A stretch of 64,000 nt of DNA from a bacterium HR11 (GCA_002898535.1 BEHN01000001.1:261564-325563), one strand, 5' to 3'. Numbered from the stretch's first letter, positions 1 to 64,000 are shown. A program made the numbers and translations. Notes: generated by a model not told the origin, from the sequence alone.

Positions 1-247
1 CCGACAACTGGCAAACTGCCCCGGCCCACAGGGAGCTGTTACACGAATGACGATCTGTTCCGAGGCCGAGGGCGGGGTCTGCGTCTGCGCCCGGGGCGGC
101 AATTTCGACAAATAGCCCATCTGGGCGATCAGGACCGTGACGACGATCATGAAGATGATCAGGAGCACCAGGCAGATATCGATAAAAGGAATCACGTTCG
201 GGTCCGACATCGGCCCGCCGCGGCGTCCTCCGACTTGAATGCCCATG
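1..247 (-). CDS. exbD: ExbD/TolR-family biopolymer transport protein (partial, runs off the window start)
   Basis: Reverse-strand translation from the ATG at 247 reads MGIQVGGRRGGPMSDPNVIPFIDICLVLLIIFMIVVT, matching the ExbD/TolR N-terminal TM motif of the downstream paralog. It is not in the ORF track because no stop codon falls inside the window. Confidence 0.6.
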
Positions 248-267
248 ACCGACACCTCCCCGGCAGA

Positions 268-714
268 TTAAGAGCGACGGCTCTTGTCGACGATCAGGCC
301 CACGTTGGCAAACCCCGACGCCTGCACATATTTCATGAGGTTCCGCACGTCGCCATACTTGACGCGGCGGTCGGCCTTAATCAGGACCTGGCGACCCGGA
401 TTGCGAGCGTTCAGTTCCTTCATCTTCGCCTCAAACTTGGACATGTCCCCGTAGAGGTTGGTCGCATACCGCGTATCGCCGATGTACACGCTGAGGTCAT
501 GGCGCAAGGAGACCGTCAACTGCTTTTCTTCCCGCTTGATCTCCTCGGGATTATTGGTCATCGGCAGTTGCACGGCGGCCCCGACCTGGAGCATGGGCGT
601 GATGACCATGAAGATGATCAGTAAGACTAACGTCACGTCGATCAGGGGGATCACGTTGGGGTCGGAAGTGACTTCCGGCGGCTCCGACTGCCAACGCTTA
701 AACACGCTTGGCAT
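268..714 (-). CDS. exbD: ExbD/TolR biopolymer transport protein
   Basis: 148 aa with a single N-terminal TM helix (NVIPLIDVTLVLLIIFMV) and the ExbD/TolR periplasmic domain signature. It is tandem with exbB. Confidence 0.85.
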   Translation of the reverse strand: MPSVFKRWQSEPPEVTSDPNVIPLIDVTLVLLIIFMVITPMLQVGAAVQLPMTNNPEEIKREEKQLTVSLRHDLSVYIGDTRYATNLYGDMSKFEAKMKELNARNPGRQVLIKADRRVKYGDVRNLMKYVQASGFANVGLIVDKSRRS

Positions 715-1450
715 ACAGGACCTCCTGGACGTCGACCAGGTAATCTAACAGGTCCGCCGCGATATTTCCCATCTCGTGTTGGATGCGTTCCACACGAACG
801 GTAAAGTAATTGTACAGCCACACGGCTGGAATGGCGACCAGCAGACCAAAAGCTGTCGTGACGAGGGCCTCGGCGATGCCGCCCGACACCTGCCCGATGG
901 CGGCCGCCCCGGCCGTCTTAATGGCCTGGAAGGCATTGATGATGCCGACGACCGTCCCGAAAAGACCGACGAAGGGTGCCGTCGCCCCCACGGTGGCCAG
1001 GGTCCCCAAGCCGCGCTTGAACTCATGAATCTCTAAGATGCTGGCCCGCTCCATAGCGTGCTGAGTCCGCTCCAAGATCTTGTGGGGCTGGAGAGCCTCT
1101 TCCAGCCCGGCCGGCTTGGCCCCGTGCGGATTGGCCGGCGAAGAAGTCTGAGCCGCCGTTTCCATGATGCGTAAGAACTCTTGAAGGCCGTGGTTGACGA
1201 TCTTGGCCACATGGCTGTGACGGAACTGTTTTTGACGCGTCAACTCCAGGGCCTGTTGGAGGTCCCGCTTGTCCAACTCCTGGGTCAAGGCTTCCACGAA
1301 CCGGAGCGACTGCTTACGAGCCCGTCGGAACAAGATGAACTTCTCGGCGGCGACGACCAGACTCCATATAGACATCCCTAACATCACGAACACGACGAGC
1401 CGGACGACCCAGCCCATGGCGTGCCAGATTTCGATCAGGGAAACCTGCAT
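698..1450 (-). CDS. exbB: ExbB/TolQ/MotA-family proton channel
   Basis: 250 aa with the MotA/TolQ/ExbB C-terminal TM segments (GLFGTVVGIINAF ... GGIAEALVTTAFGLLVAIP). It overlaps exbD in the way typical of this operon. Confidence 0.85.
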   Translation of the reverse strand: MQVSLIEIWHAMGWVVRLVVFVMLGMSIWSLVVAAEKFILFRRARKQSLRFVEALTQELDKRDLQQALELTRQKQFRHSHVAKIVNHGLQEFLRIMETAAQTSSPANPHGAKPAGLEEALQPHKILERTQHAMERASILEIHEFKRGLGTLATVGATAPFVGLFGTVVGIINAFQAIKTAGAAAIGQVSGGIAEALVTTAFGLLVAIPAVWLYNYFTVRVERIQHEMGNIAADLLDYLVDVQEVLYAKRV

Positions 1451-1525
1451 GGAGTAACCTCCTTTCGGTAAGGTTTACCAGAATCCAAAAGTTTTCCCGC
1501 CTCCGCGGGTCCCACCCCGGGGAGG

Positions 1526-2272
1526 TCATCCCCCCTGAAGGGTGTATCGAACCGACAAGACATAGTACGAATCGACCGGCCGCCCGTTAATCTTGCCCGG
1601 GTCAAAACGGTATGACCGGAGGCAGTCGACGGCGGCCTGGTCTAAAAGCTCGTTGAGCGACCGAAGGATGCGGACGGAACCGACCGTCCCATTCTTCAGG
1701 ATGATGGCTTCTAAGACGACGAGCCCCTCGATCCGGAGACGCCGGGCCGCCTCCGGGTATGTGCACTGGATCGGGGACAGGGGCTTGGGCGGCGTCCCAC
1801 CGACCGTCTCGATCCGAACGGGGCCGCCGCCGGGGATACCGCCCGGCACGCCGCCGGGGATACCGCCCGGCACGCCGCCTTCTACGCCGCCTTCTACGCC
1901 CCAATCGATGCCGCCCTCGACCCCCTGGACGACTTCCGTCTCGCTCACCGTTTCCGCCGGCAGGATCTCAGGGGTATACTCCGGGATGGCGATCGGGGCG
2001 ACCTCGGCCTGGGGTTGCGGTGGAGGCTTCGGTTGCTGAGCTTGCTGTTGTTGCGGCTGACGGGCCGGCCGAGCCGCCGGGGGTGGCGGCGGGGGCGCCG
2101 CAAAGAGGGTGACCTGAAGCGGAGGCTCCTCGATATAAGTCACCGACCAGACGGACGAAATGATGAGAACTCCCAAGCCGATGGCATGGATCGCGATAAC
2201 GATAGGAAGGAAAATGATACGGCGCCGATTCAGCCGCGTACGGCGGCTTTCAACCAGGTCTTCTAATAGCAT
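1526..2272 (-). CDS. tonB: Energy transducer TonB (Pro-rich linker, GGV/GGI repeat region, TonB C-terminal domain)
   Basis: N-terminal TM anchor, a PPPPPP/QPQ proline-rich spacer, and a C-terminal TonB domain (YPEAARRLRIEGLVVLEAIILKNGTV ... FDPGKINGRPV). Confidence 0.8.
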   Translation of the reverse strand: MLLEDLVESRRTRLNRRRIIFLPIVIAIHAIGLGVLIISSVWSVTYIEEPPLQVTLFAAPPPPPPAARPARQPQQQQAQQPKPPPQPQAEVAPIAIPEYTPEILPAETVSETEVVQGVEGGIDWGVEGGVEGGVPGGIPGGVPGGIPGGGPVRIETVGGTPPKPLSPIQCTYPEAARRLRIEGLVVLEAIILKNGTVGSVRILRSLNELLDQAAVDCLRSYRFDPGKINGRPVDSYYVLSVRYTLQGG

Positions 2273-2307
2273 CCTTGGCCCCCGTCGTGCGATGTTCCCG
2301 GGCCCCT

Positions 2308-3219
2308 TTATTGGGAAGAAGACGCGGTCGGGGCCTCTGCCTTTCGCTTCTTACGGACCTCGACTAACTGCTGGGCCTTGTCCCGGTACTGATCGGCCAG
2401 TTGCAAGTCCTCCTGTTGTTTCGCCGGGTCGCTGGCATCGACCCACTTGGCCTTTTCTCGGTACAACAGGTTCAAGTAAGCGTATGCCTCTGCATACTCT
2501 GGATCAATCTGAACAGCCTTTTGAAGAGCTTCGATCCCACGTCTAATATACTCTCCCCGGACCTCGTTGGAAAGGGTCGGGTCTAGGCATCGGGCCGGAG
2601 CGCAGTATACCTTCTGCCAAGCCAGGGACCCGATGATATACCAGGGTTCCGCCGTGTCCCGTTGGACGGTCCCCCACTTCTCGTACCAATCAAAGGCCGC
2701 ATCGTACTGATTGGCCTTTACATACAGAGAGGCCACGTTTTTCAGGAGATCGGGGTCGTTGGGATTCGACTGCAGTTGCTGTTGAAGCAAGTCGATGGCG
2801 TCCGTGTACCGGTTGGCGTTCAGATACAGGGTCATCAGGTCTTCCTGGATGCGACGGTTGTCCGGTTGAAGGGCCAGGATCTCCTTAAAGAGCTGAGCGG
2901 CCTTATCGACCAGGGCCTGGTTTTCCGGCGAAGGGTCCAGGGGCTTATACCAGGCCATGTAGCAGTAAGCCAGGGAGCGCTTCAGGTTCAGATTGTCGGG
3001 CATGAGCTGTAGGGCCTGCTCATACCGGGGGCACGCATCGGCATAGTCCTCTTTCTGGTAAAACTCCTTAGCTTCCCGAATGAGTTGTCGGGCCTTCAGC
3101 TCGTTCCAGAACCGTCGGCATCCGATGCTCCCGACCAGCCCGACGGCCGTCAGGGCCACAAGAATCCCTGAAGGAGTACGGTAGAAACGGCGCGACTGCA
3201 ACGCTGACCTCCCCATCAT
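2308..3219 (-). CDS. TPR-repeat protein, membrane-anchored, last gene of the Ton operon
   Basis: 303 aa with an N-terminal TM helix followed by repeated TPR-like helices (AEAYAYLNLLY, YDAAFDWYEKWG). Confidence 0.7.
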   Translation of the reverse strand: MMGRSALQSRRFYRTPSGILVALTAVGLVGSIGCRRFWNELKARQLIREAKEFYQKEDYADACPRYEQALQLMPDNLNLKRSLAYCYMAWYKPLDPSPENQALVDKAAQLFKEILALQPDNRRIQEDLMTLYLNANRYTDAIDLLQQQLQSNPNDPDLLKNVASLYVKANQYDAAFDWYEKWGTVQRDTAEPWYIIGSLAWQKVYCAPARCLDPTLSNEVRGEYIRRGIEALQKAVQIDPEYAEAYAYLNLLYREKAKWVDASDPAKQQEDLQLADQYRDKAQQLVEVRKKRKAEAPTASSSQ

Positions 3220-3596
3220 CGTCGTCAGGCATATCGATTATAAAGCCCCCCACGTCCGTACCGTCACCCCCTCGCCTCTCTCCCTGGGGGAAAACCGCCG
3301 CGGGGAGACCCATCGATAGAGGTCGGTAGACTCCGCTTTTTTCAACGACGTCGGGACCCGCCGCGTTCGCGGCCTTTTAAGTGGGACGACGAACACCTGC
3401 TCACTCCGACCTCGTCAGCCTCCGAACTCCCGTCCATAGGCCCCGCCGCGTGCCCCTCCCCACCCAGATGGATCAAACGGACCTTATGTTAAACCCCTTT
3501 ATGGAGTGTGTCAACCAAAAGTAACGAAGTGACGGGGTGACGATCCAGGGGATGGATGGTTCATAGCCGCTATGAGCCAATAAGGCTGAATCCATG

Positions 3597-3625
3597 CGGG
3601 TTTTCACGAACCGAACGGCCTTGTC
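3597..3625. repeat. Solo terminal-inverted-repeat fragment of repeat family A
   Basis: atgcgggttttcacgaaccgaacggccttgtc is the reverse complement of the family A terminus CAGAGCCGTTCGGTTnGTGAAAAyCCGCaT. Confidence 0.5.
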
Positions 3626-3626
3626 A

Positions 3627-3755
3627 TGCGGATGGGGCCGTGGGCTCATAGGTCATGACCATGAGCCATCAGCTACCAGCCATGAGCCGATATGGGTCTT
3701 GGGTTCCCTTCTCTTGCATCCTGCATCTTGCATCCTGTATCCTGCACCCTGAGGC
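3627..3755. repeat. Short tandem/palindromic repeats: family C (CATGAGCC/GGCTCATGG) followed by GCATCCT heptamer repeats
   Basis: gggctcataggtcatgaccatgagccatcagctaccagccatgagcc, then gcatcctgcatcttgcatcctgtatcctgcaccctg. A second family C block lies at about 22052-22140. Confidence 0.6.
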
Positions 3756-3781
3756 TTCACGCCGAGAGCCCCGGGGGACCC

Positions 3782-4231
3782 ATGGACCTGGACGAAGTCA
3801 TCCGCCACATCCTGCAGACTTATCGGCACATCGCCGTCGTCGGCATGTCCCGAGACCCCAGCAAAGCGGCCTATGGCGTACCGGCCTTTCTGATGCGGCA
3901 GGGCTATGTGATTTATCCCGTGAATCCCCACGCCGGCGAGATCCTGGGTCGCCGGGCCTACGCCCGCATCCTGGACATCGCCGACCCCGTCGAGGTCGTC
4001 CAGATATTTCGTCCGTCGGACCAGGTGTTACCCTTTGTCGAGGAGGCCGTCCAGCGGTCCCAGACTCGGGGAGACGTGCGGGCCGTCTGGCTTCAGGAGG
4101 GGATTCGAAATGAAGCCGCCCGGGCCCTGGCCGAGGCGGCGGGCCTCCTGTTCGTGCAGGACCGCTGTATGCTCCAGGAGTGGCTTCGGCTCAGGCCGCC
4201 TAATTCCAGCCGCTATGGAGGCGTATCATGA
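3782..4231 (+). CDS. CoA-binding domain protein (YccU-like)
   Basis: MDLDEVIRHILQTYRHIAVVGMSRDPSKAAYGVPAFLMRQGYVIYPVNPH is the CoA-binding (YccU/succinyl-CoA-ligase-like) fold signature. The upstream in-frame ORF extension is probably not translated. Confidence 0.7.
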   Translation: MDLDEVIRHILQTYRHIAVVGMSRDPSKAAYGVPAFLMRQGYVIYPVNPHAGEILGRRAYARILDIADPVEVVQIFRPSDQVLPFVEEAVQRSQTRGDVRAVWLQEGIRNEAARALAEAAGLLFVQDRCMLQEWLRLRPPNSSRYGGVS

Positions 4232-5337
4232 ACGTCTTCTCCATCATGCAAGCCGAACGCTTCGAGCAGATCGTCTTCTGCCATCATCCCGACATCGGCC
4301 TCCGGGCCATCATCGTCATCCACGACACGACCCTGGGACCGGCCCTGGGCGGGACGCGAATGTGGCCGTATGCCTCGGAGGAAGAGGCCCTGACGGATGC
4401 CCTCCGCCTGGCCCGGGGCATGACCTACAAGGCCGCCGCGGCGGGCCTCAACGCCGGGGGCGGCAAGGCCGTCATCATCGGGGACCCCAAGAAGGACAAG
4501 TCCGAGGCCCTCTTCCGGGCCTTCGGCCGCTTTGTCGAAAGCCTGAAGGGCCGGTTCATCACGGGCGAAGACGTCGGGATCGACGTCAACGACGTGGAAT
4601 ACATGGCCATGGAGACCCGTTACGTGGTCGGCCTGTCCCGGGAGCACGGCGGGGGCGGCGACCCCTCGCCCGTGACGGCCTACGGGGTCATGCAGGGCAT
4701 CCGGGCGTGTCTGCTGGAGCGCTTTGGGAGCCAGGACCTCCAGGGCCGCCGCGTCGTGATCCAGGGCCTCGGCAAGGTCGGCTTCCACCTGGCCCGGCTC
4801 CTGAGCCGGCACGGGGCGACGGTCATCGGGGCCGACATCGACCCCGACCGGGTCGCCTTCGCCCGGCGGCACGTCCCGAAGCTTCAGGTCGTCGAGCCGG
4901 AAGCCGTCTATGACGTGGAGGCCGACGTCTTTGCCCCCTGCGCCCTGGGGGGCGTCCTGAACGACGCGACGATTCCCCGCCTGCGGGCACCCATCGTGGC
5001 CGGCGCCGCCAACAATCAGTTGGCCGAGGACCGCCACGGTGAGCTCCTCCACCGGCGGGGCATCCTGTATGCTCCGGACTACGTCATCAACGCCGGCGGC
5101 CTCATCAACGTCTACGTCGAGATCGAGGGCTACGACCGGCGGCGGGCCATCACCTTAACGCGGGGGATCTTCTACAATCTGCGACGGGTCTTCGAGATCA
5201 GCCGTCGGGAGAATATCCCGACTTATATCGCCGCCGACCGGATGGCCGAGGAGCGGATCGCCGCCATCCGGCGGGTCCGGAACCTCCACGTCGAACAGCC
5301 GTACCTGGCCAGGTATCCCCGCTATGCGCGGCAATGA
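4228..5337 (+). CDS. Leucine dehydrogenase (Glu/Leu/Phe/Val dehydrogenase family)
   Basis: 369 aa with the Glu/Leu/Phe/Val dehydrogenase motif GGGKAVIIGDPKKDKSEAL, an NAD Rossmann motif GLGKVGFHLARLL, and a length typical of Leu/Val dehydrogenases. Confidence 0.85.
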   Translation: MNVFSIMQAERFEQIVFCHHPDIGLRAIIVIHDTTLGPALGGTRMWPYASEEEALTDALRLARGMTYKAAAAGLNAGGGKAVIIGDPKKDKSEALFRAFGRFVESLKGRFITGEDVGIDVNDVEYMAMETRYVVGLSREHGGGGDPSPVTAYGVMQGIRACLLERFGSQDLQGRRVVIQGLGKVGFHLARLLSRHGATVIGADIDPDRVAFARRHVPKLQVVEPEAVYDVEADVFAPCALGGVLNDATIPRLRAPIVAGAANNQLAEDRHGELLHRRGILYAPDYVINAGGLINVYVEIEGYDRRRAITLTRGIFYNLRRVFEISRRENIPTYIAADRMAEERIAAIRRVRNLHVEQPYLARYPRYARQ

Positions 5338-5367
5338 GGCCGTGAGGCGATAAGGCAGTTATTCTAA

Positions 5368-5627
5368 CAGAGCCGTTCGGTTGGTGAAAATCCGCGTGGA
5401 TTCGGCCTTTTCGACCCTTCGGGAAGGACGGTTTTCAAGCTTTGGCAGATAGGCAGTTCGGCAGGTGGGCAGATGGTCCCAAAAGCCCTGGGGCTGATCC
5501 TTGCCCACCCGGCTTCTATCTGCCTATCTGCCGACCTGCCCATCTGCCGGATGCTTGAAAAATCGTGCTTCCCGGGGGATGGGAAAGATTGTTCCGACGC
5601 CATTCTCACGAACCGAACGGCTCTGCT
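5368..5627. repeat. Repeat family A copy 1: ~260-bp MITE-like palindromic element with terminal inverted repeats
   Basis: The termini cagagccgttcggttggtgaaaat and attctcacgaaccgaacggctctg are reverse complements of each other. An internal palindrome has the arms ttggcagataggcagttcggcag and ctgccgacctgcccatctgccgg. Near-identical copies are at 15383-15627 and 57477-57744, with partial copies at 13629-13700 and 49913-50112. Confidence 0.8.
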
Positions 5628-5711
5628 AAGCTGGCTCCGATCAACCTATCGCCCGGCCTGCTAATCGCCTTACCGCCTTACTGCCTTATTGCCTTGTTCA
5701 TTTGACGGCTC

Positions 5712-7823
5712 ATGTCTTTCCAACGATTGATCGAAGACCTGGACGAGTCCCAACGGCAAGCCGTCACGACCCCGTCCCCGCAGGTCCTGGTCCTGGCCAG
5801 CGCCGGGGCCGGCAAGACCCGCGTCCTGACCCATCGGCTGGCCTGGCTCGTCGGCCATCATCCCCGGGCGGCCTTCCTGGCCGTGACCTTCACGAACAAG
5901 GCGGCCGACGAGATGCGTCAGCGGGTCGAGGCCCTCCTGGGGGACGCCCGCTCGGCGTGGAAGGCCGAGCACACCTGGATCTCGACCTTTCACCGCTTTT
6001 GCGCCCGCATCTTGCGGAAGTACGGCTATCGGATCGGCATCCCGTCCGACTTCATCATCGCCGACGAGTACCAGCAACGGCGGGTCTTCGAGGACTGCCT
6101 CCGGGCCCAGGGCCTCGACCCGAAGGCCCACGCCGGGGCCTTCCGGTCCTTCCAGCGGCTTCGGTCCGAGTTTGCCGATCCGCCGCCCCATCTGGACGAA
6201 CCGTGGCCGACCCTGTGGAAAGACTACCTTCGGCGCCTCCGGAGCCTGCGGGCCCTGGACTTCGACGACCTCCAGTACGAGACGATCCGTCTCCTGGAAA
6301 CGGATGCGGCCCTTCGGACTTATCTGGCCGAGTACTTTCACACGGTCCTGATCGACGAGTTCCAGGACACGAACCCGCCCCAGTACCGGCTCCTGCGGCT
6401 CCTGCGGGAGGCCGACGCCCCGTTCTTCGTCGTCGGCGACCAGGACCAGTCGATTTACGGCTTTCGGGGGGCCCGACCGGACCACTTTCACGACCTCCTT
6501 CGGGACTATCCGAGGACGGAGGTCATCCCCTTGCGGTACAACTACCGGTCCCGGGCCGTCATCGTCCGGGCCGCCATGGAGGTGATCGCCCGAGACGAGC
6601 GGCGTCTGCCTCACGAGGTCCAGGCCCTCCAGCAGGGCGGTCGTGTCCTGATTTATGGAGCCGTGGACGACCGAGACGAAGCCCGGTGGGTCCGCCAGCA
6701 GGTCGAGCGCATCCGGGACGCCTCGCCGGACGCCCAGGTCGCCGTCCTCGTCCGGGCCCGAAGCCAACTGCCGGCCCTCGAGCAGGCCTTCCAGGGCGCC
6801 CGCTTCCCCTACGTCGTCATCGGCCTCCGGAGCTGGTGGGACAGTCCGCCGATCCGGGCCGTCCTCGACTATGCGGCCTTCTGTGCCCATCCCGAAGTCG
6901 ACTTCTACCTGGAGGCCGTCTGCAACGTGCCGTCCCGGGGGATCGGCCCCCGGGCCCTTCAGAAGCTCCGGGAGCGGGCCGGGGACCGGCCGCTGTGGAC
7001 GTACCTGACGGAAGCCGTTCAGGCCGGGGAGGACACGCTTCCGACGGTATGGCAACGGTTTTATCGGGAGATGTCCGAGTGGATCGCCCTCCGGCCGGAG
7101 GTCCCGCCCGTCGAGTGGGTCCGCCGCCTGACGGAGTTCCTGCAAGAGCGGGGCTTTGGCGATGCCCGCCAGCGAGCGTCTTACGCCGATCGATGGAAGG
7201 AGCTCCTCCAGCTCCTCCGGGACGTGAAGACGTGGCCCGAGTTCATCGAACAGTTGAGCCTCCGGGCGCCAGACGACCGGCGCCTCGACGCCTCCGAACA
7301 GCGCGCCGTCCTCATCATGACGGTCCACGCCGCCAAGGGCCTCGAGTTCGACTACGTGTTCATCCCGGGCGTCGAGGACGGCCTGTTCCCTCACTTCCTG
7401 GCCGAGACGCCGGAAGAGGCCCGGGAGGAGCGGCGAATATTTTTCGTGGCCGTCACGCGCGCCCGTCAGGAGGTCTTCATCTCGTGGTCGGCCGAGCGGT
7501 ACAACCACCGACGGTCGCCGTCGCCGTTCCTCGGGGACATGCCTCTGGCGGAGCTTCGGGTCGAGGGTCTCCCGCTCCGGCGGTGGTTCCCGGAGGCTTG
7601 GCGGGCGGCCGTCGCCGCCAGCGCTCCTGCGGCGGCCGGCCCCGAAGAGCCGCTCCAGCCCGGCGACCTCGTCGAGCATGCCGCCTACGGTCGGGGGATC
7701 GTCCGGTCCGTTCACGGGGAAGGCGACCGCATGAAGGTCCGCATCTGGTTCTTCACAGGCGAGACCCGAGAGTTCCTCTTACGGCAGGCACCGATCCGTG
7801 CCCTCCGGGGCCGGCATAAATGA
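5712..7823 (+). CDS. UvrD/PcrA/Rep-family ATP-dependent DNA helicase
   Basis: 703 aa with Walker A (ASAGAGKTRVL), helicase motifs (FTNKAADEM, VLIDEFQDTN, VGDQDQSIYGFRGA) and a C-terminal UvrD_C region (MTVHAAKGLEFDYVFIPG). Confidence 0.85.
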   Translation: MSFQRLIEDLDESQRQAVTTPSPQVLVLASAGAGKTRVLTHRLAWLVGHHPRAAFLAVTFTNKAADEMRQRVEALLGDARSAWKAEHTWISTFHRFCARILRKYGYRIGIPSDFIIADEYQQRRVFEDCLRAQGLDPKAHAGAFRSFQRLRSEFADPPPHLDEPWPTLWKDYLRRLRSLRALDFDDLQYETIRLLETDAALRTYLAEYFHTVLIDEFQDTNPPQYRLLRLLREADAPFFVVGDQDQSIYGFRGARPDHFHDLLRDYPRTEVIPLRYNYRSRAVIVRAAMEVIARDERRLPHEVQALQQGGRVLIYGAVDDRDEARWVRQQVERIRDASPDAQVAVLVRARSQLPALEQAFQGARFPYVVIGLRSWWDSPPIRAVLDYAAFCAHPEVDFYLEAVCNVPSRGIGPRALQKLRERAGDRPLWTYLTEAVQAGEDTLPTVWQRFYREMSEWIALRPEVPPVEWVRRLTEFLQERGFGDARQRASYADRWKELLQLLRDVKTWPEFIEQLSLRAPDDRRLDASEQRAVLIMTVHAAKGLEFDYVFIPGVEDGLFPHFLAETPEEAREERRIFFVAVTRARQEVFISWSAERYNHRRSPSPFLGDMPLAELRVEGLPLRRWFPEAWRAAVAASAPAAAGPEEPLQPGDLVEHAAYGRGIVRSVHGEGDRMKVRIWFFTGETREFLLRQAPIRALRGRHK

Positions 7824-7831
7824 CCACGAAC

Positions 7832-7930
7832 TATAGACCATGGACCACAGACCTAAGGGTGGTCTGGTTTCTTCGTGCCAGGACGGGGAACGGAGTGAAT
7901 GGGGTCTGAGGTCTGTAGTCTATGGTCCCT
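7832..7930. repeat. Repeat family B copy (ATAGACCAyrGACC tandem units forming a palindrome)
   Basis: ctatagaccatggaccacagacc ... ggtctgaggtctgtagtctatggtcc. Other copies are at 15188-15327, 18603-18727, 32064-32206, 41459-41574, 55598-55862, 56428-56520 and 63900-63940. Confidence 0.7.
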
Positions 7931-7945
7931 TTTAGCCTGGGACCT

Positions 7946-10288
7946 TCACTGGGTCACGACTTCAAAGGGGACCTGCCGCCGGGCCACGCAAGGCGGGTCG
8001 GTCGTCCGGACCTCGACCTCCAGACGGTAGCCGCCCGCCGGGAGACCCCGGTAGGGAAGCAGGAAGAAGTTCGTGACGACCTCCGGGGCCGAGCCCTGGA
8101 ACTTCAAGGTCGTCGGGGGCGTCTCGTTGACCGGTTGGCCGTCGGCCCGATACAGACGGAAGAGGACCTGCATGGCCTCGGCCTTCAAAAGTGAGGCCGG
8201 GAGCAGGACCTGATAGAGGCCCCCGAGTTGGCCCTGGGGCGGGAAGTTCTGATACGGCGTCAGCCGGATCAGGTAGTTCTTGTACTGGGCATGGCCTCCG
8301 GACGTCCACTGAAGCTGGGGCACGCTCGTGTCGGCCTGCCGGATTTCGCTACTCAGGATGAAGGTCCCGACCTCGGGGCAACTCGTGGGCCGGACGTCGG
8401 GCCACTGCCACCGGGTCGCCATCGTCTTCCAGCCGCCGGCCTCGAGGACGCCCCACACGACGGTCACGCCGGGCTGTTTGATGGACAGGACCTTCGAGTA
8501 ATGGACGGCCGCCTGGGCCTTCTCCAGCTCCGGCAGGTCTTTCAAGGGAATCTGAATCGGCAGACGCTCGTAGCCCTTATCGACGACCTTGAAGTCGGCG
8601 TCCCGGACGACCCAGGCGACGTGGATCTCGTCGTACAGGACGTCCGGCGTCGTCGTCAGGGGCGTCAGGTGCCGAATCGGGACGGCCAGACTCATGTGGA
8701 GGTCGAGCGTCTGGGGCGTCCGCCAGAGATGCCGCAGAGACATCGGGACGTCCGGCCAGGGGAAGAGGTCCGCAAAGTCGAGGGCCGCCGCCAGCTGGCG
8801 GCTCACCCGGAGAGACCAGGGGATTTCGGCATAGGCCCTCCGGGTCCGGACCCTCAGGCCGGGCCGTCGGACCTTCAACTGAATCGAATGGTGCTTGATG
8901 CTGTCGGGAAGCGACCCGAGGTCAAAGCTGATGAGGTAGTAATGCCGAAAGTCGCTCCCGATTTGCTGAAAGAACTTGTCGAGACCCGTCGGCGACGTCC
9001 AGGCCACGCCGCCCGTCTGCTCGGCGATGCCCGCCATCTGGTACTGAATGTTCACGACGTTGAACTCGGCTGTGATCGTGGGCCGGATGTTCGTCTCGGC
9101 GCCCCACTCGGGATTCGGCTGGGTCGGATTGACCCAGTAAATGGTCAGACCCGCTGTGTTGGCCGAGCGGACGATTTCCTCATAGGTGCGAACCTCAGCC
9201 GAGTAGGTACTCAATTCTCGCTGGAACTCCTGCGCGATCGAAACCTCTACCGTGGGGGGAATGTCATGCCGCTGGACGTTCCATCGGAAGGCTTGGAGTG
9301 CATACGACAGGTAGTAATTCCCCGTCGGGTCGAAGCCCTCGGAGACGAATAAGACGCTCTTCCGACCCGGCACGTGGGCCAGAAAGTCAAAGACCGTCCG
9401 GAGGGATGCCTCCAGGTTCTGGGCGACCCGCCGGTCCTCGAGGCCCATGTTGCGGGCCGTATGGAAGGCATCTCGGGCGATCTGCTCGTAGCACATCTGC
9501 CGCCGGTCGAGGTCCTCATAGATGGAGCAACCCTCGAGCCGCTCCAAGATGCCGTCGAGGGTCGAAAGCCGACTGACCGTCCACGCGGCCCCCCGCACGC
9601 CAGCCCCGACCCGCTCCAGGGTCTTCAACACCAGGTCTACGTCTTGGGTCAATCCGTGCTCGACCCGAAAGCCCCCGCTGGCGTCCAGACTCACGAACAT
9701 GAAGTAAGCCCCCATCCGGTGGAGTTCCTCCAAGAACCGGCGCAGGGATTCCTTCAGCGTGGCCAGGGTCAGGCCGCCCGTGTGGGCCTTGTCATACAGG
9801 ATGATGAACGTATTGAAGGGCGTCCTCGGCGGCACGGCGCCCGCCTGCTGATAGGGTCGGACGACCTCGCCGGTGACCTGGACCGGCGGCGGTGCCTCCG
9901 GGGTGGCCGGGGGCTTTTCGACGGCGACGAGGTCCACGTAACGGACGGGATAGGCCTTCCCGTCGACGGTCAGCTCGAAATCTTCGGGCTTGAGGCCGTA
10001 TACGAATTGGCCCTTATCGTCGTAAACGAAGACCTCGACCTGCCCCAGACGGACCTCAACCCGAGCCTGGGCACCCGGGAAGGTGTAGACCTGCTCTTGC
10101 GGGGACGGCGGCTTCGGCGTCTCCTGGGCCGGGACCGGCAGGACGCTCCACAGCCAAAGGGACAGGAGGATGAGGCAGATAGGCAAGTGGGCAGGTGGGC
10201 AGGTGGGACGGTAAGGAGCGCCGGCCTCCGGCCCGTGAGAAGATGACGAGCCGGAAACGGCGCGACGATGGGATGGTATAGGCCTCAT
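7946..10288 (-). CDS. VWFA-domain protein of the Acidobacterial TIGR03436 type, secreted/membrane-anchored
   Basis: About 780 aa. The N-terminal signal/TM segment is LPICLILLSLWLWSVLPVPAQE, and the VWA-like core carries FVSLDASGG and LFVSEGFD motifs. The listed ORF extends to 10426, but the ATG at 10288 (MRPIPS) is the more plausible start. Confidence 0.65.
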   Translation of the reverse strand: MRPIPSHRRAVSGSSSSHGPEAGAPYRPTCPPAHLPICLILLSLWLWSVLPVPAQETPKPPSPQEQVYTFPGAQARVEVRLGQVEVFVYDDKGQFVYGLKPEDFELTVDGKAYPVRYVDLVAVEKPPATPEAPPPVQVTGEVVRPYQQAGAVPPRTPFNTFIILYDKAHTGGLTLATLKESLRRFLEELHRMGAYFMFVSLDASGGFRVEHGLTQDVDLVLKTLERVGAGVRGAAWTVSRLSTLDGILERLEGCSIYEDLDRRQMCYEQIARDAFHTARNMGLEDRRVAQNLEASLRTVFDFLAHVPGRKSVLFVSEGFDPTGNYYLSYALQAFRWNVQRHDIPPTVEVSIAQEFQRELSTYSAEVRTYEEIVRSANTAGLTIYWVNPTQPNPEWGAETNIRPTITAEFNVVNIQYQMAGIAEQTGGVAWTSPTGLDKFFQQIGSDFRHYYLISFDLGSLPDSIKHHSIQLKVRRPGLRVRTRRAYAEIPWSLRVSRQLAAALDFADLFPWPDVPMSLRHLWRTPQTLDLHMSLAVPIRHLTPLTTTPDVLYDEIHVAWVVRDADFKVVDKGYERLPIQIPLKDLPELEKAQAAVHYSKVLSIKQPGVTVVWGVLEAGGWKTMATRWQWPDVRPTSCPEVGTFILSSEIRQADTSVPQLQWTSGGHAQYKNYLIRLTPYQNFPPQGQLGGLYQVLLPASLLKAEAMQVLFRLYRADGQPVNETPPTTLKFQGSAPEVVTNFFLLPYRGLPAGGYRLEVEVRTTDPPCVARRQVPFEVVTQ

Positions 10289-10462
10289 GGAGCCACCTCC
10301 CGGGGTGCGGACGGACGAAACCCGGCACCCGATCCCTGGCACCTCCATTATAGCGCGGGGGGAATCGTGGGGGATTGGGGACCCGGCGTCGGGTAAGTGG
10401 AGGCGCATGGGGGCGCCGCCGTTCAAGGCGACGCCCCCAAAAGAGGGCCTTAGGCGTTCACG

Positions 10463-13400
10463 TTACCAGCTGAAACGCAGACCCAGACGGAGCGCAAAGG
10501 GCGCCGAGCGGCGCGTCACCCGCCCGTAGTCGGGGTTCGTCGGAGCACCCGTTTCTTCGAATTCCAGCATTTCAAGTTCTACGTTCTGCTGGTAATTCGT
10601 CGCCGCCTGCCGGTTGAAGATGTTGAAGGCGTCGACCACGAGGGCCAGCCGACGGCCCCCGCCCAGCTTGAAGGTGTAATCCGCATGCACGTCCGCATTG
10701 AAGATCGTCTCGGTCCGCTTGACCAACTTCCCTTCCGGCGTCTGGATGCCCGTGCCCCGCTTCTGGAGGTACCGCATGCCGCAACCGTACAGAGTGATGC
10801 AACCATTCGGCGCCAGCGGCGTGCCTGACTCGACCGACAGGCCGACGCCCAGGTTCAGGCCGAAGTTAAAGCTGTAGGACCCAAAGATCCGGGCCACGTG
10901 GAGACGCTCACCCGGTAGCGGCCCGTCTATGTACGTGAAGCCCATGATATTGTCGTTCTGGGGGAAGTCATAGAGCGCCGTGATGTTCGGGTCCGACTGA
11001 CCGTACTCGGGGAAGTAGAGACCCGAGTAATGGCCCCGCAGGGTCGCATAGCGGTATGCCGCCTGGACCTGCCAGTTCTTGCTGAACCGCTTCGTGACGG
11101 CCAACTCGAAAGCGTTGTAGTCCCGCTTGGGGTCCGGGAACAACTGACCGGGACTGCTACAACCCAGAACGACTCCAAGGCTTGGGTCGTAAAACTTCAC
11201 GTCATCGCCCGGATTACACACGTACTTGGCGCTCGGGTTCGTCACGACGAAGGTCCCAAAGTCGACGGGCAGACCCGACTGGGATTCGCCCGTCACGAAA
11301 ATGTCCTGGGCCGTGTTGAGCTGGGTGTCCTCGATGACCTGGCCGATCCAGCGACGCTGATAGCGGGCCGACACGACGATATCTTCGAAGACCTGCCGCT
11401 CGAAGCCGACGGTGAACTCGTGCACGTGCTGGGCCTTCATCTTCACGCCCTTGCACCAGGGCTCGTCACTGACCTCCTGACCCGTCGCCTTGTCGATGAA
11501 GGACTTGCCGTCGCACCAGATCGTCGGCGTGGCGCCGTACTCGATGGCCGCGTACTGAAGACTCAGGTTCGTGATGTAGTCCAGCCAGGCGAAGGGGTCG
11601 GCGTTCAGGGGAGCGGCCGAGAAGATATCGATCGACTCTTCCGACGACAGAGACCGGAACACGGCGTCCAGGGGGATCTTCTCATAGAAACGCCCGTAGT
11701 AGGCGTAAATCTTGCCCTTCCGGTCGTTCAGGAAGTCCCACACGAAGCCGACCCGCGGGGACCAGTTGTTCGACAACGTGACCTCCTGCGCTAAGTCGCC
11801 GGCGCCTTTCAGGTGCTGGCGCTCCCACCGGACGCCGAGCTTGAGGGTCAGGTTCGGCAGGATGCTCCAGCTGTCCTGCGCAAAGAAGTTCAGGTAGTCC
11901 GTCGAGACCTCGAGGGTGTTCGGGCTGACCCGGTTCCGCCGTAAGTCCACCCGGGCACAGGGCCGACTAAAGCCGAGAGCCGTGCAGATCCCGCTGTTGA
12001 AAGTCCGCCACCGGATGATATTGCCCGTCGTCGTGCACTTCTCCTTGATCGTCCCCGTCGCCGCATCATAGAACTGGAAGCAGTGCTTCTCGCCCGTGTA
12101 GTTCGTCGTGTGCTCGTACTCCAGCCGCTGGAAGTTGCCGCCGATCTTAAACTCGTGCCGTCCGGCCAGGTTCGGGACGATATAAGTCAATTTTAAAGCG
12201 CCCTGCAGGTTGCGGTTCTTATCGACGGAAGCAAATCCCAGACCGCCATACAGCCGAGACGGCGTCGTCCGGAGGTCGATGATGGACTCGATATTCGCAT
12301 AGTCTTTCTCGGTCGTTTCGTCAAAGTGGTTCGCCACCTGCGCCTCGACCAGGACGTTGGACCCGAACATGCCCGTCCAGCGGCCGACCTGATTGTGACC
12401 GCCAAACCTCAAGGCTTCTTCTACGTTGGCCTGAATGTCCCGCAGGAAGCTCTCGTCACGCCACAGGCCCTTGTCGCCCACGCCGGGGTCGCCAAACAGG
12501 GAGACTTCCAGGATGTGGTTGGGGTTGACGTTGAACGTGAGCTTGCCGGCGTAGTTGTAGATCCGACGGGTCGTCGTGTGACCCGATTTCTCGCAGAACT
12601 GCTCCTCGGGCCCACAGGGGCTCAGGGGGAATCCGGGCGGGGCGACCCGCTCGACCTGATTCCACGTCGGGTCGAAGGCCAGAAACCAGAACAGCTTGTC
12701 CTGGACGAGCTTGCCGCCGGCGTCAAAGCCCACGTCAAACTGCTGGGTCCCGATGGTATAAACCTCCGGTACTTGAACCAGCTGGATGTGCTCCCGCTTG
12801 GCTTCCAGGGCCTTCGGCTGAATATACCCGAAGACGTCGCCCGTAAAGGTGTTCCCGCCCGACTTCGTGATGACGTTGATGACGCCGCCGAGGGCCTCCC
12901 CGAATTCAGCTTCGTAGCCGCCCGTCTTGACCTGCACTTCCTTCACGTAGTCGAAGTTGATGCCCGTCCCGAGCGAACCCAGGACGATGGAGTAGCTCCC
13001 CAGAGCACCGTAAGCGGCATTCGTGATGTTCACGCCGTCCACGATGTAGGTGTTCTCCAGACCCGTCGCACCGGCGATCGAGGGATTCGGCGCCCCGACG
13101 GCCGCCGGACCCGTGACGACCTGCGGGGAAATGTACGTCACGGCCGAGAAGGTCCGTCCGACGGGGACGCTCCGCATCAGTTCGTCGGTCACCGTCGTTC
13201 CCGCCGTCGTGGCCGTGATGTCCACGACCGGCGCCGCCGTGACGACGACCTCGGCCCCCGGCTGGAGCGTCACGTTCAACGTGATCCGTTGGCCCAGCGA
13301 CAGCGTCACCGGCGCCTTGAACGGCGCAAACCCCTCGAGCCGGACCTCGACATCATACCGGCCCGGCGTCAGGAAGGGAATCGAAAATTCCCCGTTGGCG

Positions 13401-13585
13401 TCCGTCACGGCCGAGCGTTTGACGCCCGTCTCGGACGTCGCCGTCACCGTCGCCCCCGGCAGGGGCGCACCCTGCGGGTCCACGACCTTCCCGAAGATCG
13501 AGCCGGTCGTGACGCTCTCCTGCGCCCAGGCCACGCCCCAGGCGACGACGGCCAGGAGTCCCAGCCAAATCGCCATCCTTCGCAT
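10463..13585 (-). CDS. TonB-dependent outer-membrane receptor with N-terminal carboxypeptidase-regulatory-like (CarboxypepD_reg) domain
   Basis: 1040 aa. Signal peptide MRRMAIWLGLLAVVAWGVAWAQ, followed by a CarboxypepD_reg domain (GSIFGKVVDPQGAPLPGATVTATSETG ... ANGEFSIPFLTPGRYDVEV) and a plug domain (TYIVDGVNIT). The C-terminus ends in an aromatic beta-barrel residue (LRLGLRFSW). Confidence 0.8.
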   Translation of the reverse strand: MRRMAIWLGLLAVVAWGVAWAQESVTTGSIFGKVVDPQGAPLPGATVTATSETGVKRSAVTDANGEFSIPFLTPGRYDVEVRLEGFAPFKAPVTLSLGQRITLNVTLQPGAEVVVTAAPVVDITATTAGTTVTDELMRSVPVGRTFSAVTYISPQVVTGPAAVGAPNPSIAGATGLENTYIVDGVNITNAAYGALGSYSIVLGSLGTGINFDYVKEVQVKTGGYEAEFGEALGGVINVITKSGGNTFTGDVFGYIQPKALEAKREHIQLVQVPEVYTIGTQQFDVGFDAGGKLVQDKLFWFLAFDPTWNQVERVAPPGFPLSPCGPEEQFCEKSGHTTTRRIYNYAGKLTFNVNPNHILEVSLFGDPGVGDKGLWRDESFLRDIQANVEEALRFGGHNQVGRWTGMFGSNVLVEAQVANHFDETTEKDYANIESIIDLRTTPSRLYGGLGFASVDKNRNLQGALKLTYIVPNLAGRHEFKIGGNFQRLEYEHTTNYTGEKHCFQFYDAATGTIKEKCTTTGNIIRWRTFNSGICTALGFSRPCARVDLRRNRVSPNTLEVSTDYLNFFAQDSWSILPNLTLKLGVRWERQHLKGAGDLAQEVTLSNNWSPRVGFVWDFLNDRKGKIYAYYGRFYEKIPLDAVFRSLSSEESIDIFSAAPLNADPFAWLDYITNLSLQYAAIEYGATPTIWCDGKSFIDKATGQEVSDEPWCKGVKMKAQHVHEFTVGFERQVFEDIVVSARYQRRWIGQVIEDTQLNTAQDIFVTGESQSGLPVDFGTFVVTNPSAKYVCNPGDDVKFYDPSLGVVLGCSSPGQLFPDPKRDYNAFELAVTKRFSKNWQVQAAYRYATLRGHYSGLYFPEYGQSDPNITALYDFPQNDNIMGFTYIDGPLPGERLHVARIFGSYSFNFGLNLGVGLSVESGTPLAPNGCITLYGCGMRYLQKRGTGIQTPEGKLVKRTETIFNADVHADYTFKLGGGRRLALVVDAFNIFNRQAATNYQQNVELEMLEFEETGAPTNPDYGRVTRRSAPFALRLGLRFSW

Positions 13586-13628
13586 AGATGCCTCCTTTTT
13601 AGAAATGCAGAAGACCTAAGACCCTATC

Positions 13629-13700
13629 CAGAGCCGCTCGGTTCGTGAGAATGACATCAGAACCACCTTTCCCATCCCCCGGGAAGCACGATTTTTCAAA
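13629..13700. repeat. Repeat family A, truncated half-copy
   Basis: cagagccgctcggttcgtgagaatgacatcagaaccacctttcccatcccccgggaagcacgatttttcaaag matches the right arm of family A in reverse orientation. Confidence 0.65.
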
Positions 13701-14480
13701 GGGACGGAGTGACGATGTAAGCCTGCCCGTCGGCCCAGGACCGTGGCTCGTCCCTTCGTCCCTTCAAAAAACCGTCCTCCGACTCTTTTGCCGCACGCCC
13801 ATCCTCAAATCCCGGCTTCTCGGTCCTCCGCCCCTCCCGGGACCCAACACGTTGTATCCTGCACTTTGGGGGTCTTGATTACAAGCAAAAAGCGTTCCGG
13901 AACGGCGGGCACACCGGGGCCCATCCGGATTCCGCATCAGAGGCCGATCGGGCCCGACCTCCGCCCCAGGCCCTCGACCCGCTCCGACGTCCATTTTTTT
14001 GAATCCCCCGGCAGGGTATCCAAAAAATTGAACGTAGGGCCATGGGCAGATAGCAGAGCCGCGACGCAGGGTCGGACCCGCGTCCCATCGCACCGACGGC
14101 TGATGGATCGGACCGGCCGTAGTTTGACAACTGCGGGGGCTTCCGGTACCATAAAGCGAAGTGGGGTCGGCTCGTTTCAGCCGCGCGGGGGCTTTCAGGA
14201 CGGTGTCCAACGGAGGTTAAAATTTGTTTTATCCGATTTGTAATCCCAAGCCGACATCAGTCCAGGACGGGATGTGCGCCTTACTTAGAGCGTATTTCAA
14301 AAACTCCATTTCACCGCTGAGACGCCGAGAACGCAGAGAAAAATCGAAGAAACACCCTCGGCCTCTGCGTCCTCTGCGCCTCGGCGGTGAGTTTTGGAAC
14401 AGGCTCTAAGGGTCCTGTTAAGGTGAAAGGTCGACGGAAACGGAAGGCCATCTTATGAAATCTCGTCGAGGAGGACGAAC

Positions 14481-14984
14481 ATGGCCAGCAAACTCATGGT
14501 CGGCGAGGCTCTGGTCGGCGACGGCAACGAGGTCGCCCACATCGACCTGATCATCGGTCCGAAGGACGGGCCGGTCGGACAGGCTTTTGCGAATGCCTTT
14601 GTGAGCCAGCGGGCGGGCCACACGGCCCTCCTGGCGGTCGTCGCCCCGAACCTGCCTGCGAAACCTGACGTCGTGATCGTCAACAAGGTCACGATCAAGG
14701 GGGAAAAGCAGGCGGTCCAGATGTTCGGTCCGGCGCAGGAGGCCGTGGCCCGGGCGGTCGTCGATTCGGTCAAGGAAGGGGTCATCCCCAAAGATCAAGT
14801 CGACGACCTGTGTCTGGTCGTCGGGGTGTTCATCCACTGGGAAGCCCAGGACAACAAGAAGATTTATGACTTCAACTACCAGGCCACGAAGCTGGCCATC
14901 GCTCGGGCCCTCAAGGGCGAGCCGAAGGCTGACTATGTGATCCAGCAGGCGGCCACGACGACGCATCCCTTCCGGGGATTCTAA
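14481..14984 (+). CDS. fae: Formaldehyde-activating enzyme (5,6,7,8-tetrahydromethanopterin hydro-lyase)
   Basis: 167 aa with near-colinear similarity to methylotroph Fae ([20 protein letters not shown] ... [10 protein letters not shown] ... [18 protein letters not shown] ... VGVFIHWEA ... ATHPF). A strong RBS gaggagg lies upstream. Confidence 0.9.
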
Positions 14985-14995
14985 TCATTCATTTA

Positions 14996-15052
14996 TGTGT
15001 CGGGTGCTGGGTGTTCGGTCGGGTGCCCTGACCCGACACCCAGCACCGTCTC
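14996..15052 (+). terminator. Long near-perfect hairpin immediately downstream of fae (putative intrinsic terminator)
   Basis: gtgtcgggtgctgggtgttcggtcgggtgccctgacccgacacccagcaccg forms a ~20-bp stem starting 11 nt after the fae stop codon. Confidence 0.45.
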
Positions 15053-15187
15053 GTATCCCGCATCCCGTATCCCGCATTTCGTATCCGGGTGTCTCGGTCG
15101 GAGACTTTCTCTCATAGGGCCTTACCTGGGAGCATGGGCCTTTTCAAGCGTGGTGACGAAGTCCAGGGACGCATAACGAGAGCCAGT

Positions 15188-15327
15188 CTCATCAATCCGA
15201 CGGGACGGGGATCGGACCCTCGATATCCGACCCCAGACCGTAGACCACAGACCATAGACCATGGACCTTAGACCCCGTGGGTCTAAGCCGGTCTGTGGTC
15301 TGGGGTCGATGGTCGGATTTATGAGAT
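15188..15327. repeat. Repeat family B copy with terminal inverted repeats (tctcatcaatccgac / gtcggatttatgaga)
   Basis: Central ccccagaccgtagaccacagaccatagaccatggacc is mirrored by ggtctgtggtctggggtcgatggtc. Confidence 0.7.
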
Positions 15328-15382
15328 CGCTTGGAGGGACGGGATTCAGGTCATGCATGCGTCCTCGGCCTGGGGAACCTAA

Positions 15383-15627
15383 CAGAACCGTTCGGTTCAT
15401 GAGAATGGCGTCAGAACAATCTTTCCCATCCCCCGGAAAGCACGATGTTTCAAGCATTTGGCAGATGGGCCGTCGGCAGATAGGCAAGTCGGCCGATGGG
15501 CCGGTCGGGCGACTGCCCATCTGCCGACCTGCCGATTGGCCCATCTGCCGAGTGCTTGAAAAATCGTGCTTTCGTGGAGGTGCCCTTTCCGCTTCCCATC
15601 GCACTTCTCACCTCCCGAACGGCTCTG
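15383..15627. repeat. Repeat family A, full copy in inverted orientation
   Basis: Starts cagaaccgttcggttcatgagaatggcg and ends cacctcccgaacggctctg. The internal ggcagat(a/g)ggc... palindrome is conserved. Confidence 0.8.
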
Positions 15628-15666
15628 CTAAGTTGAACGCCCAACACCCGGCACCTGACACCTACG

Positions 15667-16422
15667 ATGGGTCGTCTGGCGGGATTGAAAGCCGTCGTCA
15701 CGGGGGGCAGTAGCGGCATCGGTCGGGCCATCGCGGAGGCCTTCGCCCAAGAGGGCGCCACAGTCTTGCTGACTTATCGGGTCTCGGCCGAGGCGGCGCA
15801 GGAAGTCGTCCAGGCGATTCAGGCCCGGGGCGGCCAGGCCGAGGCTTTCCAGGTCGACCTGAGCACGCGGGCGGCCTGCGAGGCCCTCGTCCGAGAGGCC
15901 CATGCCCGGCTCGGCCGTCTGGACGTCTGGGTCAACAACGCCGGGGCCGACATCCTGACGACGGAGGCGGCTGGGTGGGACTGGGAGCGGAAGCTGGACC
16001 TGCTCTTGGCCGTCGACCTGAAGGGGACGATCGCCTGCTGTTATGCCGTGGCGCCCCTCATGCAGGCCCAGGCCGAGGGCGGTTGCATCCTGAATATGAG
16101 TTGGGACCATGTCCTGTTCGGCATGGCCGGCGAGAACCCCCAGCTCTTTGCGGCCGTCAAGGGGGCCATCTTTTCTTTCAGCAAGAGCCTGGCCCGGGCG
16201 TTGGCCCCGAAGGTCCGGGTCAACGTCCTGGCCCCGGGCTGGATCGAGACCCGCTTTGGAGCGACCGTCGACCCGAAGTTTCACCGCGCTGTCGCCGACA
16301 GCATTCCCCTCCGCCGGTGGGGGCGGCCGGAGGACGTCGCCGCCGTCGCCGTCTTTCTGGCTTCCCCGGAGGCGACCTATCTGACGGGGCAGGCGATCTT
16401 GATCAACGGGGGCGTGATATAA
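15667..16422 (+). CDS. Short-chain dehydrogenase/reductase (SDR) family protein, atypical active site
   Basis: 251 aa with TGGSSGIGRAIA (NAD(P)-binding) and NNAG motifs. The canonical YxxxK appears as FAAVK, a Tyr-to-Phe change based on my hand alignment to classical SDRs. Confidence 0.85.
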   Translation: MGRLAGLKAVVTGGSSGIGRAIAEAFAQEGATVLLTYRVSAEAAQEVVQAIQARGGQAEAFQVDLSTRAACEALVREAHARLGRLDVWVNNAGADILTTEAAGWDWERKLDLLLAVDLKGTIACCYAVAPLMQAQAEGGCILNMSWDHVLFGMAGENPQLFAAVKGAIFSFSKSLARALAPKVRVNVLAPGWIETRFGATVDPKFHRAVADSIPLRRWGRPEDVAAVAVFLASPEATYLTGQAILINGGVI

Positions 16423-16423
16423 T

Positions 16424-16528
16424 ATTCGGGAATTCGGGAGTTCGGGCATTCGGCCGTCGGGCCGTCGGGCCGTTCGGGCGCCGCCCGACTTCCCACGGCC
16501 GGACTGCTGAATTCCCGGTATCCTTCCG
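16424..16528. repeat. Repeat family D: tandem GAATTCCCG / TTCGGGC-type short repeats
   Basis: attcgggaattcgggagttcgggcattcggccgtcgggccgtcgggccgttcgggc ... gaattcccgg. Related blocks are at 22830-22875, 47168-47325 and 57796-57885. Confidence 0.6.
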
Positions 16529-16569
16529 CCGACCGCCCCTCATGACCCGAAATTCTCAGGAGGGCGGTC

Positions 16570-16935
16570 ATGGCACGACCCCAATTGAAGGTTTACTCGG
16601 AAGAGGAGATCCAGGTCAAGCTCAAGGAGATGGGCCTCGACGAGTGGTACTACGAGGACGGCTGGCTCCGGCGCAAATACAATACCGACGGCTGGCCGAC
16701 GACCCTGATGCTCGTCAACGCCATCGGGTACCTCGCCGAGGCGGCCTGGCATCACCCGGACCTGTCCGTCACGTGGGGCAAGCTTTGGGTCAAGCTCCGC
16801 ACGCATCACGCCAACGGCATCACCGACAAGGACTTCGAGCTGGCCCGGAAGATCGAAGACGTCGTCCTCTGGCGGCCGGGCCCCGAGAGTGCCCTCGAAG
16901 GCACGCCCAACAAGTTCGTCTTCAGTAAGAAGTAG
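16570..16935 (+). CDS. Pterin-4a-carbinolamine dehydratase (PCD/DCoH family)
   Basis: 121 aa with the PCD signature EAAWHHPDLSVTWGKLWVKLRTHHANGITDKD. Confidence 0.85.
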   Translation: MARPQLKVYSEEEIQVKLKEMGLDEWYYEDGWLRRKYNTDGWPTTLMLVNAIGYLAEAAWHHPDLSVTWGKLWVKLRTHHANGITDKDFELARKIEDVVLWRPGPESALEGTPNKFVFSKK

Positions 16936-17212
16936 GTGTCGGGTTGGACAGGGGGGCGTCCGTCCCAACGTTCAGGCCACGTACCCGGGTCCTGGGGACC
17001 GGCGAGGACGGTTTGAAGTCCGCCCTGACTCACGCTACGTCGGTGGGTGGGCAGGACCGCTTGTGGGACAGGACATGTCCGATGTGCGTGTTTGAATGGA
17101 AGACGCTTGCAGGACGGCGAGGACCCGGTGTTTTTCGACGCTGTTATGGGAGTTCACGGGAGGGACGCCGGGCCCGGGACCCGGGACCTGACACTCGGGA
17201 CCTTTTCGTGGG

Positions 17213-18610
17213 GTGGCGACGTCCGTGGGGGAAAAGTATCTGTTCGTGACGGGAAAGCTGGCGGCCCCGGCGCTACGGGCGACCCTGGCGCAGGCCCATC
17301 TGCCCTTCGACTACGAGGTCGCCGTCATGAACATCAGCGTCGCCGCCCTGATGACACCGGAGTGGATCGCCCGCTTCTTGGAAGTCCCGCCGGGCGTCAC
17401 CCGCATCATGATCCCCGGCCTCTGCAAGGGCGACCCGCAAGTCCTGACGCAGAAGTTCGGGATTCCGGCCGAGAAGGGGCCGCCGGACCTGAAGCAGATC
17501 CCGAGCTACTTCGGTCGGGCCGGCGTGCGAGAGGACTACGGAGCGTATAACATCCGTATCTTCGCCGAGATCAACGACGTCCAGCGCCTGACTCTCGACC
17601 AGATCGTGACGATGGCCGAGTACTATCGGGCCAGCGGGGCCGACGTCATCGACCTGGGCCTGGCTTTAGACCGGCCGTGGGATGAAGGCCCGGCCGTCAT
17701 CGCCGAGCTGAAGGCTCGGGGCTTGACCCTCAGCATCGACACGATGAATCCCGACGAGATCCTCCGGGCCGACGCCGCCGGCGTCGACTATGTCCTCAGC
17801 CTAAACGGGTCGAACCTTTACCTGGCCGAGCGCATCCGGGCGACGCCCGTCCTGATCCCGGACAGCCCGGGCGACTTGGCGAGCCTGGAGCGGTCGATGG
17901 CCGTCCTGGAGCGTCTCGGCAAGCCCTACCTGGTGGACCCCATCCTGGAGCCGATCAACTTCGGATTTGCCGAGAGCCTGGCCCGCTACGTCGAGGTCCG
18001 CCGTCGGCATCCCGACGTCGAGATCCTGATGGGCATCGGCAACGTCACCGAGCTGACGGAGGCCGACACGACGGGGATGACGGCCTTGCTCATCGGCTTC
18101 TGCCAGGAACTGGAAATTCATCACGTCCTGACGACGGAGGTCATCCCCTGGGCCCGGGGCGTCGTCCGGGAGACGGCCATCGCCCGTCAGTTGATGTACT
18201 ATGCCAAACGGCACGGCGTCCTGCCCAAGCATATCGACAGCCGCCTCCTGACGGTCAAGGACGCCGAGTTCATGCCCTACACGGAGGCCGAGCTCCGTCA
18301 GCTCCAGGCTCAGGTCACGGACCCCAACTACCGTATCTTCGCCGACGCCGATTGGATTTACGTGTTCAACGCCGACCGCTTCGTCAAGGGCGTGGACATC
18401 AATGAAATCTTCGACCAGCTGGAGGTCGACGAGGCGACCCACGCCTTCTACCTGGGCAAGGAACTGATGAAGGCTTACATCGCCCGGTGCCTGCGCAAGA
18501 ACTACCGGCAGGAGAACCCCCTCGACTGGGGATACCTGACGTTTGACGAACCCCGGCGGGAACATGTCAAACTGACCCAGCGGGGCAAGGCGAAGCGGGG
18601 CGTGATATAG
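17213..18610 (+). CDS. Dihydropteroate-synthase-like (pterin-binding) protein with C-terminal DUF4346-like domain, H4MPT biosynthesis type
   Basis: 465 aa starting at a GTG. Pterin-binding DHPS-like core (GADVIDLGLA ... LSIDTMNPDEI ... GVDYVLSLNG) in the fae/mtd cluster. The same architecture occurs in archaeal and bacterial methanopterin biosynthesis loci. Confidence 0.7.
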   Translation: MATSVGEKYLFVTGKLAAPALRATLAQAHLPFDYEVAVMNISVAALMTPEWIARFLEVPPGVTRIMIPGLCKGDPQVLTQKFGIPAEKGPPDLKQIPSYFGRAGVREDYGAYNIRIFAEINDVQRLTLDQIVTMAEYYRASGADVIDLGLALDRPWDEGPAVIAELKARGLTLSIDTMNPDEILRADAAGVDYVLSLNGSNLYLAERIRATPVLIPDSPGDLASLERSMAVLERLGKPYLVDPILEPINFGFAESLARYVEVRRRHPDVEILMGIGNVTELTEADTTGMTALLIGFCQELEIHHVLTTEVIPWARGVVRETAIARQLMYYAKRHGVLPKHIDSRLLTVKDAEFMPYTEAELRQLQAQVTDPNYRIFADADWIYVFNADRFVKGVDINEIFDQLEVDEATHAFYLGKELMKAYIARCLRKNYRQENPLDWGYLTFDEPRREHVKLTQRGKAKRGVI

Positions 18611-18727
18611 ACCACGGACCTCAGACCACGGAGTCGGGACCCTTGACCTGGGTCGGCCGGAGGGCCCCGTCTTGGAATGTAGCGGCCCGAGCTCCCCAGG
18701 TCAGTCTGTAGTCTGTGGGCCACAGTC
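18603..18727. repeat. Repeat family B, degenerate copy
   Basis: atagaccacggacctcagaccacggagtcggg ... cagtctgtagtctgtgggccacagtc. Confidence 0.5.
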
Positions 18728-18750
18728 TTTTTCACACCGCGAGGTGGGCC

Positions 18751-19626
18751 ATGAAGAAAATCCTCATCCAACTCGACACGGACAAGCATCCGAGCACCTT
18801 CGACCGCATCGTCGCTTATGACGCCGGGGCCGACGAGGTCCTCAGTTACGGCGGCGTCACGCCGGGCGACGTGCGGGGCCTCGTCCTGAGCGCCGTCTTC
18901 ACGCGGGGCGTGCCGGACCTGAAGACCATCGCCGTCTGGATCGGGGGCTTTAACGTCGCCCTGGGCGAGCAAATCCTGGCCGAGGTCCAGCGGTCCTTCT
19001 TCGGACCCTTCCGGGTGTCCGTCATGCTGGACTCGAACGGATGCAATACGACGGCGGCGACGGCCATCGCCAAGCTCGTCAAGGCCCACGACCTCAAGGG
19101 CAAGAAGGCCGTCGTGATCGGCCTGGGGCCGGTCGGCCTCCGGTCGGCCCTGCTCCTCCAGCAGGAGGGCTGTTCGGTCACGGTCACGTCCATCCCGCCG
19201 GACCTCCTGGGCGCTCGGTACAACCCGGAAATCGCCCGCCAGAGCTTGGAGATGGCTCGGCAGGTCCCGAACCTTACCGTCGAGGACGTTCCCGACCGGA
19301 CGGCCCTCGAGCGCTGTCTGGAGGGGGCCGAAATCGCCATCACCGCCGGTCCGGCCGGTGTCCAGCTCCTGCGTTATGACTTCTGGTCGAAGCATCCGAC
19401 GCTCCGGTGGCTGGTCGATTTCAACCTGACCGAACCCTTAGGGATCGAGGGTATTAAGCCGTCGGACGACCTGACCGAACGGGACGGCAAGCTCGTCCTG
19501 GGTCCGCTGGCCATCGGGAATCCCAAGATGAAGGTCCACAAGGCGTGCGTCGCCAAGCTCTTCGAGCGCAACGACCTCGTCTTGAACATCGAAGGGGTCT
19601 ACGCCGTCGCCCGAGAAACGGTGTAA
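18751..19626 (+). CDS. mtdB: NAD(P)-dependent methylene-tetrahydromethanopterin dehydrogenase (MtdA/MtdB family)
   Basis: Colinear with methylotroph MtdA/MtdB (ILIQLDTDKHPSTFD ... FFGPFRVSVMLDSNGCNTTAA ... KGKKAVVIGLGPVG ... KVHKACVAKLFE). The start is set at the ATG at 18751, preceded by ggtggg. Confidence 0.85.
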   Translation: MKKILIQLDTDKHPSTFDRIVAYDAGADEVLSYGGVTPGDVRGLVLSAVFTRGVPDLKTIAVWIGGFNVALGEQILAEVQRSFFGPFRVSVMLDSNGCNTTAATAIAKLVKAHDLKGKKAVVIGLGPVGLRSALLLQQEGCSVTVTSIPPDLLGARYNPEIARQSLEMARQVPNLTVEDVPDRTALERCLEGAEIAITAGPAGVQLLRYDFWSKHPTLRWLVDFNLTEPLGIEGIKPSDDLTERDGKLVLGPLAIGNPKMKVHKACVAKLFERNDLVLNIEGVYAVARETV

Positions 19627-19663
19627 GGAATCGGTGAAGTCCGACACCCAGCCCTGAGGGCTC

Positions 19664-20758
19664 ATGCGTGTCCTCGGCATCGACCCGGGTACGGTCTCCT
19701 TTGACGTATGCGGTCTGGAGGACGGCCGGGTCTTCTTGGACTTACAGGTCGCCTCGCCGGACCTGGCGGAGGACCCGTCCCCTCTGGTGGAAACTCTGCG
19801 GGCCTGCGGTCCGGTCGACCTGGTCGTGGGTCCGTCCGGTTACGGCCTGCCCCTTGTGCGCGGCGACCAGGTCGGGGAGCGGGAACTGGCCCTGATGGTC
19901 CTCGTTCGAGCCGACGACCCGACGGCGGGACAGGGCGGGATCCAGGGATTTCGCCGCATTGTGCAGGCCCTGATCGCTACCGGCCTGCCCGTTGTATTCG
20001 TCCCGGGGGTCATCCACCTCCCGACGGTCCCGGCTTATCGGAAGGCCAATCGCATCGACATGGGGACGGCCGATAAGGTTTGTAGCGCCGCCCTGGGGAT
20101 TTATGACCAGGCTCGACGCTACGAGATCCCGTACGCAGAGACGTCCTTCATCTTGCTGGAGCTGGGCGGCGCCTTCACGGCGGCCCTGGCCGTCGAGAGA
20201 GGCCGGATCGTGGACGGTCTCGGCGGCGCCTCAGGCCCCATCGGCCTGCGGAGCGGCGGGGCGATGGACGGTGAAGTCGCCTACCTCATCGGTGGGGCCC
20301 TTTCCAAAGGAACGGTCTTCAGCGGCGGGGCGGCGGACATCGCCGGAGCCGATCCGGCCACGGATATCGAGACATGGCCGGACGATCCCCGCTACCGACC
20401 GGCCTGGCGGGCGTGGGTCGAGGGCGCCGTCAAGGCCGTCCGGGCCCTGACGGCCGTCCTGCCGCGGCCTCGGGAGATCTTGCTATCGGGCCGGATGAGT
20501 GCCTTGGGACGGGTCATCGCCGAGATGACTGACCGTCTTTCCGATATCGCCCCCGTCCGGCGGATGGGCGGCTTGGCCTGGCCTGACGGGACGCCGGTCC
20601 GGGCGAAGGAGGCGGCCCAGGGGGCGGCGCTCCTGGCCGACGGCCTCGCCGGAGGTCCCTTCGAACCTCTCGTCGAGGCCCTGGAACTCCGCCGGGCTTC
20701 GGGGACCGTCCTCGATTACCTATATCTTCGGGGCGCCGAGACGATTCGCCTCCGATAG
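19664..20758 (+). CDS. DUF1464-family protein (ASKHA/actin-like ATPase fold) associated with H4MPT-linked C1 clusters
   Basis: 364 aa with an N-terminal MRVLGIDPGTVSFD phosphate-1 motif typical of the ASKHA fold. DUF1464 genes are conserved in methanopterin pathway loci. Confidence 0.65.
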   Translation: MRVLGIDPGTVSFDVCGLEDGRVFLDLQVASPDLAEDPSPLVETLRACGPVDLVVGPSGYGLPLVRGDQVGERELALMVLVRADDPTAGQGGIQGFRRIVQALIATGLPVVFVPGVIHLPTVPAYRKANRIDMGTADKVCSAALGIYDQARRYEIPYAETSFILLELGGAFTAALAVERGRIVDGLGGASGPIGLRSGGAMDGEVAYLIGGALSKGTVFSGGAADIAGADPATDIETWPDDPRYRPAWRAWVEGAVKAVRALTAVLPRPREILLSGRMSALGRVIAEMTDRLSDIAPVRRMGGLAWPDGTPVRAKEAAQGAALLADGLAGGPFEPLVEALELRRASGTVLDYLYLRGAETIRLR

Positions 20759-20804
20759 GCAGGGCCGTAAGGCGATATCGCCTCACTGCCTGACTGTCCT
20801 TCCC

Positions 20805-21974
20805 ATGGCGATTCTCCTCGTCGGTTACAGCGTCCGCATGCTTGCTGAGCTGGCCGTCCGGGCCGGCTACGACGTATTCGCCCTGGACTACTTCGGCGAC
20901 GCCGACCTGCGGGCCTTGTGTCCGGGCCTGTCGCTCCGGCACGACTTCAATGGCCAGTCTTACGACCCGAGGACGCTCGTTCGTATCGCCGCCACGCTGA
21001 GTCACCCGGCCGTCGTGTACGGGGCCAGCTTTGAAAACCATCCTGCGTTGGTCGTCCGTCTGGCCCGGGGACGGCGGCTCCTGGGCAACTCGCCGGCGAC
21101 CCTTCGGGGCGTCCGAAACCCCTTCCGTCTCGGCGACGTCTTACGGTCGGCCGGCCGGGCCTTTCCCGAGACGCTTCCGGCGGACCCAGTGAAGCGGCCG
21201 GACCCGAAGCGCCGATGGCTCCTGAAGCCCCTGCGGAGCGGCGGCGGGCACGCCGTCCGGGTCTGGTCCGGGGGTGCCGTCCCATCGGATGCCGTCTTGC
21301 AGGAATACCGTCCCGGCATGGTCGGCTCGGCCGTCTTCGTGGCCGACGGTCGGCGGGCCGTCCTGCTCGGCGTGACCGAACAACTCGTCGGCCGCCGAGC
21401 CTTCGGCGCTCGGGACTTCCGGTACTGCGGGAACCTCGTCCCGCCCCGCTTGGCATCCGACGAGCTGCGGGCCCTCATCGATGAGGCTCGGGCCGTCGCC
21501 GCCGTCCTGACCGAGGCCTTTGGGCTTCGGGGCTTGAACGGCATCGACTTTGTCTGGTCGGGGGGGCGCCTCTGGACGATCGAGGTCAATCCCCGGCCGC
21601 CGGCTTCCTTAGAGCCCCTGGAGATGGTCTACGGGTATCGGACTTTCGAGCTCCACGTGCGGGCCTTCGACGGGGACCTACCGGAATTCGACCTCGGGCA
21701 GGCCGAACGGCGGGTTTCGGCGGCGGGCAAGGCGGTCCTCTACGCGACCGAGGACGTGACAGTCGGTGATACGGGGGACTGGCCCGGGCGAGGCATTCGG
21801 GACGTGCCCCATCCGGACGAGTTCATCCCGCGAGACCGGCCGATTTGTACCCTGCGGGCGGTGGGCCCGACGCCGGCGGCGTGCTTGAACCGACTCCGGC
21901 GGCGGGCCCGCTGGATTTACTCCCGACTGGGGTGCTCCTCATTCGTAGGGCGATGGAAAAGGCCCAGGGCATAG
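20805..21974 (+). CDS. ATP-grasp domain protein (methanopterin/cofactor glutamate-ligase-like, orfY-type)
   Basis: 389 aa with ATP-grasp features (LLKPLRSGGGHAVRV ... NGIDFVW ... IEVNPRP). It sits at the 3-prime end of the fae-mtd cluster. Confidence 0.65.
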   Translation: MAILLVGYSVRMLAELAVRAGYDVFALDYFGDADLRALCPGLSLRHDFNGQSYDPRTLVRIAATLSHPAVVYGASFENHPALVVRLARGRRLLGNSPATLRGVRNPFRLGDVLRSAGRAFPETLPADPVKRPDPKRRWLLKPLRSGGGHAVRVWSGGAVPSDAVLQEYRPGMVGSAVFVADGRRAVLLGVTEQLVGRRAFGARDFRYCGNLVPPRLASDELRALIDEARAVAAVLTEAFGLRGLNGIDFVWSGGRLWTIEVNPRPPASLEPLEMVYGYRTFELHVRAFDGDLPEFDLGQAERRVSAAGKAVLYATEDVTVGDTGDWPGRGIRDVPHPDEFIPRDRPICTLRAVGPTPAACLNRLRRRARWIYSRLGCSSFVGRWKRPRA

Positions 21975-22051
21975 GGTTGGCAACACCTGACATCCCTGTG
22001 GTTTTTCATGGAATCCCGGGGTATGGGGAAAACTTGCGTCGGCCGTCTTCG

Positions 22052-22140
22052 GCGATGGCTCATGGCTCGTATTAGCTCATGGGTCATAGCTCATGGCTCA
22101 TGGTCCCATGAGCTATCAGCCATGAGCTATGAGCCAACCG
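22052..22140. repeat. Repeat family C (GCTCATGG / CATGAGCT tandem-palindromic repeats)
   Basis: ggctcatggctcgtattagctcatgggtcatagctcatggctcatggtcccatgagctatcagccatgagctatgagcc. Confidence 0.6.
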
Positions 22141-22252
22141 GAAGTGGCGTCGCAAAAGGTGATATGATGGGTCGACCGGCGGACTTGACTTGGAGGGGAC
22201 TTGGAGTATAATTGGAGGTCGATTGGCCCTCTAAGACGAGGAGGATGGGTCG

Positions 22253-22390
22253 ATGACAGGCCATCTGTGGACGACGGGGTCGGTCGTTCGGCCGTCAGGG
22301 GTTGACCCCGTGAACCGGATGGGCGTCGTGTCGCAACTCGTCCTCTCCCTGCTGTGCCTGTCTCTGCTGCTGATCTCCCCCTGGGGGTAG
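22253..22390 (+). promoter_or_regulatory. Candidate Leu/Val-rich leader peptide ORF (possible attenuator) upstream of ilvD
   Basis: A 45-codon ORF (ATG at 22253) lies 8 nt downstream of a gaggagg SD: MTGHLWTTGSVVRPSGVDPVNRMGVVSQLVLSLLCLSLLLISPWG. Its last 18 codons include 8 Leu (ctc/ctg), 3 Val and 1 Ile, and the stop codon sits inside the palindrome ctccccctgggggtagggggag. Confidence 0.3.
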
Positions 22391-22903
22391 GGGGAGAGCC
22401 GCACTCAATCATCACCACACCACATTTCGTCAGGGTCTCTCGCTTTCCATCCTCAGCGGTCGGGTCCCGCGCGGACCGTCGATGGAGCGGGTGTAGGACT
22501 TTCGGCAAAACGCCAAGGGCGGAGAGTCCGATACCCCGCTCGCCCCATCCTATCCAAGCCCCGCTCGCCTGAAAGTGGGGTCATGAGATAGACCCCGGAC
22601 CACCGACCGTTGGCCATTCGCTGAGGGGGTGGTCGCCCCGGGACGGATGCCCGCATGACGGCGGGCTCTGAATCGGATGACGCCGGCGCGACTGAGGACA
22701 CCGGACACTCCCCAAGAGGTCTCCTTCATTTCGGCCTATCGGCCCATCGGCCGACCGGCCCGACGGCCGGGCGGCCGGATGGCCGTGACCCCGCTCGGGC
22801 GAGCGGGGCTTGGATAAAAAAACTGCCCATCGGCCGACTGCCGGACTCCCGAATTCCCGGACGGCCGATCCTGAGACCCGGGACCTGATATCGGAGGCAT
22901 TGG

Positions 22904-24586
22904 ATGAAGGACACGCCGCATCGTCGGTACCGAAGCGACGCCGTCAAGCGGGGTCCCCAGTGGGCGCCCCACCGGGCCATGTATCGGGCGATGGGCCTGA
23001 CGGACGCCGACATCGAGCGGCCCTTTGTGGCCATCGCCACGTCCTGGAACGAGGCGACGCCCTGCAACATCCATCTGGACCGCCTCGCTCGGGCCGCCCA
23101 AGCGGGCGTCCGGGCCGCCGGCGGGACGCCCCGGATATTCGGGACCATCGCCGTCTCGGACGGTATCGCCATGGGTCACGAGGGCATGAAGGCCTCCCTG
23201 GTCAGTCGGGAAGTCATCGCCGACAGCGTGGAGCTGATGGTCCATGCCCATCAGTACGACGCCCTCGTCGGCATCGCCGGCTGTGACAAGAGTCTGCCCG
23301 GGATGGTCATGGCCATGGCTCGGCTGAACGTCCCGTCGGTCTTTGTTTACGGGGGTACGATCCTCCCGGGCCGCTTTCGGGGTCGGGACGTGACGATCCA
23401 GGACGTCTTCGAAGCCGTCGGGGCCTATGCCGCCGGCCAGCTCAGCGAGGCCGACCTCTATGAGCTGGAGTGCGCCGCCTGTCCGACGGAGGGGTCGTGT
23501 GCGGGCATGTATACGGCCAACACGATGGCCGTCCTCATGGAGGCCCTGGGCCTGGCCCTGCCGGGAAGCGCCACCCCGCCGGCGCCCGACCCCCGTCGGG
23601 ACGACGTGGCCCGCCGGAGCGGCGAGGCCGTCCTGCGTCTACTCGAGATGGACCTCCGGCCCCGGGACATCCTGACCCGGGCGGCCTTCTTGAACGCCAT
23701 CACGGTCGATGCGGCCATCGGGGGTTCGACCAACGCCGTCCTGCATCTCTTGGCCATCGCTCGGGAGGCCGGCGTCGAGCTGTCGTTGGAAGACTTCGAC
23801 CGCATCAGTCGGTGCACGCCCCACATCGCCGACCTGCGGCCCGGGGGCCGATACGTCATGGCCGACCTGGACCGGGTCGGCGGGGTTCCCCGACTGATGA
23901 AGGTCCTGCTGGAAGCGGGCCTGCTCGACGGGGACTGCCGGACGGTCACGGGGAAGACCCTGCGGGAGAACCTGGCCGAGTTCGTCTTTGAGGACGAGCC
24001 CCAGGACGTCATCCGCCCGGTCGAGGACCCCATCGCCCCGACCGGGACGATCTGCGTCCTGTGGGGGAACCTGGCGCCGGAGGGGGCCGTCGTCAAGCGG
24101 GCCGGCGTCCGGCGGCTGGTCCACACGGGACCGGCCCGGGTCTTCGATTCGGAGGAGGCGGCCTTTCAGGCCATCTCCCGGCGGGAGATTCGGCCCGGCG
24201 ACGTCGTCGTCATCCGCTATGAGGGCCCGAAGGGAGGCCCCGGCATGCGGGAGATGCTGGCCGTGACGGCGGCCCTGGTCGGGCAGGGCCTGGGCGAGCG
24301 GGTCGCCCTCATCACGGACGGGCGCTTTTCAGGTGCGACCCGCGGCCTCATGGTGGGCCACGTATCGCCGGAGGCCGCCGTCGGCGGGCCCATCGCTCTC
24401 CTTCGGGACGGCGACGAGATCACCATCGACGTGCCGAATCGGCGTTTGGAAGTGAAGCTGTCGCCCGACGAGATGGCGGCGCGTCGGGCCGTTTGGACCC
24501 CGCCCCCGCCCCGGTACACGCAGGGGGCCCTGGCCAAGTACGCCCGGCTGGTGTCCTCGGCGGCCGAGGGAGCCGTATGCCGCTGA
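22904..24586 (+). CDS. ilvD: Dihydroxy-acid dehydratase
   Basis: 560 aa with hallmark IlvD motifs ([12 protein letters not shown], the Fe-S ligand context [11 protein letters not shown]). Confidence 0.95.
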
Positions 24587-24641
24587 CCCCTTCTCAGACC
24601 ATCGGGCATGGACCTGGCCCCATGCCGACGGGAGGAAGGCT

Positions 24642-26369
24642 ATGCAGATGACCGGTGCCGAGATGATCCTGGAGTGCCTCATCCGGGAAGGCGTGGAAGT
24701 CGTCTTCGGCCTGCCCGGCGGGGCGAACCTCCCCCTGTATGACGCCCTTCCCCGCTACTTTCCCCGGATCCGGCACTACTTGGTCCGGCACGAGCAGGCG
24801 GCGGCCCTGGCGGCCGATGCCTACGCCCGGGTGACGGGCCGGGTCGGCGTGTGTTTTGCGACCTCGGGGCCTGGGGCCACGAACCTCGTGACGGGCATCG
24901 CCAACGCCTGGATGGATTCGGTCCCCGTCGTCGCCATCACGGGCTCGGTCGTCCGGGGCCTCATCGGGCGGGACGGCTTCCAGGAGGCCGACATCACGGG
25001 CATCACGATCCCCATCACGAAACACAACTACCTCGTCCGAGACGTCCGGGCCATCCCCCGGGTCCTCCGGGAGGCCTTCTACATCGCCCGGTCCGGGAGG
25101 CCCGGGCCGGTCCTGGTCGACATTCCCCGGGACGTCCAGCAGGAGCGGGCCGAGTTCGAATGGCCCGAGGAGGCCCGCCCGCGGGGATACCGACCGCCGG
25201 TCGAGCCGGACCCCCGGGCGGTCGAGCAAGCCGCCCGGCTCATCGCCGAGTCGGACCGACCCCTCATCCTGGCCGGCCACGGGGTCATCATCGCCCAGGC
25301 GTATGACGAACTCCGGGAGCTGGCCGAGCGGGCCAACGTCCCGGTCATCACGACGCTTCTGGGCATCAGCGGCTTTCCGCCGGACCACCCCCTGTATCTC
25401 GGGATGCCGGGTATGCATGGAATGCACTGGAACAACCTGGCCATCTCGGAGGCCGACCTCCTCATCGCCGTCGGGATGCGGTTCGACGACCGGGTCACGG
25501 GTCGGCTCAAGGACTTCGCCCCCCGGGCCCGGGTCATCCACATCGAGGTCGACCCGGCGGAGGTCGGCAAGAACGTGCGGCCGACGGTGACCCTGCTGGG
25601 CGACGCCCGCGTGTGCCTCCGACGGCTCAACGGGGAAGTCCGCTACAAGGAGCGGTCCGAGTGGTTCGCCCGTCTGGAGGCCCTCAAACAGGCCTATCCC
25701 TCGCTGGTCTATCCCGACGACCCGGAGGAAGTCCGGCCCCAGTACGTCATCCAGAAGATTTACGAGATGACCGACGGGGACGCCTACTTCGTGACCGGCG
25801 TCGGTCAGCACCAGATGTGGGCCGCTCAGTTCTTTCGAGGCCGTCGGCCCAATTCGTTCATCACCTCCGGGGGCCTGGGGACGATGGGCTACGAGATTCC
25901 GGGCGCCATCGGCGTTCAGGTCGCCCGACCCGGCGACCTTGTGTGGGCCATCTGCGGGGACGGCGGATTCCAGATGACGTGCCAGGAGCTGGCGACGGTG
26001 GCCGAAAACGGCCTGCCCATCAAGTTCGCCATCATCGACAACGGCCATCACGGGATGGTCCGTCAGTGGCAACAGCTCTTCTACCGGGGGAACCTGGTCG
26101 CCAGCCGGCTCCGGAACCCGGACTTCGTCCGGCTGGCCGAGGCTTACGGCATCCTGGGCCTCCGGGCCGTCCGGCGGGAAGACGTCCCGGCGGTCATCGA
26201 CCGGGCCCTCCGTCATCCGGGGCCGGTCCTCATCGACTTTCGGGTCAAGCAGGACGAGAACTGCTACCCGATGGTCCCGCCGGGGGCGTCGTTACAGGAG
26301 ACCATCGGCCTGCCGGAGGAGTACAGGGCCCTGGCCCCAAAGCCATCCGCCGTGGAGGTCGAGTCATGA
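24642..26369 (+). CDS. ilvB: Acetolactate synthase large subunit (biosynthetic AHAS)
   Basis: 575 aa with a ThDP-binding motif (GDGGFQMTCQELAT ... IIDNG) and FAD-binding regions typical of IlvB/IlvI. Confidence 0.95.
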   Translation: MQMTGAEMILECLIREGVEVVFGLPGGANLPLYDALPRYFPRIRHYLVRHEQAAALAADAYARVTGRVGVCFATSGPGATNLVTGIANAWMDSVPVVAITGSVVRGLIGRDGFQEADITGITIPITKHNYLVRDVRAIPRVLREAFYIARSGRPGPVLVDIPRDVQQERAEFEWPEEARPRGYRPPVEPDPRAVEQAARLIAESDRPLILAGHGVIIAQAYDELRELAERANVPVITTLLGISGFPPDHPLYLGMPGMHGMHWNNLAISEADLLIAVGMRFDDRVTGRLKDFAPRARVIHIEVDPAEVGKNVRPTVTLLGDARVCLRRLNGEVRYKERSEWFARLEALKQAYPSLVYPDDPEEVRPQYVIQKIYEMTDGDAYFVTGVGQHQMWAAQFFRGRRPNSFITSGGLGTMGYEIPGAIGVQVARPGDLVWAICGDGGFQMTCQELATVAENGLPIKFAIIDNGHHGMVRQWQQLFYRGNLVASRLRNPDFVRLAEAYGILGLRAVRREDVPAVIDRALRHPGPVLIDFRVKQDENCYPMVPPGASLQETIGLPEEYRALAPKPSAVEVES

Positions 26370-26932
26370 GGGACGGAAACATCCGTCGCCGTCGCCACAC
26401 CGTCATCGCCCAGCTGGAGGACCGACCGGGCGCCCTCAACCGCATCGTTTCCCGGTGTCGCCAGCGGGGCTTCGACATCGAGAGTCTGGTCGTCGGCCGG
26501 TCGGAGACGCCGGGGCTTCTCCGGATGACCCTGGTCGTCGACGGCGGCATCGACGCCGAACAGGTCGTCCGCCAGTTGGGCAAGCTGGTCGACGTCCTGG
26601 ACATCCGGGACGTCTCGGACGAGGACACCCTCGTCCGGGAGATGGCGCTCATCAAGGTTCGATGGGATGCAGACCGCCGGACCCACATCACCGAGGTCGT
26701 CCGAGCCTTCCGGGCCCGGATCGTCGACGTCTCGCCGGCCTCCGTCATCGTCGAGGTCACGGGCGATGAGGGCAAGGTCGACGCCCTGGTCCGGCTCCTG
26801 CAGGACTACGGGGTCATCGAGATGGTCCGGACGGGCCGACTGGCCATGCTTCGGGGTCCGGCGCCCTCACACCCGCCGCTGGAACAACTGGAAGAGGCTT
26901 ACGAGTACTGTCCAGTGCCTCAACCCCGATAG
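26366..26932 (+). CDS. ilvN: Acetolactate synthase small (regulatory) subunit
   Basis: The ATG at 26366 overlaps the ilvB stop (ATGA). An ACT domain (HTVIAQLEDRPGALNRIVSRCRQRGFDIESLVV) is followed by the IlvN C-terminal domain. Confidence 0.9.
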   Translation: MRDGNIRRRRHTVIAQLEDRPGALNRIVSRCRQRGFDIESLVVGRSETPGLLRMTLVVDGGIDAEQVVRQLGKLVDVLDIRDVSDEDTLVREMALIKVRWDADRRTHITEVVRAFRARIVDVSPASVIVEVTGDEGKVDALVRLLQDYGVIEMVRTGRLAMLRGPAPSHPPLEQLEEAYEYCPVPQPR

Positions 26933-27001
26933 GGCTCCGTTTCGTCGGAAGCGGGCGGGGACGCCTGCGCTCCGGTAGAAGCGGAGCGATAGGAGGAGAC
27001 G

Positions 27002-28006
27002 ATGGCCAAAGTTTACTACGACGCGGACGCCGACCTGGGCCTGCTTCGAGATAAAAAGGTCGCCGTCATCGGTTTCGGCTCCCAGGGCCACGCCCATGCC
27101 CTCAACCTGAAGGACTCGGGCGTCGACGTGACGGTCGGACTGTACCCGGGCTCTCCTTCCTGGTCGAGGGCCCAGGCCGCCGGCCTGCGGGTCGTCTCGG
27201 TCGCCGAGGCCGTCCAGCGGGCCGACATCGTCATGCTGTTGGTCCCGGACCCCGTCCAGCCCCAGGTGTACCGGGAGAGCATCGGCCCCCATCTTCGGCC
27301 GGGTCAACTCCTGATGTTCGCCCACGGGTTCAACATCCATTTTCGTCAGATCGTCCCCCCGCCGGAGGTGGACGTGACGATGGTCGCCCCGAAGGCCCCG
27401 GGGCATCGGATGCGGGAACTCTTCACGCAGGGCATCGGGGTCCCGGCCCTCCTGGCCGTCCATCAGGACGCCACCGAGCGGGCCAAGCCCCTGACGCTGG
27501 CTTACGCCAAGGGCATCGGCTGTACGCGGGCCGGCGTCATCGAGACGACCTTCGCCGAGGAGACGGAGACGGACCTCTTTGGCGAGCAGGCCGTCCTGTG
27601 CGGGGGCGTGACGGCCCTCATCCAGGCGGCCTTCGAGACGCTGGTCGAGGCGGGCTATCAGCCCGAGATCGCCTACTTCGAGTGTCTCCACGAGCTGAAG
27701 CTCATCGTGGACCTCATGTACGAAGGCGGGATGTCCTACATGCGGTATTCGGTCTCCGACACGGCCGAGTACGGCGACTACACGCGGGGACCGCGCGTGA
27801 TCGACGACCACGTGCGCCGGACCCTGCGGGAGATCCTGCGGGAGGTCCAGACGGGCGTCTTTGCCCGGGAGTGGATCCTGGAGAACCAGGCCGGTCGGCC
27901 CGTCTTCGAGACCCTGCGACGCCGGCAGGCTCAGCATCCCATCGAGGAGGTCGGCCGGCGCCTGCGGGCCATGATGCCCTGGCTCAAGGGCGGGCCGACT
28001 CGTTAA
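27002..28006 (+). CDS. ilvC: Ketol-acid reductoisomerase
   Basis: 334 aa; [21 protein letters not shown] and the remainder are colinear with class I KARI. Confidence 0.95.
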
Positions 28007-28097
28007 CAAGGCCGTGTCGGGCGTTAAGGAACCCCGACTCTGGCCTTAGGACCGACCTGCCCACCTGCCGAATTGCCGAAAATAAGGAGGTCTTGCG

Positions 28098-29801
28098 ATG
28101 GAAAGGGTCTGGATTTTGGACACGACGCTTCGGGACGGGGAGCAGTCCCCGGGCGTCGCCTTGAACGCCGATCAAAAGCTGGAGATCGCCCGCGCCTTGG
28201 CGGCCCTGCGAGTCGACGTCATCGAGGCCGGATTCCCCGCCTCCTCGCCGGGCGACTTTCAAGCCGTCCGCCGTATCGCCCGGGAGGTGCGGGGTTGCGT
28301 CATCGCCGGGCTGGCGCGGGCGGTGCCGAACGATGTGGATGCTTGCTGGGAGGCCCTGCGGCCGGCCGAGTCTCCCCGCATCCACATCTTCATCTCCAGC
28401 TCGGACATCCATATTATGCACCAACTGGAAAAGAGCCGGGAAGAGGTCCTCGAGATGGCGCGGGCGATGGTCGCCCGGGCCCGGAGGTACTGCCCGGACG
28501 TCGAGTTCTCCCCGATGGACGCCACCCGGTCGGACCGGCGGTTCGTCTACCAGATGTTAGAAGCCGTGATCGACGCCGGGGCGACGGTCGTCAACATCCC
28601 CGACACGGTCGGCTACGCCATCCCGGAGGAGTTCGCCGACTTCATCCGGAGCATCCGGGAGAACGTCCCCAACATCGACCGGGCGGTCATCTCCGTGCAC
28701 TGCCACGACGACCTGGGCTTGGCCGTCGCCAACAGCCTGGCCGCCATCCGGGCCGGTGCCCGGCAGGTCGAGGGGTGCATCAACGGCATCGGCGAACGGG
28801 CCGGCAATGCGGCCCTCGAGGAAATCATCATGGCCCTTCGCACACGGCGGGACTTCTTCGGGGTCGAGGTCGGCGTCGACACGACCCAAATCTATCGGGT
28901 CAGCCAGCTCGTGTCCCGGCTCACGGGCATGCCCGTCCAGCCGAACAAGGCCATCGTGGGCGTCAACGCCTTCCGGCACCAGTCGGGCGTCCACCAGCAC
29001 GGCGTCGTCAAGCTCCGGGAGACCTACGAGATCATCGACCCCCGGGACATCGGCCTCCCCCGGGGCGGGATCATCGTCCTCAACAAGAATTCCGGCCGGG
29101 CCGGCTTGCAGGCCCGGCTCAAGGAGTTGGGCTACACGCTAAGCGAAGAGGAGATGGACCGGGTCTTCCGGGCCTTCAAAGAGCTGGCCGACCGAAAGGG
29201 CGAGGTCCACGACGCCGACCTCGTCGCCCTCATGGCGGCCGAACGGACCCCGGCCCGGGAGACTTTCCAACTGGACCTCCTGCAGGTCTCCTGTGCCAAC
29301 GGGACGCCGACGGTCACGGTCCGGCTCGTCGGGTCGGGCGGCCGGGTCGTCGAGACGACCGTCACGGGGACGGCGCCTCCGGAGTCGTCTTACCGGACGA
29401 TGGGCGACCTGGTCGGCACGTCCCACCGCCTGGTCGAGTCCTATCAGGTCCGGACCGTGCCCCAGCCGACCGACGATGCGCCCTGTGCCGTGACGGTCTG
29501 GATCGACGTGAACGGATACAGCTTCATCGGCCGTGGCGCCGACCCCGACGTCATCGTGGCCGCCTCCCGGGCTTTGCAGGACGCTCTCGGCCAGTTTCTG
29601 ACGCGGGGCGTCCCCTCGGCGACGCACCGGCCCGGTGAGGTCATGGTCCGCATCGACGTCGATGGCCGTCAGCTGGTCGGTCGGGCCCGCAATACGGATG
29701 TCATCGTGGCCTCGGCCCGGGCCTTGATGGACGCCCTCCAGGGCGTCCTGGTAGCGGGCGTGGCCGCCGAGGAGACCGTGCCCCTCGTCTCCGGCCGGTG
29801 A
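28098..29801 (+). CDS. leuA: 2-isopropylmalate synthase (with C-terminal LeuA dimerisation/regulatory domain)
   Basis: 567 aa with a DRE-TIM barrel ([15 protein letters not shown]), HxH metal site ([10 protein letters not shown]) and a LeuA_dimer region. Confidence 0.9.
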
Positions 29802-29883
29802 AGGCGGGACATGCTCCAGATCGGCGTTCCACGGGATCGCTCGCCCGTCGACCCCTATCGAGTGGCCTGAGGAGGAACCCCGG

Positions 29884-31293
29884 ATGCCGCCGAAGACGCT
29901 CCTGGAAAAAGTGTGGGAGGCCCACGTCGTCGACGAGGCCGACGGCCGGGCTCTTCTCTATGTGGACCTTCACCTCGTCCACGAAGTCACCTCGCCCCAG
30001 GCGTTCGAGGGCCTCCGCCTGGCCGGCCGCCGGGTCCGCCGCCCCGACCTGACGGTGGCGACGGCCGACCACAACGTGCCGACGGAGGCCCGACCGGTGC
30101 CGATCGCGGACGCCGTCGCCCGACGCCAGGTCGAAGCCCTGCGGGCGAACTGTGAGGCCTTTGGGATTACCTACTTTGGACTCGAGTCCGACCGTCAGGG
30201 AATCGTCCACGTCATCGGCCCCGAGCTGGGCCTGACCCAGCCCGGCATGGTCATCGTGTGCGGCGACTCCCACACGTCGACCCACGGGGCCTTCGGGGCC
30301 CTGGCCTTCGGCATCGGGACGTCGGACGTCGAGCACGTCCTGGCGACCCAGTGCATCTGGATGAACAAGCCTAAAACGATGGAGATTCGCGTCGAGGGCT
30401 CGCTCCCCCGGGGCGTCACGGCCAAGGACCTGATCCTGGGCATCATCGGCCGGATCGGCGTCGACGGCGCCGTCGGCCACGTCGTCGAGTACACCGGTCC
30501 GGCCATCCGGGCCCTCTCGATGGAGGGCCGGATGACCGTCTGCAACATGTCCATCGAGGCCGGCGCCCGGGCCGGGATGGTCGCCCCCGACGACACGACC
30601 TTCGCCTACCTCGAGGGCCGTCCCTTCGCCCCTCGGGGCCGGGACTGGGAACGGGCTCTCGCCTACTGGCAGAGCCTGCCGACGGACCCCGGCGCCGTCT
30701 ACGATAAGACCGTCGTCATCGACGCCTCCACGATGGAGCCTTACGTGACCTGGGGGACTCGACCCGACCAGGTCGCCCCCGTCACGGGCCGGGTGCCCGA
30801 CCCGGCCTCCTTGGCCCGACCCGAGGACCGGGCGGCGGCCGAACGGGCCCTCCAGTACATGGGCTTAGAGCCGGGGACGCCGATTCAGGAAATCTGGGTC
30901 GACCGGGTCTTCATCGGGTCGTGCACGAACGCCCGCATCGAGGACCTCCGGGCGGCGGCCGCCGTCGTACGGGGCCGGCGGGTCCACCCCCGGGTCCGGG
31001 CGATGGTCGTGCCCGGTTCGACCCAGGTCAAGCGCCAGGCCGAAGCCGAAGGCCTCGACCGGGTCTTCAAGGAGGCCGGCTTCGAGTGGCGGGAGTCGGG
31101 GTGTTCGATGTGCCTCGGCATGAACCCCGACATCCTGCGACCCGGCGAGCGGTGCGCCTCGACGTCCAACCGCAACTTCGAGGGCCGGCAGGGCCCCGGG
31201 GGACGGACCCACCTGGTCAGCCCGCTGATGGCGGCGGCCGCCGCCATCGCCGGCCGATTCGTCGATATCCGGACCTGGGACTGGGACGAGTAA
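29884..31293 (+). CDS. leuC: 3-isopropylmalate dehydratase large subunit
   Basis: 469 aa of the aconitase family with cluster-ligand cysteines in the CGDSHT ... [11 protein letters not shown] ... [11 protein letters not shown] context. Confidence 0.95.
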
Positions 31294-31410
31294 GTCCCGG
31301 GCCCCAGAAACATGCGAACTGCGGATCGGGTAGATTCATCATCCAATCTTGCATCCGACCCAACACCCCGCACCGGACACCCGACCCTGAAGACCGAGGA
31401 GGTCAGGCCG

Positions 31411-32025
31411 ATGGAACCGTTCCGGCGCCACACCGGAATCGTCGCCCCCTTAGACCGGACGCACGTCGACACGGACCAGATCATGCCCAAGCAGTTCCTG
31501 AAGCGCATCGAGCGGACCGGCTACGGGGCCTTCCTGTTCTTCCACTGGCGCTACCGGCCCGACGGCCAGCCGGACCCGACGTTCGAGCTGAACCGACCCG
31601 AATATCAGGGCGCTACCATCCTGGCGACGGGCCGCAACTTCGGATGCGGTTCCTCCCGGGAGCATGCCGTATGGGGCCTGAAAGACTACGGCTTTCGGGT
31701 CATCATCGCTCCGTCGTTTGCCGACATCTTCTTTCACAACTGCATTCAGAACGGCCTCCTGCCGGCGGTCGTGACGGAGGAGGCCGCCCGGGCCATCATC
31801 GACCGGGCCCGGACCCGGCCCGGATGGCGGCTGACGGTCGACTTAGAGCGTCAGGTCCTCTCTGACGAGGCTGACCTGCGCATCGAATTCCACATCGACC
31901 CCCAGGCCCGGGAACGGCTCCTGAACGGGTGGGACGACATCGACCTGACCCTCCTCCGGGAGGACCGCATCCGGGCTTACGAGCGACGACGACCCAAGTG
32001 GCTCCCCCGTGTCAGTCAGCAATAA
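31411..32025 (+). CDS. leuD: 3-isopropylmalate dehydratase small subunit
   Basis: The ATG at 31411 is preceded by gaggaggtc. It reads MEPFRRHTGIVAPLDRTHVDTDQIMPKQFL ... GCGSSREHA (aconitase swivel domain). The upstream part of the listed ORF is probably untranslated. Confidence 0.9.
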   Translation: MEPFRRHTGIVAPLDRTHVDTDQIMPKQFLKRIERTGYGAFLFFHWRYRPDGQPDPTFELNRPEYQGATILATGRNFGCGSSREHAVWGLKDYGFRVIIAPSFADIFFHNCIQNGLLPAVVTEEAARAIIDRARTRPGWRLTVDLERQVLSDEADLRIEFHIDPQARERLLNGWDDIDLTLLREDRIRAYERRRPKWLPRVSQQ

Positions 32026-32063
32026 TAAGCCATCTCATATAAAGGTGCCTGGAAGCGCTCGCA

Positions 32064-32206
32064 TCCATCCGACCATAGACCATAGACCACAGACCACGGA
32101 CCATAGACCGGCTTGGGCCCAGGAGCTCCATGGTCCATGGTCTATGGTCTATGGGCTGTGGTCGGATATCGAAGGTCCGATCCCGGTCCCGTCGGATTTA
32201 TGAGAT
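32064..32206. repeat. Repeat family B copy (terminus gtcggatttatgag)
   Basis: ccgaccatagaccatagaccacagaccacggaccatagacc ... ggtccatggtctatggtctatgggctgtggtcggat ... cgtcggatttatgagattgg. Confidence 0.7.
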
Positions 32207-32420
32207 TGGTTTTAGGCAGATGGGCCGATAGGCAGTCGGCGATTGGAAGTGCGAGGCGCGGAAAGATTGCGAATTGCGAATTTCAGATGGCGAATTCGCG
32301 ATCCGCCATTCGTATTCCGAAGTCCCTCAGTCCCTGACGTCCGATACCCATTCTGCATCCTGTATCCTGACTCATGACCTATTTCGTGCATCCTACAAGC
32401 TCACGCCAGGAGGGCTCACG

Positions 32421-33242
32421 ATGTTCCAAGACAAGCGCATCGCCGTCATCGGCGTCGGCAAGATCGGCGGTGCCCTCATCGCCGGCCTGCTCCAGAGCGG
32501 CATGGTCCGGCGGGAGGCCATCGCCGGGAGTACGGGCCACGCGGAGACGGCCCGTCGAGCGGCCCAGACTTACGAGATCCCTGTCCTGACCGATAACCGG
32601 GCCCTGGTTCGGGACCGAGACATCATCATCCTGGCCGTCAAACCCCAGACCATTCGAAAAGTCGTCGCCGAGGTCCGGGACCTGATCACGCCGGACCAGC
32701 TGGTCGTCACCCTGGCGGCCGCCACGCCGACGGCCCGGATCGAGGAGGTCTTGGAACGGCCCGTCCCGGTCGTGCGGGCGATGCCCAACATGCCCTGCCT
32801 CGTACAGAAGGGGATGACCGTCCTGTGCCCGGGCCGTTATGCGCAAGAGGCCCACGTCCAAATGGCCTGCGCCCTCTTTCAGCCCCTGGGCCGGGTCGAG
32901 GTCATCGACTCCGAGGACCTGATGGACGCCGTGACGGCCCTCTCGGGAAGCGGGCCGGCCTATGCTTACATCATCATCGAGTCGCTGGCCGAGGGCGGCG
33001 TCAAGGTCGGCCTCCCCCGGGACCTGGCGACGACCCTGGCGGCCCAGTCTCTCCTGGGCGCGGCGGCCATGGTCCTGGAGACCCGGGAGCACCCGGCCCG
33101 CCTGAAAGACGAGGTGACGACCCCGGCCGGCGTGACCATCGACGGCATCATGGAACTCGAAGACGGAGGCCTGCGTGTGACCCTCATCAAGGCCGTCGAC
33201 CGGGCGACCCGGAAGTCCAAGGAGCTGTCCCGCGCCCATTGA
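32421..33242 (+). CDS. proC: Pyrroline-5-carboxylate reductase
   Basis: The ATG at 32421 reads MFQDKRIAVIGVGKIGGALIAGL (Rossmann motif), followed by the P5CR dimerisation domain (LSGSGPAYAYIIIESLAEGGVKVGLPRDLA). Confidence 0.9.
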   Translation: MFQDKRIAVIGVGKIGGALIAGLLQSGMVRREAIAGSTGHAETARRAAQTYEIPVLTDNRALVRDRDIIILAVKPQTIRKVVAEVRDLITPDQLVVTLAAATPTARIEEVLERPVPVVRAMPNMPCLVQKGMTVLCPGRYAQEAHVQMACALFQPLGRVEVIDSEDLMDAVTALSGSGPAYAYIIIESLAEGGVKVGLPRDLATTLAAQSLLGAAAMVLETREHPARLKDEVTTPAGVTIDGIMELEDGGLRVTLIKAVDRATRKSKELSRAH

Positions 33243-33357
33243 GTAGGGCCCAGGGCAAATGCCCTGATTCTATGCTCCGTGCGCTGTACCTTTTGCGCTT
33301 TGCTCTGGGCCTTCTTCATCTCTCCCCTCCAACCGGTGATGGGTTCGGGGCGCCCAC

Positions 33358-33392
33358 CCTTGACAGGCCTGGGGTGAAAACTTATTTTTGAG
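33358..33392 (+). promoter_or_regulatory. Candidate sigma-70-like promoter (TTGACA-N17-TATTTT)
   Basis: cccTTGACAggcctggggtgaaaactTATTTTtg lies between proC and gltB. A short SD-preceded ORF follows (MECADRRRVHG...), and the AT-rich tract at 33600-33660 is a probable UP/promoter region for gltB. Confidence 0.3.
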
Positions 33393-33737
33393 GCGGTACC
33401 CGATATTCCCCTCAAGGGAGGCCCAGCATGGAATGTGCAGACCGCCGTCGGGTCCATGGCTTCTCTGGAATTGCTTCCTCTTCGGTTTTCCCCCGCTCGC
33501 CGTCCCCGCGAGTTTTGGTCCTGCGTCGGATCCTGCATAGGCCGGTCCGGGCCGCCCGGTAAGCCGGCACTCCATCGCCGCACGCGTCCCTGCGGAGCTC
33601 ATGGCGCAGGTTTGATCGCGTCGAAATTTTTGGAGTTTTAATTCTTTATTTATATTTTATAAAGCCGGGAAGCGGTACGACCCGGCCATCCAACACTGAA
33701 CTCTGCCCGCCCCGCTCCACGACTTCGGGAGGTACAG

Positions 33738-36700
33738 GTGATGGGGACGCCGGTTCGACGCCCAACTCCCTTGTACGATCCCCGGCACGAGCAAGACGCC
33801 TGCGGCGTCGGCCTCATCGTCCGCCTGGACGGTCAAAAGACCCACGCGGTCGTCCGGACGGCCATCGAGGCCGTCGTCCGCTTGAGCCATCGGGGTGCCC
33901 TCGACGCCGACGCCCGGACGGGTGACGGCGCCGGTATCCTGGTCCGTCTGCCCCGACCCTTCTTCGCTCGGGAAGCGGTCCGGTTAGGTCTCCACATCTC
34001 ATCTCTCCATCAGCTCGCCGTGGCGATGGTCTTCCTGCCGTCCGACCCGGCGGCCGCCGCCGAGGCCCGGCGGGTCTTCACGCGCGCCTTCGCCGACCGG
34101 CAACTTCAAGTCCTGGGCTGGCGCCCCGTCCCCGTCTGCCCCGATGTCCTGGGCGACCGGGCCCGCCGGGATTGTCCGACGATCGAACAGGCCCTGATCG
34201 TCCCGGCGACGGACCTCACGGGCGTGGACTACGAGCGGCGTCTGTACTTAGCCCGGAAGACGGCCGAGGCCCGCTGGCGGGCTGGGTCCATCGATGGGGC
34301 CTACGTCGTCTCATGCTCCCACCGGACGCTGGTCTACAAGGGCCTGCTGGCCGCCAAGCAGTTGGCGGCCTTCTACCCGGACCTGTCCGACCCGGACTTC
34401 GCTTCGGACTTTGCGATCTTCCATCAGCGCTATAGCACGAACACCCTCCCGAGCTGGCCCCTGGCCCAGCCCTTCCGATTTCTCGCCCACAACGGTGAGA
34501 TCAATACGTTGACCGGAAACGTCCTCTGGATGCAGGCGCGGGAGGCGGACCTGACGGCCTCCGTGTGGGGGTCCGACGGAGACGTCCTTCGGCCCGTCGT
34601 CGTGCCGGGCGGAAGCGATTCGGCGATGCTCGACAACGTCCTCGAACTCCTGGTCCTCTCGGGACGGAACGTCCTGCACGCGATTCGACTCCTGATCCCC
34701 GAGGCGTGGGAGCACCGGCGGGACCTGCCGCCTGAGTGGCGGGCCTTCTATGACTTTCATGCCGGCGTGATGGAGCCCTGGGACGGGCCGGCCGCCATCG
34801 CCTTCACGGACGGACGCTACGTGGGTGCCGTCCTGGACCGGAACGGCCTGCGGCCCCTGCGGTATCAGGTCCTGCGGGACGGCTGGCTCATCGCCGCCTC
34901 CGAGGCCGGCGTCATCGACGTGCCGCCCGAGCGGGTCCTCCACCGAGGCCGCCTGGGCCCCGGCGACATCATCGCCGTCGATACGGCGACGGGGGCCCTC
35001 TTGCAGAAGGCCGAGATCATGGACCGACTCACGGCGGCGCGGCCTTACGCGCATTGGGTCCGGCGGCGCTTCCGCTTTCAGCCGGGCCGACCTCCCCAGA
35101 CCTTCGGTCCGGTGCCCGAGCCCTTGACCCGGTGGCAACGGGCCTTCGGGTGGACCCACGAAGACGTCCGGATGGTCGTCCAGGCCATGGCCGAGCAGGG
35201 GCAGGACCTGGTCTGGTCGATGGGCGACGACACGCCCCTGGCGGTCCTGTCGAGCCGTCGGCGGCCCCTGACGTTCTACTTCAAGCAACGCTTTGCCCAG
35301 GTCACGAACCCGCCCATCGATCCCCTGCGGGAAACGCTCGTCATGTCCCTGGACGTCTACCTGGGTCCCCGACCGAACTTCCTCGAGGAGTCCCTCGACC
35401 ACGTCCGGGCCGTCCACCTGACGAGTCCCATCTTATCCGAGGCCGACCTGGCGGCCTTGCTCCGGTCGGCGCCCCTGCGCTACCGGACCCTGGGATGTCA
35501 CTTCCCGGCCGACGACCCGGCGCGTCTGGCCCCGGCCCTGGCGGCCCTCCTTCAGGAAGCCGAAAAGGCCGTCGACGACGGCGCCGAGCTCCTCGTCTTG
35601 ACCGACCGATGCATCGGACCCGACCGGGCGCCGATCCCCATGCTCCTGGCCGTCTCGGCCGTACACCATCACCTCATCCGGCGGGGCAAGCGGCTTCAGA
35701 CCGACATCGTCGTCGAGACGGGTGCCGTGTGGGACATCCACCATGCGGCCCTCCTGATCGGCTTTGGGGCCAGTGCCGTCTGCCCCTACCTGCTGTTTGC
35801 GACGGCCCGCCACTTAGCGACCCACGAACGGAACCTGGGCGGACTTTCACCGGAAGAGGCCGTCGAGCGTTGCCGTCGGGCCTTGGAGAAGGGCCTCCTC
35901 AAGATCATGGCCAAGATGGGGATCTCGGCTCTCCGGTCCTATCGGGGCGCGCAGGTCTTTGAGATCCTGGGCCTTGCCCACGAGGTCGTCGAGCGCTACT
36001 TTCCCCACACGCCGGCCCGCCTGGGCGGCGTCGGCCTGGAGGACATCGCCGAAGACGTCCTGGCGTGGCACCGGGCGGCTTTTCAGGAATCACCGGAATC
36101 GGATCGGCTTCCCGACATCGGCTACATCCGGTACCGGGGGGACGGGGAGTTCCACGGCTTCCATCCCGAGATGGTGCGGGCTCTCCACCGGGCCGTCGAG
36201 ACGGGCGATTGGGAAGACTACGAGCGCTACCTGGAGGTCCTTCGCAAGGCTCCGCCCCATACCCTGCGGGACCTCCTGGAGGTCGTCTCCGACCGCCCGC
36301 CGGTCCCCCTCGAGGAGGTCGAGCCGGCCGAGGCGATCATCCGTCGACACTTCGTCGTCTCGGGCATGTCCCTGGGTGCCCTCTCGTGGGCGGCCCACCG
36401 GACCTTGGCCATCGCCATGAACCGACTGGGAGCCCGGAGCAATTGCGGAGAGGGCGGCGAAGACCCGGCCTGGTATCGACCCCACCCGGGCGGCGACCGG
36501 GCCGACCATCGAGTCAAGCAGGTCGCCTCGGGCCGCTTCGGCGTGACGACCGAGTACCTTGTCCGGGCCGACGAGCTCGAGATCAAGATCGCCCAGGGGT
36601 CCAAGCCGGGCGAGGGCGGTCAGCTCCCGGGCCTCAAGGTCAGCGCCTTCATCGCCCGCATCCGGCACACCGTCCCGGGCGTCGCCCTGATCTCACCGCC

Positions 36701-38264
36701 GCCCCATCACGACATTTACAGCATCGAGGACCTGGCTCAGCTCATTTACGACCTCAAGGCGGTGAACCCCCGTGCCCGGGTCGGCGTCAAGCTCGTCGCC
36801 GAAAGCGGCGTCGGGACCATCGCCGCCGGCGTCGCCAAGGCCTATGCCGACTACGTCCAGGTCGGGGGGATGGAGGGCGGGACGGGCGCTTCGCCCCTGT
36901 CGTCCATCAAGAACGCCGGCTGTCCCTGGGAACTGGGCCTGGCCGAGACCCAGCAGGCTCTCATCCGGAACGGCCTCCGGGGTCGGGTCCGTGTGCGGGT
37001 CGACGGCGGGTTCAAGACAGGCCGAGACGTCATCGTGGCGGCCCTCCTCGGGGCCGAGGAGTTCGGATTCGGAACGGCCGCCCTCCTGGCGATGGGTTGC
37101 AAGATGGCCCGCCAGTGCCACCTGAACACGTGCCCGACGGGGATCGCCACCCAACGGGAGGACCTGATCCGGGAGCGCTTCCGGGGAACGCCCGAGGGCG
37201 TCATCCGGTTCTTTACCTTCATCGCCGAGGAAGTCCGGCGATGGCTGGCCGCCCTGGGCTACCGGCGGCTGGAAGAGGTCGTCGGCCGCGTCGACCTGCT
37301 TCGCCCCCGGGCCCAGGTCGACCATCCCCGGGCGGCGAAGCTGGACCTGACGCCGCTCCTGGCCGACGGGGCCGCTGAAGACTCCGAACCCCGCCGGTGC
37401 GTCCAGGACCGGAACGACCCGCCCCATCCGGTCTTCGACGACCGCGTCCTGGCGGTCATTCGGCCGGCCCTCGAGAAGGGCGAGCCGGTCGTCTATGAGG
37501 GTTCGGTCCGGAATTCAGACCTGACCGTCGGGGCCCGCATCGCTGGTGAGATCGTCCGGCGCCACGGCCTCCGGGGCCTGCCACCACGAACTGTCGAACT
37601 TCGGCTCCGGGGCGCGGCCGGCCAGAGCTTCGGGGCCTTCTGCGTCGAGGGCCTTCGGCTGGTCTTAGAGGGCGAGGCTAACGATTACGTCGGCAAGGGC
37701 ATGAGCGGCGGCGAGATCGTCATCCGGCCCCCCTCGAATGCGACCTTCCGGCCGGAAGAAAACGTCATCGTGGGGAACACGGTCCTCTACGGCGCCACAG
37801 GCGGCCGGGTCTTCATCGCCGGTCGGGCCGGCGAGCGGTTCGCCGTCCGCAACAGCGGGGCCGTCGCCGTCGTCGAGGGCGTCGGCGACCATGCCTGCGA
37901 GTACATGACCCAGGGTTGCGTCGTCGTCCTGGGGCCGACGGGATGGAACTTCGGGGCCGGCATGAGCCACGGCCGGGCCTATGTCTACGACCCGGCCGGC
38001 GAGTTTCCCGAACGGTGCCATGCCGAATGGGTCGTCGCCCGGCGACTGGAGCTCGACCGGGCCGAGGAGCTCCGAAGCCTCCTCCAGGACCACTGGGCGG
38101 CGACGGGAAGCCCCCGGGCGGCGGCCCTGTTGGCCGCATGGCCGGCCTGCGTCGGCGACTTCTGGGTCGTCGAGCCGAAGGCGGCCCCGGCTGTCGCTCC
38201 ACCGCCGGAGACGACCCAGCAAGCCGAACCCGTCCCCGTCCGCGTCCGCCGGCCGCAGAATTAG
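33738..38264 (+). CDS. gltB: Glutamate synthase large subunit (GOGAT alpha chain)
   Basis: 1508 aa with an N-terminal Ntn amidotransferase Cys (CGVGLIV), the central FMN/3Fe-4S domain and a C-terminal GXGXG domain. No gltD-like small subunit is adjacent. Confidence 0.95.
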   Translation: MMGTPVRRPTPLYDPRHEQDACGVGLIVRLDGQKTHAVVRTAIEAVVRLSHRGALDADARTGDGAGILVRLPRPFFAREAVRLGLHISSLHQLAVAMVFLPSDPAAAAEARRVFTRAFADRQLQVLGWRPVPVCPDVLGDRARRDCPTIEQALIVPATDLTGVDYERRLYLARKTAEARWRAGSIDGAYVVSCSHRTLVYKGLLAAKQLAAFYPDLSDPDFASDFAIFHQRYSTNTLPSWPLAQPFRFLAHNGEINTLTGNVLWMQAREADLTASVWGSDGDVLRPVVVPGGSDSAMLDNVLELLVLSGRNVLHAIRLLIPEAWEHRRDLPPEWRAFYDFHAGVMEPWDGPAAIAFTDGRYVGAVLDRNGLRPLRYQVLRDGWLIAASEAGVIDVPPERVLHRGRLGPGDIIAVDTATGALLQKAEIMDRLTAARPYAHWVRRRFRFQPGRPPQTFGPVPEPLTRWQRAFGWTHEDVRMVVQAMAEQGQDLVWSMGDDTPLAVLSSRRRPLTFYFKQRFAQVTNPPIDPLRETLVMSLDVYLGPRPNFLEESLDHVRAVHLTSPILSEADLAALLRSAPLRYRTLGCHFPADDPARLAPALAALLQEAEKAVDDGAELLVLTDRCIGPDRAPIPMLLAVSAVHHHLIRRGKRLQTDIVVETGAVWDIHHAALLIGFGASAVCPYLLFATARHLATHERNLGGLSPEEAVERCRRALEKGLLKIMAKMGISALRSYRGAQVFEILGLAHEVVERYFPHTPARLGGVGLEDIAEDVLAWHRAAFQESPESDRLPDIGYIRYRGDGEFHGFHPEMVRALHRAVETGDWEDYERYLEVLRKAPPHTLRDLLEVVSDRPPVPLEEVEPAEAIIRRHFVVSGMSLGALSWAAHRTLAIAMNRLGARSNCGEGGEDPAWYRPHPGGDRADHRVKQVASGRFGVTTEYLVRADELEIKIAQGSKPGEGGQLPGLKVSAFIARIRHTVPGVALISPPPHHDIYSIEDLAQLIYDLKAVNPRARVGVKLVAESGVGTIAAGVAKAYADYVQVGGMEGGTGASPLSSIKNAGCPWELGLAETQQALIRNGLRGRVRVRVDGGFKTGRDVIVAALLGAEEFGFGTAALLAMGCKMARQCHLNTCPTGIATQREDLIRERFRGTPEGVIRFFTFIAEEVRRWLAALGYRRLEEVVGRVDLLRPRAQVDHPRAAKLDLTPLLADGAAEDSEPRRCVQDRNDPPHPVFDDRVLAVIRPALEKGEPVVYEGSVRNSDLTVGARIAGEIVRRHGLRGLPPRTVELRLRGAAGQSFGAFCVEGLRLVLEGEANDYVGKGMSGGEIVIRPPSNATFRPEENVIVGNTVLYGATGGRVFIAGRAGERFAVRNSGAVAVVEGVGDHACEYMTQGCVVVLGPTGWNFGAGMSHGRAYVYDPAGEFPERCHAEWVVARRLELDRAEELRSLLQDHWAATGSPRAAALLAAWPACVGDFWVVEPKAAPAVAPPPETTQQAEPVPVRVRRPQN

Positions 38265-38541
38265 ACCGACGGCTTCGAGGGCAAAGATATCCGAATATGG
38301 CATGGGCGGCTGGACGTTTAAAGACTTGTGGTTTATCAACGATCCGGAGCTTCAGGGGGCCCTACGATGTCAGTGCAAGCGAGGTCATCACTTTCCAGAC
38401 GATTTCCGTCCCTCCGGGTCCCAACGTCGACCTGGCAGAGGGCGGTAATTTTTCGCTGAACGGATGACAGGACAATGGGGACCGTACTTGGGGAGAAGTC
38501 GTCGCCGAGAGCCGGACGGACCGGGAGGCCTTGGGACTTTG

Positions 38542-39660
38542 TCATGCCATCTCCCCGTCACCTTTTCCAAGGGCGGCGGCAATGCGCTCGCCCATCGTGA
38601 TCGTGTCTACGACGGTCGTCCCGGGCGCGGCGATGTCGGGCGTCCGGTATCCGGCGGCCAGGACGGCCTCGACGGCCCGTTCGACGGCCTCGGCCGCTTG
38701 GGGCAAGCCCAGGGAGTAGCGGAGCATGAGAGCGGCCGACCGGATCATGCCGATGGGATTGGCGACGCCTCGGCCGGCGATGTCGGGGGCCGACCCGTGG
38801 ACGGGCTCGTAGAGGCCCAGGCCTGTACCGTCCCGGCGGCGTCGGCCCAGGCTGGCCGACGGAAGTAAACCGAGGCTCCCCGTCAGGGCGGCCGCCTCGT
38901 CGGTCAGGATGTCGCCGAACATATTCTCGGTCACGAGGACGTCGAAGTCGGCCGGCCGCCGGACCAACTGCATGGCGCAGGTGTCGACCAGCATGTGACG
39001 GAGTTCCACGTCGGGATACGCCCGGGCGACTTCCTCGGCGAGGGCCCGCCAGAGGCGGCTGGAGGCGAGGACGTTGGCCTTATCAACGCTGGTCAGCCGT
39101 CGGCGCCGCTGGCGAGCCAGCTCGAAGGCGACCAGCAGGACCCGTCGGATTTCCGCTTCCGAATATCGAAGGGTGTCGACGGCCTGACGGCCCCGGCGGT
39201 TCCGCCACTGGCGTTGGGGCCGTCCGAAGTACAGCCCGCCGGTCAGCTCCCGGACGACGATGAAGTCGACGTTGCGGGTCACGTCCGGCTTAAGGGGAGA
39301 CGCCTCTTGGAGCCATGGGTACGTCTGGACGGGCCGAAGGTTGGCGAAGAGGCCGAGACCCTTCCGGAGGGTCAGGAGTCCCTGCTCAGGTCGGACAGGC
39401 GCTCGCGGGTCGTCCCATCGAGGGCCGCCGACGGCGCCCAAGAGGACGGCGTGAGCCCGGCGACACCGCTCCAGGGTCTCGGGCCGGAGGGCCACGCCGT
39501 AGCGCTCGATGCAGGCCCCGCCGATGAGGTCTTCATGAAACTCGAAGCGGACGCCGAACCGTCGCTCGACGACCCGGAGGACCCGCAAGGCCTCAGCCAT
39601 GACCTCGGGCCCGATGCCGTCGCCTGGTAGTACGATGATGCGGTAGATGCGTGTCTGCAT
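38542..39660 (-). CDS. leuB: 3-isopropylmalate dehydrogenase
   Basis: The start [20 protein letters not shown] is typical of the IMDH/IDH family, and the [20 protein letters not shown] motif is present. It is convergent to gltB. Confidence 0.9.
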
Positions 39661-39721
39661 GGTACCAGGATGCGTGGCGCGGGATGCGAGATACAAGGTA
39701 CAGGATTATGAATTTGAAGAA

Positions 39722-39741
39722 TGGCCGACGAGGCGTCGGCC
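39722..39741 (-). terminator. GC hairpin between the MarR gene and leuB (possible terminator on the minus strand)
   Basis: ggccgacgaggcgtcggcc is a perfect 8-bp stem, followed on the minus strand by a T-rich segment attcttcaaattcat. Confidence 0.3.
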
Positions 39742-39990
39742 TGGCCCATAGGCCAGAAGCCTCCCTCTACGGCTTGACTCTCCAGCCGGCCCCGACGGAC
39801 TCGTCGGCGCCGGTATGTTCTCCGAGTTCCTGTCTGCACGTGTTGAATGAGGACCTGTCCCCCTCGGGTGCATCTCGGAGGAAGCGCTCCTCTGCCCAGC
39901 CCTGGGATCAATCAGGTACGACGTCACGGCCGGTACGTCCAAAACGGCTGACCGGCTCATCCGGGTTCCTCGGACTGTGACATGGCTACA

Positions 39991-40659
39991 TTACAACAAG
40001 GAGCGCTGACCCGGGTTCCCCATGGAAATAGCCGCCTCGGCGCCGACGTGTTCCGGACAATCGACGCGCAGTGTCGTCGGCCCCAAGGGTCGGTCCAGCA
40101 GGGCACAGTGGTGGGGCGTCGGCGTGCCGGGGTGGACATCCTGTCGAAAGAACCGACAGGTGAGGCACATCCGGGCGACCGTGATGACGCCGGCCCGCTG
40201 GAGTTCGACGATAAGCCGCATCAGGAAATTCAAGACGGACGTCTTCTCGTCCAGTCCTGCAAAGCTCAGGGAGTCCCGGACAGTGTTGGCCCACGCCGCC
40301 AGGCGACGGGCCAGCCGGCGGCCGTCAGGCGTCAGGTCCAGGACGGACGACCGGCGGTCCGAGATGTCGGGCCGGCGACGGACTAAACCTTTGGATTCCA
40401 AAGCCGTCACGGCGTCACTGACGGTCGCCTTGGTCAGCCGGAAGGCCTGGGCCAAGCCGCTCACGCGGCGGTGCGCCTCGGGTTGATACAACAAGTAACA
40501 CAGGAACTGGACCTGGATAGGACTCAAGCCGTGGGTCTGGCCGACCCGCCAGAGAAGGACCCGGAAGGCCTGGGCCAGACGCTCGAGGGCGGCGACGAGC
40601 TTGCTGTCGACGTCGTCGTGCTGGAAGGTGAGGTCCCATACCGGGGGACGTTGGGTCAT
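39991..40659 (-). CDS. MarR-family transcriptional regulator with Cys/His-rich C-terminal extension
   Basis: The MarR wHTH core is LSPIQVQFLCYLLYQ ... LTKATVSDAVTALESKGLVRRRPDISDRRS. An extra ~60-aa tail contains CLTCRFF, HHC and CPEH. Confidence 0.8.
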   Translation of the reverse strand: MTQRPPVWDLTFQHDDVDSKLVAALERLAQAFRVLLWRVGQTHGLSPIQVQFLCYLLYQPEAHRRVSGLAQAFRLTKATVSDAVTALESKGLVRRRPDISDRRSSVLDLTPDGRRLARRLAAWANTVRDSLSFAGLDEKTSVLNFLMRLIVELQRAGVITVARMCLTCRFFRQDVHPGTPTPHHCALLDRPLGPTTLRVDCPEHVGAEAAISMGNPGQRSLL

Positions 40660-40903
40660 GGGGACTTTCTCCGCACCGTCCGCAAGATAAGTCGTCGGGC
40701 CGGGTCCGTCAAGCGGCTGGAGCTGGTAGGGGTGGGGGAGGGCCGTCTCATCAGGTCCGGGACGGCCCTTGGGAAGAGGCGAATCGGCTCGACGGATTTC
40801 CGGCCCTCGCTTGCGGGCCCTCCTCCTGGCTTCCTTCGGGATTCTTGACAGGGGAGACGGCTTCGGATAAAATGATTAGGAATCCTAACTAAAAGGAGGT
40901 CCG

Positions 40904-41398
40904 ATGATGCGAGGCTCACGTCTCCTGACCCTCCTCGGCGGGACCCTCTTGGCCCTCTCGACCCTCCCCCTCCGACCGACCCCCGCCGCCGACCCCGTCC
41001 CCTACCCGAAGGGCTACCGCCAGTGGACTCACATCAAATCCATGGTCATCCAGCCGGGCCACCCCCTCTTTGAGGCCTTCGGCGGGATCCACCATATCTA
41101 CGCCAATCCCAAAGCCCTCACGGCTTACCAAAAGGGCGCCCCCTTCCCCGACGGAAGCGTCATCGTCTTCGACCTCCTCGAAGCCAAGGCCGAAGACGGC
41201 GCTCTCGTCGAAGGTGCCCGCAAGGTCGTCGGCGTGATGGTCAAGGACCGCCGCCGCTACGCCTCGACGGGCGGCTGGGGATTCGAAGGCTTCAAGGGTG
41301 ACACGCAAGAACGGGTCGTCCAGGACATGAATCAGTGCTTCGGCTGTCACATGTCGGCGAAGGACACGGATTACGTCTTCAGCCGGTACCGTCCGTAA
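40904..41398 (+). CDS. Cytochrome P460-family protein (periplasmic, mono-heme)
   Basis: Signal peptide, then the P460 family pattern with a single C-terminal CFGCH heme-binding site (NQCFGCHMSAKDTDYVFSRY). It is divergent from the MarR gene. Confidence 0.8.
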   Translation: MMRGSRLLTLLGGTLLALSTLPLRPTPAADPVPYPKGYRQWTHIKSMVIQPGHPLFEAFGGIHHIYANPKALTAYQKGAPFPDGSVIVFDLLEAKAEDGALVEGARKVVGVMVKDRRRYASTGGWGFEGFKGDTQERVVQDMNQCFGCHMSAKDTDYVFSRYRP

Positions 41399-41458
41399 AA
41401 CTCCCGAGCGATGTCGGCCCCCGGGTCGTCCCCCTATCCCGGGGGCCCCTTTATTAAA

Positions 41459-41574
41459 CTCATAAATCCGACCATAGACCACAGACCATAGACCTGCTTA
41501 GGCCCAGGTGGGCCTATGGTCCATGGTCTGGGGTCGGATGTCGAGGGTCCGATCCCGGTCTTATCGGATTCTTA
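41459..41574. repeat. Repeat family B copy flanked by 9-bp direct repeats (ttattaaac)
   Basis: ttattaaaCTCATAAATCCGACCatagaccacagaccatagacc ... cggtcttatcggattcTTATTAAACtacgg. The direct flanks could be a target-site duplication. Confidence 0.65.
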
Positions 41575-41722
41575 TTAAACTACGGCCTGCCGTCCTGTCG
41601 TCACGCCGTTACGAACCCTGAAAATCGTGCTTCCTAAAGGTCGCCGATCCAGCCCGCATGTCGCTTCCATCGAATGAAACCTACTGTCAATAAAGAGTCG
41701 GACGGGACCTGCGCTCCTCACG

Positions 41723-43615
41723 TCATCCCGGCGAAGGCCCCAAACGATGGAGGCCGGAAGCCCGTTCGAGGTCTATCAGTTCCCGGGTCAGCTCGTAGAC
41801 CTGGCGGGCCACGTCGGGGTCGAGCCGTTCCCGCCGGCGGGCCAACTCATTCCGCAAGCGCCGGAAATAAACGATGTGGAGGAGCTCGACGGCCTCGGTG
41901 AAGACCCGTTCGTCCCACGGAGTCTCATCCCGGAGCAAGTCGTGCACCCAAAGGCTTTCCGGTGGTTCGGAGAACACCTCCAGCAGGAGGGGCCAGTCCA
42001 CGGTCCGGCCGGCGTACCAGGCGTCGTAGAGGAACCGCAGGAGGCGGTGACTCCGGGCGACCTCCAAGATGGCCTCCCCGACGCGAGTCATCAGCCGCTC
42101 GAAGAGGTCGGGCCGCTCTATAAGGGCCCGGAGAATCCATTTTTCATAGGACGGCAGGGACGTTCTCTCGAGCGTCAGAGCCGGTGGGGGCGAGCCGGGA
42201 CCCGGGGCCTGGGACTCGGCACCCGATTTCCGGCGGAGCCAGCGGAGGAAGTCGGCATATAACTGGGCAGGCGGTTCGAGGCCCAGGCGGCGGGCGATCT
42301 GGAGAGCGGCGTAGTAGCGGCTCGACTGATGGGGAACCCGGGTCAGGAGTTGGAAGAGGGCCTGAAGGGCCTGGCGGTTCTGTACGATGGCGGCGGCCGA
42401 CCGTTCCCAGCGGGCGTCGTCCTGCCGCAAGGTCGGCCATTCATCGGGACTCACGCCGGCATGGCGGGTCATCAGGTAGAACAAGGCGAAGTCCCACCCG
42501 TCCATCGCTTCGGCGAAGGCCCGTCCGAGGGCTGGGGTGCCGGCTCGTTGGAGGACTTCGGCGGGGTCCTTCCCTTCGGTCCACCGCAGAAATGACGGCG
42601 CAAAGCCGCCGCCGACGAGTTCGTGGAGGGCCTCCCAGGCGGCCTTTTGGCCCGACTCGTCGGCATCGAAGCCAACCCACACGCGGTCGGCATGCCGTTG
42701 GATCCATCGGACGTGGTCGGCCGTCAGGGCCGTCCCCATCAGGGCGACCGTATGGGGCCAGCCGTGGAGGGCCATGAGTACGGCGTCAAAGTAACCCTCC
42801 ACCAGGACGACGGCCCGCCGCTGGCGGACCGCCGGGGCGGCCCATCCGAGACCAAACAGGGTCTGGGATTTCCGAAAAACGGGCGTCTCGGGGCTATTTA
42901 GATACTTAGGGACGCCTTCTTCCAGGGCCCGGCCCGCCAAGGCCACGACTCGCCCGGCCGGGTCGTGAATCGGGAACACGATACGGTTTCGTAAGAGGTC
43001 GAACCACCGGCCGTCTCGCTCGATAAAGAGTCCGCACTGGGCGATGACCCATGTCGGGACGTCGGCCTGCCTGAAGTGGTCATACAGGGCTTGGCCATCC
43101 GGCGGTGCGTAGCCGAGGCCATAGGCCTCCCAGGCCGTCTCGGGGACGCCCCGACCCTCGAGATAGGCCCGGGCCTCGGCGGCCGCCTCCGTATAAAGGG
43201 CCTGCCGGTAAAATCGGTGCGCCCGGTCCAGGGCCTGAATGAGGGCGGCGACCTGGCGGTCCCGGTCGGTCGTCGGCTCACCGGGTGGCGGCGGGAGCTT
43301 CCAACGTTCTTGAAGCAGACGCAGGACGCCCGGAAAGTCCAGATTCTCGGCCGTCTGGAGAAATCGAAAGACGTCCCCGCCCCGGTGGCATCCGAAGCAG
43401 AAGAAGCTGTTCGTCTCGGGAAATACGTAGAAACTCGGCGTCCGTTCCGGATGAAGGGGACAGAGGCCCACCCACCGACGACCCACGCGCCGGAGTTTCG
43501 TGTAAGCGCTGAAGACCTCGATGGGGTCGATGTGCTCACAAAGCCACGTCAGCCATGGACTGGCCATAGACCCGCCGTCCAAAGATGATGCATCGCGAGG
43601 GGCGGACATCGCCAT
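41723..43615 (-). CDS. dnaG: DNA primase
   Basis: A CHC2 zinc finger (CPLHPERTPSFYVFPETNSFFCFGCHRGGDVFRF) is followed by a TOPRIM domain (VVLVEGYFDAVLMALHG ... VGFDADESG). The start could be the ATG at 43615 or the downstream one at 43567. Confidence 0.9.
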   Translation of the reverse strand: MAMSAPRDASSLDGGSMASPWLTWLCEHIDPIEVFSAYTKLRRVGRRWVGLCPLHPERTPSFYVFPETNSFFCFGCHRGGDVFRFLQTAENLDFPGVLRLLQERWKLPPPPGEPTTDRDRQVAALIQALDRAHRFYRQALYTEAAAEARAYLEGRGVPETAWEAYGLGYAPPDGQALYDHFRQADVPTWVIAQCGLFIERDGRWFDLLRNRIVFPIHDPAGRVVALAGRALEEGVPKYLNSPETPVFRKSQTLFGLGWAAPAVRQRRAVVLVEGYFDAVLMALHGWPHTVALMGTALTADHVRWIQRHADRVWVGFDADESGQKAAWEALHELVGGGFAPSFLRWTEGKDPAEVLQRAGTPALGRAFAEAMDGWDFALFYLMTRHAGVSPDEWPTLRQDDARWERSAAAIVQNRQALQALFQLLTRVPHQSSRYYAALQIARRLGLEPPAQLYADFLRWLRRKSGAESQAPGPGSPPPALTLERTSLPSYEKWILRALIERPDLFERLMTRVGEAILEVARSHRLLRFLYDAWYAGRTVDWPLLLEVFSEPPESLWVHDLLRDETPWDERVFTEAVELLHIVYFRRLRNELARRRERLDPDVARQVYELTRELIDLERASGLHRLGPSPG

Positions 43616-43918
43616 TCGCTATCCATGCTATGGCAGGACCGCGCCGGCGTCAAAGGGGCGATGCCCCTTAGATTGCGAATTCCGAATTGCGGATTGGGGA
43701 GTCCTGGTCGGGTAGGAGGGGATCCCTTCGGGACCCCGAGAGTCGTCCCGACGTCTATCTTGTCGGGCGCCGCCGGTAACGGCGGCGTCGAAAACTCGGA
43801 ACGCCGGCTGTCATACGGACGGCCTCTCCGCTGTCGGCTTTAAGGTACCGCATTCGCAATCTGAGGATGGATTTGCCTTTTCACGTCTTCCGACCCAAAA
43901 TAGAAAAGATGCATCCCG

Positions 43919-44239
43919 ATGAGGAGGCTTTCTATGACGGCCCAGCAGAGCGGCGGGCCGGGTGTGCCCGGAGGGCGCCCGCCTCAAATGCGGCCCAAGC
44001 CGGCCCCGCGCCCGGGAGGCGGATATCCAGCCATCGGTGGTCCCCAGTTCGGCTTTAATAGCTTGGTGCGGCAGGCGATCGAGACCCGGAAGGCTGTCAT
44101 CCTGGAGCTCATGACGGGGGAGACCCTTCAAGTCACCCTGCTTCGGGAAGACCAGTTTACGCTGACGGTCCTCCTGAAGGACGAGATCCGCATCGTTTAC
44201 AAACATGGCATCAAGCAGTTGATCTTTACCAAAGAATGA
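43919..44239 (+). CDS. hfq: RNA chaperone Hfq (Sm-like) with Gly/Pro-rich N-terminal extension
   Basis: The Sm core is NSLVRQAIETRKAVILELMTGETLQVTLLREDQFTLTVLLKDEIRIVYKHGIKQL, with the YKHAI-like motif. It is preceded by ~45 aa of G/P-rich sequence. Confidence 0.75.
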   Translation: MRRLSMTAQQSGGPGVPGGRPPQMRPKPAPRPGGGYPAIGGPQFGFNSLVRQAIETRKAVILELMTGETLQVTLLREDQFTLTVLLKDEIRIVYKHGIKQLIFTKE

Positions 44240-44261
44240 GGCCAGGTGGGGGCTTGGGGGC

Positions 44262-45266
44262 TCAATCCAACGCTCGATAAAATCCCCACGTAGCGTCCCA
44301 AAGCGGTTTCCAGGCCCACCCTGCGCGCCCGAGGGGGGCGTCCGTCTCGACGTGCGTCAGGACGGGGACTTCCACGAAGCGGACAGTCGGCGACTGCCAG
44401 GCCTGGGCCAGACGTCGAGACTCTTCGATAGGAATGGCGGGGTCGGCTGGACTGTGCAGGATCCACGTCGGTACGTTCCAGGGGCGGATGACATGGGCCA
44501 TCGGGGAGAGTTCCCGAAGCACGGCCTGAAAGTCTGGTGGGGCCTGCCGGCACCAAGCATCGACCTCTTCGACCGACTGACAGGCTAAGAGGCGTTCGAC
44601 TTGACGTCGGATCGTCTCCTCCGACCATCCGTGAGTCCGGCCCCATCCTTCTAAAGCTTGGCGGACGGCCGACCGGACACGGGCCGTGTCCCATCCGTAC
44701 AAGCGCTCACCGATGAGCCCGACGGCCATCAGGCGGCAGGCATCGGCGTAGGCCCCGACGGTCGCCACGGCCCGCAGGCGGGGCCATGAAGGTTCGGACC
44801 CAAGAGCCCGCAAGGCCGGACCGGCGCCGACACTGATGCCGACCAAGGCCCACGCCGGACATCGACCCTCTACTTCCTGAAACAGCCGTTTCATTTGAGG
44901 GACGACCTGGGGGTCGAATCGAAATTCAGCCAAAGCGGGGACGTGAGGCACGTAGGCGTCCAATCCGCTCCAGGCCAGGGCCCGAGCGAAGTCCTTCAGG
45001 CGGGGGTCATCCTTCCCGTCCGGCGTAAGACCGTGGATGACGACGATACAGGGCCGGCCCGGCGTCGCCATGTGGGAAAACCAGTGGTCCACGGCCCATC
45101 CGCCGGCCATCGAGAGGGTCTCCACGCCGACAGGGAGCGGGGCCGACGCCGGAGACCGCAGGCCCCCCATCAGGGCCAAGGCCGGTAGGACCGTCCGCAT
45201 CCCCCAGAGGACCAGGCCATAAGCGACGATCCCGAGTCCGATCCAAGCGACCCGACGATACGCCAT
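44262..45266 (-). CDS. Alpha/beta-hydrolase fold protein, N-terminally membrane-anchored
   Basis: 334 aa with a TM helix and a nucleophile-elbow-like GISVG motif (ALVGISVGAGPAL). Confidence 0.6.
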   Translation of the reverse strand: MAYRRVAWIGLGIVAYGLVLWGMRTVLPALALMGGLRSPASAPLPVGVETLSMAGGWAVDHWFSHMATPGRPCIVVIHGLTPDGKDDPRLKDFARALAWSGLDAYVPHVPALAEFRFDPQVVPQMKRLFQEVEGRCPAWALVGISVGAGPALRALGSEPSWPRLRAVATVGAYADACRLMAVGLIGERLYGWDTARVRSAVRQALEGWGRTHGWSEETIRRQVERLLACQSVEEVDAWCRQAPPDFQAVLRELSPMAHVIRPWNVPTWILHSPADPAIPIEESRRLAQAWQSPTVRFVEVPVLTHVETDAPLGRAGWAWKPLWDATWGFYRALD

Positions 45267-45405
45267 CGGCCCGTCCCCGAGTCGTCAGGGTTCGGTGTTG
45301 AGTCTCGCCATTCTGGGTATCGCCCTTGCGTCTGGGGAAGCTTATACTACAATGGACACTCGGCCGCTTCCAAGGCCCCTGTCGGGAAGGACGGGCCGAG
45401 ACCGG

Positions 45406-45984
45406 ATGGAGACGATGCTCAAAAAGGACACTTTGGTGGACCTGTTTGAGAATCCTTACTTCCAAGAGGTGCTGGATCAGGCCCTGCGTCAGATCGTCGC
45501 CTTGCGGTCGGACCGACGACCCTTTCAGCTCCTTATCGAATTTCTTCAGTCGGCCAACATCGACTTCGACTGGGAGCAATTTCAAGCCCTGGCCCAACGG
45601 AATGCCCGCTGGTATTTGGTCAACTCAGAGCCCTTTCTGAAGGAGCTGGCGGCGACCCTCGAGGAAATGCAGGGTTGCAAGAACTCCTGGACTTCTATGA
45701 ACTGCGCGGTCGTGCTGTCCGGCGGGACACCCAAACTGGAAGTGTCTGCTCGCTCCGGCTTGCGGGAAATATTCACGATGCGGGATAACTTTGACAACTG
45801 GCTCCGCTTCGTCAACAACATCTTGGAGACGATGGCCAGCACCCTGAATCAGCAGGTATGGATGCCGTCCGAGGCCGAGCAACTCGTCACCTGGGACGAA
45901 CTCCTGAATCAGACCGAGCAATGGCTGGAGGCCATCAAGAGCGCTCTCCAGCAGTGGCACAACCGATACAACAGCAAGCAGTAA
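45406..45984 (+). CDS. Hypothetical alpha-helical protein, no family recognised (ORF may start at 45295)
   Basis: An uninterrupted ORF whose codon usage is visibly less GC-biased than its neighbours. It reads METMLKKDTLVDLFENPYFQEVLDQALRQIVALRSD ... QQWHNRYNSKQ. Confidence 0.5.
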   Translation: METMLKKDTLVDLFENPYFQEVLDQALRQIVALRSDRRPFQLLIEFLQSANIDFDWEQFQALAQRNARWYLVNSEPFLKELAATLEEMQGCKNSWTSMNCAVVLSGGTPKLEVSARSGLREIFTMRDNFDNWLRFVNNILETMASTLNQQVWMPSEAEQLVTWDELLNQTEQWLEAIKSALQQWHNRYNSKQ

Positions 45985-46145
45985 GGTAAGGCATCGGGTC
46001 AGGTGCCGAAGGACGGAGGGCCTCATCGATCATGGGGCGGATGGCGAGTAGCGGGGCGACCACGTACTATCCCCACTTGCTACTCGCTATGGGCCATTCT
46101 CTCCCGCACGTCATGGCTCCCGATCCATGAACTGCTCCATCGCTT

Positions 46146-47165
46146 TCACTCCGGAAACGTCTCCAGGGGGGCCATCCGCAGTCGCAAGGAGGGGACTGGG
46201 GCGTTAGGTATTAACCGGTCAGACCGGACGGCCGACTGCAGGGCGGGCCATGTCGTCTGAAGACGTCGGAAGAGAGCCTCGGCGGCGACCCGGTGAGCGA
46301 TCTCGCTGGGATGGGGATCCAGGGCCGGGACGGCTTGCAGGCGTCGGGTGTCCATCCCCCAGAAAACCTGAAGTAAGTCCAACCACGGGAGGCCCTCCGC
46401 CTGGAGGAGCCGGTGGACTTGCTGGTGGATGTCTTGAAACGGATAGCCCCCGTCCATCGGAAAGCCCACGTGAGGCCAGATCACGAACAAACAGGGCACG
46501 CCGTGACGCCGACACTCCTGCCCGACCTCGGCGACGACCCGCCGGTGCCGTTGCCACGGCCGTCCCTGCGGATCGTAGAGGCCCCGAATGTAGTGCTCCT
46601 GAGCCCGACGGAACCGGCGAGCCCACCGCTGATAGTCGATCCAGTAAACCAGTCGAGAGGACCGGCGCAGTCGCTGGACCCAGGCCGGCGTGGCCGCCAG
46701 ACTCTGCTGGAGACGTAAGATCTCCGCCGGGATCGGCCCCGTGTCGGGGTCGTTGATAAAGTACCCGAAGATCACGAGGTCCGGTCGATAGCCCCAAGCG
46801 GCCCGAAGCTGGCCGAGTTCGTCCTCGGTCGAAGCCCCACTGACGGCCCAGTTTAGGACCTCATAGGTCTCCTGACCTGTCGCCGTGTTCAGGAACCACT
46901 CTAAGAGCTTCGGATAGGTCTGCGGGGGCTGCACGTTGGCGCCCCAGGTGTAGGAGTCGCCGAGGACCAAGACCCGGATGACCCCTCGGGGTTTCTCGGG
47001 GGCGTACACGCGATCCCGGTAGGGTCGTTGGGGGTCTTCGACGACGACAAAGGCCGGCCGGTCCCATACCCGGGAGGGCGGTGTCCAAAGCCACCGGAGT
47101 CCGGTCTCGGCGACAGCCAGGACGACGATCAGGCTGTACGCTGTCCCTCGAATCCAACGTCCCAC
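46146..47165 (-). CDS. SGNH/GDSL-family hydrolase, membrane-anchored
   Basis: 339 aa with block I (VLVLGDSYTWGANV) and SGNH-like downstream blocks. Confidence 0.7.
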   Translation of the reverse strand: MGRWIRGTAYSLIVVLAVAETGLRWLWTPPSRVWDRPAFVVVEDPQRPYRDRVYAPEKPRGVIRVLVLGDSYTWGANVQPPQTYPKLLEWFLNTATGQETYEVLNWAVSGASTEDELGQLRAAWGYRPDLVIFGYFINDPDTGPIPAEILRLQQSLAATPAWVQRLRRSSRLVYWIDYQRWARRFRRAQEHYIRGLYDPQGRPWQRHRRVVAEVGQECRRHGVPCLFVIWPHVGFPMDGGYPFQDIHQQVHRLLQAEGLPWLDLLQVFWGMDTRRLQAVPALDPHPSEIAHRVAAEALFRRLQTTWPALQSAVRSDRLIPNAPVPSLRLRMAPLETFPE

Positions 47166-47167
47166 GG

Positions 47168-47325
47168 GGTACCTCGGAAATTCGGCAGTTCGGCAATCCG
47201 GCAGACGGGGGCCACGGAAGAAGGAGCGGAAGATAAGTTTTGTCAGGGCTTCGGTCTTGTGCCTGCTATGCTTATCTGCCGAATTCCGAACGGCCGAACT
47301 CCCAAGCTCCCGAATTCCCGTTCAC
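47168..47325. repeat. Repeat family D (GGAAATTCGGCAG / CCGAATTCCCG tandem short repeats) in the priA / SGNH-hydrolase spacer
   Basis: cggaaattcggcagttcggcaatccggcag ... ctgccgaattccgaacggccgaactcccaagctcccgaattcccg. Confidence 0.55.
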
Positions 47326-49907
47326 ACGAGCTCATAGGGGTCGACCTGCACCCGCAGGAAGTCCCGCCGGAAGGGAAGCCGCCCCAGGACGTCCCGGAGC
47401 GCCTGCCGTACGGCCCGCCGGTCCGTCGTCCGGATGAGGACGTGGTACCGGTACTTCCCCTGAAGCCGCCACAGGAGCGGCTGGACCGGTCCGTGGACCT
47501 GCGTCTGGGGGATCGACCGTTCCGTCAGGAGCTCCGTCAGCGTCTGCGCATACTGTCGGGCCAGGGCGTGCTCGGGATGGACGACCGTCAGCAGGACGAT
47601 GCTCGTGAAGGGCGGATACTGAAACCGCTGACGGTACGCCAGCTCCTCCCGGAAAAAGCCCTCGTAGTCGTGCTGACACGCATACCGGATAGCGTAGTGC
47701 TCGGGCCGGTACGTCTGGATGATGGCCCGGCCCGGTCGGTCCGCCCGGCCCGAACGACCGACGACCTGCGTGATGAGCTGAAACAGACGTTCGTGGGACC
47801 GAAAGTCCGGCAGGCCCGTGCTCGTGTCGGCCTCCAAGACGCCGACCAGCGTGACCCGCGGGAAGTGATGCCCCTTGGCGACCATTTGGGTCCCGACGAG
47901 GACCTGAACCCGGCCCTCGTAAAAGTCGCCCAGCAGTCGAAACAGCTCCCGGGGCCGGCTCAGCGTGTCCCGGTCGAGGACGCCGACCCGCACGTCGGGG
48001 AACTCTCGTTCGAGGAGGGCCTGGACCCGTTCGGTCCCGATGCCCGTGGCGATGAGGTACGGACGCTCGCAGACGGGACATCGCTTCGGGACCGGCTCCG
48101 TCGCATCGCAGTAGTGGCATCGCAGGACGCCGGCCTTCTTGTGCAAGACCATGTGGATGCTACACTGCGAGCATGTCAGGACGTGGCCGCAGGCCCGGCA
48201 CTGCACGAAGGGCGCATAGCCCCGACGGTTGATCAGGACGATGGCCGTCTCCCCCCGGTCCAGCGTCTCCCGAAGCGACGTCATCAGGAGGGGAGAGAAA
48301 AAGGGGTGACTCCCCCGAGCATAGGCGTCTCGCATGTCGACCAGGACGACCTCGGGCAGGACGGCCCCCGGGACGGCCCGCTGGGTCAACCGATACAGGC
48401 CGTACGTGCCCTGCCGGGCATGGGCATAGGTCTCGACCGACGGCGTGGCCGTCACGAGGAGCGCCACGGCGTTTTCGAATCGAGCCCGGGCGAGGGCCAC
48501 CTCCCGGGCGTTGTAAACCGGAAGCTCGTCTTGGCGGTACGACCCGTCCTGCTCCTCGTCGACGACGAGGACGCCGACGTCCTCCAGGGGCGCGAAGATG
48601 GCCGACCGGGCGCCCAAGACGATGCGGGCCTCGCCCGTCCGGATCCGCCACCACTCGCTCGTCCGCTGGGCCGGCGTCATCTCGCTGTGGAGAACGGCCA
48701 GGAGGTCACCAAACTGACGACGGAACCGCTGGGTCACGGCCGGAATCAGGGCAATTTCGGGCATTAGGACGAGGGCCGTCTTGCCCCGCCGGACGGCCGC
48801 CTCGATGAGGCGTAGGTAGACCTCTGTCTTGCCGCTCCCGGTCACGCCGTACAGGACGCCGGCGTGGAAAGTCCCGGCCTCGACGTACTTCTGAAGGGAC
48901 TCCAGGACGGCCCGTTGTTCGTCGTTGAGGACGACAGGGGCCTCGCTACCGACGGGGGCGTCCCAGACGATAGGACGGGGATGATATTGCACGTAAACCT
49001 GAATCCATCCCCGGGCGACCATCCGGCGGAGCCGGTCCCGAAGTCGCCGCTGGGCTACCTGGGGGTCAGCCCCGGAGGATTCGGCGTCCCGGACCTGCTC
49101 GGCCAGCTCCTCCAGCAGGACGTCCCGACCCGCCTGCGTCAAGTACGTCAAGATGTCCCGATAGGCTCCCGGCACCCGCTCGCCGTCCGCCGGCGGCCGC
49201 ACGAGATGGACGACCGTCGTCTTGGGGACCTTCGCCCGCTGATGGAGACGTTCCCGGACCTCGACCCAGCCCCGGGCCCGCAGGTACTGGACGGCCGCAT
49301 GGAGGCTCCTCGACCCGACGGCCCGCCGGACCTTCGGGAGCGTCGCCTTCCGAGCTTCGGCCACGTACAGAAGCACGCGCGCCCACAGGGGCAGACGCCT
49401 CTGCCGAGCGCCGGCGGCCCACTCGGCGGCGGCCTGCAGGCCCGCCGGCGTGATGCGGACCTCGGCCCGGTGGAGAGCGTGGAGGCCCGGCGGGATGGCC
49501 AGGTGGAGGTAAGCCCCTAAGGGCTGAAGGTAGTAGTCGGCCGCCCATCGGAGGAGGCGGACCAGCGTCGGCGGACACAGGGGCTGCGGGTCCAGGACGA
49601 GGTCGACGGGCTTGTACCGGACCCCCGGCCGGTCCAAGGGGGTCGCCTGGGGATCGACGACGTAGCCCGTCACCCGCCGGTTCCGCAGGGGCACGACGAC
49701 CCGCAGGCCGACCTGGGGCTCGACGCCCGCCGCCTCGGGCCACAAGTACGTCAGGTTCTCATACGGAAACTGCCGGGTCCAGACCTGCACGAGGCGGCCC
49801 GGGACCGTCGTCGGCCTCGGCTCCGCCTCGGCCGCCGGGACCCACAGCGCCGTGTCCGTCGTCTTTGGATTCGCCATCCGAACCTTCCGCTCACCCCGTC
49901 CGATCAA
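47322..49907 (-). CDS. priA: Primosomal protein N-prime (replication restart helicase PriA)
   Basis: A 3-prime-DNA-binding N-terminus, DEAH helicase core (GVTGSGKTEVYL ... VVDEEQD) and Cys-rich zinc-binding insertion (CRACGHVLTCSQCSIHMVLHKKAGVLRCHYCDATEPVPKRCPVCE). The start may be the downstream ATG at 49877. Confidence 0.9.
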   Translation of the reverse strand: MIGRGERKVRMANPKTTDTALWVPAAEAEPRPTTVPGRLVQVWTRQFPYENLTYLWPEAAGVEPQVGLRVVVPLRNRRVTGYVVDPQATPLDRPGVRYKPVDLVLDPQPLCPPTLVRLLRWAADYYLQPLGAYLHLAIPPGLHALHRAEVRITPAGLQAAAEWAAGARQRRLPLWARVLLYVAEARKATLPKVRRAVGSRSLHAAVQYLRARGWVEVRERLHQRAKVPKTTVVHLVRPPADGERVPGAYRDILTYLTQAGRDVLLEELAEQVRDAESSGADPQVAQRRLRDRLRRMVARGWIQVYVQYHPRPIVWDAPVGSEAPVVLNDEQRAVLESLQKYVEAGTFHAGVLYGVTGSGKTEVYLRLIEAAVRRGKTALVLMPEIALIPAVTQRFRRQFGDLLAVLHSEMTPAQRTSEWWRIRTGEARIVLGARSAIFAPLEDVGVLVVDEEQDGSYRQDELPVYNAREVALARARFENAVALLVTATPSVETYAHARQGTYGLYRLTQRAVPGAVLPEVVLVDMRDAYARGSHPFFSPLLMTSLRETLDRGETAIVLINRRGYAPFVQCRACGHVLTCSQCSIHMVLHKKAGVLRCHYCDATEPVPKRCPVCERPYLIATGIGTERVQALLEREFPDVRVGVLDRDTLSRPRELFRLLGDFYEGRVQVLVGTQMVAKGHHFPRVTLVGVLEADTSTGLPDFRSHERLFQLITQVVGRSGRADRPGRAIIQTYRPEHYAIRYACQHDYEGFFREELAYRQRFQYPPFTSIVLLTVVHPEHALARQYAQTLTELLTERSIPQTQVHGPVQPLLWRLQGKYRYHVLIRTTDRRAVRQALRDVLGRLPFRRDFLRVQVDPYELV

Positions 49908-49912
49908 GTTAG

Positions 49913-50112
49913 CACAGCCGTTCGGTTCGTGAGAATGGCGTCAGAACAATCTTTTCCATCCCCCGGAAAGCGCGATGTTTCAAGCATTCGGCAGGTGGGC
50001 AGTCGGCAGGTTGGCAGGTGGGCAGTCGGCAGATAGGCAGGTTGGCAGATGGGCAGTCGGCAGGTCGGCCGAGAGTCCCAAAAAGCCCTGCCATCCGGGG
50101 CTCTATCAGCCC
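49913..50112. repeat. Repeat family A, partial copy plus tandem GTCACTTCGTTACTTCGTCACTCC units
   Basis: It begins cacagccgttcggttcgtgagaatggcgtcagaacaatc. There follows a run of ggcag(g/a)t(g/t)ggcagtcggcag units, then gtcacttcgttacttcgtcactccgtcacttcatcgc. Confidence 0.65.
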
Positions 50113-50142
50113 AAGGCCGTGGATCGTCACTTCGTTACTTCG

Positions 50143-50916
50143 TCACTCCGTCACTTCATCGCTTACGGACTCCTGCACGGTTCGGGTCGGGAGCGTCGGT
50201 CCCCGGAGGTGAACGGGCTCGGCGGCGGCCCGGAGCCGGAGGTTCAGGGCCTCGACGAAGAGCGAAAAGCCCATCGCAAAGTAAATGTAGCCCCGCTCGA
50301 TATGGCGGCCCAGGCCCTCGGCGACCAGCATGACGCCGATCAGCAGGAGGAAGCTCAGGGCCAGCATCTTAACCGTCGGGTGCCGCTCGATGAACCGATG
50401 GACGGCCTCGGCGCTGACGAGCATGACGCCAATGGCCAGGACGATGGCCGTCACCATGACCCACACTTGGCGGGCCATCCCGACGGCCGTGATGACCGAA
50501 TCCAGGGAGAATACGACGTCGATCAGAGCGATCTGGACGACGACCCCCACGAGAGACCCCGTCTGCGGGGCCGACCGTGTCCCGGCGGCCCCCTCCAGCT
50601 TATCGTGAATTTCATACGTGCTCTTGGCGATTAAGAACAAACCGCCCAGGAGCAAGATGAGACTCTGTCCGGAGACGGGCGTGTCGAGAACAGGCAGGAC
50701 AAACAGGGGCTTTGTCAGCCGCATGATCCAGGTCAACGTAAACAGGAGCGCCAGCCGCGTGACGAGAGCGGCCAAGATGCCCAACCGGCGGGCAAGGGGT
50801 TGCCGGTCTCGGGGAAGCCGACCCGAGACGACCGAGATGAATACGATGTTGTCGATCCCCAGGACGACCTCCATGGCCGTCAGGGTCGCCAAGGCGATCC
50901 AAGCCTCGATTGTCAC
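50143..50916 (-). CDS. TerC-family integral membrane protein
   Basis: A GTG start at 50916 is preceded by gaggagagg. It reads VTIEAWIALATLTAMEVVLGIDNIVFISVV (TerC signature), with ~7 TM helices. The 404-aa listed ORF overlaps ribD and is rejected. Confidence 0.75.
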   Translation of the reverse strand: MTIEAWIALATLTAMEVVLGIDNIVFISVVSGRLPRDRQPLARRLGILAALVTRLALLFTLTWIMRLTKPLFVLPVLDTPVSGQSLILLLGGLFLIAKSTYEIHDKLEGAAGTRSAPQTGSLVGVVVQIALIDVVFSLDSVITAVGMARQVWVMVTAIVLAIGVMLVSAEAVHRFIERHPTVKMLALSFLLLIGVMLVAEGLGRHIERGYIYFAMGFSLFVEALNLRLRAAAEPVHLRGPTLPTRTVQESVSDEVTE

Positions 50917-50929
50917 ACCTGTCCTCTCC

Positions 50930-52039
50930 TCATAAGCAGTCAGTGTCGGCCCGTTCCAGGACGCACAGCCAGTCATCGTCCAGGGGGCAAAGATTACGGA
51001 GTCGCCATCGCAGAGGACCCGTCGCCCAGGTGTCGAGATAACTCGCCAGGCCGAGGCTGTGGACGTCGCCGAAGACGGTCGGGGCGACAAACAGCCACAT
51101 CTCGTCGGCCCGGCCCTCGGCCAAAAAGGACGAAAAGACCCGGCTTCCGCCCTCGACGAGGAGCCGGTGGACGTCGTAGTCGGCCAAGCGTCGGAGGACG
51201 GCGCCCAGGTCGAGGTACCCGGGCGCCGTCGTCGGGGCGCCCTCGTAGCGAATGAACTCCGGCCCGGTCGGCGGCGTGCGGGCGGCGTCGTGGAAGACGA
51301 CCGTCGGGGCGGCGACCCGGAAGACGGGGTGGTCCGGCGGCAGGGAAAGGTCTGCATCGAGAAAGACCCGCCAGACGGGCTTATCGGGGACCAGCCGGGG
51401 CAGGCGGGGCCGGAGGTCGGGGGCGTCCAGGTCGGCCGTCCGGGCCCCGACGAGGACGGCGTCGCAGGTCGCCCGCAAATGGTGGACCCACGAGCGAGTG
51501 CGTTCCGACGTGATCCACAAGCGCCGACTGTCGGGCCGGGCGATCCGGCCGTCGGCCGTCAGGGCCGCCTTCAGGACGACCCAGGGACGGCGGGCCTGAA
51601 CCCACGTCGTGAAGCCCCGCAGGAGGTCTTGCGCCTCGGCCTCCAGGACGCCGACCTCGACGTCCAGGCCGGCCCGTCTCAGGGTCTCGACGCCCCGGCC
51701 GTGGACCCGGGGATTGGGGTCGAGGGTCGCGACGACGACACGTCCGACGCCGGCCTCGAGGATGGCGTCCGTGCAGGGCGGCGTTCGGCCGTGGTGACAG
51801 CAGGGCTCGAGTGTCACATAGAGGGTCGCCCCCCGCGCCCAGCGGCCGGCTTGGCGGAGGGCCCAGACTTCGGCATGAGGCGTCCCGGCCCGGACGTGGA
51901 AGCCCTGGCCGACGGCCCGGCCGTCCCGGACGACGACGGCCCCGACGGGCGGGTTCGGGGCCGTCGAGCCGAGGCCCAGGCGCGCCAGCCGCAGGGCCGC
52001 CGCCATCCAGAAGGCGTCGGAAGTCCGATGCCCGGCCAC
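50930..52039 (-). CDS. ribD: Bifunctional riboflavin biosynthesis deaminase/reductase
   Basis: CMP/dCMP deaminase zinc motif (HAEVWAL ... PCCHHGRTPPC) followed by the RibD C-terminal reductase domain. Confidence 0.9.
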   Translation of the reverse strand: MAGHRTSDAFWMAAALRLARLGLGSTAPNPPVGAVVVRDGRAVGQGFHVRAGTPHAEVWALRQAGRWARGATLYVTLEPCCHHGRTPPCTDAILEAGVGRVVVATLDPNPRVHGRGVETLRRAGLDVEVGVLEAEAQDLLRGFTTWVQARRPWVVLKAALTADGRIARPDSRRLWITSERTRSWVHHLRATCDAVLVGARTADLDAPDLRPRLPRLVPDKPVWRVFLDADLSLPPDHPVFRVAAPTVVFHDAARTPPTGPEFIRYEGAPTTAPGYLDLGAVLRRLADYDVHRLLVEGGSRVFSSFLAEGRADEMWLFVAPTVFGDVHSLGLASYLDTWATGPLRWRLRNLCPLDDDWLCVLERADTDCL

Positions 52040-52046
52040 AGCGCCG

Positions 52047-53156
52047 TCATTCGCTGTGGGGCCGGATCTGGAAGCGCTTCTCGAGGTCCTTCATCCGCTC
52101 GACGATGCCGCCGTATTCGAGCTCCTCGTAGGGGAGCATGGCGGGGCCGAAGAAGCCCTGCCGCCGGAGCTCGAGGGCCTTCTCGGCGATGCGGTCCTGG
52201 ACCGACCGCCAGAACGGATGGTCGAAGGGGTCGGCCGCCTCGGTGAACTTCCCCTTGTGGACGCACAGGGCGTGGCAGGTCACGATAGGCGGTCCGTCGA
52301 AGTACGAGACGTGCGTGTTGTGCGGGACGGGCATCAGGGGGCCGTTATGGGACCCCCGCATGAAGCCGGCGACGTAGTGCCCGATGGCGAAGGGGGCCAG
52401 CACTTCGCCAGCCGCCGGGAAGTCGCCCTGGACGCGGACGATCATGACGGGGTCGTCCTTGCCGACGTACTTGCCGGCGATGTTCCGAAGCCGGCTCGTG
52501 CTGACGACGGCGGCCTGCTCGCCCGTGGCCCGATTGTAAATGGCTTCGATGGAGAAGCGCTCCGTGTCCCGGAGCAGGGCGGCCAGGTCGTAAAGGTCTT
52601 CCGGCGTGTTCAGCTCGATGATACGGTCGGCCTCCGTGTAGTTGACGTCCATGACGACGAACTTGAAGCCCTTGCCCAGCTTGGGGCTGAGGATCAGGCC
52701 CGAGCAGAACATGGGGTCGGCGAAGGCCAAGTACAGCGGCAGGTTGTAAGCCCCGGGGCTCGTCTTGTCGGCGGCAAAGAAGAGGAACGGCTCGTTGGGT
52801 CGTTCCTCGAACTCGATCTCGGCGACCATCGGGCCCATGCCCCGGACGTTGCCGGAGAAGGCGTCTTTCAAGAGGTCCTGGCCGGCCCCGTAGAGGCCCT
52901 GGGCCTTGGCGACCTGCGTCCCCTTCATGAAGGCCTCGAAGGCCAGCTTGTGGACGTCGGCGTCGTTGGGGCCCCGGTGATGGGCCATCAGGATGGCGAT
53001 GTCATCGCCCGTATAGCTGACGTAGACGTCCGAGATCAGGTCCCGTCCGTTTTCCCGGACGTACCCCTCGACGGTCTCCAGGAGGGCCCGGGAGGGCTTG
53101 ATGTGGCCGCCGATACTGCCGATATCGGCCTTGATGACCGACAGCGTCGTCTTCAT
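52047..53156 (-). CDS. Bifunctional fructose-1,6-bisphosphate aldolase/phosphatase (class V FBPase, archaeal type)
   Basis: The ATG at 53156 has a perfect gaggagg SD. It reads MKTTLSVIKADIGSIGGHIKPS ... YVSYTGDDIAILMAHHRG ... highly colinear with archaeal/deep-branching FBPA/P. The upstream in-frame extension is rejected. Confidence 0.85.
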   Translation of the reverse strand: MKTTLSVIKADIGSIGGHIKPSRALLETVEGYVRENGRDLISDVYVSYTGDDIAILMAHHRGPNDADVHKLAFEAFMKGTQVAKAQGLYGAGQDLLKDAFSGNVRGMGPMVAEIEFEERPNEPFLFFAADKTSPGAYNLPLYLAFADPMFCSGLILSPKLGKGFKFVVMDVNYTEADRIIELNTPEDLYDLAALLRDTERFSIEAIYNRATGEQAAVVSTSRLRNIAGKYVGKDDPVMIVRVQGDFPAAGEVLAPFAIGHYVAGFMRGSHNGPLMPVPHNTHVSYFDGPPIVTCHALCVHKGKFTEAADPFDHPFWRSVQDRIAEKALELRRQGFFGPAMLPYEELEYGGIVERMKDLEKRFQIRPHSE

Positions 53157-53317
53157 CGTCGCCTCCTCGAATTGATGGGACTGGCCGACGTCGGCCCGGT
53201 CGGGGGCCTGAGCCGACGGATGGCCGGAACGGTCCCCCCAGGACGTAGGCAAGACCATTGTATCGGAACCCATGTCCGATTGCAACCTTTCCCCGAGAGT
53301 CCTAAACTTATCTCGGT

Positions 53318-54015
53318 GGGGGCGAACAGGTTTCGACGGAGGTGCGTGGGAGGACAGGCGGCATGCCGTGGGCCTGTCCGCTCGTCAACTGGACAGGGGC
53401 CAATAAGTGCCAACACCGATCTCGCCCTGGCGGCTTAACCGATAGCCGTCACGCCGCCAGACGGGCGCCCGTCCCGTCTGGGCCGGTGTCACATCACGGG
53501 CTCGGGCGCCGGGTGCGCCTCGGTCCCGGTGCCGAGATCGAAGGGGCTGGTCCTCGCCTTGACCCTGCCCGTCGGGGCCGGCGAGGACGAGAGGTAAAAG
53601 ACGGGCTAAGCATGTAGAAGCCTGTCCGACTGGCCTCCGGACGCGGGTTCGATTCGTGAGGGGTTATAGCGCGCAGGTTCGAAGGCTGTCAATTCGCGGC
53701 TATAACCCCGGAGTCGCCCCACATAGCAATATGTGGGTGAAAACGGGGCTCACATCGGCGAAGCCTACGGCCACCGAATGGCTATGGTAACGCCGAGGGG
53801 TCGGAAGGGGGCCAACCCCAGGCCGGCCCTGTAGAGACTCATCGGCCCGCCGGCCTGGACCGGGTGGGTGGGTCCGAGGAGCGTAGCGGATTGGGAAGAA
53901 ACTTGACGGCTACGCTAAGACGCCCCGCATCCTCGGTCCCGGGAGGGACTCGGGGATGAAGGCATAGTCCAGCCCAGTCCGAAAGGACTGGAGTGCTGTC
54001 CCGCCGCCTCCACCA
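53318..54015 (+). ncRNA. ssrA: tmRNA (ssrA) interrupted by a ~347-nt intervening sequence in the T-loop; mature length ~351 nt
   Basis: 5-prime GGGGGCGAACAGGUUUCGACGGAGG (acceptor and D-analog region). Tag ORF gcc aac acc gat ctc gcc ctg gcg gct taa encodes ANTDLALAA at 53409-53438. The 3-prime region GACGGGCUAAGCAUGUAGAAGCCUGUCCGACUGGCCUCCGGACGCGGGUUCGAU ends at 53651. UCCCGCCGCCUCCACCA resumes at 53999. The acceptor stem GGGGGCG/CGCCUCC has a G3-U wobble (Ala identity). Confidence 0.85.
53652..53998 (+). other. Intervening sequence within the tmRNA T-loop (group-I-intron-like; alternatively a processed IVS)
   Basis: The 5-prime exon ends with U and the insert ends with G. It contains R-like (GUAGAGACUCA) and S-like (CAUAGUCC) elements in the right order, flanking a P8-like hairpin (gcgtagcgg ... 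ggctacgc), plus a GNRA-capped hairpin (cagtccgaaaggactg) just before the terminal G. No clean P1 pairing with a U-G at the splice site could be found. Confidence 0.4.
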
Positions 54016-54110
54016 AAATATCCGGGTCCTGGGTCTTGAAGGTCCCGAGGGAAGCGACCGACGGCCAGACCGTATCTCCCGGGCAGGGACGTTCTTTGAA
54101 ATCGTCGGGC

Positions 54111-55595
54111 ATGTGGCGTGAGGTCCTGATCACCCAGCTCGGCTCGGAGGCCCTGGTGGCGGTCGTCGAGGACGACCGCCTCGTCGAGTTCCATGCCGAC
54201 GAACCTCAGGGTTCCAGTCTGCTGGGTAATATCTACAAGGGCCGGGTCAAGTCGATCCTGCCCGGTATGGACGCCGCCTTCATCGACATCGGCGAGCCCC
54301 AGGACGGTTTCCTTTATATCGCCGACGTCCGCCCCGTCGTCGCCCGGCTCCTGTACGGCGACACGGATGGTCTACCGGCCGGCCGTTGGAGGCGCCCCCA
54401 GCATATCGGGGACGTCCTTCATGAGGGTGACGAAGTCCTCGTCCAGGTCAAACGGGACCCCATCCAGTACAAGGCTCCCCGAGTCTCGACCAAGATTACC
54501 CTGACAGGCACGTATCTGGTTTACACGCCCGTCCAGCCCCACGTCGGCGTTTCATCCCGCATCACGAATCCTCAGCGCCGTCAGCACCTGAAGGCGCTCG
54601 GTCGGGCCTGGGCCGCCGGCCGGGGCGGCCTCATCTTCCGGACGGCCAGCGCCGCCATTCCCGACGAGACCCTGGAGCAGGAATGGCGGAGCCTGCAACA
54701 GACATGGCAGAAAGTCCTTCGGCTGGCTCGGTCCCGCCCGGCCCCGTGCTTACTGTACCGAGAACCGCCGACCCTGCTCCGCTTGATCCGGGACCTGGTC
54801 AATCCGGGCCTTCGCCGCATCTGGGTCGATTCCCCGAACCTCTACCGTTGGCTCCAAGAGCAGTTGGGCGAACACCATCCCGAGTGGCTTCCCTACCTCC
54901 AGTTGTATACCGACAGCTCGCCCCTCTTTTACCGGTACCAGATCCACCGGGAACTCCAGCGGATCTTGAAGCCCCGGGTGTGGCTGAAGTCCGGCGCTTA
55001 CCTGGTCATTAATCAGACGGAAGCCCTCGTGGCCATCGACGTGAACACGGGGAAGAATACCGGCCTAACGGACTTCCAGGACAGCGTCTTTCGGGTCAAC
55101 CTGGAGGCCGTCGGGGAGATCGTCCGCCAGATCCGCCTTCGAAACCTCGGTGGGCTCATCCTGATCGACTTCATCGATATGACCTCGCCGGAACACTGGC
55201 AGAAGCTCCGAGAGGTCCTGGAGGCCGAGCTCAAGGGGGACCGGATGCGGACCTACATCCTCCCCCAGTCCAGCACGTCCCTCGTCCTCCTGACCCGTCA
55301 GAAGGCGCAAGCCTCCCTCCTCCATCACCTGGGTCAGGTATGCCCCCGATGCCACGGTCGGGCCTTCGTCTACAGCCCCCGGGTCATCGCCTGGGAGGTC
55401 ATCTGGAAGCTGTCCCAAATCAAGAAGGGTCTCTTTCAGCGGGCCGTCGTCCGGGCTCATCCCCGGGTCATCGAGCTCCTCCGGGGGCCTTACCGGGAAA
55501 ACTTGCGGACGATCTGCCGCCAGATCCGGGCCGAGGTCGAACTCCGGGAAGACAGCAACCTGGCGTGGGAATCCTACGACCTGACGTTTCATTAG
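54111..55595 (+). CDS. rng: Ribonuclease G / RNase E-family endoribonuclease
   Basis: S1 domain (GNIYKGRVKSILPGMDAAFIDIG), DNase-I-like catalytic region (ALVAIDVNTGK ... GGLILIDFIDM) and Zn-link CPRCHG. The start is taken at the ATG at 54111 (MWREVLITQ), because the listed ORF start at 54036 would overlap tmRNA. Confidence 0.85.
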   Translation: MWREVLITQLGSEALVAVVEDDRLVEFHADEPQGSSLLGNIYKGRVKSILPGMDAAFIDIGEPQDGFLYIADVRPVVARLLYGDTDGLPAGRWRRPQHIGDVLHEGDEVLVQVKRDPIQYKAPRVSTKITLTGTYLVYTPVQPHVGVSSRITNPQRRQHLKALGRAWAAGRGGLIFRTASAAIPDETLEQEWRSLQQTWQKVLRLARSRPAPCLLYREPPTLLRLIRDLVNPGLRRIWVDSPNLYRWLQEQLGEHHPEWLPYLQLYTDSSPLFYRYQIHRELQRILKPRVWLKSGAYLVINQTEALVAIDVNTGKNTGLTDFQDSVFRVNLEAVGEIVRQIRLRNLGGLILIDFIDMTSPEHWQKLREVLEAELKGDRMRTYILPQSSTSLVLLTRQKAQASLLHHLGQVCPRCHGRAFVYSPRVIAWEVIWKLSQIKKGLFQRAVVRAHPRVIELLRGPYRENLRTICRQIRAEVELREDSNLAWESYDLTFH

Positions 55596-55597
55596 GT

Positions 55598-55862
55598 AAG
55601 ACCATAGACCATGGACCATAGACCACGGACCACGGACCCCCAACGATAGACCGGGCCGGGCGGACCGAGCCTCCCCGTTGTGGAGAAGGAGTCTCATAAA
55701 TCCCCCCTACAGGGGAAGACCTGGAGATGGGTTCTCAGCCATCCTCTCGAGACGAGGCGCTCCCCCTTGGCCCAGTCAGGTCTAAGGCCTATGGTCCATG
55801 GTCTATGGTCCATGGTCTGACATGGAGAGTCCGACCCCGGTCTCATCGGATTGATGAGACCG
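55598..55862. repeat. Repeat family B, large composite copy (two palindromic arms around a unique core)
   Basis: gaccatagaccatggaccatagaccacggaccacggacc ... gtctcataaatcccc ... ggcctatggtccatggtctatggtccatggtctgac ... ggtctcatcggattgatgagaccgc. Confidence 0.7.
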
Positions 55863-55921
55863 CTTCGAGACACCGGATGAGAGCCTCGTAAACCGTTTGA
55901 TGCGACGGGTCGTGGTGGGGC

Positions 55922-56434
55922 ATGGTGGAGCGACCATACTGTGTGGCCGGTATCGACCCCCACAAGGACTTCATCGCCGTGGCCGTCCTGGCCCCCGACC
56001 GGGTCGTCCGGGTCGGCGTGATCCGGTGCGAGCCCTTCGTCCGCCTGCGACGGCGACTGGAACGTATCCTGGCCGACGTCCGCTACGTCGGCATCGAGTG
56101 GCCCTATCTGGGCAAGAGTCCCCACAGCTATGCGACGGTCCTGGAAACGGCGGCGACCGTCCGGACGCTCGTCCGCCTGATGGGGATCCCGAGCGTGCGT
56201 GTCCGGGGGAGCCAGTGGATGCGGGTTCTCCGGGTCCGACGCCGAACGCGAGCTTACCTCAAGCAGGCGGCCCGGCGCCTGGCCCGGCAGGCCACTCGGC
56301 GAAGCCTGACCTCGGACCAGAGCGACGCCGTCTGCATCGGCCTCTGGCTCCTGGACCGCCTGGTCGTCCACGGCCGCCTGGACCCACCCGTCCCCCTCCT
56401 GGAACGCACGGGCCTCCGGCCTGGGGGTCCATAG
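55922..56434 (+). CDS. RuvC-like (RNase H-fold) Holliday-junction-resolvase family protein
   Basis: 170 aa with acidic residues at RuvC-equivalent positions (AGIDPH, VGIEWPY, SDQSDAVCIGLW). It is isolated from any ruvAB. Confidence 0.45.
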   Translation: MVERPYCVAGIDPHKDFIAVAVLAPDRVVRVGVIRCEPFVRLRRRLERILADVRYVGIEWPYLGKSPHSYATVLETAATVRTLVRLMGIPSVRVRGSQWMRVLRVRRRTRAYLKQAARRLARQATRRSLTSDQSDAVCIGLWLLDRLVVHGRLDPPVPLLERTGLRPGGP

Positions 56435-56508
56435 TGCAGACCATAGACCACGGGCCCCAGACCTCTACGGTCCGTGGTCTATCGTCCATGGTCGATGGTC
56501 TTGGGTCC

Positions 56509-57390
56509 ATGGTCCATAACGTGCCTGCGCTGTCGGCTTGGCGGGCGGCCCTGGAGGCCCTGGTCCGTCGATTTCCCCGGCCGCAGACGCCCGGGGACGA
56601 CCCCCTGGCCTTCGCTTACCGGTATGACGACCCCCACGACCGGACGGTCGTCGCCTATCTCGTCAGCTTTCTGGCTTTCGGCCACGTGCAGGCCATCGCC
56701 CGGGCCGTCGAGCCCCTCCTTGACCGCCTCGGCCCCCGACCGAGCCGGGCCCTCGTCGAGGCCGCCCGGGCCGACCTGCGTCGGTGGGTCCACGGGTGGC
56801 GCTATCGCTTCGTCCCGGCCGAGGCCCTCTACGGGCTCCTCGCCTGGATTCAAGACCGGCTTGCGCGATGGGGGTCGCTGGAAGCGTACTTTCGGGCGGC
56901 AGTCGAGAGGTCGCCTTCCCTGCGGGACTTTGCCGAGGCTCACGGTCAGGCCGGTCGCCGATTCTTCCGCCGTCACGTCTCGAGCGTATCCCCGGTGAAG
57001 GCCCGGTTTCTCTTCCCGCTCCCGCCTCGGAGCGCCTGCAAACGTTTGGCCCTGTTTGTCCGGTGGATGACCCGCCGGGCGCCGCCGGACCTGGGTCTTT
57101 GGGACTTCTGGCCCCGGGCCTGGGTGTTCGTTCCCCTCGACACCCACATGGCCTTTCTGGCTCGTTTGTGGGGCTGGGCGGACCGGCGGGCCCCGGACTG
57201 GGCCTTCATGGAGCAGGTCGCTTCCGTCTTGGCCGCCCTCTGTCCGGAAGATCCGCTTCGGTACGATTACGCCATCGCCCACCTGGGGATCCGTCGTCTC
57301 TGTCATCGCCGGCCGGAGCTTCGGCGGTGTGGGGTATGTCCCATGCGGAGCGTTTGCCCCTATCCGGCTGGAAGCGATCCGTGTGGGTGA
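56509..57390 (+). CDS. DUF2400/TIGR02757-family protein with C-terminal 4-Cys motif
   Basis: The ATG at 56509 reads MVHNVPALS. The listed 497-aa ORF's N-terminus runs through repeat DNA and over the upstream gene and is rejected. C-terminal CHRRPELRRCGVCPMRSVC gives C-x8-C-x2-C-x5-C. Confidence 0.6.
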   Translation: MVHNVPALSAWRAALEALVRRFPRPQTPGDDPLAFAYRYDDPHDRTVVAYLVSFLAFGHVQAIARAVEPLLDRLGPRPSRALVEAARADLRRWVHGWRYRFVPAEALYGLLAWIQDRLARWGSLEAYFRAAVERSPSLRDFAEAHGQAGRRFFRRHVSSVSPVKARFLFPLPPRSACKRLALFVRWMTRRAPPDLGLWDFWPRAWVFVPLDTHMAFLARLWGWADRRAPDWAFMEQVASVLAALCPEDPLRYDYAIAHLGIRRLCHRRPELRRCGVCPMRSVCPYPAGSDPCG

Positions 57391-57476
57391 AAAGGCCCGA
57401 CGGGTGGGTGAAAAGGCCCAGCGGCCAGGGGCGAAGAGCCCAAGGCATAGAGCCCAAGGCAGAGCAACTGTCTTGA

Positions 57477-57744
57477 CAGAGCCGTTCGGTTGGTGAAAAC
57501 CCGCATGGATTCGGCTTTTTCGACCCTGCGGGAAGGACGGTTTTCAAGCTTTGGCAGATAGGCAGTTCGGCAGATGGGCAGATGGTCCCAAAAGCCCTGG
57601 GGCTGATCCTTGCCCACCCGGCTTCTATCTGCCTATCTGCCGACCTGCCCATCTGCCGGATGCTTGAAAAATCGTGCTTCCCGGGCGTTGGGAAAGGCCG
57701 TCCCGACGCCATTCTCACGGGCCGAATGGCTCTGCTAACTTTCC
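57477..57744. repeat. Repeat family A, full copy (near-identical to 5368-5627)
   Basis: cagagccgttcggttggtgaaaacccgcatggattcggc ... cgacgccattctcacgggccgaatggctctg. The internal ~200 bp is almost base-for-base identical to copy 1. Confidence 0.85.
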
Positions 57745-57795
57745 GCCTCCTCCTGTCGCCGACCGCCGGCGCTGGCCTCCAGGCCTTATATCTGC

Positions 57796-57885
57796 CCCGG
57801 CCGGCCCCCAATGCCCGGGTTCCCGAACTCCCGAATTCCCGGATTGCCGAACTCCCGAATTCCCGAATGGTATAATCGGACTTCC
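57796..57885. repeat. Repeat family D tandem array (CCCGAATTCCCG / CCGAACTCCCG units) overlapping the histidine-kinase upstream region
   Basis: cccgggttcccgaactcccgaattcccggattgccgaactcccgaattcccgaatgg. Confidence 0.65.
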
Positions 57886-57903
57886 GAAGAGGGGAGGTCG
57901 GCG

Positions 57904-59304
57904 ATGCGGTCGATAGCCCTCAAGATTTCTATCCCCATCATATTAAGTATATTTATATTTTTTGGAATTTTGGGGTATCACACCTACACGGAGCGGCGGG
58001 CGGCGTTCCGACGCCTCGTCGAACAGGACGCCCAGGCGGTCCTCCGGGTCGTCGCCCAGGGGATCGCCCTCCTGATGGAGGCCGAATCCCGGGACCACGT
58101 CCTGGAATTGATGCGGAGCGCCCGGACCGAGATAGGGGCCTTCTATCTGGAGGCCCGTTCGCCCGACGGACGCTATACCCTCCGGGCATCGGACCCCGCG
58201 GCAATCCCCCAGGGGTCGACCGAGTGGCTCCAAGTGCGAGTGCCTCTACCGGCTCGGAATACCTGCCGCCGATGTCACACGATGGCTACTCAGACAGAGG
58301 GATATTTAGAGGTCCGACGGAACATCGGTCCCCTAATGGCCATGGCCCGTTCTTGGTACACCCGGGCGAGTCTGACCCACCTTCTGGCATCGATCTTGCT
58401 TAGTCTATCCATTGCCGTGACGGTCCACTGGACCGTTCGGCGACCCCTCCAGCGGCTGATCGGAGCCATGGAACGGGTAGCCCAAGGCCATTGGGACGTG
58501 ACCTTACCGATTCAGGGACAGGACGAGATCGCCGCCCTGGCCCGCCACTTCAACTCGATGCTGGAGCGGCTCCGGGCGTATCAGGAGGAGCGGGAACGGG
58601 AACAGCGAGCCAAGCTCCAGCAGGCCGAGCACATGATGACGGTCGCCGAGATGGCCGCCTCGCTGGCGCATGAGCTCAAGAACCCCCTGGCCGGCATCCA
58701 GTCGGCGTTGACGGTCCTATTTGAGCAGGAGGACCTCCGGCCGGAAGCTCGAGAGGTCTACGAGTCCATCATTCAGGACCTGAGTCGTATTAACCAAGTC
58801 CTGGAGGACCTCTTGCAGTACGCGCGGCCCCGGCCCATCGAGTGGACGGCCGTAGACCTGGGGAGCCTGGTCGAGTCGGTCGTCCACCGGGTTCTTCCGA
58901 TAGTACGGGAAAAGGGCCTCCAGCTTCATACAGACCTGACGGCCGACGTCCCCGTCGTCCAGGCCGACCCCCATCAACTTCATCAGATGCTGTACAATTT
59001 ACTCCTCAACGCCATCCAGGCGACCGACGAAGGGGGCCGGGTGACGGTCGGTCTTCGGTCCCGTCCGGAGGCCGATGAGGTCGAGCTGTGGGTCGAGGAT
59101 ACGGGCCACGGGATTCCGCCCGACAAGCTGGACCTCGTCCTCAAGCCTTTCTATTCGACGAAACCGGGCGGGACCGGCTTAGGACTTCCTATTTGTTTGC
59201 GGATCATCGAAAACCATGGAGGGCGGCTCTCGATCGAGTCGGAAGTCGGTCGGGGCTCGACCTTCCGGGTCTACCTCCCCATCCGGGGGGCAGGTCGTGC
59301 ATGA
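57904..59304 (+). CDS. Sensor histidine kinase (TM sensor, HAMP, HisKA, HATPase_c)
   Basis: The ATG at 57904 reads MRSIALKISIPIILSIFIFFGILGY (TM). A HAMP domain is followed by an H-box (MAASLAHELKNPLAGI), N-box (LYNLLLNAIQAT) and G-boxes (DTGHGI ... GTGLGL). Confidence 0.85.
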   Translation: MRSIALKISIPIILSIFIFFGILGYHTYTERRAAFRRLVEQDAQAVLRVVAQGIALLMEAESRDHVLELMRSARTEIGAFYLEARSPDGRYTLRASDPAAIPQGSTEWLQVRVPLPARNTCRRCHTMATQTEGYLEVRRNIGPLMAMARSWYTRASLTHLLASILLSLSIAVTVHWTVRRPLQRLIGAMERVAQGHWDVTLPIQGQDEIAALARHFNSMLERLRAYQEEREREQRAKLQQAEHMMTVAEMAASLAHELKNPLAGIQSALTVLFEQEDLRPEAREVYESIIQDLSRINQVLEDLLQYARPRPIEWTAVDLGSLVESVVHRVLPIVREKGLQLHTDLTADVPVVQADPHQLHQMLYNLLLNAIQATDEGGRVTVGLRSRPEADEVELWVEDTGHGIPPDKLDLVLKPFYSTKPGGTGLGLPICLRIIENHGGRLSIESEVGRGSTFRVYLPIRGAGRA

Positions 59305-59323
59305 CATAGATATTTCGGGAAAG

Positions 59324-60697
59324 ATGAAGGTCCTTATCATAGACGATGAAAAGCTCCTCCGGTGGTCCATCGCCCAGAAGCTTCGGGCCTGGGGGTATAC
59401 GCCCCTGGAGGCCCGTACGGGCAAGGAGGGCCTTCGGCTGTTTCGGTCCATGTACCCGGACCTCGTCCTGCTGGACCTGCGGCTTCCTGACGAGGACGGG
59501 ATGGAGCTTTTGAAGACCTTTCGGAGCGAGGACCCCGACGTTCCCATCGTCGTCATCACGGCTTACGGGAGCGTCGACGAGGCCGTTCAGGCGATGAAGC
59601 TCGGGGCCGACGACTTCATGACGAAGCCCCTGGACTTTACCCGTCTTCAAGTCACCCTGGAGCGCCTCCTGGAGAACGTCCGGTTGAAGCGCAAGGTCCG
59701 GACCCTTGAGGCCGGTCCGTGGACGCTCGATGCCGTCGTCACCGAGTCACCGGCGATGAAGGTCATCGTTCGGGACCTGCGGCGGATCGTGACGGCGATG
59801 CCCTCCAGCGTCCTCATCACGGGCGAGAGCGGTACGGGCAAGGACCTGCTGGCCCGGGTCCTGCATTACTCATCCGACCGGGCCTCGGGTCCTTTCGTCG
59901 TCGTGGATTGTACGGCCATCCCGGAGACCCTTATCGAGAGCGAGCTCTTTGGGTACGAGCGGGGGGCCTTCACGGACGCCAAGACGAGCAAGAAGGGGGC
60001 TTTCTTGCTGGCCAACGGCGGGACCCTCGTCCTGGACGAGATCGGCGAGATGCGGCCTTCCCTGCAGGTGAAACTCCTCCGGGTCTTGGAGGACCGGGCC
60101 TTTCGGCCCCTCGGGGGGACGATGGACATCGCGGTCAACGTCTGTGTCATCGCGACGACCAACCGCGACCTGGAGGAGGCCGTCCGGCGGGGCGAATTCC
60201 GGAGTGACCTCTACTACCGGCTGAACGTCGTGCGGATTCATATCCCGCCCCTGCGGGAGCGGAAGGAGGACATCCTACCCCTGGCGATGGCCTTTGTCCG
60301 TCAGTTCAACGCCCAATTCCGCCGGCACGTCCAGGGGTTCACGGAAGAGGCCGCCCAAGCCCTGCTCCAGCACCCCTGGCCTGGCAATGCCCGAGAGCTT
60401 CGGAATGTGATCGAGCGGGCCATGATTCTGTATGATGTTCCCTTACTGGACACGGCCCACCTGGGTCTTCGGCCGACGGCGCCGCCCAGTCTGTTTCGTT
60501 TGCCCCCGGAGGGGATCGACTTGGAGAAGCTGGAGGAACAGCTCATCCTGCAGGCCCTGGAGATGGCGCAGGGGAACAAGACGCAGGCCGCCCGGCTCCT
60601 GGGCCTGTCCCGGGACGCCTTCCGGTATCGGCTAAAGACGATCCTGGAACGTCGGGGGATGTCGGAGGACGCCTCCTTTTCGATGCAGGATGCATGA
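59324..60697 (+). CDS. Sigma-54-dependent response regulator (NtrC family: REC, AAA+ sigma54-activation, Fis-type HTH)
   Basis: REC domain (MKVLIIDDEKLL ... DLVLLDLRLPDEDG). Sigma-54 interaction domain (GESGTGKDLLARVLH, GAFTDA, ESELFGYERGAF), followed by a C-terminal HTH (KTQAARLLGLSRDAFRYRLK). Confidence 0.9.
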   Translation: MKVLIIDDEKLLRWSIAQKLRAWGYTPLEARTGKEGLRLFRSMYPDLVLLDLRLPDEDGMELLKTFRSEDPDVPIVVITAYGSVDEAVQAMKLGADDFMTKPLDFTRLQVTLERLLENVRLKRKVRTLEAGPWTLDAVVTESPAMKVIVRDLRRIVTAMPSSVLITGESGTGKDLLARVLHYSSDRASGPFVVVDCTAIPETLIESELFGYERGAFTDAKTSKKGAFLLANGGTLVLDEIGEMRPSLQVKLLRVLEDRAFRPLGGTMDIAVNVCVIATTNRDLEEAVRRGEFRSDLYYRLNVVRIHIPPLRERKEDILPLAMAFVRQFNAQFRRHVQGFTEEAAQALLQHPWPGNARELRNVIERAMILYDVPLLDTAHLGLRPTAPPSLFRLPPEGIDLEKLEEQLILQALEMAQGNKTQAARLLGLSRDAFRYRLKTILERRGMSEDASFSMQDA

Positions 60698-60722
60698 TAT
60701 TCGGGATAGAGGGAGGGGTAAG

Positions 60723-62789
60723 GTGGGTGGTTTTCGGAGGGGGCTCTTTTGGGCCTGGGGGAGCCTCATCGGTCTGGCGGCTTTGGCGTGGGCTCAAACG
60801 CCGCCCTGTCAAACGTGTCATAAGGACGTCCATATCACGTCCCCGGCCCATGCCGACCTGGACTGTATGGATTGCCACTCCAACGTGACGAAGGTCCCCC
60901 ATCCGCCCAAGCTCTTGAAGCAATTGGGCGGCGACGCTCTCTGTCGGCAATGTCACGACGACGTCGTTCCCCAAGTCGCCGCCAGTGTCCATGGGCCTGG
61001 AGCCTGTGGCGACTGTCACGGACCGGCCCACGAGATCCCGCCCCCCCGATGGACCGTCTGTGGGGACTGTCACGCGGAGGCGACGGAAGCCTTTCAGGCC
61101 AGCTCTCATCGAAAGAGTCTGAACTGTAGCTCCTGCCATGAAGTCGTTCACGCCATTCGGTCCCCGAAACGACCCGGCTCGAGGGTCCACCCCTTCCAGC
61201 AGATTCAAACCTGCGGGACTTGTCATGGGAAGCCGCCCCAGCTCATCGACGGATACCTCCAGAGCGTCCACGGCCGGGGCCTGCTCCTGGCCGGCCTGGC
61301 CACAGCACCGGCCTGTAGCGACTGTCACGGAAGTCATGGGGTCTTTCCGGTCCGGGACGTCCGCTCGACGGTATCGGCCCGAAATGCGCCCCTCACGTGC
61401 GGGCGGTGTCACGTGGGCGTCCTGGACGTATGGTCGAAAGACAGCGTCCACGGCCAGCTCTGGCGGGCGGGCCGGACCGGGGGACCCGTCTGCACGACCT
61501 GTCACGGGTCTCACCGGATTCAAGAGCCGAGGGCCGGCATCCAACGCTTGAAGTTTCCCGAGACCTGCGGCGGGTGTCACGGGGAGCGGTACCACACCTA
61601 CCGGGACGGATTCCACGGGCAGGTCACGGCCCTTGGATTCCTGACGGCGGCCATCTGTTCGGACTGCCATACGCCGCATCAGAACGAACCGGCCCGGGAC
61701 CCGAAGTCATCTGTACATCCGGCGAATCTGACTCGAACCTGCGGTCGGTGCCACGGCCCGGTCACGGCCGCCTTTGTGACCTTTGACCCCCATGCGGACC
61801 CCCGGGACCCCCGACGGAACCGGCCGCTTTATTACGTATGGCTCTTCATGACGGGCTTGCTGGTGTTCGTCTTTGGATTCTTCGGGATTCACACCCTCCT
61901 CTGGCTTCAGCGATCGGTCGTGGGCGCGCTCCGGGGAGAGTTTCACTCGATCCGGCGATGGAAGGGGGAGACCGTCTGGGTCCGACGATTTTCGCCGGTC
62001 CACATGTGGACCCACGTGGCCATCGTCGTGAGTTTTCTGCTCCTGGCCGCCACGGGCCTGCCCCTCAAGTACCACGATACCCGGTGGGGACCGGTCCTCG
62101 CTTCGTGGCTGGGCGGCGTCGAAACGACCCGCCTGCTTCACCGGGCCGGGGCCGCGATCACGTTCGGATACGCCGTTTTCCATTTGGGTTACATCCTTTA
62201 CTGGGCGGCCTTCCGGGGGGACCGGGGGATCCTGTGGGGCTGGCGGTCGATGATGCCCCGGTGGCAGGATTTCATAGACCTCTGGCGTAACGTCCGGTAC
62301 TTTCTGTACTTGGGTCCCCGACCCCGTCTGGACCGATGGACGTACTGGGAAAAGTTCGACTACTTCGCCGTCTTCTGGGGCGTCGTCATCATCGGGCTCT
62401 CAGGCCTCTTTCTATGGTTTCCCAAGTTCTGGACCCGGTTTCTCCCCGGTTGGCTCTTGAATGCCGCTTTTGTCGTCCACAGCGACGAGGCCCTCTTGGC
62501 CGTGGGCTTCATCTTCATCTTCCACTTCTTCCACAATCACCTCCGGCCGGAGAACTTCCCGATGGACCCCGTCGTGTTCATCGGGAGCCTGCCCCTGAAG
62601 CGGTTTCAGGAAGAACGACCCGCCGAATATCAGCGTCTGGTCGAAAGCGGCGAGCTGGAGAAGTACCTGGAAGGCCCGCCGTCCAAGTGTCAGGTCCGCC
62701 TGGCCTACGTCTTTGGGTTCCTGACGCTGACGATAGGGGTCTTGCTGATTGTCCTCATCCTCGCCACGGCCCTGGGGGCCCTTCGGTAG
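60723..62789 (+). CDS. Multiheme (13x CxxCH) c-type cytochrome fused to a C-terminal membrane cytochrome-b-like domain (CbcL-like)
   Basis: A GTG at 60723 follows ggaggg. Signal peptide, then 13 CxxCH motifs (CQTCH, CMDCH, CRQCH, CGDCH x2, CSSCH, CGTCH, CSDCH x2, CGRCH x2, CTTCH, CGGCH). About 6 TM helices with conserved His (HTLLWLQ, HMWTHVAIV, HRAGAAITFGYAVFHLGY, HFFHNH) resemble FdnI/HydC-type dihaem cyt b. It overlaps the stop of the response regulator. Confidence 0.8.
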   Translation: MGGFRRGLFWAWGSLIGLAALAWAQTPPCQTCHKDVHITSPAHADLDCMDCHSNVTKVPHPPKLLKQLGGDALCRQCHDDVVPQVAASVHGPGACGDCHGPAHEIPPPRWTVCGDCHAEATEAFQASSHRKSLNCSSCHEVVHAIRSPKRPGSRVHPFQQIQTCGTCHGKPPQLIDGYLQSVHGRGLLLAGLATAPACSDCHGSHGVFPVRDVRSTVSARNAPLTCGRCHVGVLDVWSKDSVHGQLWRAGRTGGPVCTTCHGSHRIQEPRAGIQRLKFPETCGGCHGERYHTYRDGFHGQVTALGFLTAAICSDCHTPHQNEPARDPKSSVHPANLTRTCGRCHGPVTAAFVTFDPHADPRDPRRNRPLYYVWLFMTGLLVFVFGFFGIHTLLWLQRSVVGALRGEFHSIRRWKGETVWVRRFSPVHMWTHVAIVVSFLLLAATGLPLKYHDTRWGPVLASWLGGVETTRLLHRAGAAITFGYAVFHLGYILYWAAFRGDRGILWGWRSMMPRWQDFIDLWRNVRYFLYLGPRPRLDRWTYWEKFDYFAVFWGVVIIGLSGLFLWFPKFWTRFLPGWLLNAAFVVHSDEALLAVGFIFIFHFFHNHLRPENFPMDPVVFIGSLPLKRFQEERPAEYQRLVESGELEKYLEGPPSKCQVRLAYVFGFLTLTIGVLLIVLILATALGALR

Positions 62790-62798
62790 CCCGGCTGT

Positions 62799-63872
62799 AT
62801 GGAGGCCTGCATGGTCCGATTTCCCGCCATGGGCAAAATCAGTCCCGAATTTTTCGACCGACACGTCTTCCCCCGGCTGGGCGCCCGGCGGCCTGAGGTC
62901 CTCGTCCTGCCCCGGCACGGCGTGGATGTCGGGGTCGTCCAGATCGGCCCGGACCGGGTCATGGCCGTGACGACGGACCCCATCTACATCGTCCCCCAAT
63001 ACGGTTGGGAACGGGCGGCCTGGTTCGCCTGGCATATCCTGGCCAGCGACGTGACGACCAGCGGATTCCCGCCGGCCTACGCCGTCTTCGACTTCAACCT
63101 GCCGATGGAAATGACCGAAGAGGCCTTTGAGCGCATCTGGGCCGTCATCGACAGGGAGAACCGGAAATACGGCGTGACCGTCATCGCCGGCCATACGGGG
63201 CGGTATCCCGGCGTGGACTACCCGATGGTCGGCGGGGCGACCTTCATCGCCGTCGGTCCCCGGGACCGCTACCTGACGGCCGAGATGGCCCGCCCCGGCG
63301 ACCTGGTCGTCGTCACGAAGGGGGCGGCCATCGAAGCCGTCGGGATTCTGAGTAACACTTTCCCGAATTACGTTCGGGCTCATTTAGGCGAGGCCGTCTT
63401 CCGAAAGGCGGCGGCCCTCTTTGAGCAGATGAGCACCGTCGAGGACGCCCTGACGAGCGTCTCGGTCGGCGTCCGGGATGAGGGCGTCACGGCGATGCAC
63501 GACGCCACCGAGTGCGGGGTCCTGGGGGGCGTCTGGGAAGTCGCCGAGGCCAGCGGTCAGGGGGTCGTCCTGTACAAGGACGAAATCCCCGTCTCGGCGG
63601 AGGTCCGGGCCGTCTGTGACCTTTTCGAGATCGACCCCTACACGGCCATCAGCGAGGGTACGCTGATCGTCACGGTCCGACCGTCTCGGGCCGACGACCT
63701 CCTGGAGGCCCTCGGCGACCGGGGCATCCTGGCCCGGGTCGTCGGCGAAATTCGGCCGCCGGAGCAGGGCAAGGTCCTTATCGAAGGCGGTCAGGCCCGG
63801 CCCCTTGAACACCCGCGGGTCGACCCCTTCTGGGGTGCCATGCAGAAGGCCCTCGAGCAGGGCCTCCCGTGA
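62799..63872 (+). CDS. AIR-synthase-related (PurM-like) protein, HypE/ThiL/SelD superfamily
   Basis: 357 aa with PurM-like N-terminal and C-terminal domains (VDVGVVQIGPDRVMAVTTDP ... VIAGHTGRYPG ... MHDATECGVLGG). No C-terminal PRIC motif of true HypE is present. Confidence 0.6.
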   Translation: MEACMVRFPAMGKISPEFFDRHVFPRLGARRPEVLVLPRHGVDVGVVQIGPDRVMAVTTDPIYIVPQYGWERAAWFAWHILASDVTTSGFPPAYAVFDFNLPMEMTEEAFERIWAVIDRENRKYGVTVIAGHTGRYPGVDYPMVGGATFIAVGPRDRYLTAEMARPGDLVVVTKGAAIEAVGILSNTFPNYVRAHLGEAVFRKAAALFEQMSTVEDALTSVSVGVRDEGVTAMHDATECGVLGGVWEVAEASGQGVVLYKDEIPVSAEVRAVCDLFEIDPYTAISEGTLIVTVRPSRADDLLEALGDRGILARVVGEIRPPEQGKVLIEGGQARPLEHPRVDPFWGAMQKALEQGLP

Positions 63873-64000
63873 TGTTGGGTGTTGGGTCTTGGATGCTGGG
63901 TGCCCGGTAGAAAGACCACAGACCACCGACCCTCGACCTGTTTCGGAAGCCTGGTTCGCTTCGTCTCGAGACGGGTATTCCGATGACTCCGTCAGGTCTA

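Follow-up and report, generated by a model that had tools for sequence, protein, structure and literature searches.

The plus-strand gene at 60723-62789 in bacterium HR11 encodes what is likely to be, in both identity and general mechanism, an inner-membrane quinol (or quinone):periplasmic-cytochrome oxidoreductase of the CbcL/MtrH/MtoC family. Judged from its sequence, the protein probably connects the quinone pool of the membrane with electron carriers in the periplasm, as other members of this family do. The gene lies in a 64-kb window, i.e. the whole stretch of 64,000 nucleotides that was analyzed, and is preceded on the same strand by genes for a sensor histidine kinase (57904-59304) and a sigma-54 response regulator (59324-60697), all three being found where the original prediction had placed them. 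As a respiratory module the cytochrome is well supported but not novel, and its family is very large (at least 598 species). The cytochrome had been described as starting within the stop of the regulator gene, which is true just for the longest open reading frame (699 aa from ATG 60690). An independent assembly of this organism has the gene begin at GTG 60723, with GGAGG upstream (688 aa). With this likely start after a Shine-Dalgarno sequence, the cytochrome gene begins 25 nt past the regulator stop codon without overlap, and the overlap is thus probably a start-codon artefact.

The N-terminal part of the protein carries both the signal peptide and the 13 CxxCH motifs that had been predicted. 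Read from the translation, the Sec-type signal peptide (M)GGFRRGLFWAWGSLIGLAALAWA|Q (60723-60794) ends in AWA|Q, where cleavage would take place, and the AF2 model places a helix (19-33) at this signal peptide followed by a low-confidence linker. The predicted periplasmic 13-haem c domain (60795-61799) has exactly 13 CxxCH motifs at aa 40-355, counted from ATG 60690. It also contains 13 non-motif histidines, each with a conservation of 1.0 within the 13-haem subgroup, so that there is a candidate second His ligand for every haem. The haem count was 13 in 20 of 66 homologues, 11 in 45 and 12 in the remaining one. An insertion of ~40 aa (60975-61094), delimited as an alignment block and by conservation within each subgroup, sets the 13-haem proteins apart from the 11-haem subfamily and brings in two extra haem motifs (C106 and C124) and two extra histidines (H101 and H114).

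The membrane domain (61821-62783) is predicted to consist of six helices with a dihaem cytochrome b core of the FdnI/HyaC type, in keeping with the approximately six transmembrane helices and FdnI-like paired histidines originally proposed. The AF2 model of the cytochrome (pLDDT 82, pTM 0.71) contains six long membrane helices (378-414, 436-460, 477-508, 554-576, 588-617 and 666-698), and the hydropathy profile shows five strong peaks plus a weaker TM3. TM2-TM5 form the dihaem b core, with TM1 and TM6 being additional. Foldseek ranked FdnI (1kqf_C) first among the PDB matches of the membrane domain (prob 1.00, TM-score 0.77 on the target) and the Hyd-1 cytochrome b (4gd3_A) next. Alignment with the FdnI sequence by hhalign (84% probability) placed H442, H484 and H597 on FdnI H18, H57 and H155, and H612/H617 on the H164/H169 region. 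By this modeling, H442 and H612 are candidate ligands of a haem b on the cytoplasmic side, and H484 and H597 of one on the periplasmic side. These four residues and H401 were invariant in 66 sequences, and H498, H615 and H617 were, like H401, conserved beside them; with all four bis-His positions invariant, the proposed dihaem b assignment stands. Pfam multihaem domains were significant in the cytochrome. Ni_hydr_CYTB (PF01292) reached only 21.2 bits, below its gathering cut-off of 30.1. TIGR01583 scored 17.9 against a cut-off of 115.9, and many homologues have a precomputed PF01292 match. A decayed or non-functional gene would be a further way to read this open reading frame; we found no evidence for decay in the cytochrome gene, and the intact frame, the conserved haem motifs, distal histidines and haem-b ligands, and a metagenomic relative (L001) that is 86% identical over the full length make it extremely improbable.

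The HR11 protein shares with FdnI (E. coli formate dehydrogenase-N, 1kqf chain C) and HyaC (hydrogenase-1, 4gd3) a dihaem fold of four helices, three of which (helices 1, 2 and 4) carry the four His ligands. However, it is only ~15% identical to them, has two extra helices and a sub-threshold PF01292 match, and its redox partner is a fused multihaem c domain in place of a separate FeS or molybdopterin subunit. The likeness to CbcL (GSU0274) of Geobacter sulfurreducens goes further: in both, an N-terminal, periplasmic, all-bis-His multihaem c domain is joined in one chain with six membrane helices built around an FdnI/HydC-type dihaem b core, and the membrane domains are clearly homologous. In comparisons made via machine-read (OCR) alignment fragments and partial-length CbcL-clade proteins, the membrane domain was 50% identical to one CbcL-clade fragment over 178 aa (P0122, E 2e-56) and 37% identical to another over 156 aa (P0121), and it had the stretches YWEKFD(Y/F)...AVFWG and VHSDEALLA.GFIF..HFF in common with the CbcL alignment (PMC9129911). 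The CbcL-like architecture is therefore borne out as homology, beyond resemblance. The two proteins differ in haem number (13 in the HR11 cytochrome, 9 in CbcL) and in genetic setting: the HR11 gene is directly behind a putative haem-sensor kinase and a sigma-54 regulator and has no partner cytochrome genes nearby, whereas Geobacter CbcL is expressed constitutively. The hosts differ as well, bacterium HR11 being unclassified and thermophile-associated, with its closest protein matches in Acidobacteria genome bins.

The FdnI fold and the work on CbcL suggest a quinone site near the cytoplasmic-side haem b (H442+H612). Electrons would cross the membrane between this haem and the periplasmic-side haem b (H484+H597), continue into the 13 bis-His c haems projecting into the periplasm, and be passed by this chain to soluble or outer-membrane cytochromes. 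Alternatively, the cytochrome might work in reverse, as a quinone reductase that charges the quinone pool with electrons taken from donors in the periplasm or outside the cell, for example Fe(II). Quinone reduction is what the structural template FdnI carries out in formate dehydrogenase-N, and two 13-haem relatives (P0007 and P0088, at loci L089 and L091) adjoin MtrA-like and MtrB_PioB genes, whose products are able to run either way. The CbcL/MtrH/MtoC family, with 3-23 haems, six transmembrane helices and conserved His in 15 phyla, has members among Fe(III) reducers as well as Fe(II) oxidisers, no sequence feature tells the two roles apart, and MtoC of iron oxidisers is a proposed quinone reductase that takes electrons from donors such as Fe(II) (Zhong & Shi 2018, PMC6295460). 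However, CbcL, the sole member studied experimentally, acts as a menaquinol oxidase (PMC6295460; Zacharoff 2016), and the window holds no sign of lithotrophy. Quinol oxidation is the more probable direction of electron flow, and we regard the reverse direction as an unlikely alternative.

Relatives of the cytochrome are mostly embedded in clusters of multihaem cytochrome genes, some of them with MtrAB/MtoAB-type genes, like the neighborhoods described for MtrH and MtoC; across the family such an association is common without being a requirement. In the 64-kb window itself we found no other multihaem cytochrome or porin gene, confirming that partner cytochromes are absent from it, and there are no c-type cytochrome or MtrAB/MtoAB genes beside the 86% identical relative L001. 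This isolation, shared by several other 'orphan' family members, would be expected of a quinol dehydrogenase that supplies a soluble periplasmic reductase, or serves redox balancing, outside extracellular electron transfer; near one relative (P0061), NrfH- and NrfA-like genes occur at a distance of a few kb. That most relatives sit inside multihaem cytochrome clusters argues against such a role, and we give it a minor share of the probability, preferring a chain that would hand electrons on to other cytochromes.

The two genes in front of the cytochrome encode, as had been claimed, a HAMP-containing kinase and an NtrC-family sigma-54 regulator, their domains being confirmed by Pfam. The kinase (466 aa), found by an exact look-up to be identical to GBC83845.1, 'Sensor protein ZraS [bacterium HR11]', is arranged as TM1, a periplasmic domain of ~130 aa, TM2, HAMP, HisKA and HATPase_c. 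The regulator (457 aa, start as called in locus L087) matches Sigma54_activat (218 bits), Response_reg (98 bits) and HTH_8 (46 bits), and its AAA+ loop reads GAFTDA at aa 214, compared with GAFTGA in the NtrC family. A motif search of the periplasmic sensor domain of the kinase revealed a haem-c motif, CRRCH (aa 121-125, 58264-58278), which aligns with Cys140/Cys143/His144 of the chemoreceptor GSU0935, while the conserved Met58 (58075-58077) aligns with Met60, the distal haem ligand of that protein (PMC8396549). The CxxCH is kept in three relatives (L001, P0134 and P0136) and in all four clusters of the kinase's own family. A profile of the sensor (A2) matched 3b42 and 3b47 (E 5e-8 and 4e-7), the CxxCH and the Met falling on their counterparts. 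With a home-made profile built without the window sequence the sensor scored 12.1 bits, while the best of 500 shuffles, which destroy the motif, reached 4.0. The match to Pfam PF21563 was weak (12 bits, E 0.26, cut-off 27), while relatives at L035 and L044 exceed this cut-off; a single-sequence model of the kinase had a pLDDT of 45, too low for use. These alignments suggest that the periplasmic domain is a divergent haem-c PAS-like sensor of the GSU0935/GSU0582 type (PDB 3b42 and 3b47; PF21563). It shares with them a domain of ~130 aa between two transmembrane helices and followed by HAMP, a CxxCH towards the domain's C-terminus, and a Met that is conserved in the distal-ligand position of the N-terminal helices. 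It differs in that its sequence is very divergent and its output is a histidine kinase rather than a chemoreceptor. The kinase probably reports the periplasmic redox state, or a haem-binding gas, by means of a redox-linked Met-on/Met-off switch at the one c haem that it carries, and this would let the regulator tune how strongly the electron-transfer module is expressed.

The kinase and regulator genes are separated by 19 nt and the regulator and cytochrome genes by 25 nt. Upstream of them lies an extended -10 promoter-like element, TGGTATAAT (57868-57876, plus strand), which we read from the sequence 27 nt before the kinase ATG, with a GGAGG ribosome-binding site after it; a scan for consensus promoters passed over it for want of a -35 hexamer. 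The -35 position is spanned by six tandem copies of TTCCCGAA (57820-57868, plus strand, TRF score 70) directly upstream. The relative L001 keeps the kinase-regulator-cytochrome order and has a -10 element, TGGTACAATCGG, in the same place. From the short gaps and the conserved -10 box we infer that the three genes are co-transcribed.

The original idea of a dedicated redox-sensing circuit gains support from the CxxCH of the kinase and from the recurrence, in other phyla, of such kinase/sigma-54 pairs next to genes for cytochromes. Kinases with haem motifs occur near CbcL-like genes in genome bins of Syntrophaceae, Thermodesulfobacteriota, Calditrichota, Myxococcota, Bacteroidales and Chlorobiota, and the gene of a distant relative of the kinase (P0136) is followed by a sigma-54 regulator gene and then by three genes for multihaem cytochromes. 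Another cytochrome gene of the P0136 cluster has a perfect -24/-12 site in front of it. A kinase or regulator was nearby in ~10 of ~85 related loci, which means that the pairing is not a family-wide feature. The two-component system might accordingly be a mere neighbor, for example in a ZraSR-like response to envelope stress, with the cytochrome expressed independently: the NCBI name of the kinase is ZraS, the best NCBIfam matches are generic (AtoS/ZraS for the kinase, AtoC/ZraR for the regulator) and all below cut-offs, most family members have no such neighbor, and no sigma-54 promoter precedes the cytochrome gene. However, the sensor has a conserved CxxCH and not a ZraS-type metal-binding domain, in an unrelated contig this kinase-regulator cassette also stands at the head of an operon for multihaem cytochromes, and the intergenic gaps are too short for a separate promoter or terminator. 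We think simple adjacency unlikely, and hold the chances of a regulatory link between the two-component system and the cytochrome, taken as a whole, to be about even.

By description, the cluster resembles the BccR/GSU0599/CbcBA system, in which a REC-sigma54-HTH regulator likewise goes with an inner-membrane bc-type quinol oxidase and a two-component protein with c-haem motifs, GSU0599, has the next locus tag and is presumably the neighbor of BccR (GSU0598). The sigma-54 regulator BccR controls the bc-cytochrome CbcBA of Geobacter (Joshi 2021), and GSU0599 is listed as a two-component protein with two haem motifs (PMC8396549). In contrast to the two-subunit CbcBA, the HR11 cytochrome is of the fused CbcL type, and the HR11 genes are co-directional, not divergent, and have no -24/-12 promoter before the cytochrome gene.

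Neither in the window nor in L001 did we find a -24/-12 promoter, for which the original note had proposed to inspect the upstream sequence, in front of the cytochrome or the kinase gene. The sole good site in the window, TGGCATCGATCTTGC (58385-58399, plus strand), emerged from a motif scan inside the kinase open reading frame, at the TM2 codons for LASILL, and is possibly an internal sigma-54 promoter. No other site in the window has one mismatch or fewer; 2.2 such sites are expected there by chance, so that the count lies within chance. L001 and the distant operon L093 have the site at an identical offset, and it is built of codons that are rare in the HR11 genome (GCA, 1.6% of Ala; TTG, 9.3% of Leu). 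A doubtful extension is that the haem-c kinase and sigma-54 regulator form a portable periplasmic redox-potential switch, which different phyla place before different multihaem modules and which here might act via this promoter inside the kinase gene. If so, the arrangement would provide redox-triggered positive feedback on the regulator and cytochrome.

Downstream of the cytochrome, a same-strand gene of the AIR-synthase family (62811-63872, 353 aa; Pfam AIRS and AIRS_C) starts after 21 nt and could form the end of the operon. Its ThiL and HypE scores are far below the cut-offs, and it is not conserved with the cluster, a D-Tyr deacylase gene taking its place in L001. At the other end, between a DUF2400 gene and the kinase operon, lies a long, near-perfect hairpin (57541-57669) of inverted arrays of the octamer GGCAGATG / CTATCTGC, detected by TRF at 57553-57585 and 57625-57657. 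It is absent from L001, in which the intergenic region is 95 nt. The predicted RNA fold of the hairpin has an energy of -87 kcal/mol (z = -11.4), which none of 200 shuffles equaled.

Three same-strand open reading frames fill positions 57904-62789: a histidine kinase of 466 aa (57904-59304, +) with HAMP, HisKA and HATPase_c domains (Pfam/NCBIfam), an NtrC-type response regulator (59324-60697, +) with REC, Sigma54_activat (218 bits) and HTH_8 domains, and a long cytochrome gene (+) that ends at 62789 and begins at ATG 60690 in its longest form or at GTG 60723, giving 688 aa. An exact sequence look-up showed the kinase to be identical to GBC83845.1 of 'bacterium HR11'; ZraS was rejected as its specific identity (192.6 bits against a cut-off of 479). 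In the original prediction the cytochrome start overlapped the regulator stop. However, a GGAGG box precedes GTG 60723, a textbook signal peptide opens the GTG product, and the gene calls of an independent assembly of the same organism begin the regulator at 59324 and the cytochrome at this GTG (688 aa). Only the longest reading frame, from ATG 60690, thus gives the 8-nt overlap. More probably the genes are separate, with 19 nt between kinase and regulator, 25 nt between regulator and cytochrome, and 21 nt between the cytochrome and an AIR-synthase-family gene (62811-63872), which scores far under the ThiL, HypE and SelD cut-offs. At four loci of relatives (L004, L011, L019 and L031) a CbcL-like gene likewise has a weak AIRS-like gene within a few kb, which may be coincidence. 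The kinase-regulator-cytochrome order is preserved at L001, the locus of the closest cytochrome relative. A terminator-like hairpin at 60664-60676 was dismissed, as it has a 5-bp stem and the number of such sites is at chance level.

The CxxCH motifs of the cytochrome number exactly 13 and span residues 40-355 (counted from ATG 60690), so that the predicted motif count, like the signal peptide, proved correct. A database search with the protein returned more than 7,300 related clusters at 90% identity, many of them full-length at 50-59% identity and the best 86% identical, and a scan of species-representative genomes placed relatives in at least 598 species of many phyla. In an alignment of 66 homologues, 45 sequences had an 11-haem form and 20 the 13-haem form, which is distinguished by a 40-residue insertion with two extra CxxCH motifs and two extra His, all conserved in the subgroup. 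Thirteen conserved non-motif His accompany the 13 motifs in the 13-haem subgroup, and therefore every haem can be bis-His; in CbcL, which has nine haems, bis-His ligation has been measured (PMC9129911). The family also includes 19-haem versions of ~930-960 aa in Bacteroidota, Calditrichota, Chlorobiota, Eisenbacteria and other bins (L041-L086; for example L044, L047, L060 and L062), with conserved 4-, 6- and 7-haem neighbour genes and with 2-3 paralogues at several loci.

We then considered the membrane domain, for which paired His residues in the manner of FdnI-type dihaem cytochromes b had been proposed. An AlphaFold2 model of the cytochrome (pLDDT 82, pTM 0.71) showed six long membrane helices, and a Foldseek comparison with the PDB ranked first FdnI, which is the E. 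coli formate dehydrogenase-N cytochrome b (1kqf_C; probability 1.0, TM-score 0.77 on target), and second the cytochrome b of hydrogenase-1. A profile comparison with FdnI (84% probability) paired H442 with FdnI H18, H484 with H57 and H597 with H155; the FdnI sequence used reproduced the known ligand numbering, on which our trust in it rests. H401, H442, H484, H597 and H612 are invariant in 66 of 66 sequences, and H617 is conserved in at least 90%. The fourth haem-b ligand is either H612 or H617, of which we favour H612, 15 residues past H597 on the same helix face. With H442, H484, H597 and H612 invariant, the alignment thus bears out conserved bis-His haem-b ligands on an FdnI fold. Against the Pfam family Ni_hydr_CYTB the protein scored 21.2 bits, below the cut-off of 30.1, whereas the structural relation to the family was clear; as modelled, the membrane domain is a relative of this family that is distant in sequence and clear in structure.

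Few routes are known by which bacteria pass electrons between the quinone pool and the periplasm in metal or electrode respiration or in iron oxidation, and CbcL-type proteins provide one of them. The CbcL sequence available to us consisted of machine-read fragments from the supplementary alignment of PMC9129911, of which ...YRRF..H....H....S.LLL...GLPLKF... and ...ERW.YWEKFDF.AVFWG... plainly match the window protein. A search with these fragments found six truncated Desulfuromonadia proteins of the CbcL clade and no full-length CbcL, so that they serve as a bridge with caveats; over 178 residues the window membrane domain shares 50% identity with one of these proteins (E 2e-56), and over 156 residues it shares 37% with a second. 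The CbcL/MtrH/MtoC family was defined by Zhong and Shi 2018 as having 3-23 haems and 416-1034 residues, usually with six membrane helices, and conserved membrane His, across 15 phyla including Acidobacteria (PMC6295460). The window protein has all the structural features of this family, in agreement with the CbcL-type architecture first assigned to it, and its occurrence here places the family in an uncultured hot-spring-associated lineage without classified relatives. If FdnI and a published discussion of CbcL (bioRxiv 10.1101/2022.08.31.506072) are taken as guides, the quinone site would be close to the haem b on the cytoplasmic side; protons from quinol oxidation would enter the cytoplasm and electrons would pass outward via the two b haems and then the thirteen c haems, which would make this a low-yield route. 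Inward electron flow, the direction proposed for MtoC, would be just as likely.

Two 13-haem relatives, P0007 (57% identical) and P0088 (50%), adjoin genes for an MtrA-like decahaem cytochrome and an MtrB_PioB porin, the arrangement described for MtrH and MtoC, and most other relatives are embedded among multihaem cytochrome genes. Unlike most relatives, neither the window cytochrome nor its 86%-identical relative has another multihaem gene nearby, and the window holds no second multihaem gene, in line with the lack of partner cytochromes noted from the sequence. In many bins, a five-haem protein of ~470-550 aa with a NapC/NirT/NrfH-like segment directly follows or precedes an 11-haem CbcL-like gene (L005 12106-13509, L017 12032-13447, L013 1539-3197, L025 1980-3437 and ~25 others). 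These bins are Gammaproteobacteria (Woeseiaceae, Steroidobacteraceae), Acidobacteriota and Myxococcota, and in many Gammaproteobacteria it is the next gene. This neighbour looks like ImcH, in which case such loci would encode quinol oxidases of two kinds next to each other.

Residues 121-125 of the kinase, within its periplasmic domain (approximately residues 28-157), read CRRCH, a haem-c motif. Among 1.84 billion representative proteins, an exhaustive HMMER search detected the sensor domain in only four clusters, with the CxxCH kept in all four; the N-terminal 226 aa returned no match from a word-indexed database, despite identical sequences being in that database. Kinases within 10 kb of CbcL-like genes in bins from other phyla (Syntrophaceae, Thermodesulfobacteriota, Calditrichota, Myxococcota, Bacteroidales and Chlorobiota) also have N-terminal CxxCH or Cx4CH motifs, in most cases just ahead of the second membrane helix. 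A profile of seven sensor domains, including that of the window, matched crystal structures of periplasmic haem-c PAS-like sensor domains from the Geobacter chemoreceptors GSU0935 and GSU0582 (3b42, E 5e-8; 3b47, E 4e-7). The match aligned the CxxCH and the one further invariant position, where a Met is equivalent to GSU0935 Met60, the redox-switched distal haem ligand of that protein (PMC8396549). By itself, the window sensor matched Pfam PF21563 weakly (12 bits), with two relatives exceeding the cut-off, and it scored 12.1 bits against a profile built without it, compared with at most 4.0 bits for shuffled sequences, in which the motif is destroyed. A single-sequence AlphaFold2 model of the N-terminus (pLDDT 45) was discarded. 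Because of these weak own-sequence scores, we call the sensor, with moderate confidence, a divergent member of the GSU0935/GSU0582 type; it looks able to read the periplasmic redox state directly.

Control of the cytochrome by the regulator is favoured by the small gaps and conserved gene order together with an extended -10 box upstream of the kinase gene (TGGTATAAT), kept as TGGTACAAT in the 86% relative in intergenic regions that otherwise differ (95 nt in the relative versus ~510 nt in the window). It is also favoured by cassettes elsewhere. Behind the distant kinase relative P0136 come first a sigma-54 regulator and then three multihaem cytochrome genes, with a perfect TGGCAC-N5-TTGC site 40 nt 5' of a further cytochrome gene of the cluster; this pair is flanked by a Rieske/cytochrome b/multihaem c operon (L093 2097-5634, -) and by an operon for three Paired_CXXCH cytochromes, one NHL beta-propeller protein and a further cytochrome (L093 8870-13412, +). 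In two Desulfobacterota-type loci (L035 6460, -; L043 3951, -), a perfect TGGCAC-N5-TTGC lies directly 3' of a haem-motif kinase and sigma-54 regulator pair and precedes a gene for a 304-aa NrfD-family quinone-interacting membrane protein, the whole unit being divergent from an 'orphan' 12/13-haem CbcL-like gene, and a Myxococcota relative has a one-mismatch sigma-54 site 120 nt 5' of its CbcL-like gene. As a precedent, Geobacter BccR (GSU0598), a REC-sigma54-HTH protein, is needed to induce the bc-cytochrome CbcBA (Joshi 2021), and GSU0599, which adjoins it by locus tag, is among the two-component proteins with two c-haem motifs (PMC8396549). Against such control, no -24/-12 element was found 5' of the kinase and cytochrome genes in either the window or L001, Geobacter cbcL is constitutive (Joshi 2021), and such neighbours occur at ~10 of ~85 related loci (about one in eight), which led us to reject kinase/regulator adjacency as a family-wide trait. 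The predicted clustering stands and its reading as a regulatory circuit gains support, at moderate confidence, with co-transcription inferred from the gaps and the conserved -10 box. If true, the three genes would be a test bed for how the choice of quinol oxidase is matched to acceptor potential, which to our knowledge has so far been addressed in Geobacter only for CbcBA and BccR.

The window's only sigma-54-type site with at most one mismatch, TGGCATCGATCTTGC (58385-58399), lies within the kinase ORF, where it spans the LASILL codons of membrane helix 2; by chance alone, the window should hold 2.2 sites of this quality. The same site occurs at the same codon offset in L001 (7653-7667) and, as TGGCATCGATTTTGC, in the distant P0136 operon (L093 6482-6496). 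Its conservation between the window and L001 was set aside as uninformative, because the two genes, at 82% identity, have 27 perfect runs of 20 nt or more in common. The site is the best-conserved island of a four-way nucleotide alignment, and it needs two codons that are rare here, GCA (1.6% of Ala codons in ten window genes) and TTG (9.3% of their Leu codons), but the amino acids over it are themselves conserved, a third relative is without the -12 GC, and no enhancer-like inverted repeats were found upstream of it. As a hypothesis and not a finding, an internal promoter here could provide positive feedback on the regulator and cytochrome. Altogether, the analysis bears out what was seen in the sequence and supports the reading given to it. 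The cytochrome adds a member to a family already on record, its style of regulation has precedents too, and nothing overturns current understanding; the novelty is modest and lies in the haem-motif sensor kinase next to a CbcL-type gene, the two-haem insertion module and the possible internal sigma-54 promoter.

Short tandem arrays of recurring 7-8-nt units (AGACCAT, GGCAGATG/GGCAGGTG, TTCCCGAA and TGCATCC, on either strand) occupy intergenic regions at 3715-3751, 5516-5548, 10174-10207, 15052-15086, 15235-15274, 15460-15508, 16424-16453, 32071-32163, 49988-50069, 55599-55638, 55791-55817, 56469-56517, 57553-57657 and 57820-57868, and recall the STRR heptamer repeats of cyanobacteria; the 86% relative has no such arrays upstream of its kinase gene. 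A pair of inverted GGCAGATG arrays in the gap that separates the DUF2400 gene from the kinase operon (57541-57669) forms a hairpin of ~45 bp (-87 kcal/mol, z -11.4) that could act as an insulator or terminator or be a mobile repeat, and no Rfam RNA family matched within 55000-64000. Housekeeping genes make up the rest of the window (RNase G, DUF2400, IlvD, GltB, DnaG, PriA, TerC and a TonB-type outer-membrane protein), with three candidate ORFs of 681, 826 and 460 aa (5670-7715, -; 7946-10426, -; 52056-53438, +) that have no Pfam match at E <= 1e-5 and may be either true genes or wrong-frame readings of GC-rich DNA. In the ORF at 55897-57390, DUF2400 covers only the C-terminal ~290 aa, and the N-terminal part crosses heptamer arrays read as the protein repeats WSMV/HGP (55600-57390 region); its true start is therefore probably near 56500.
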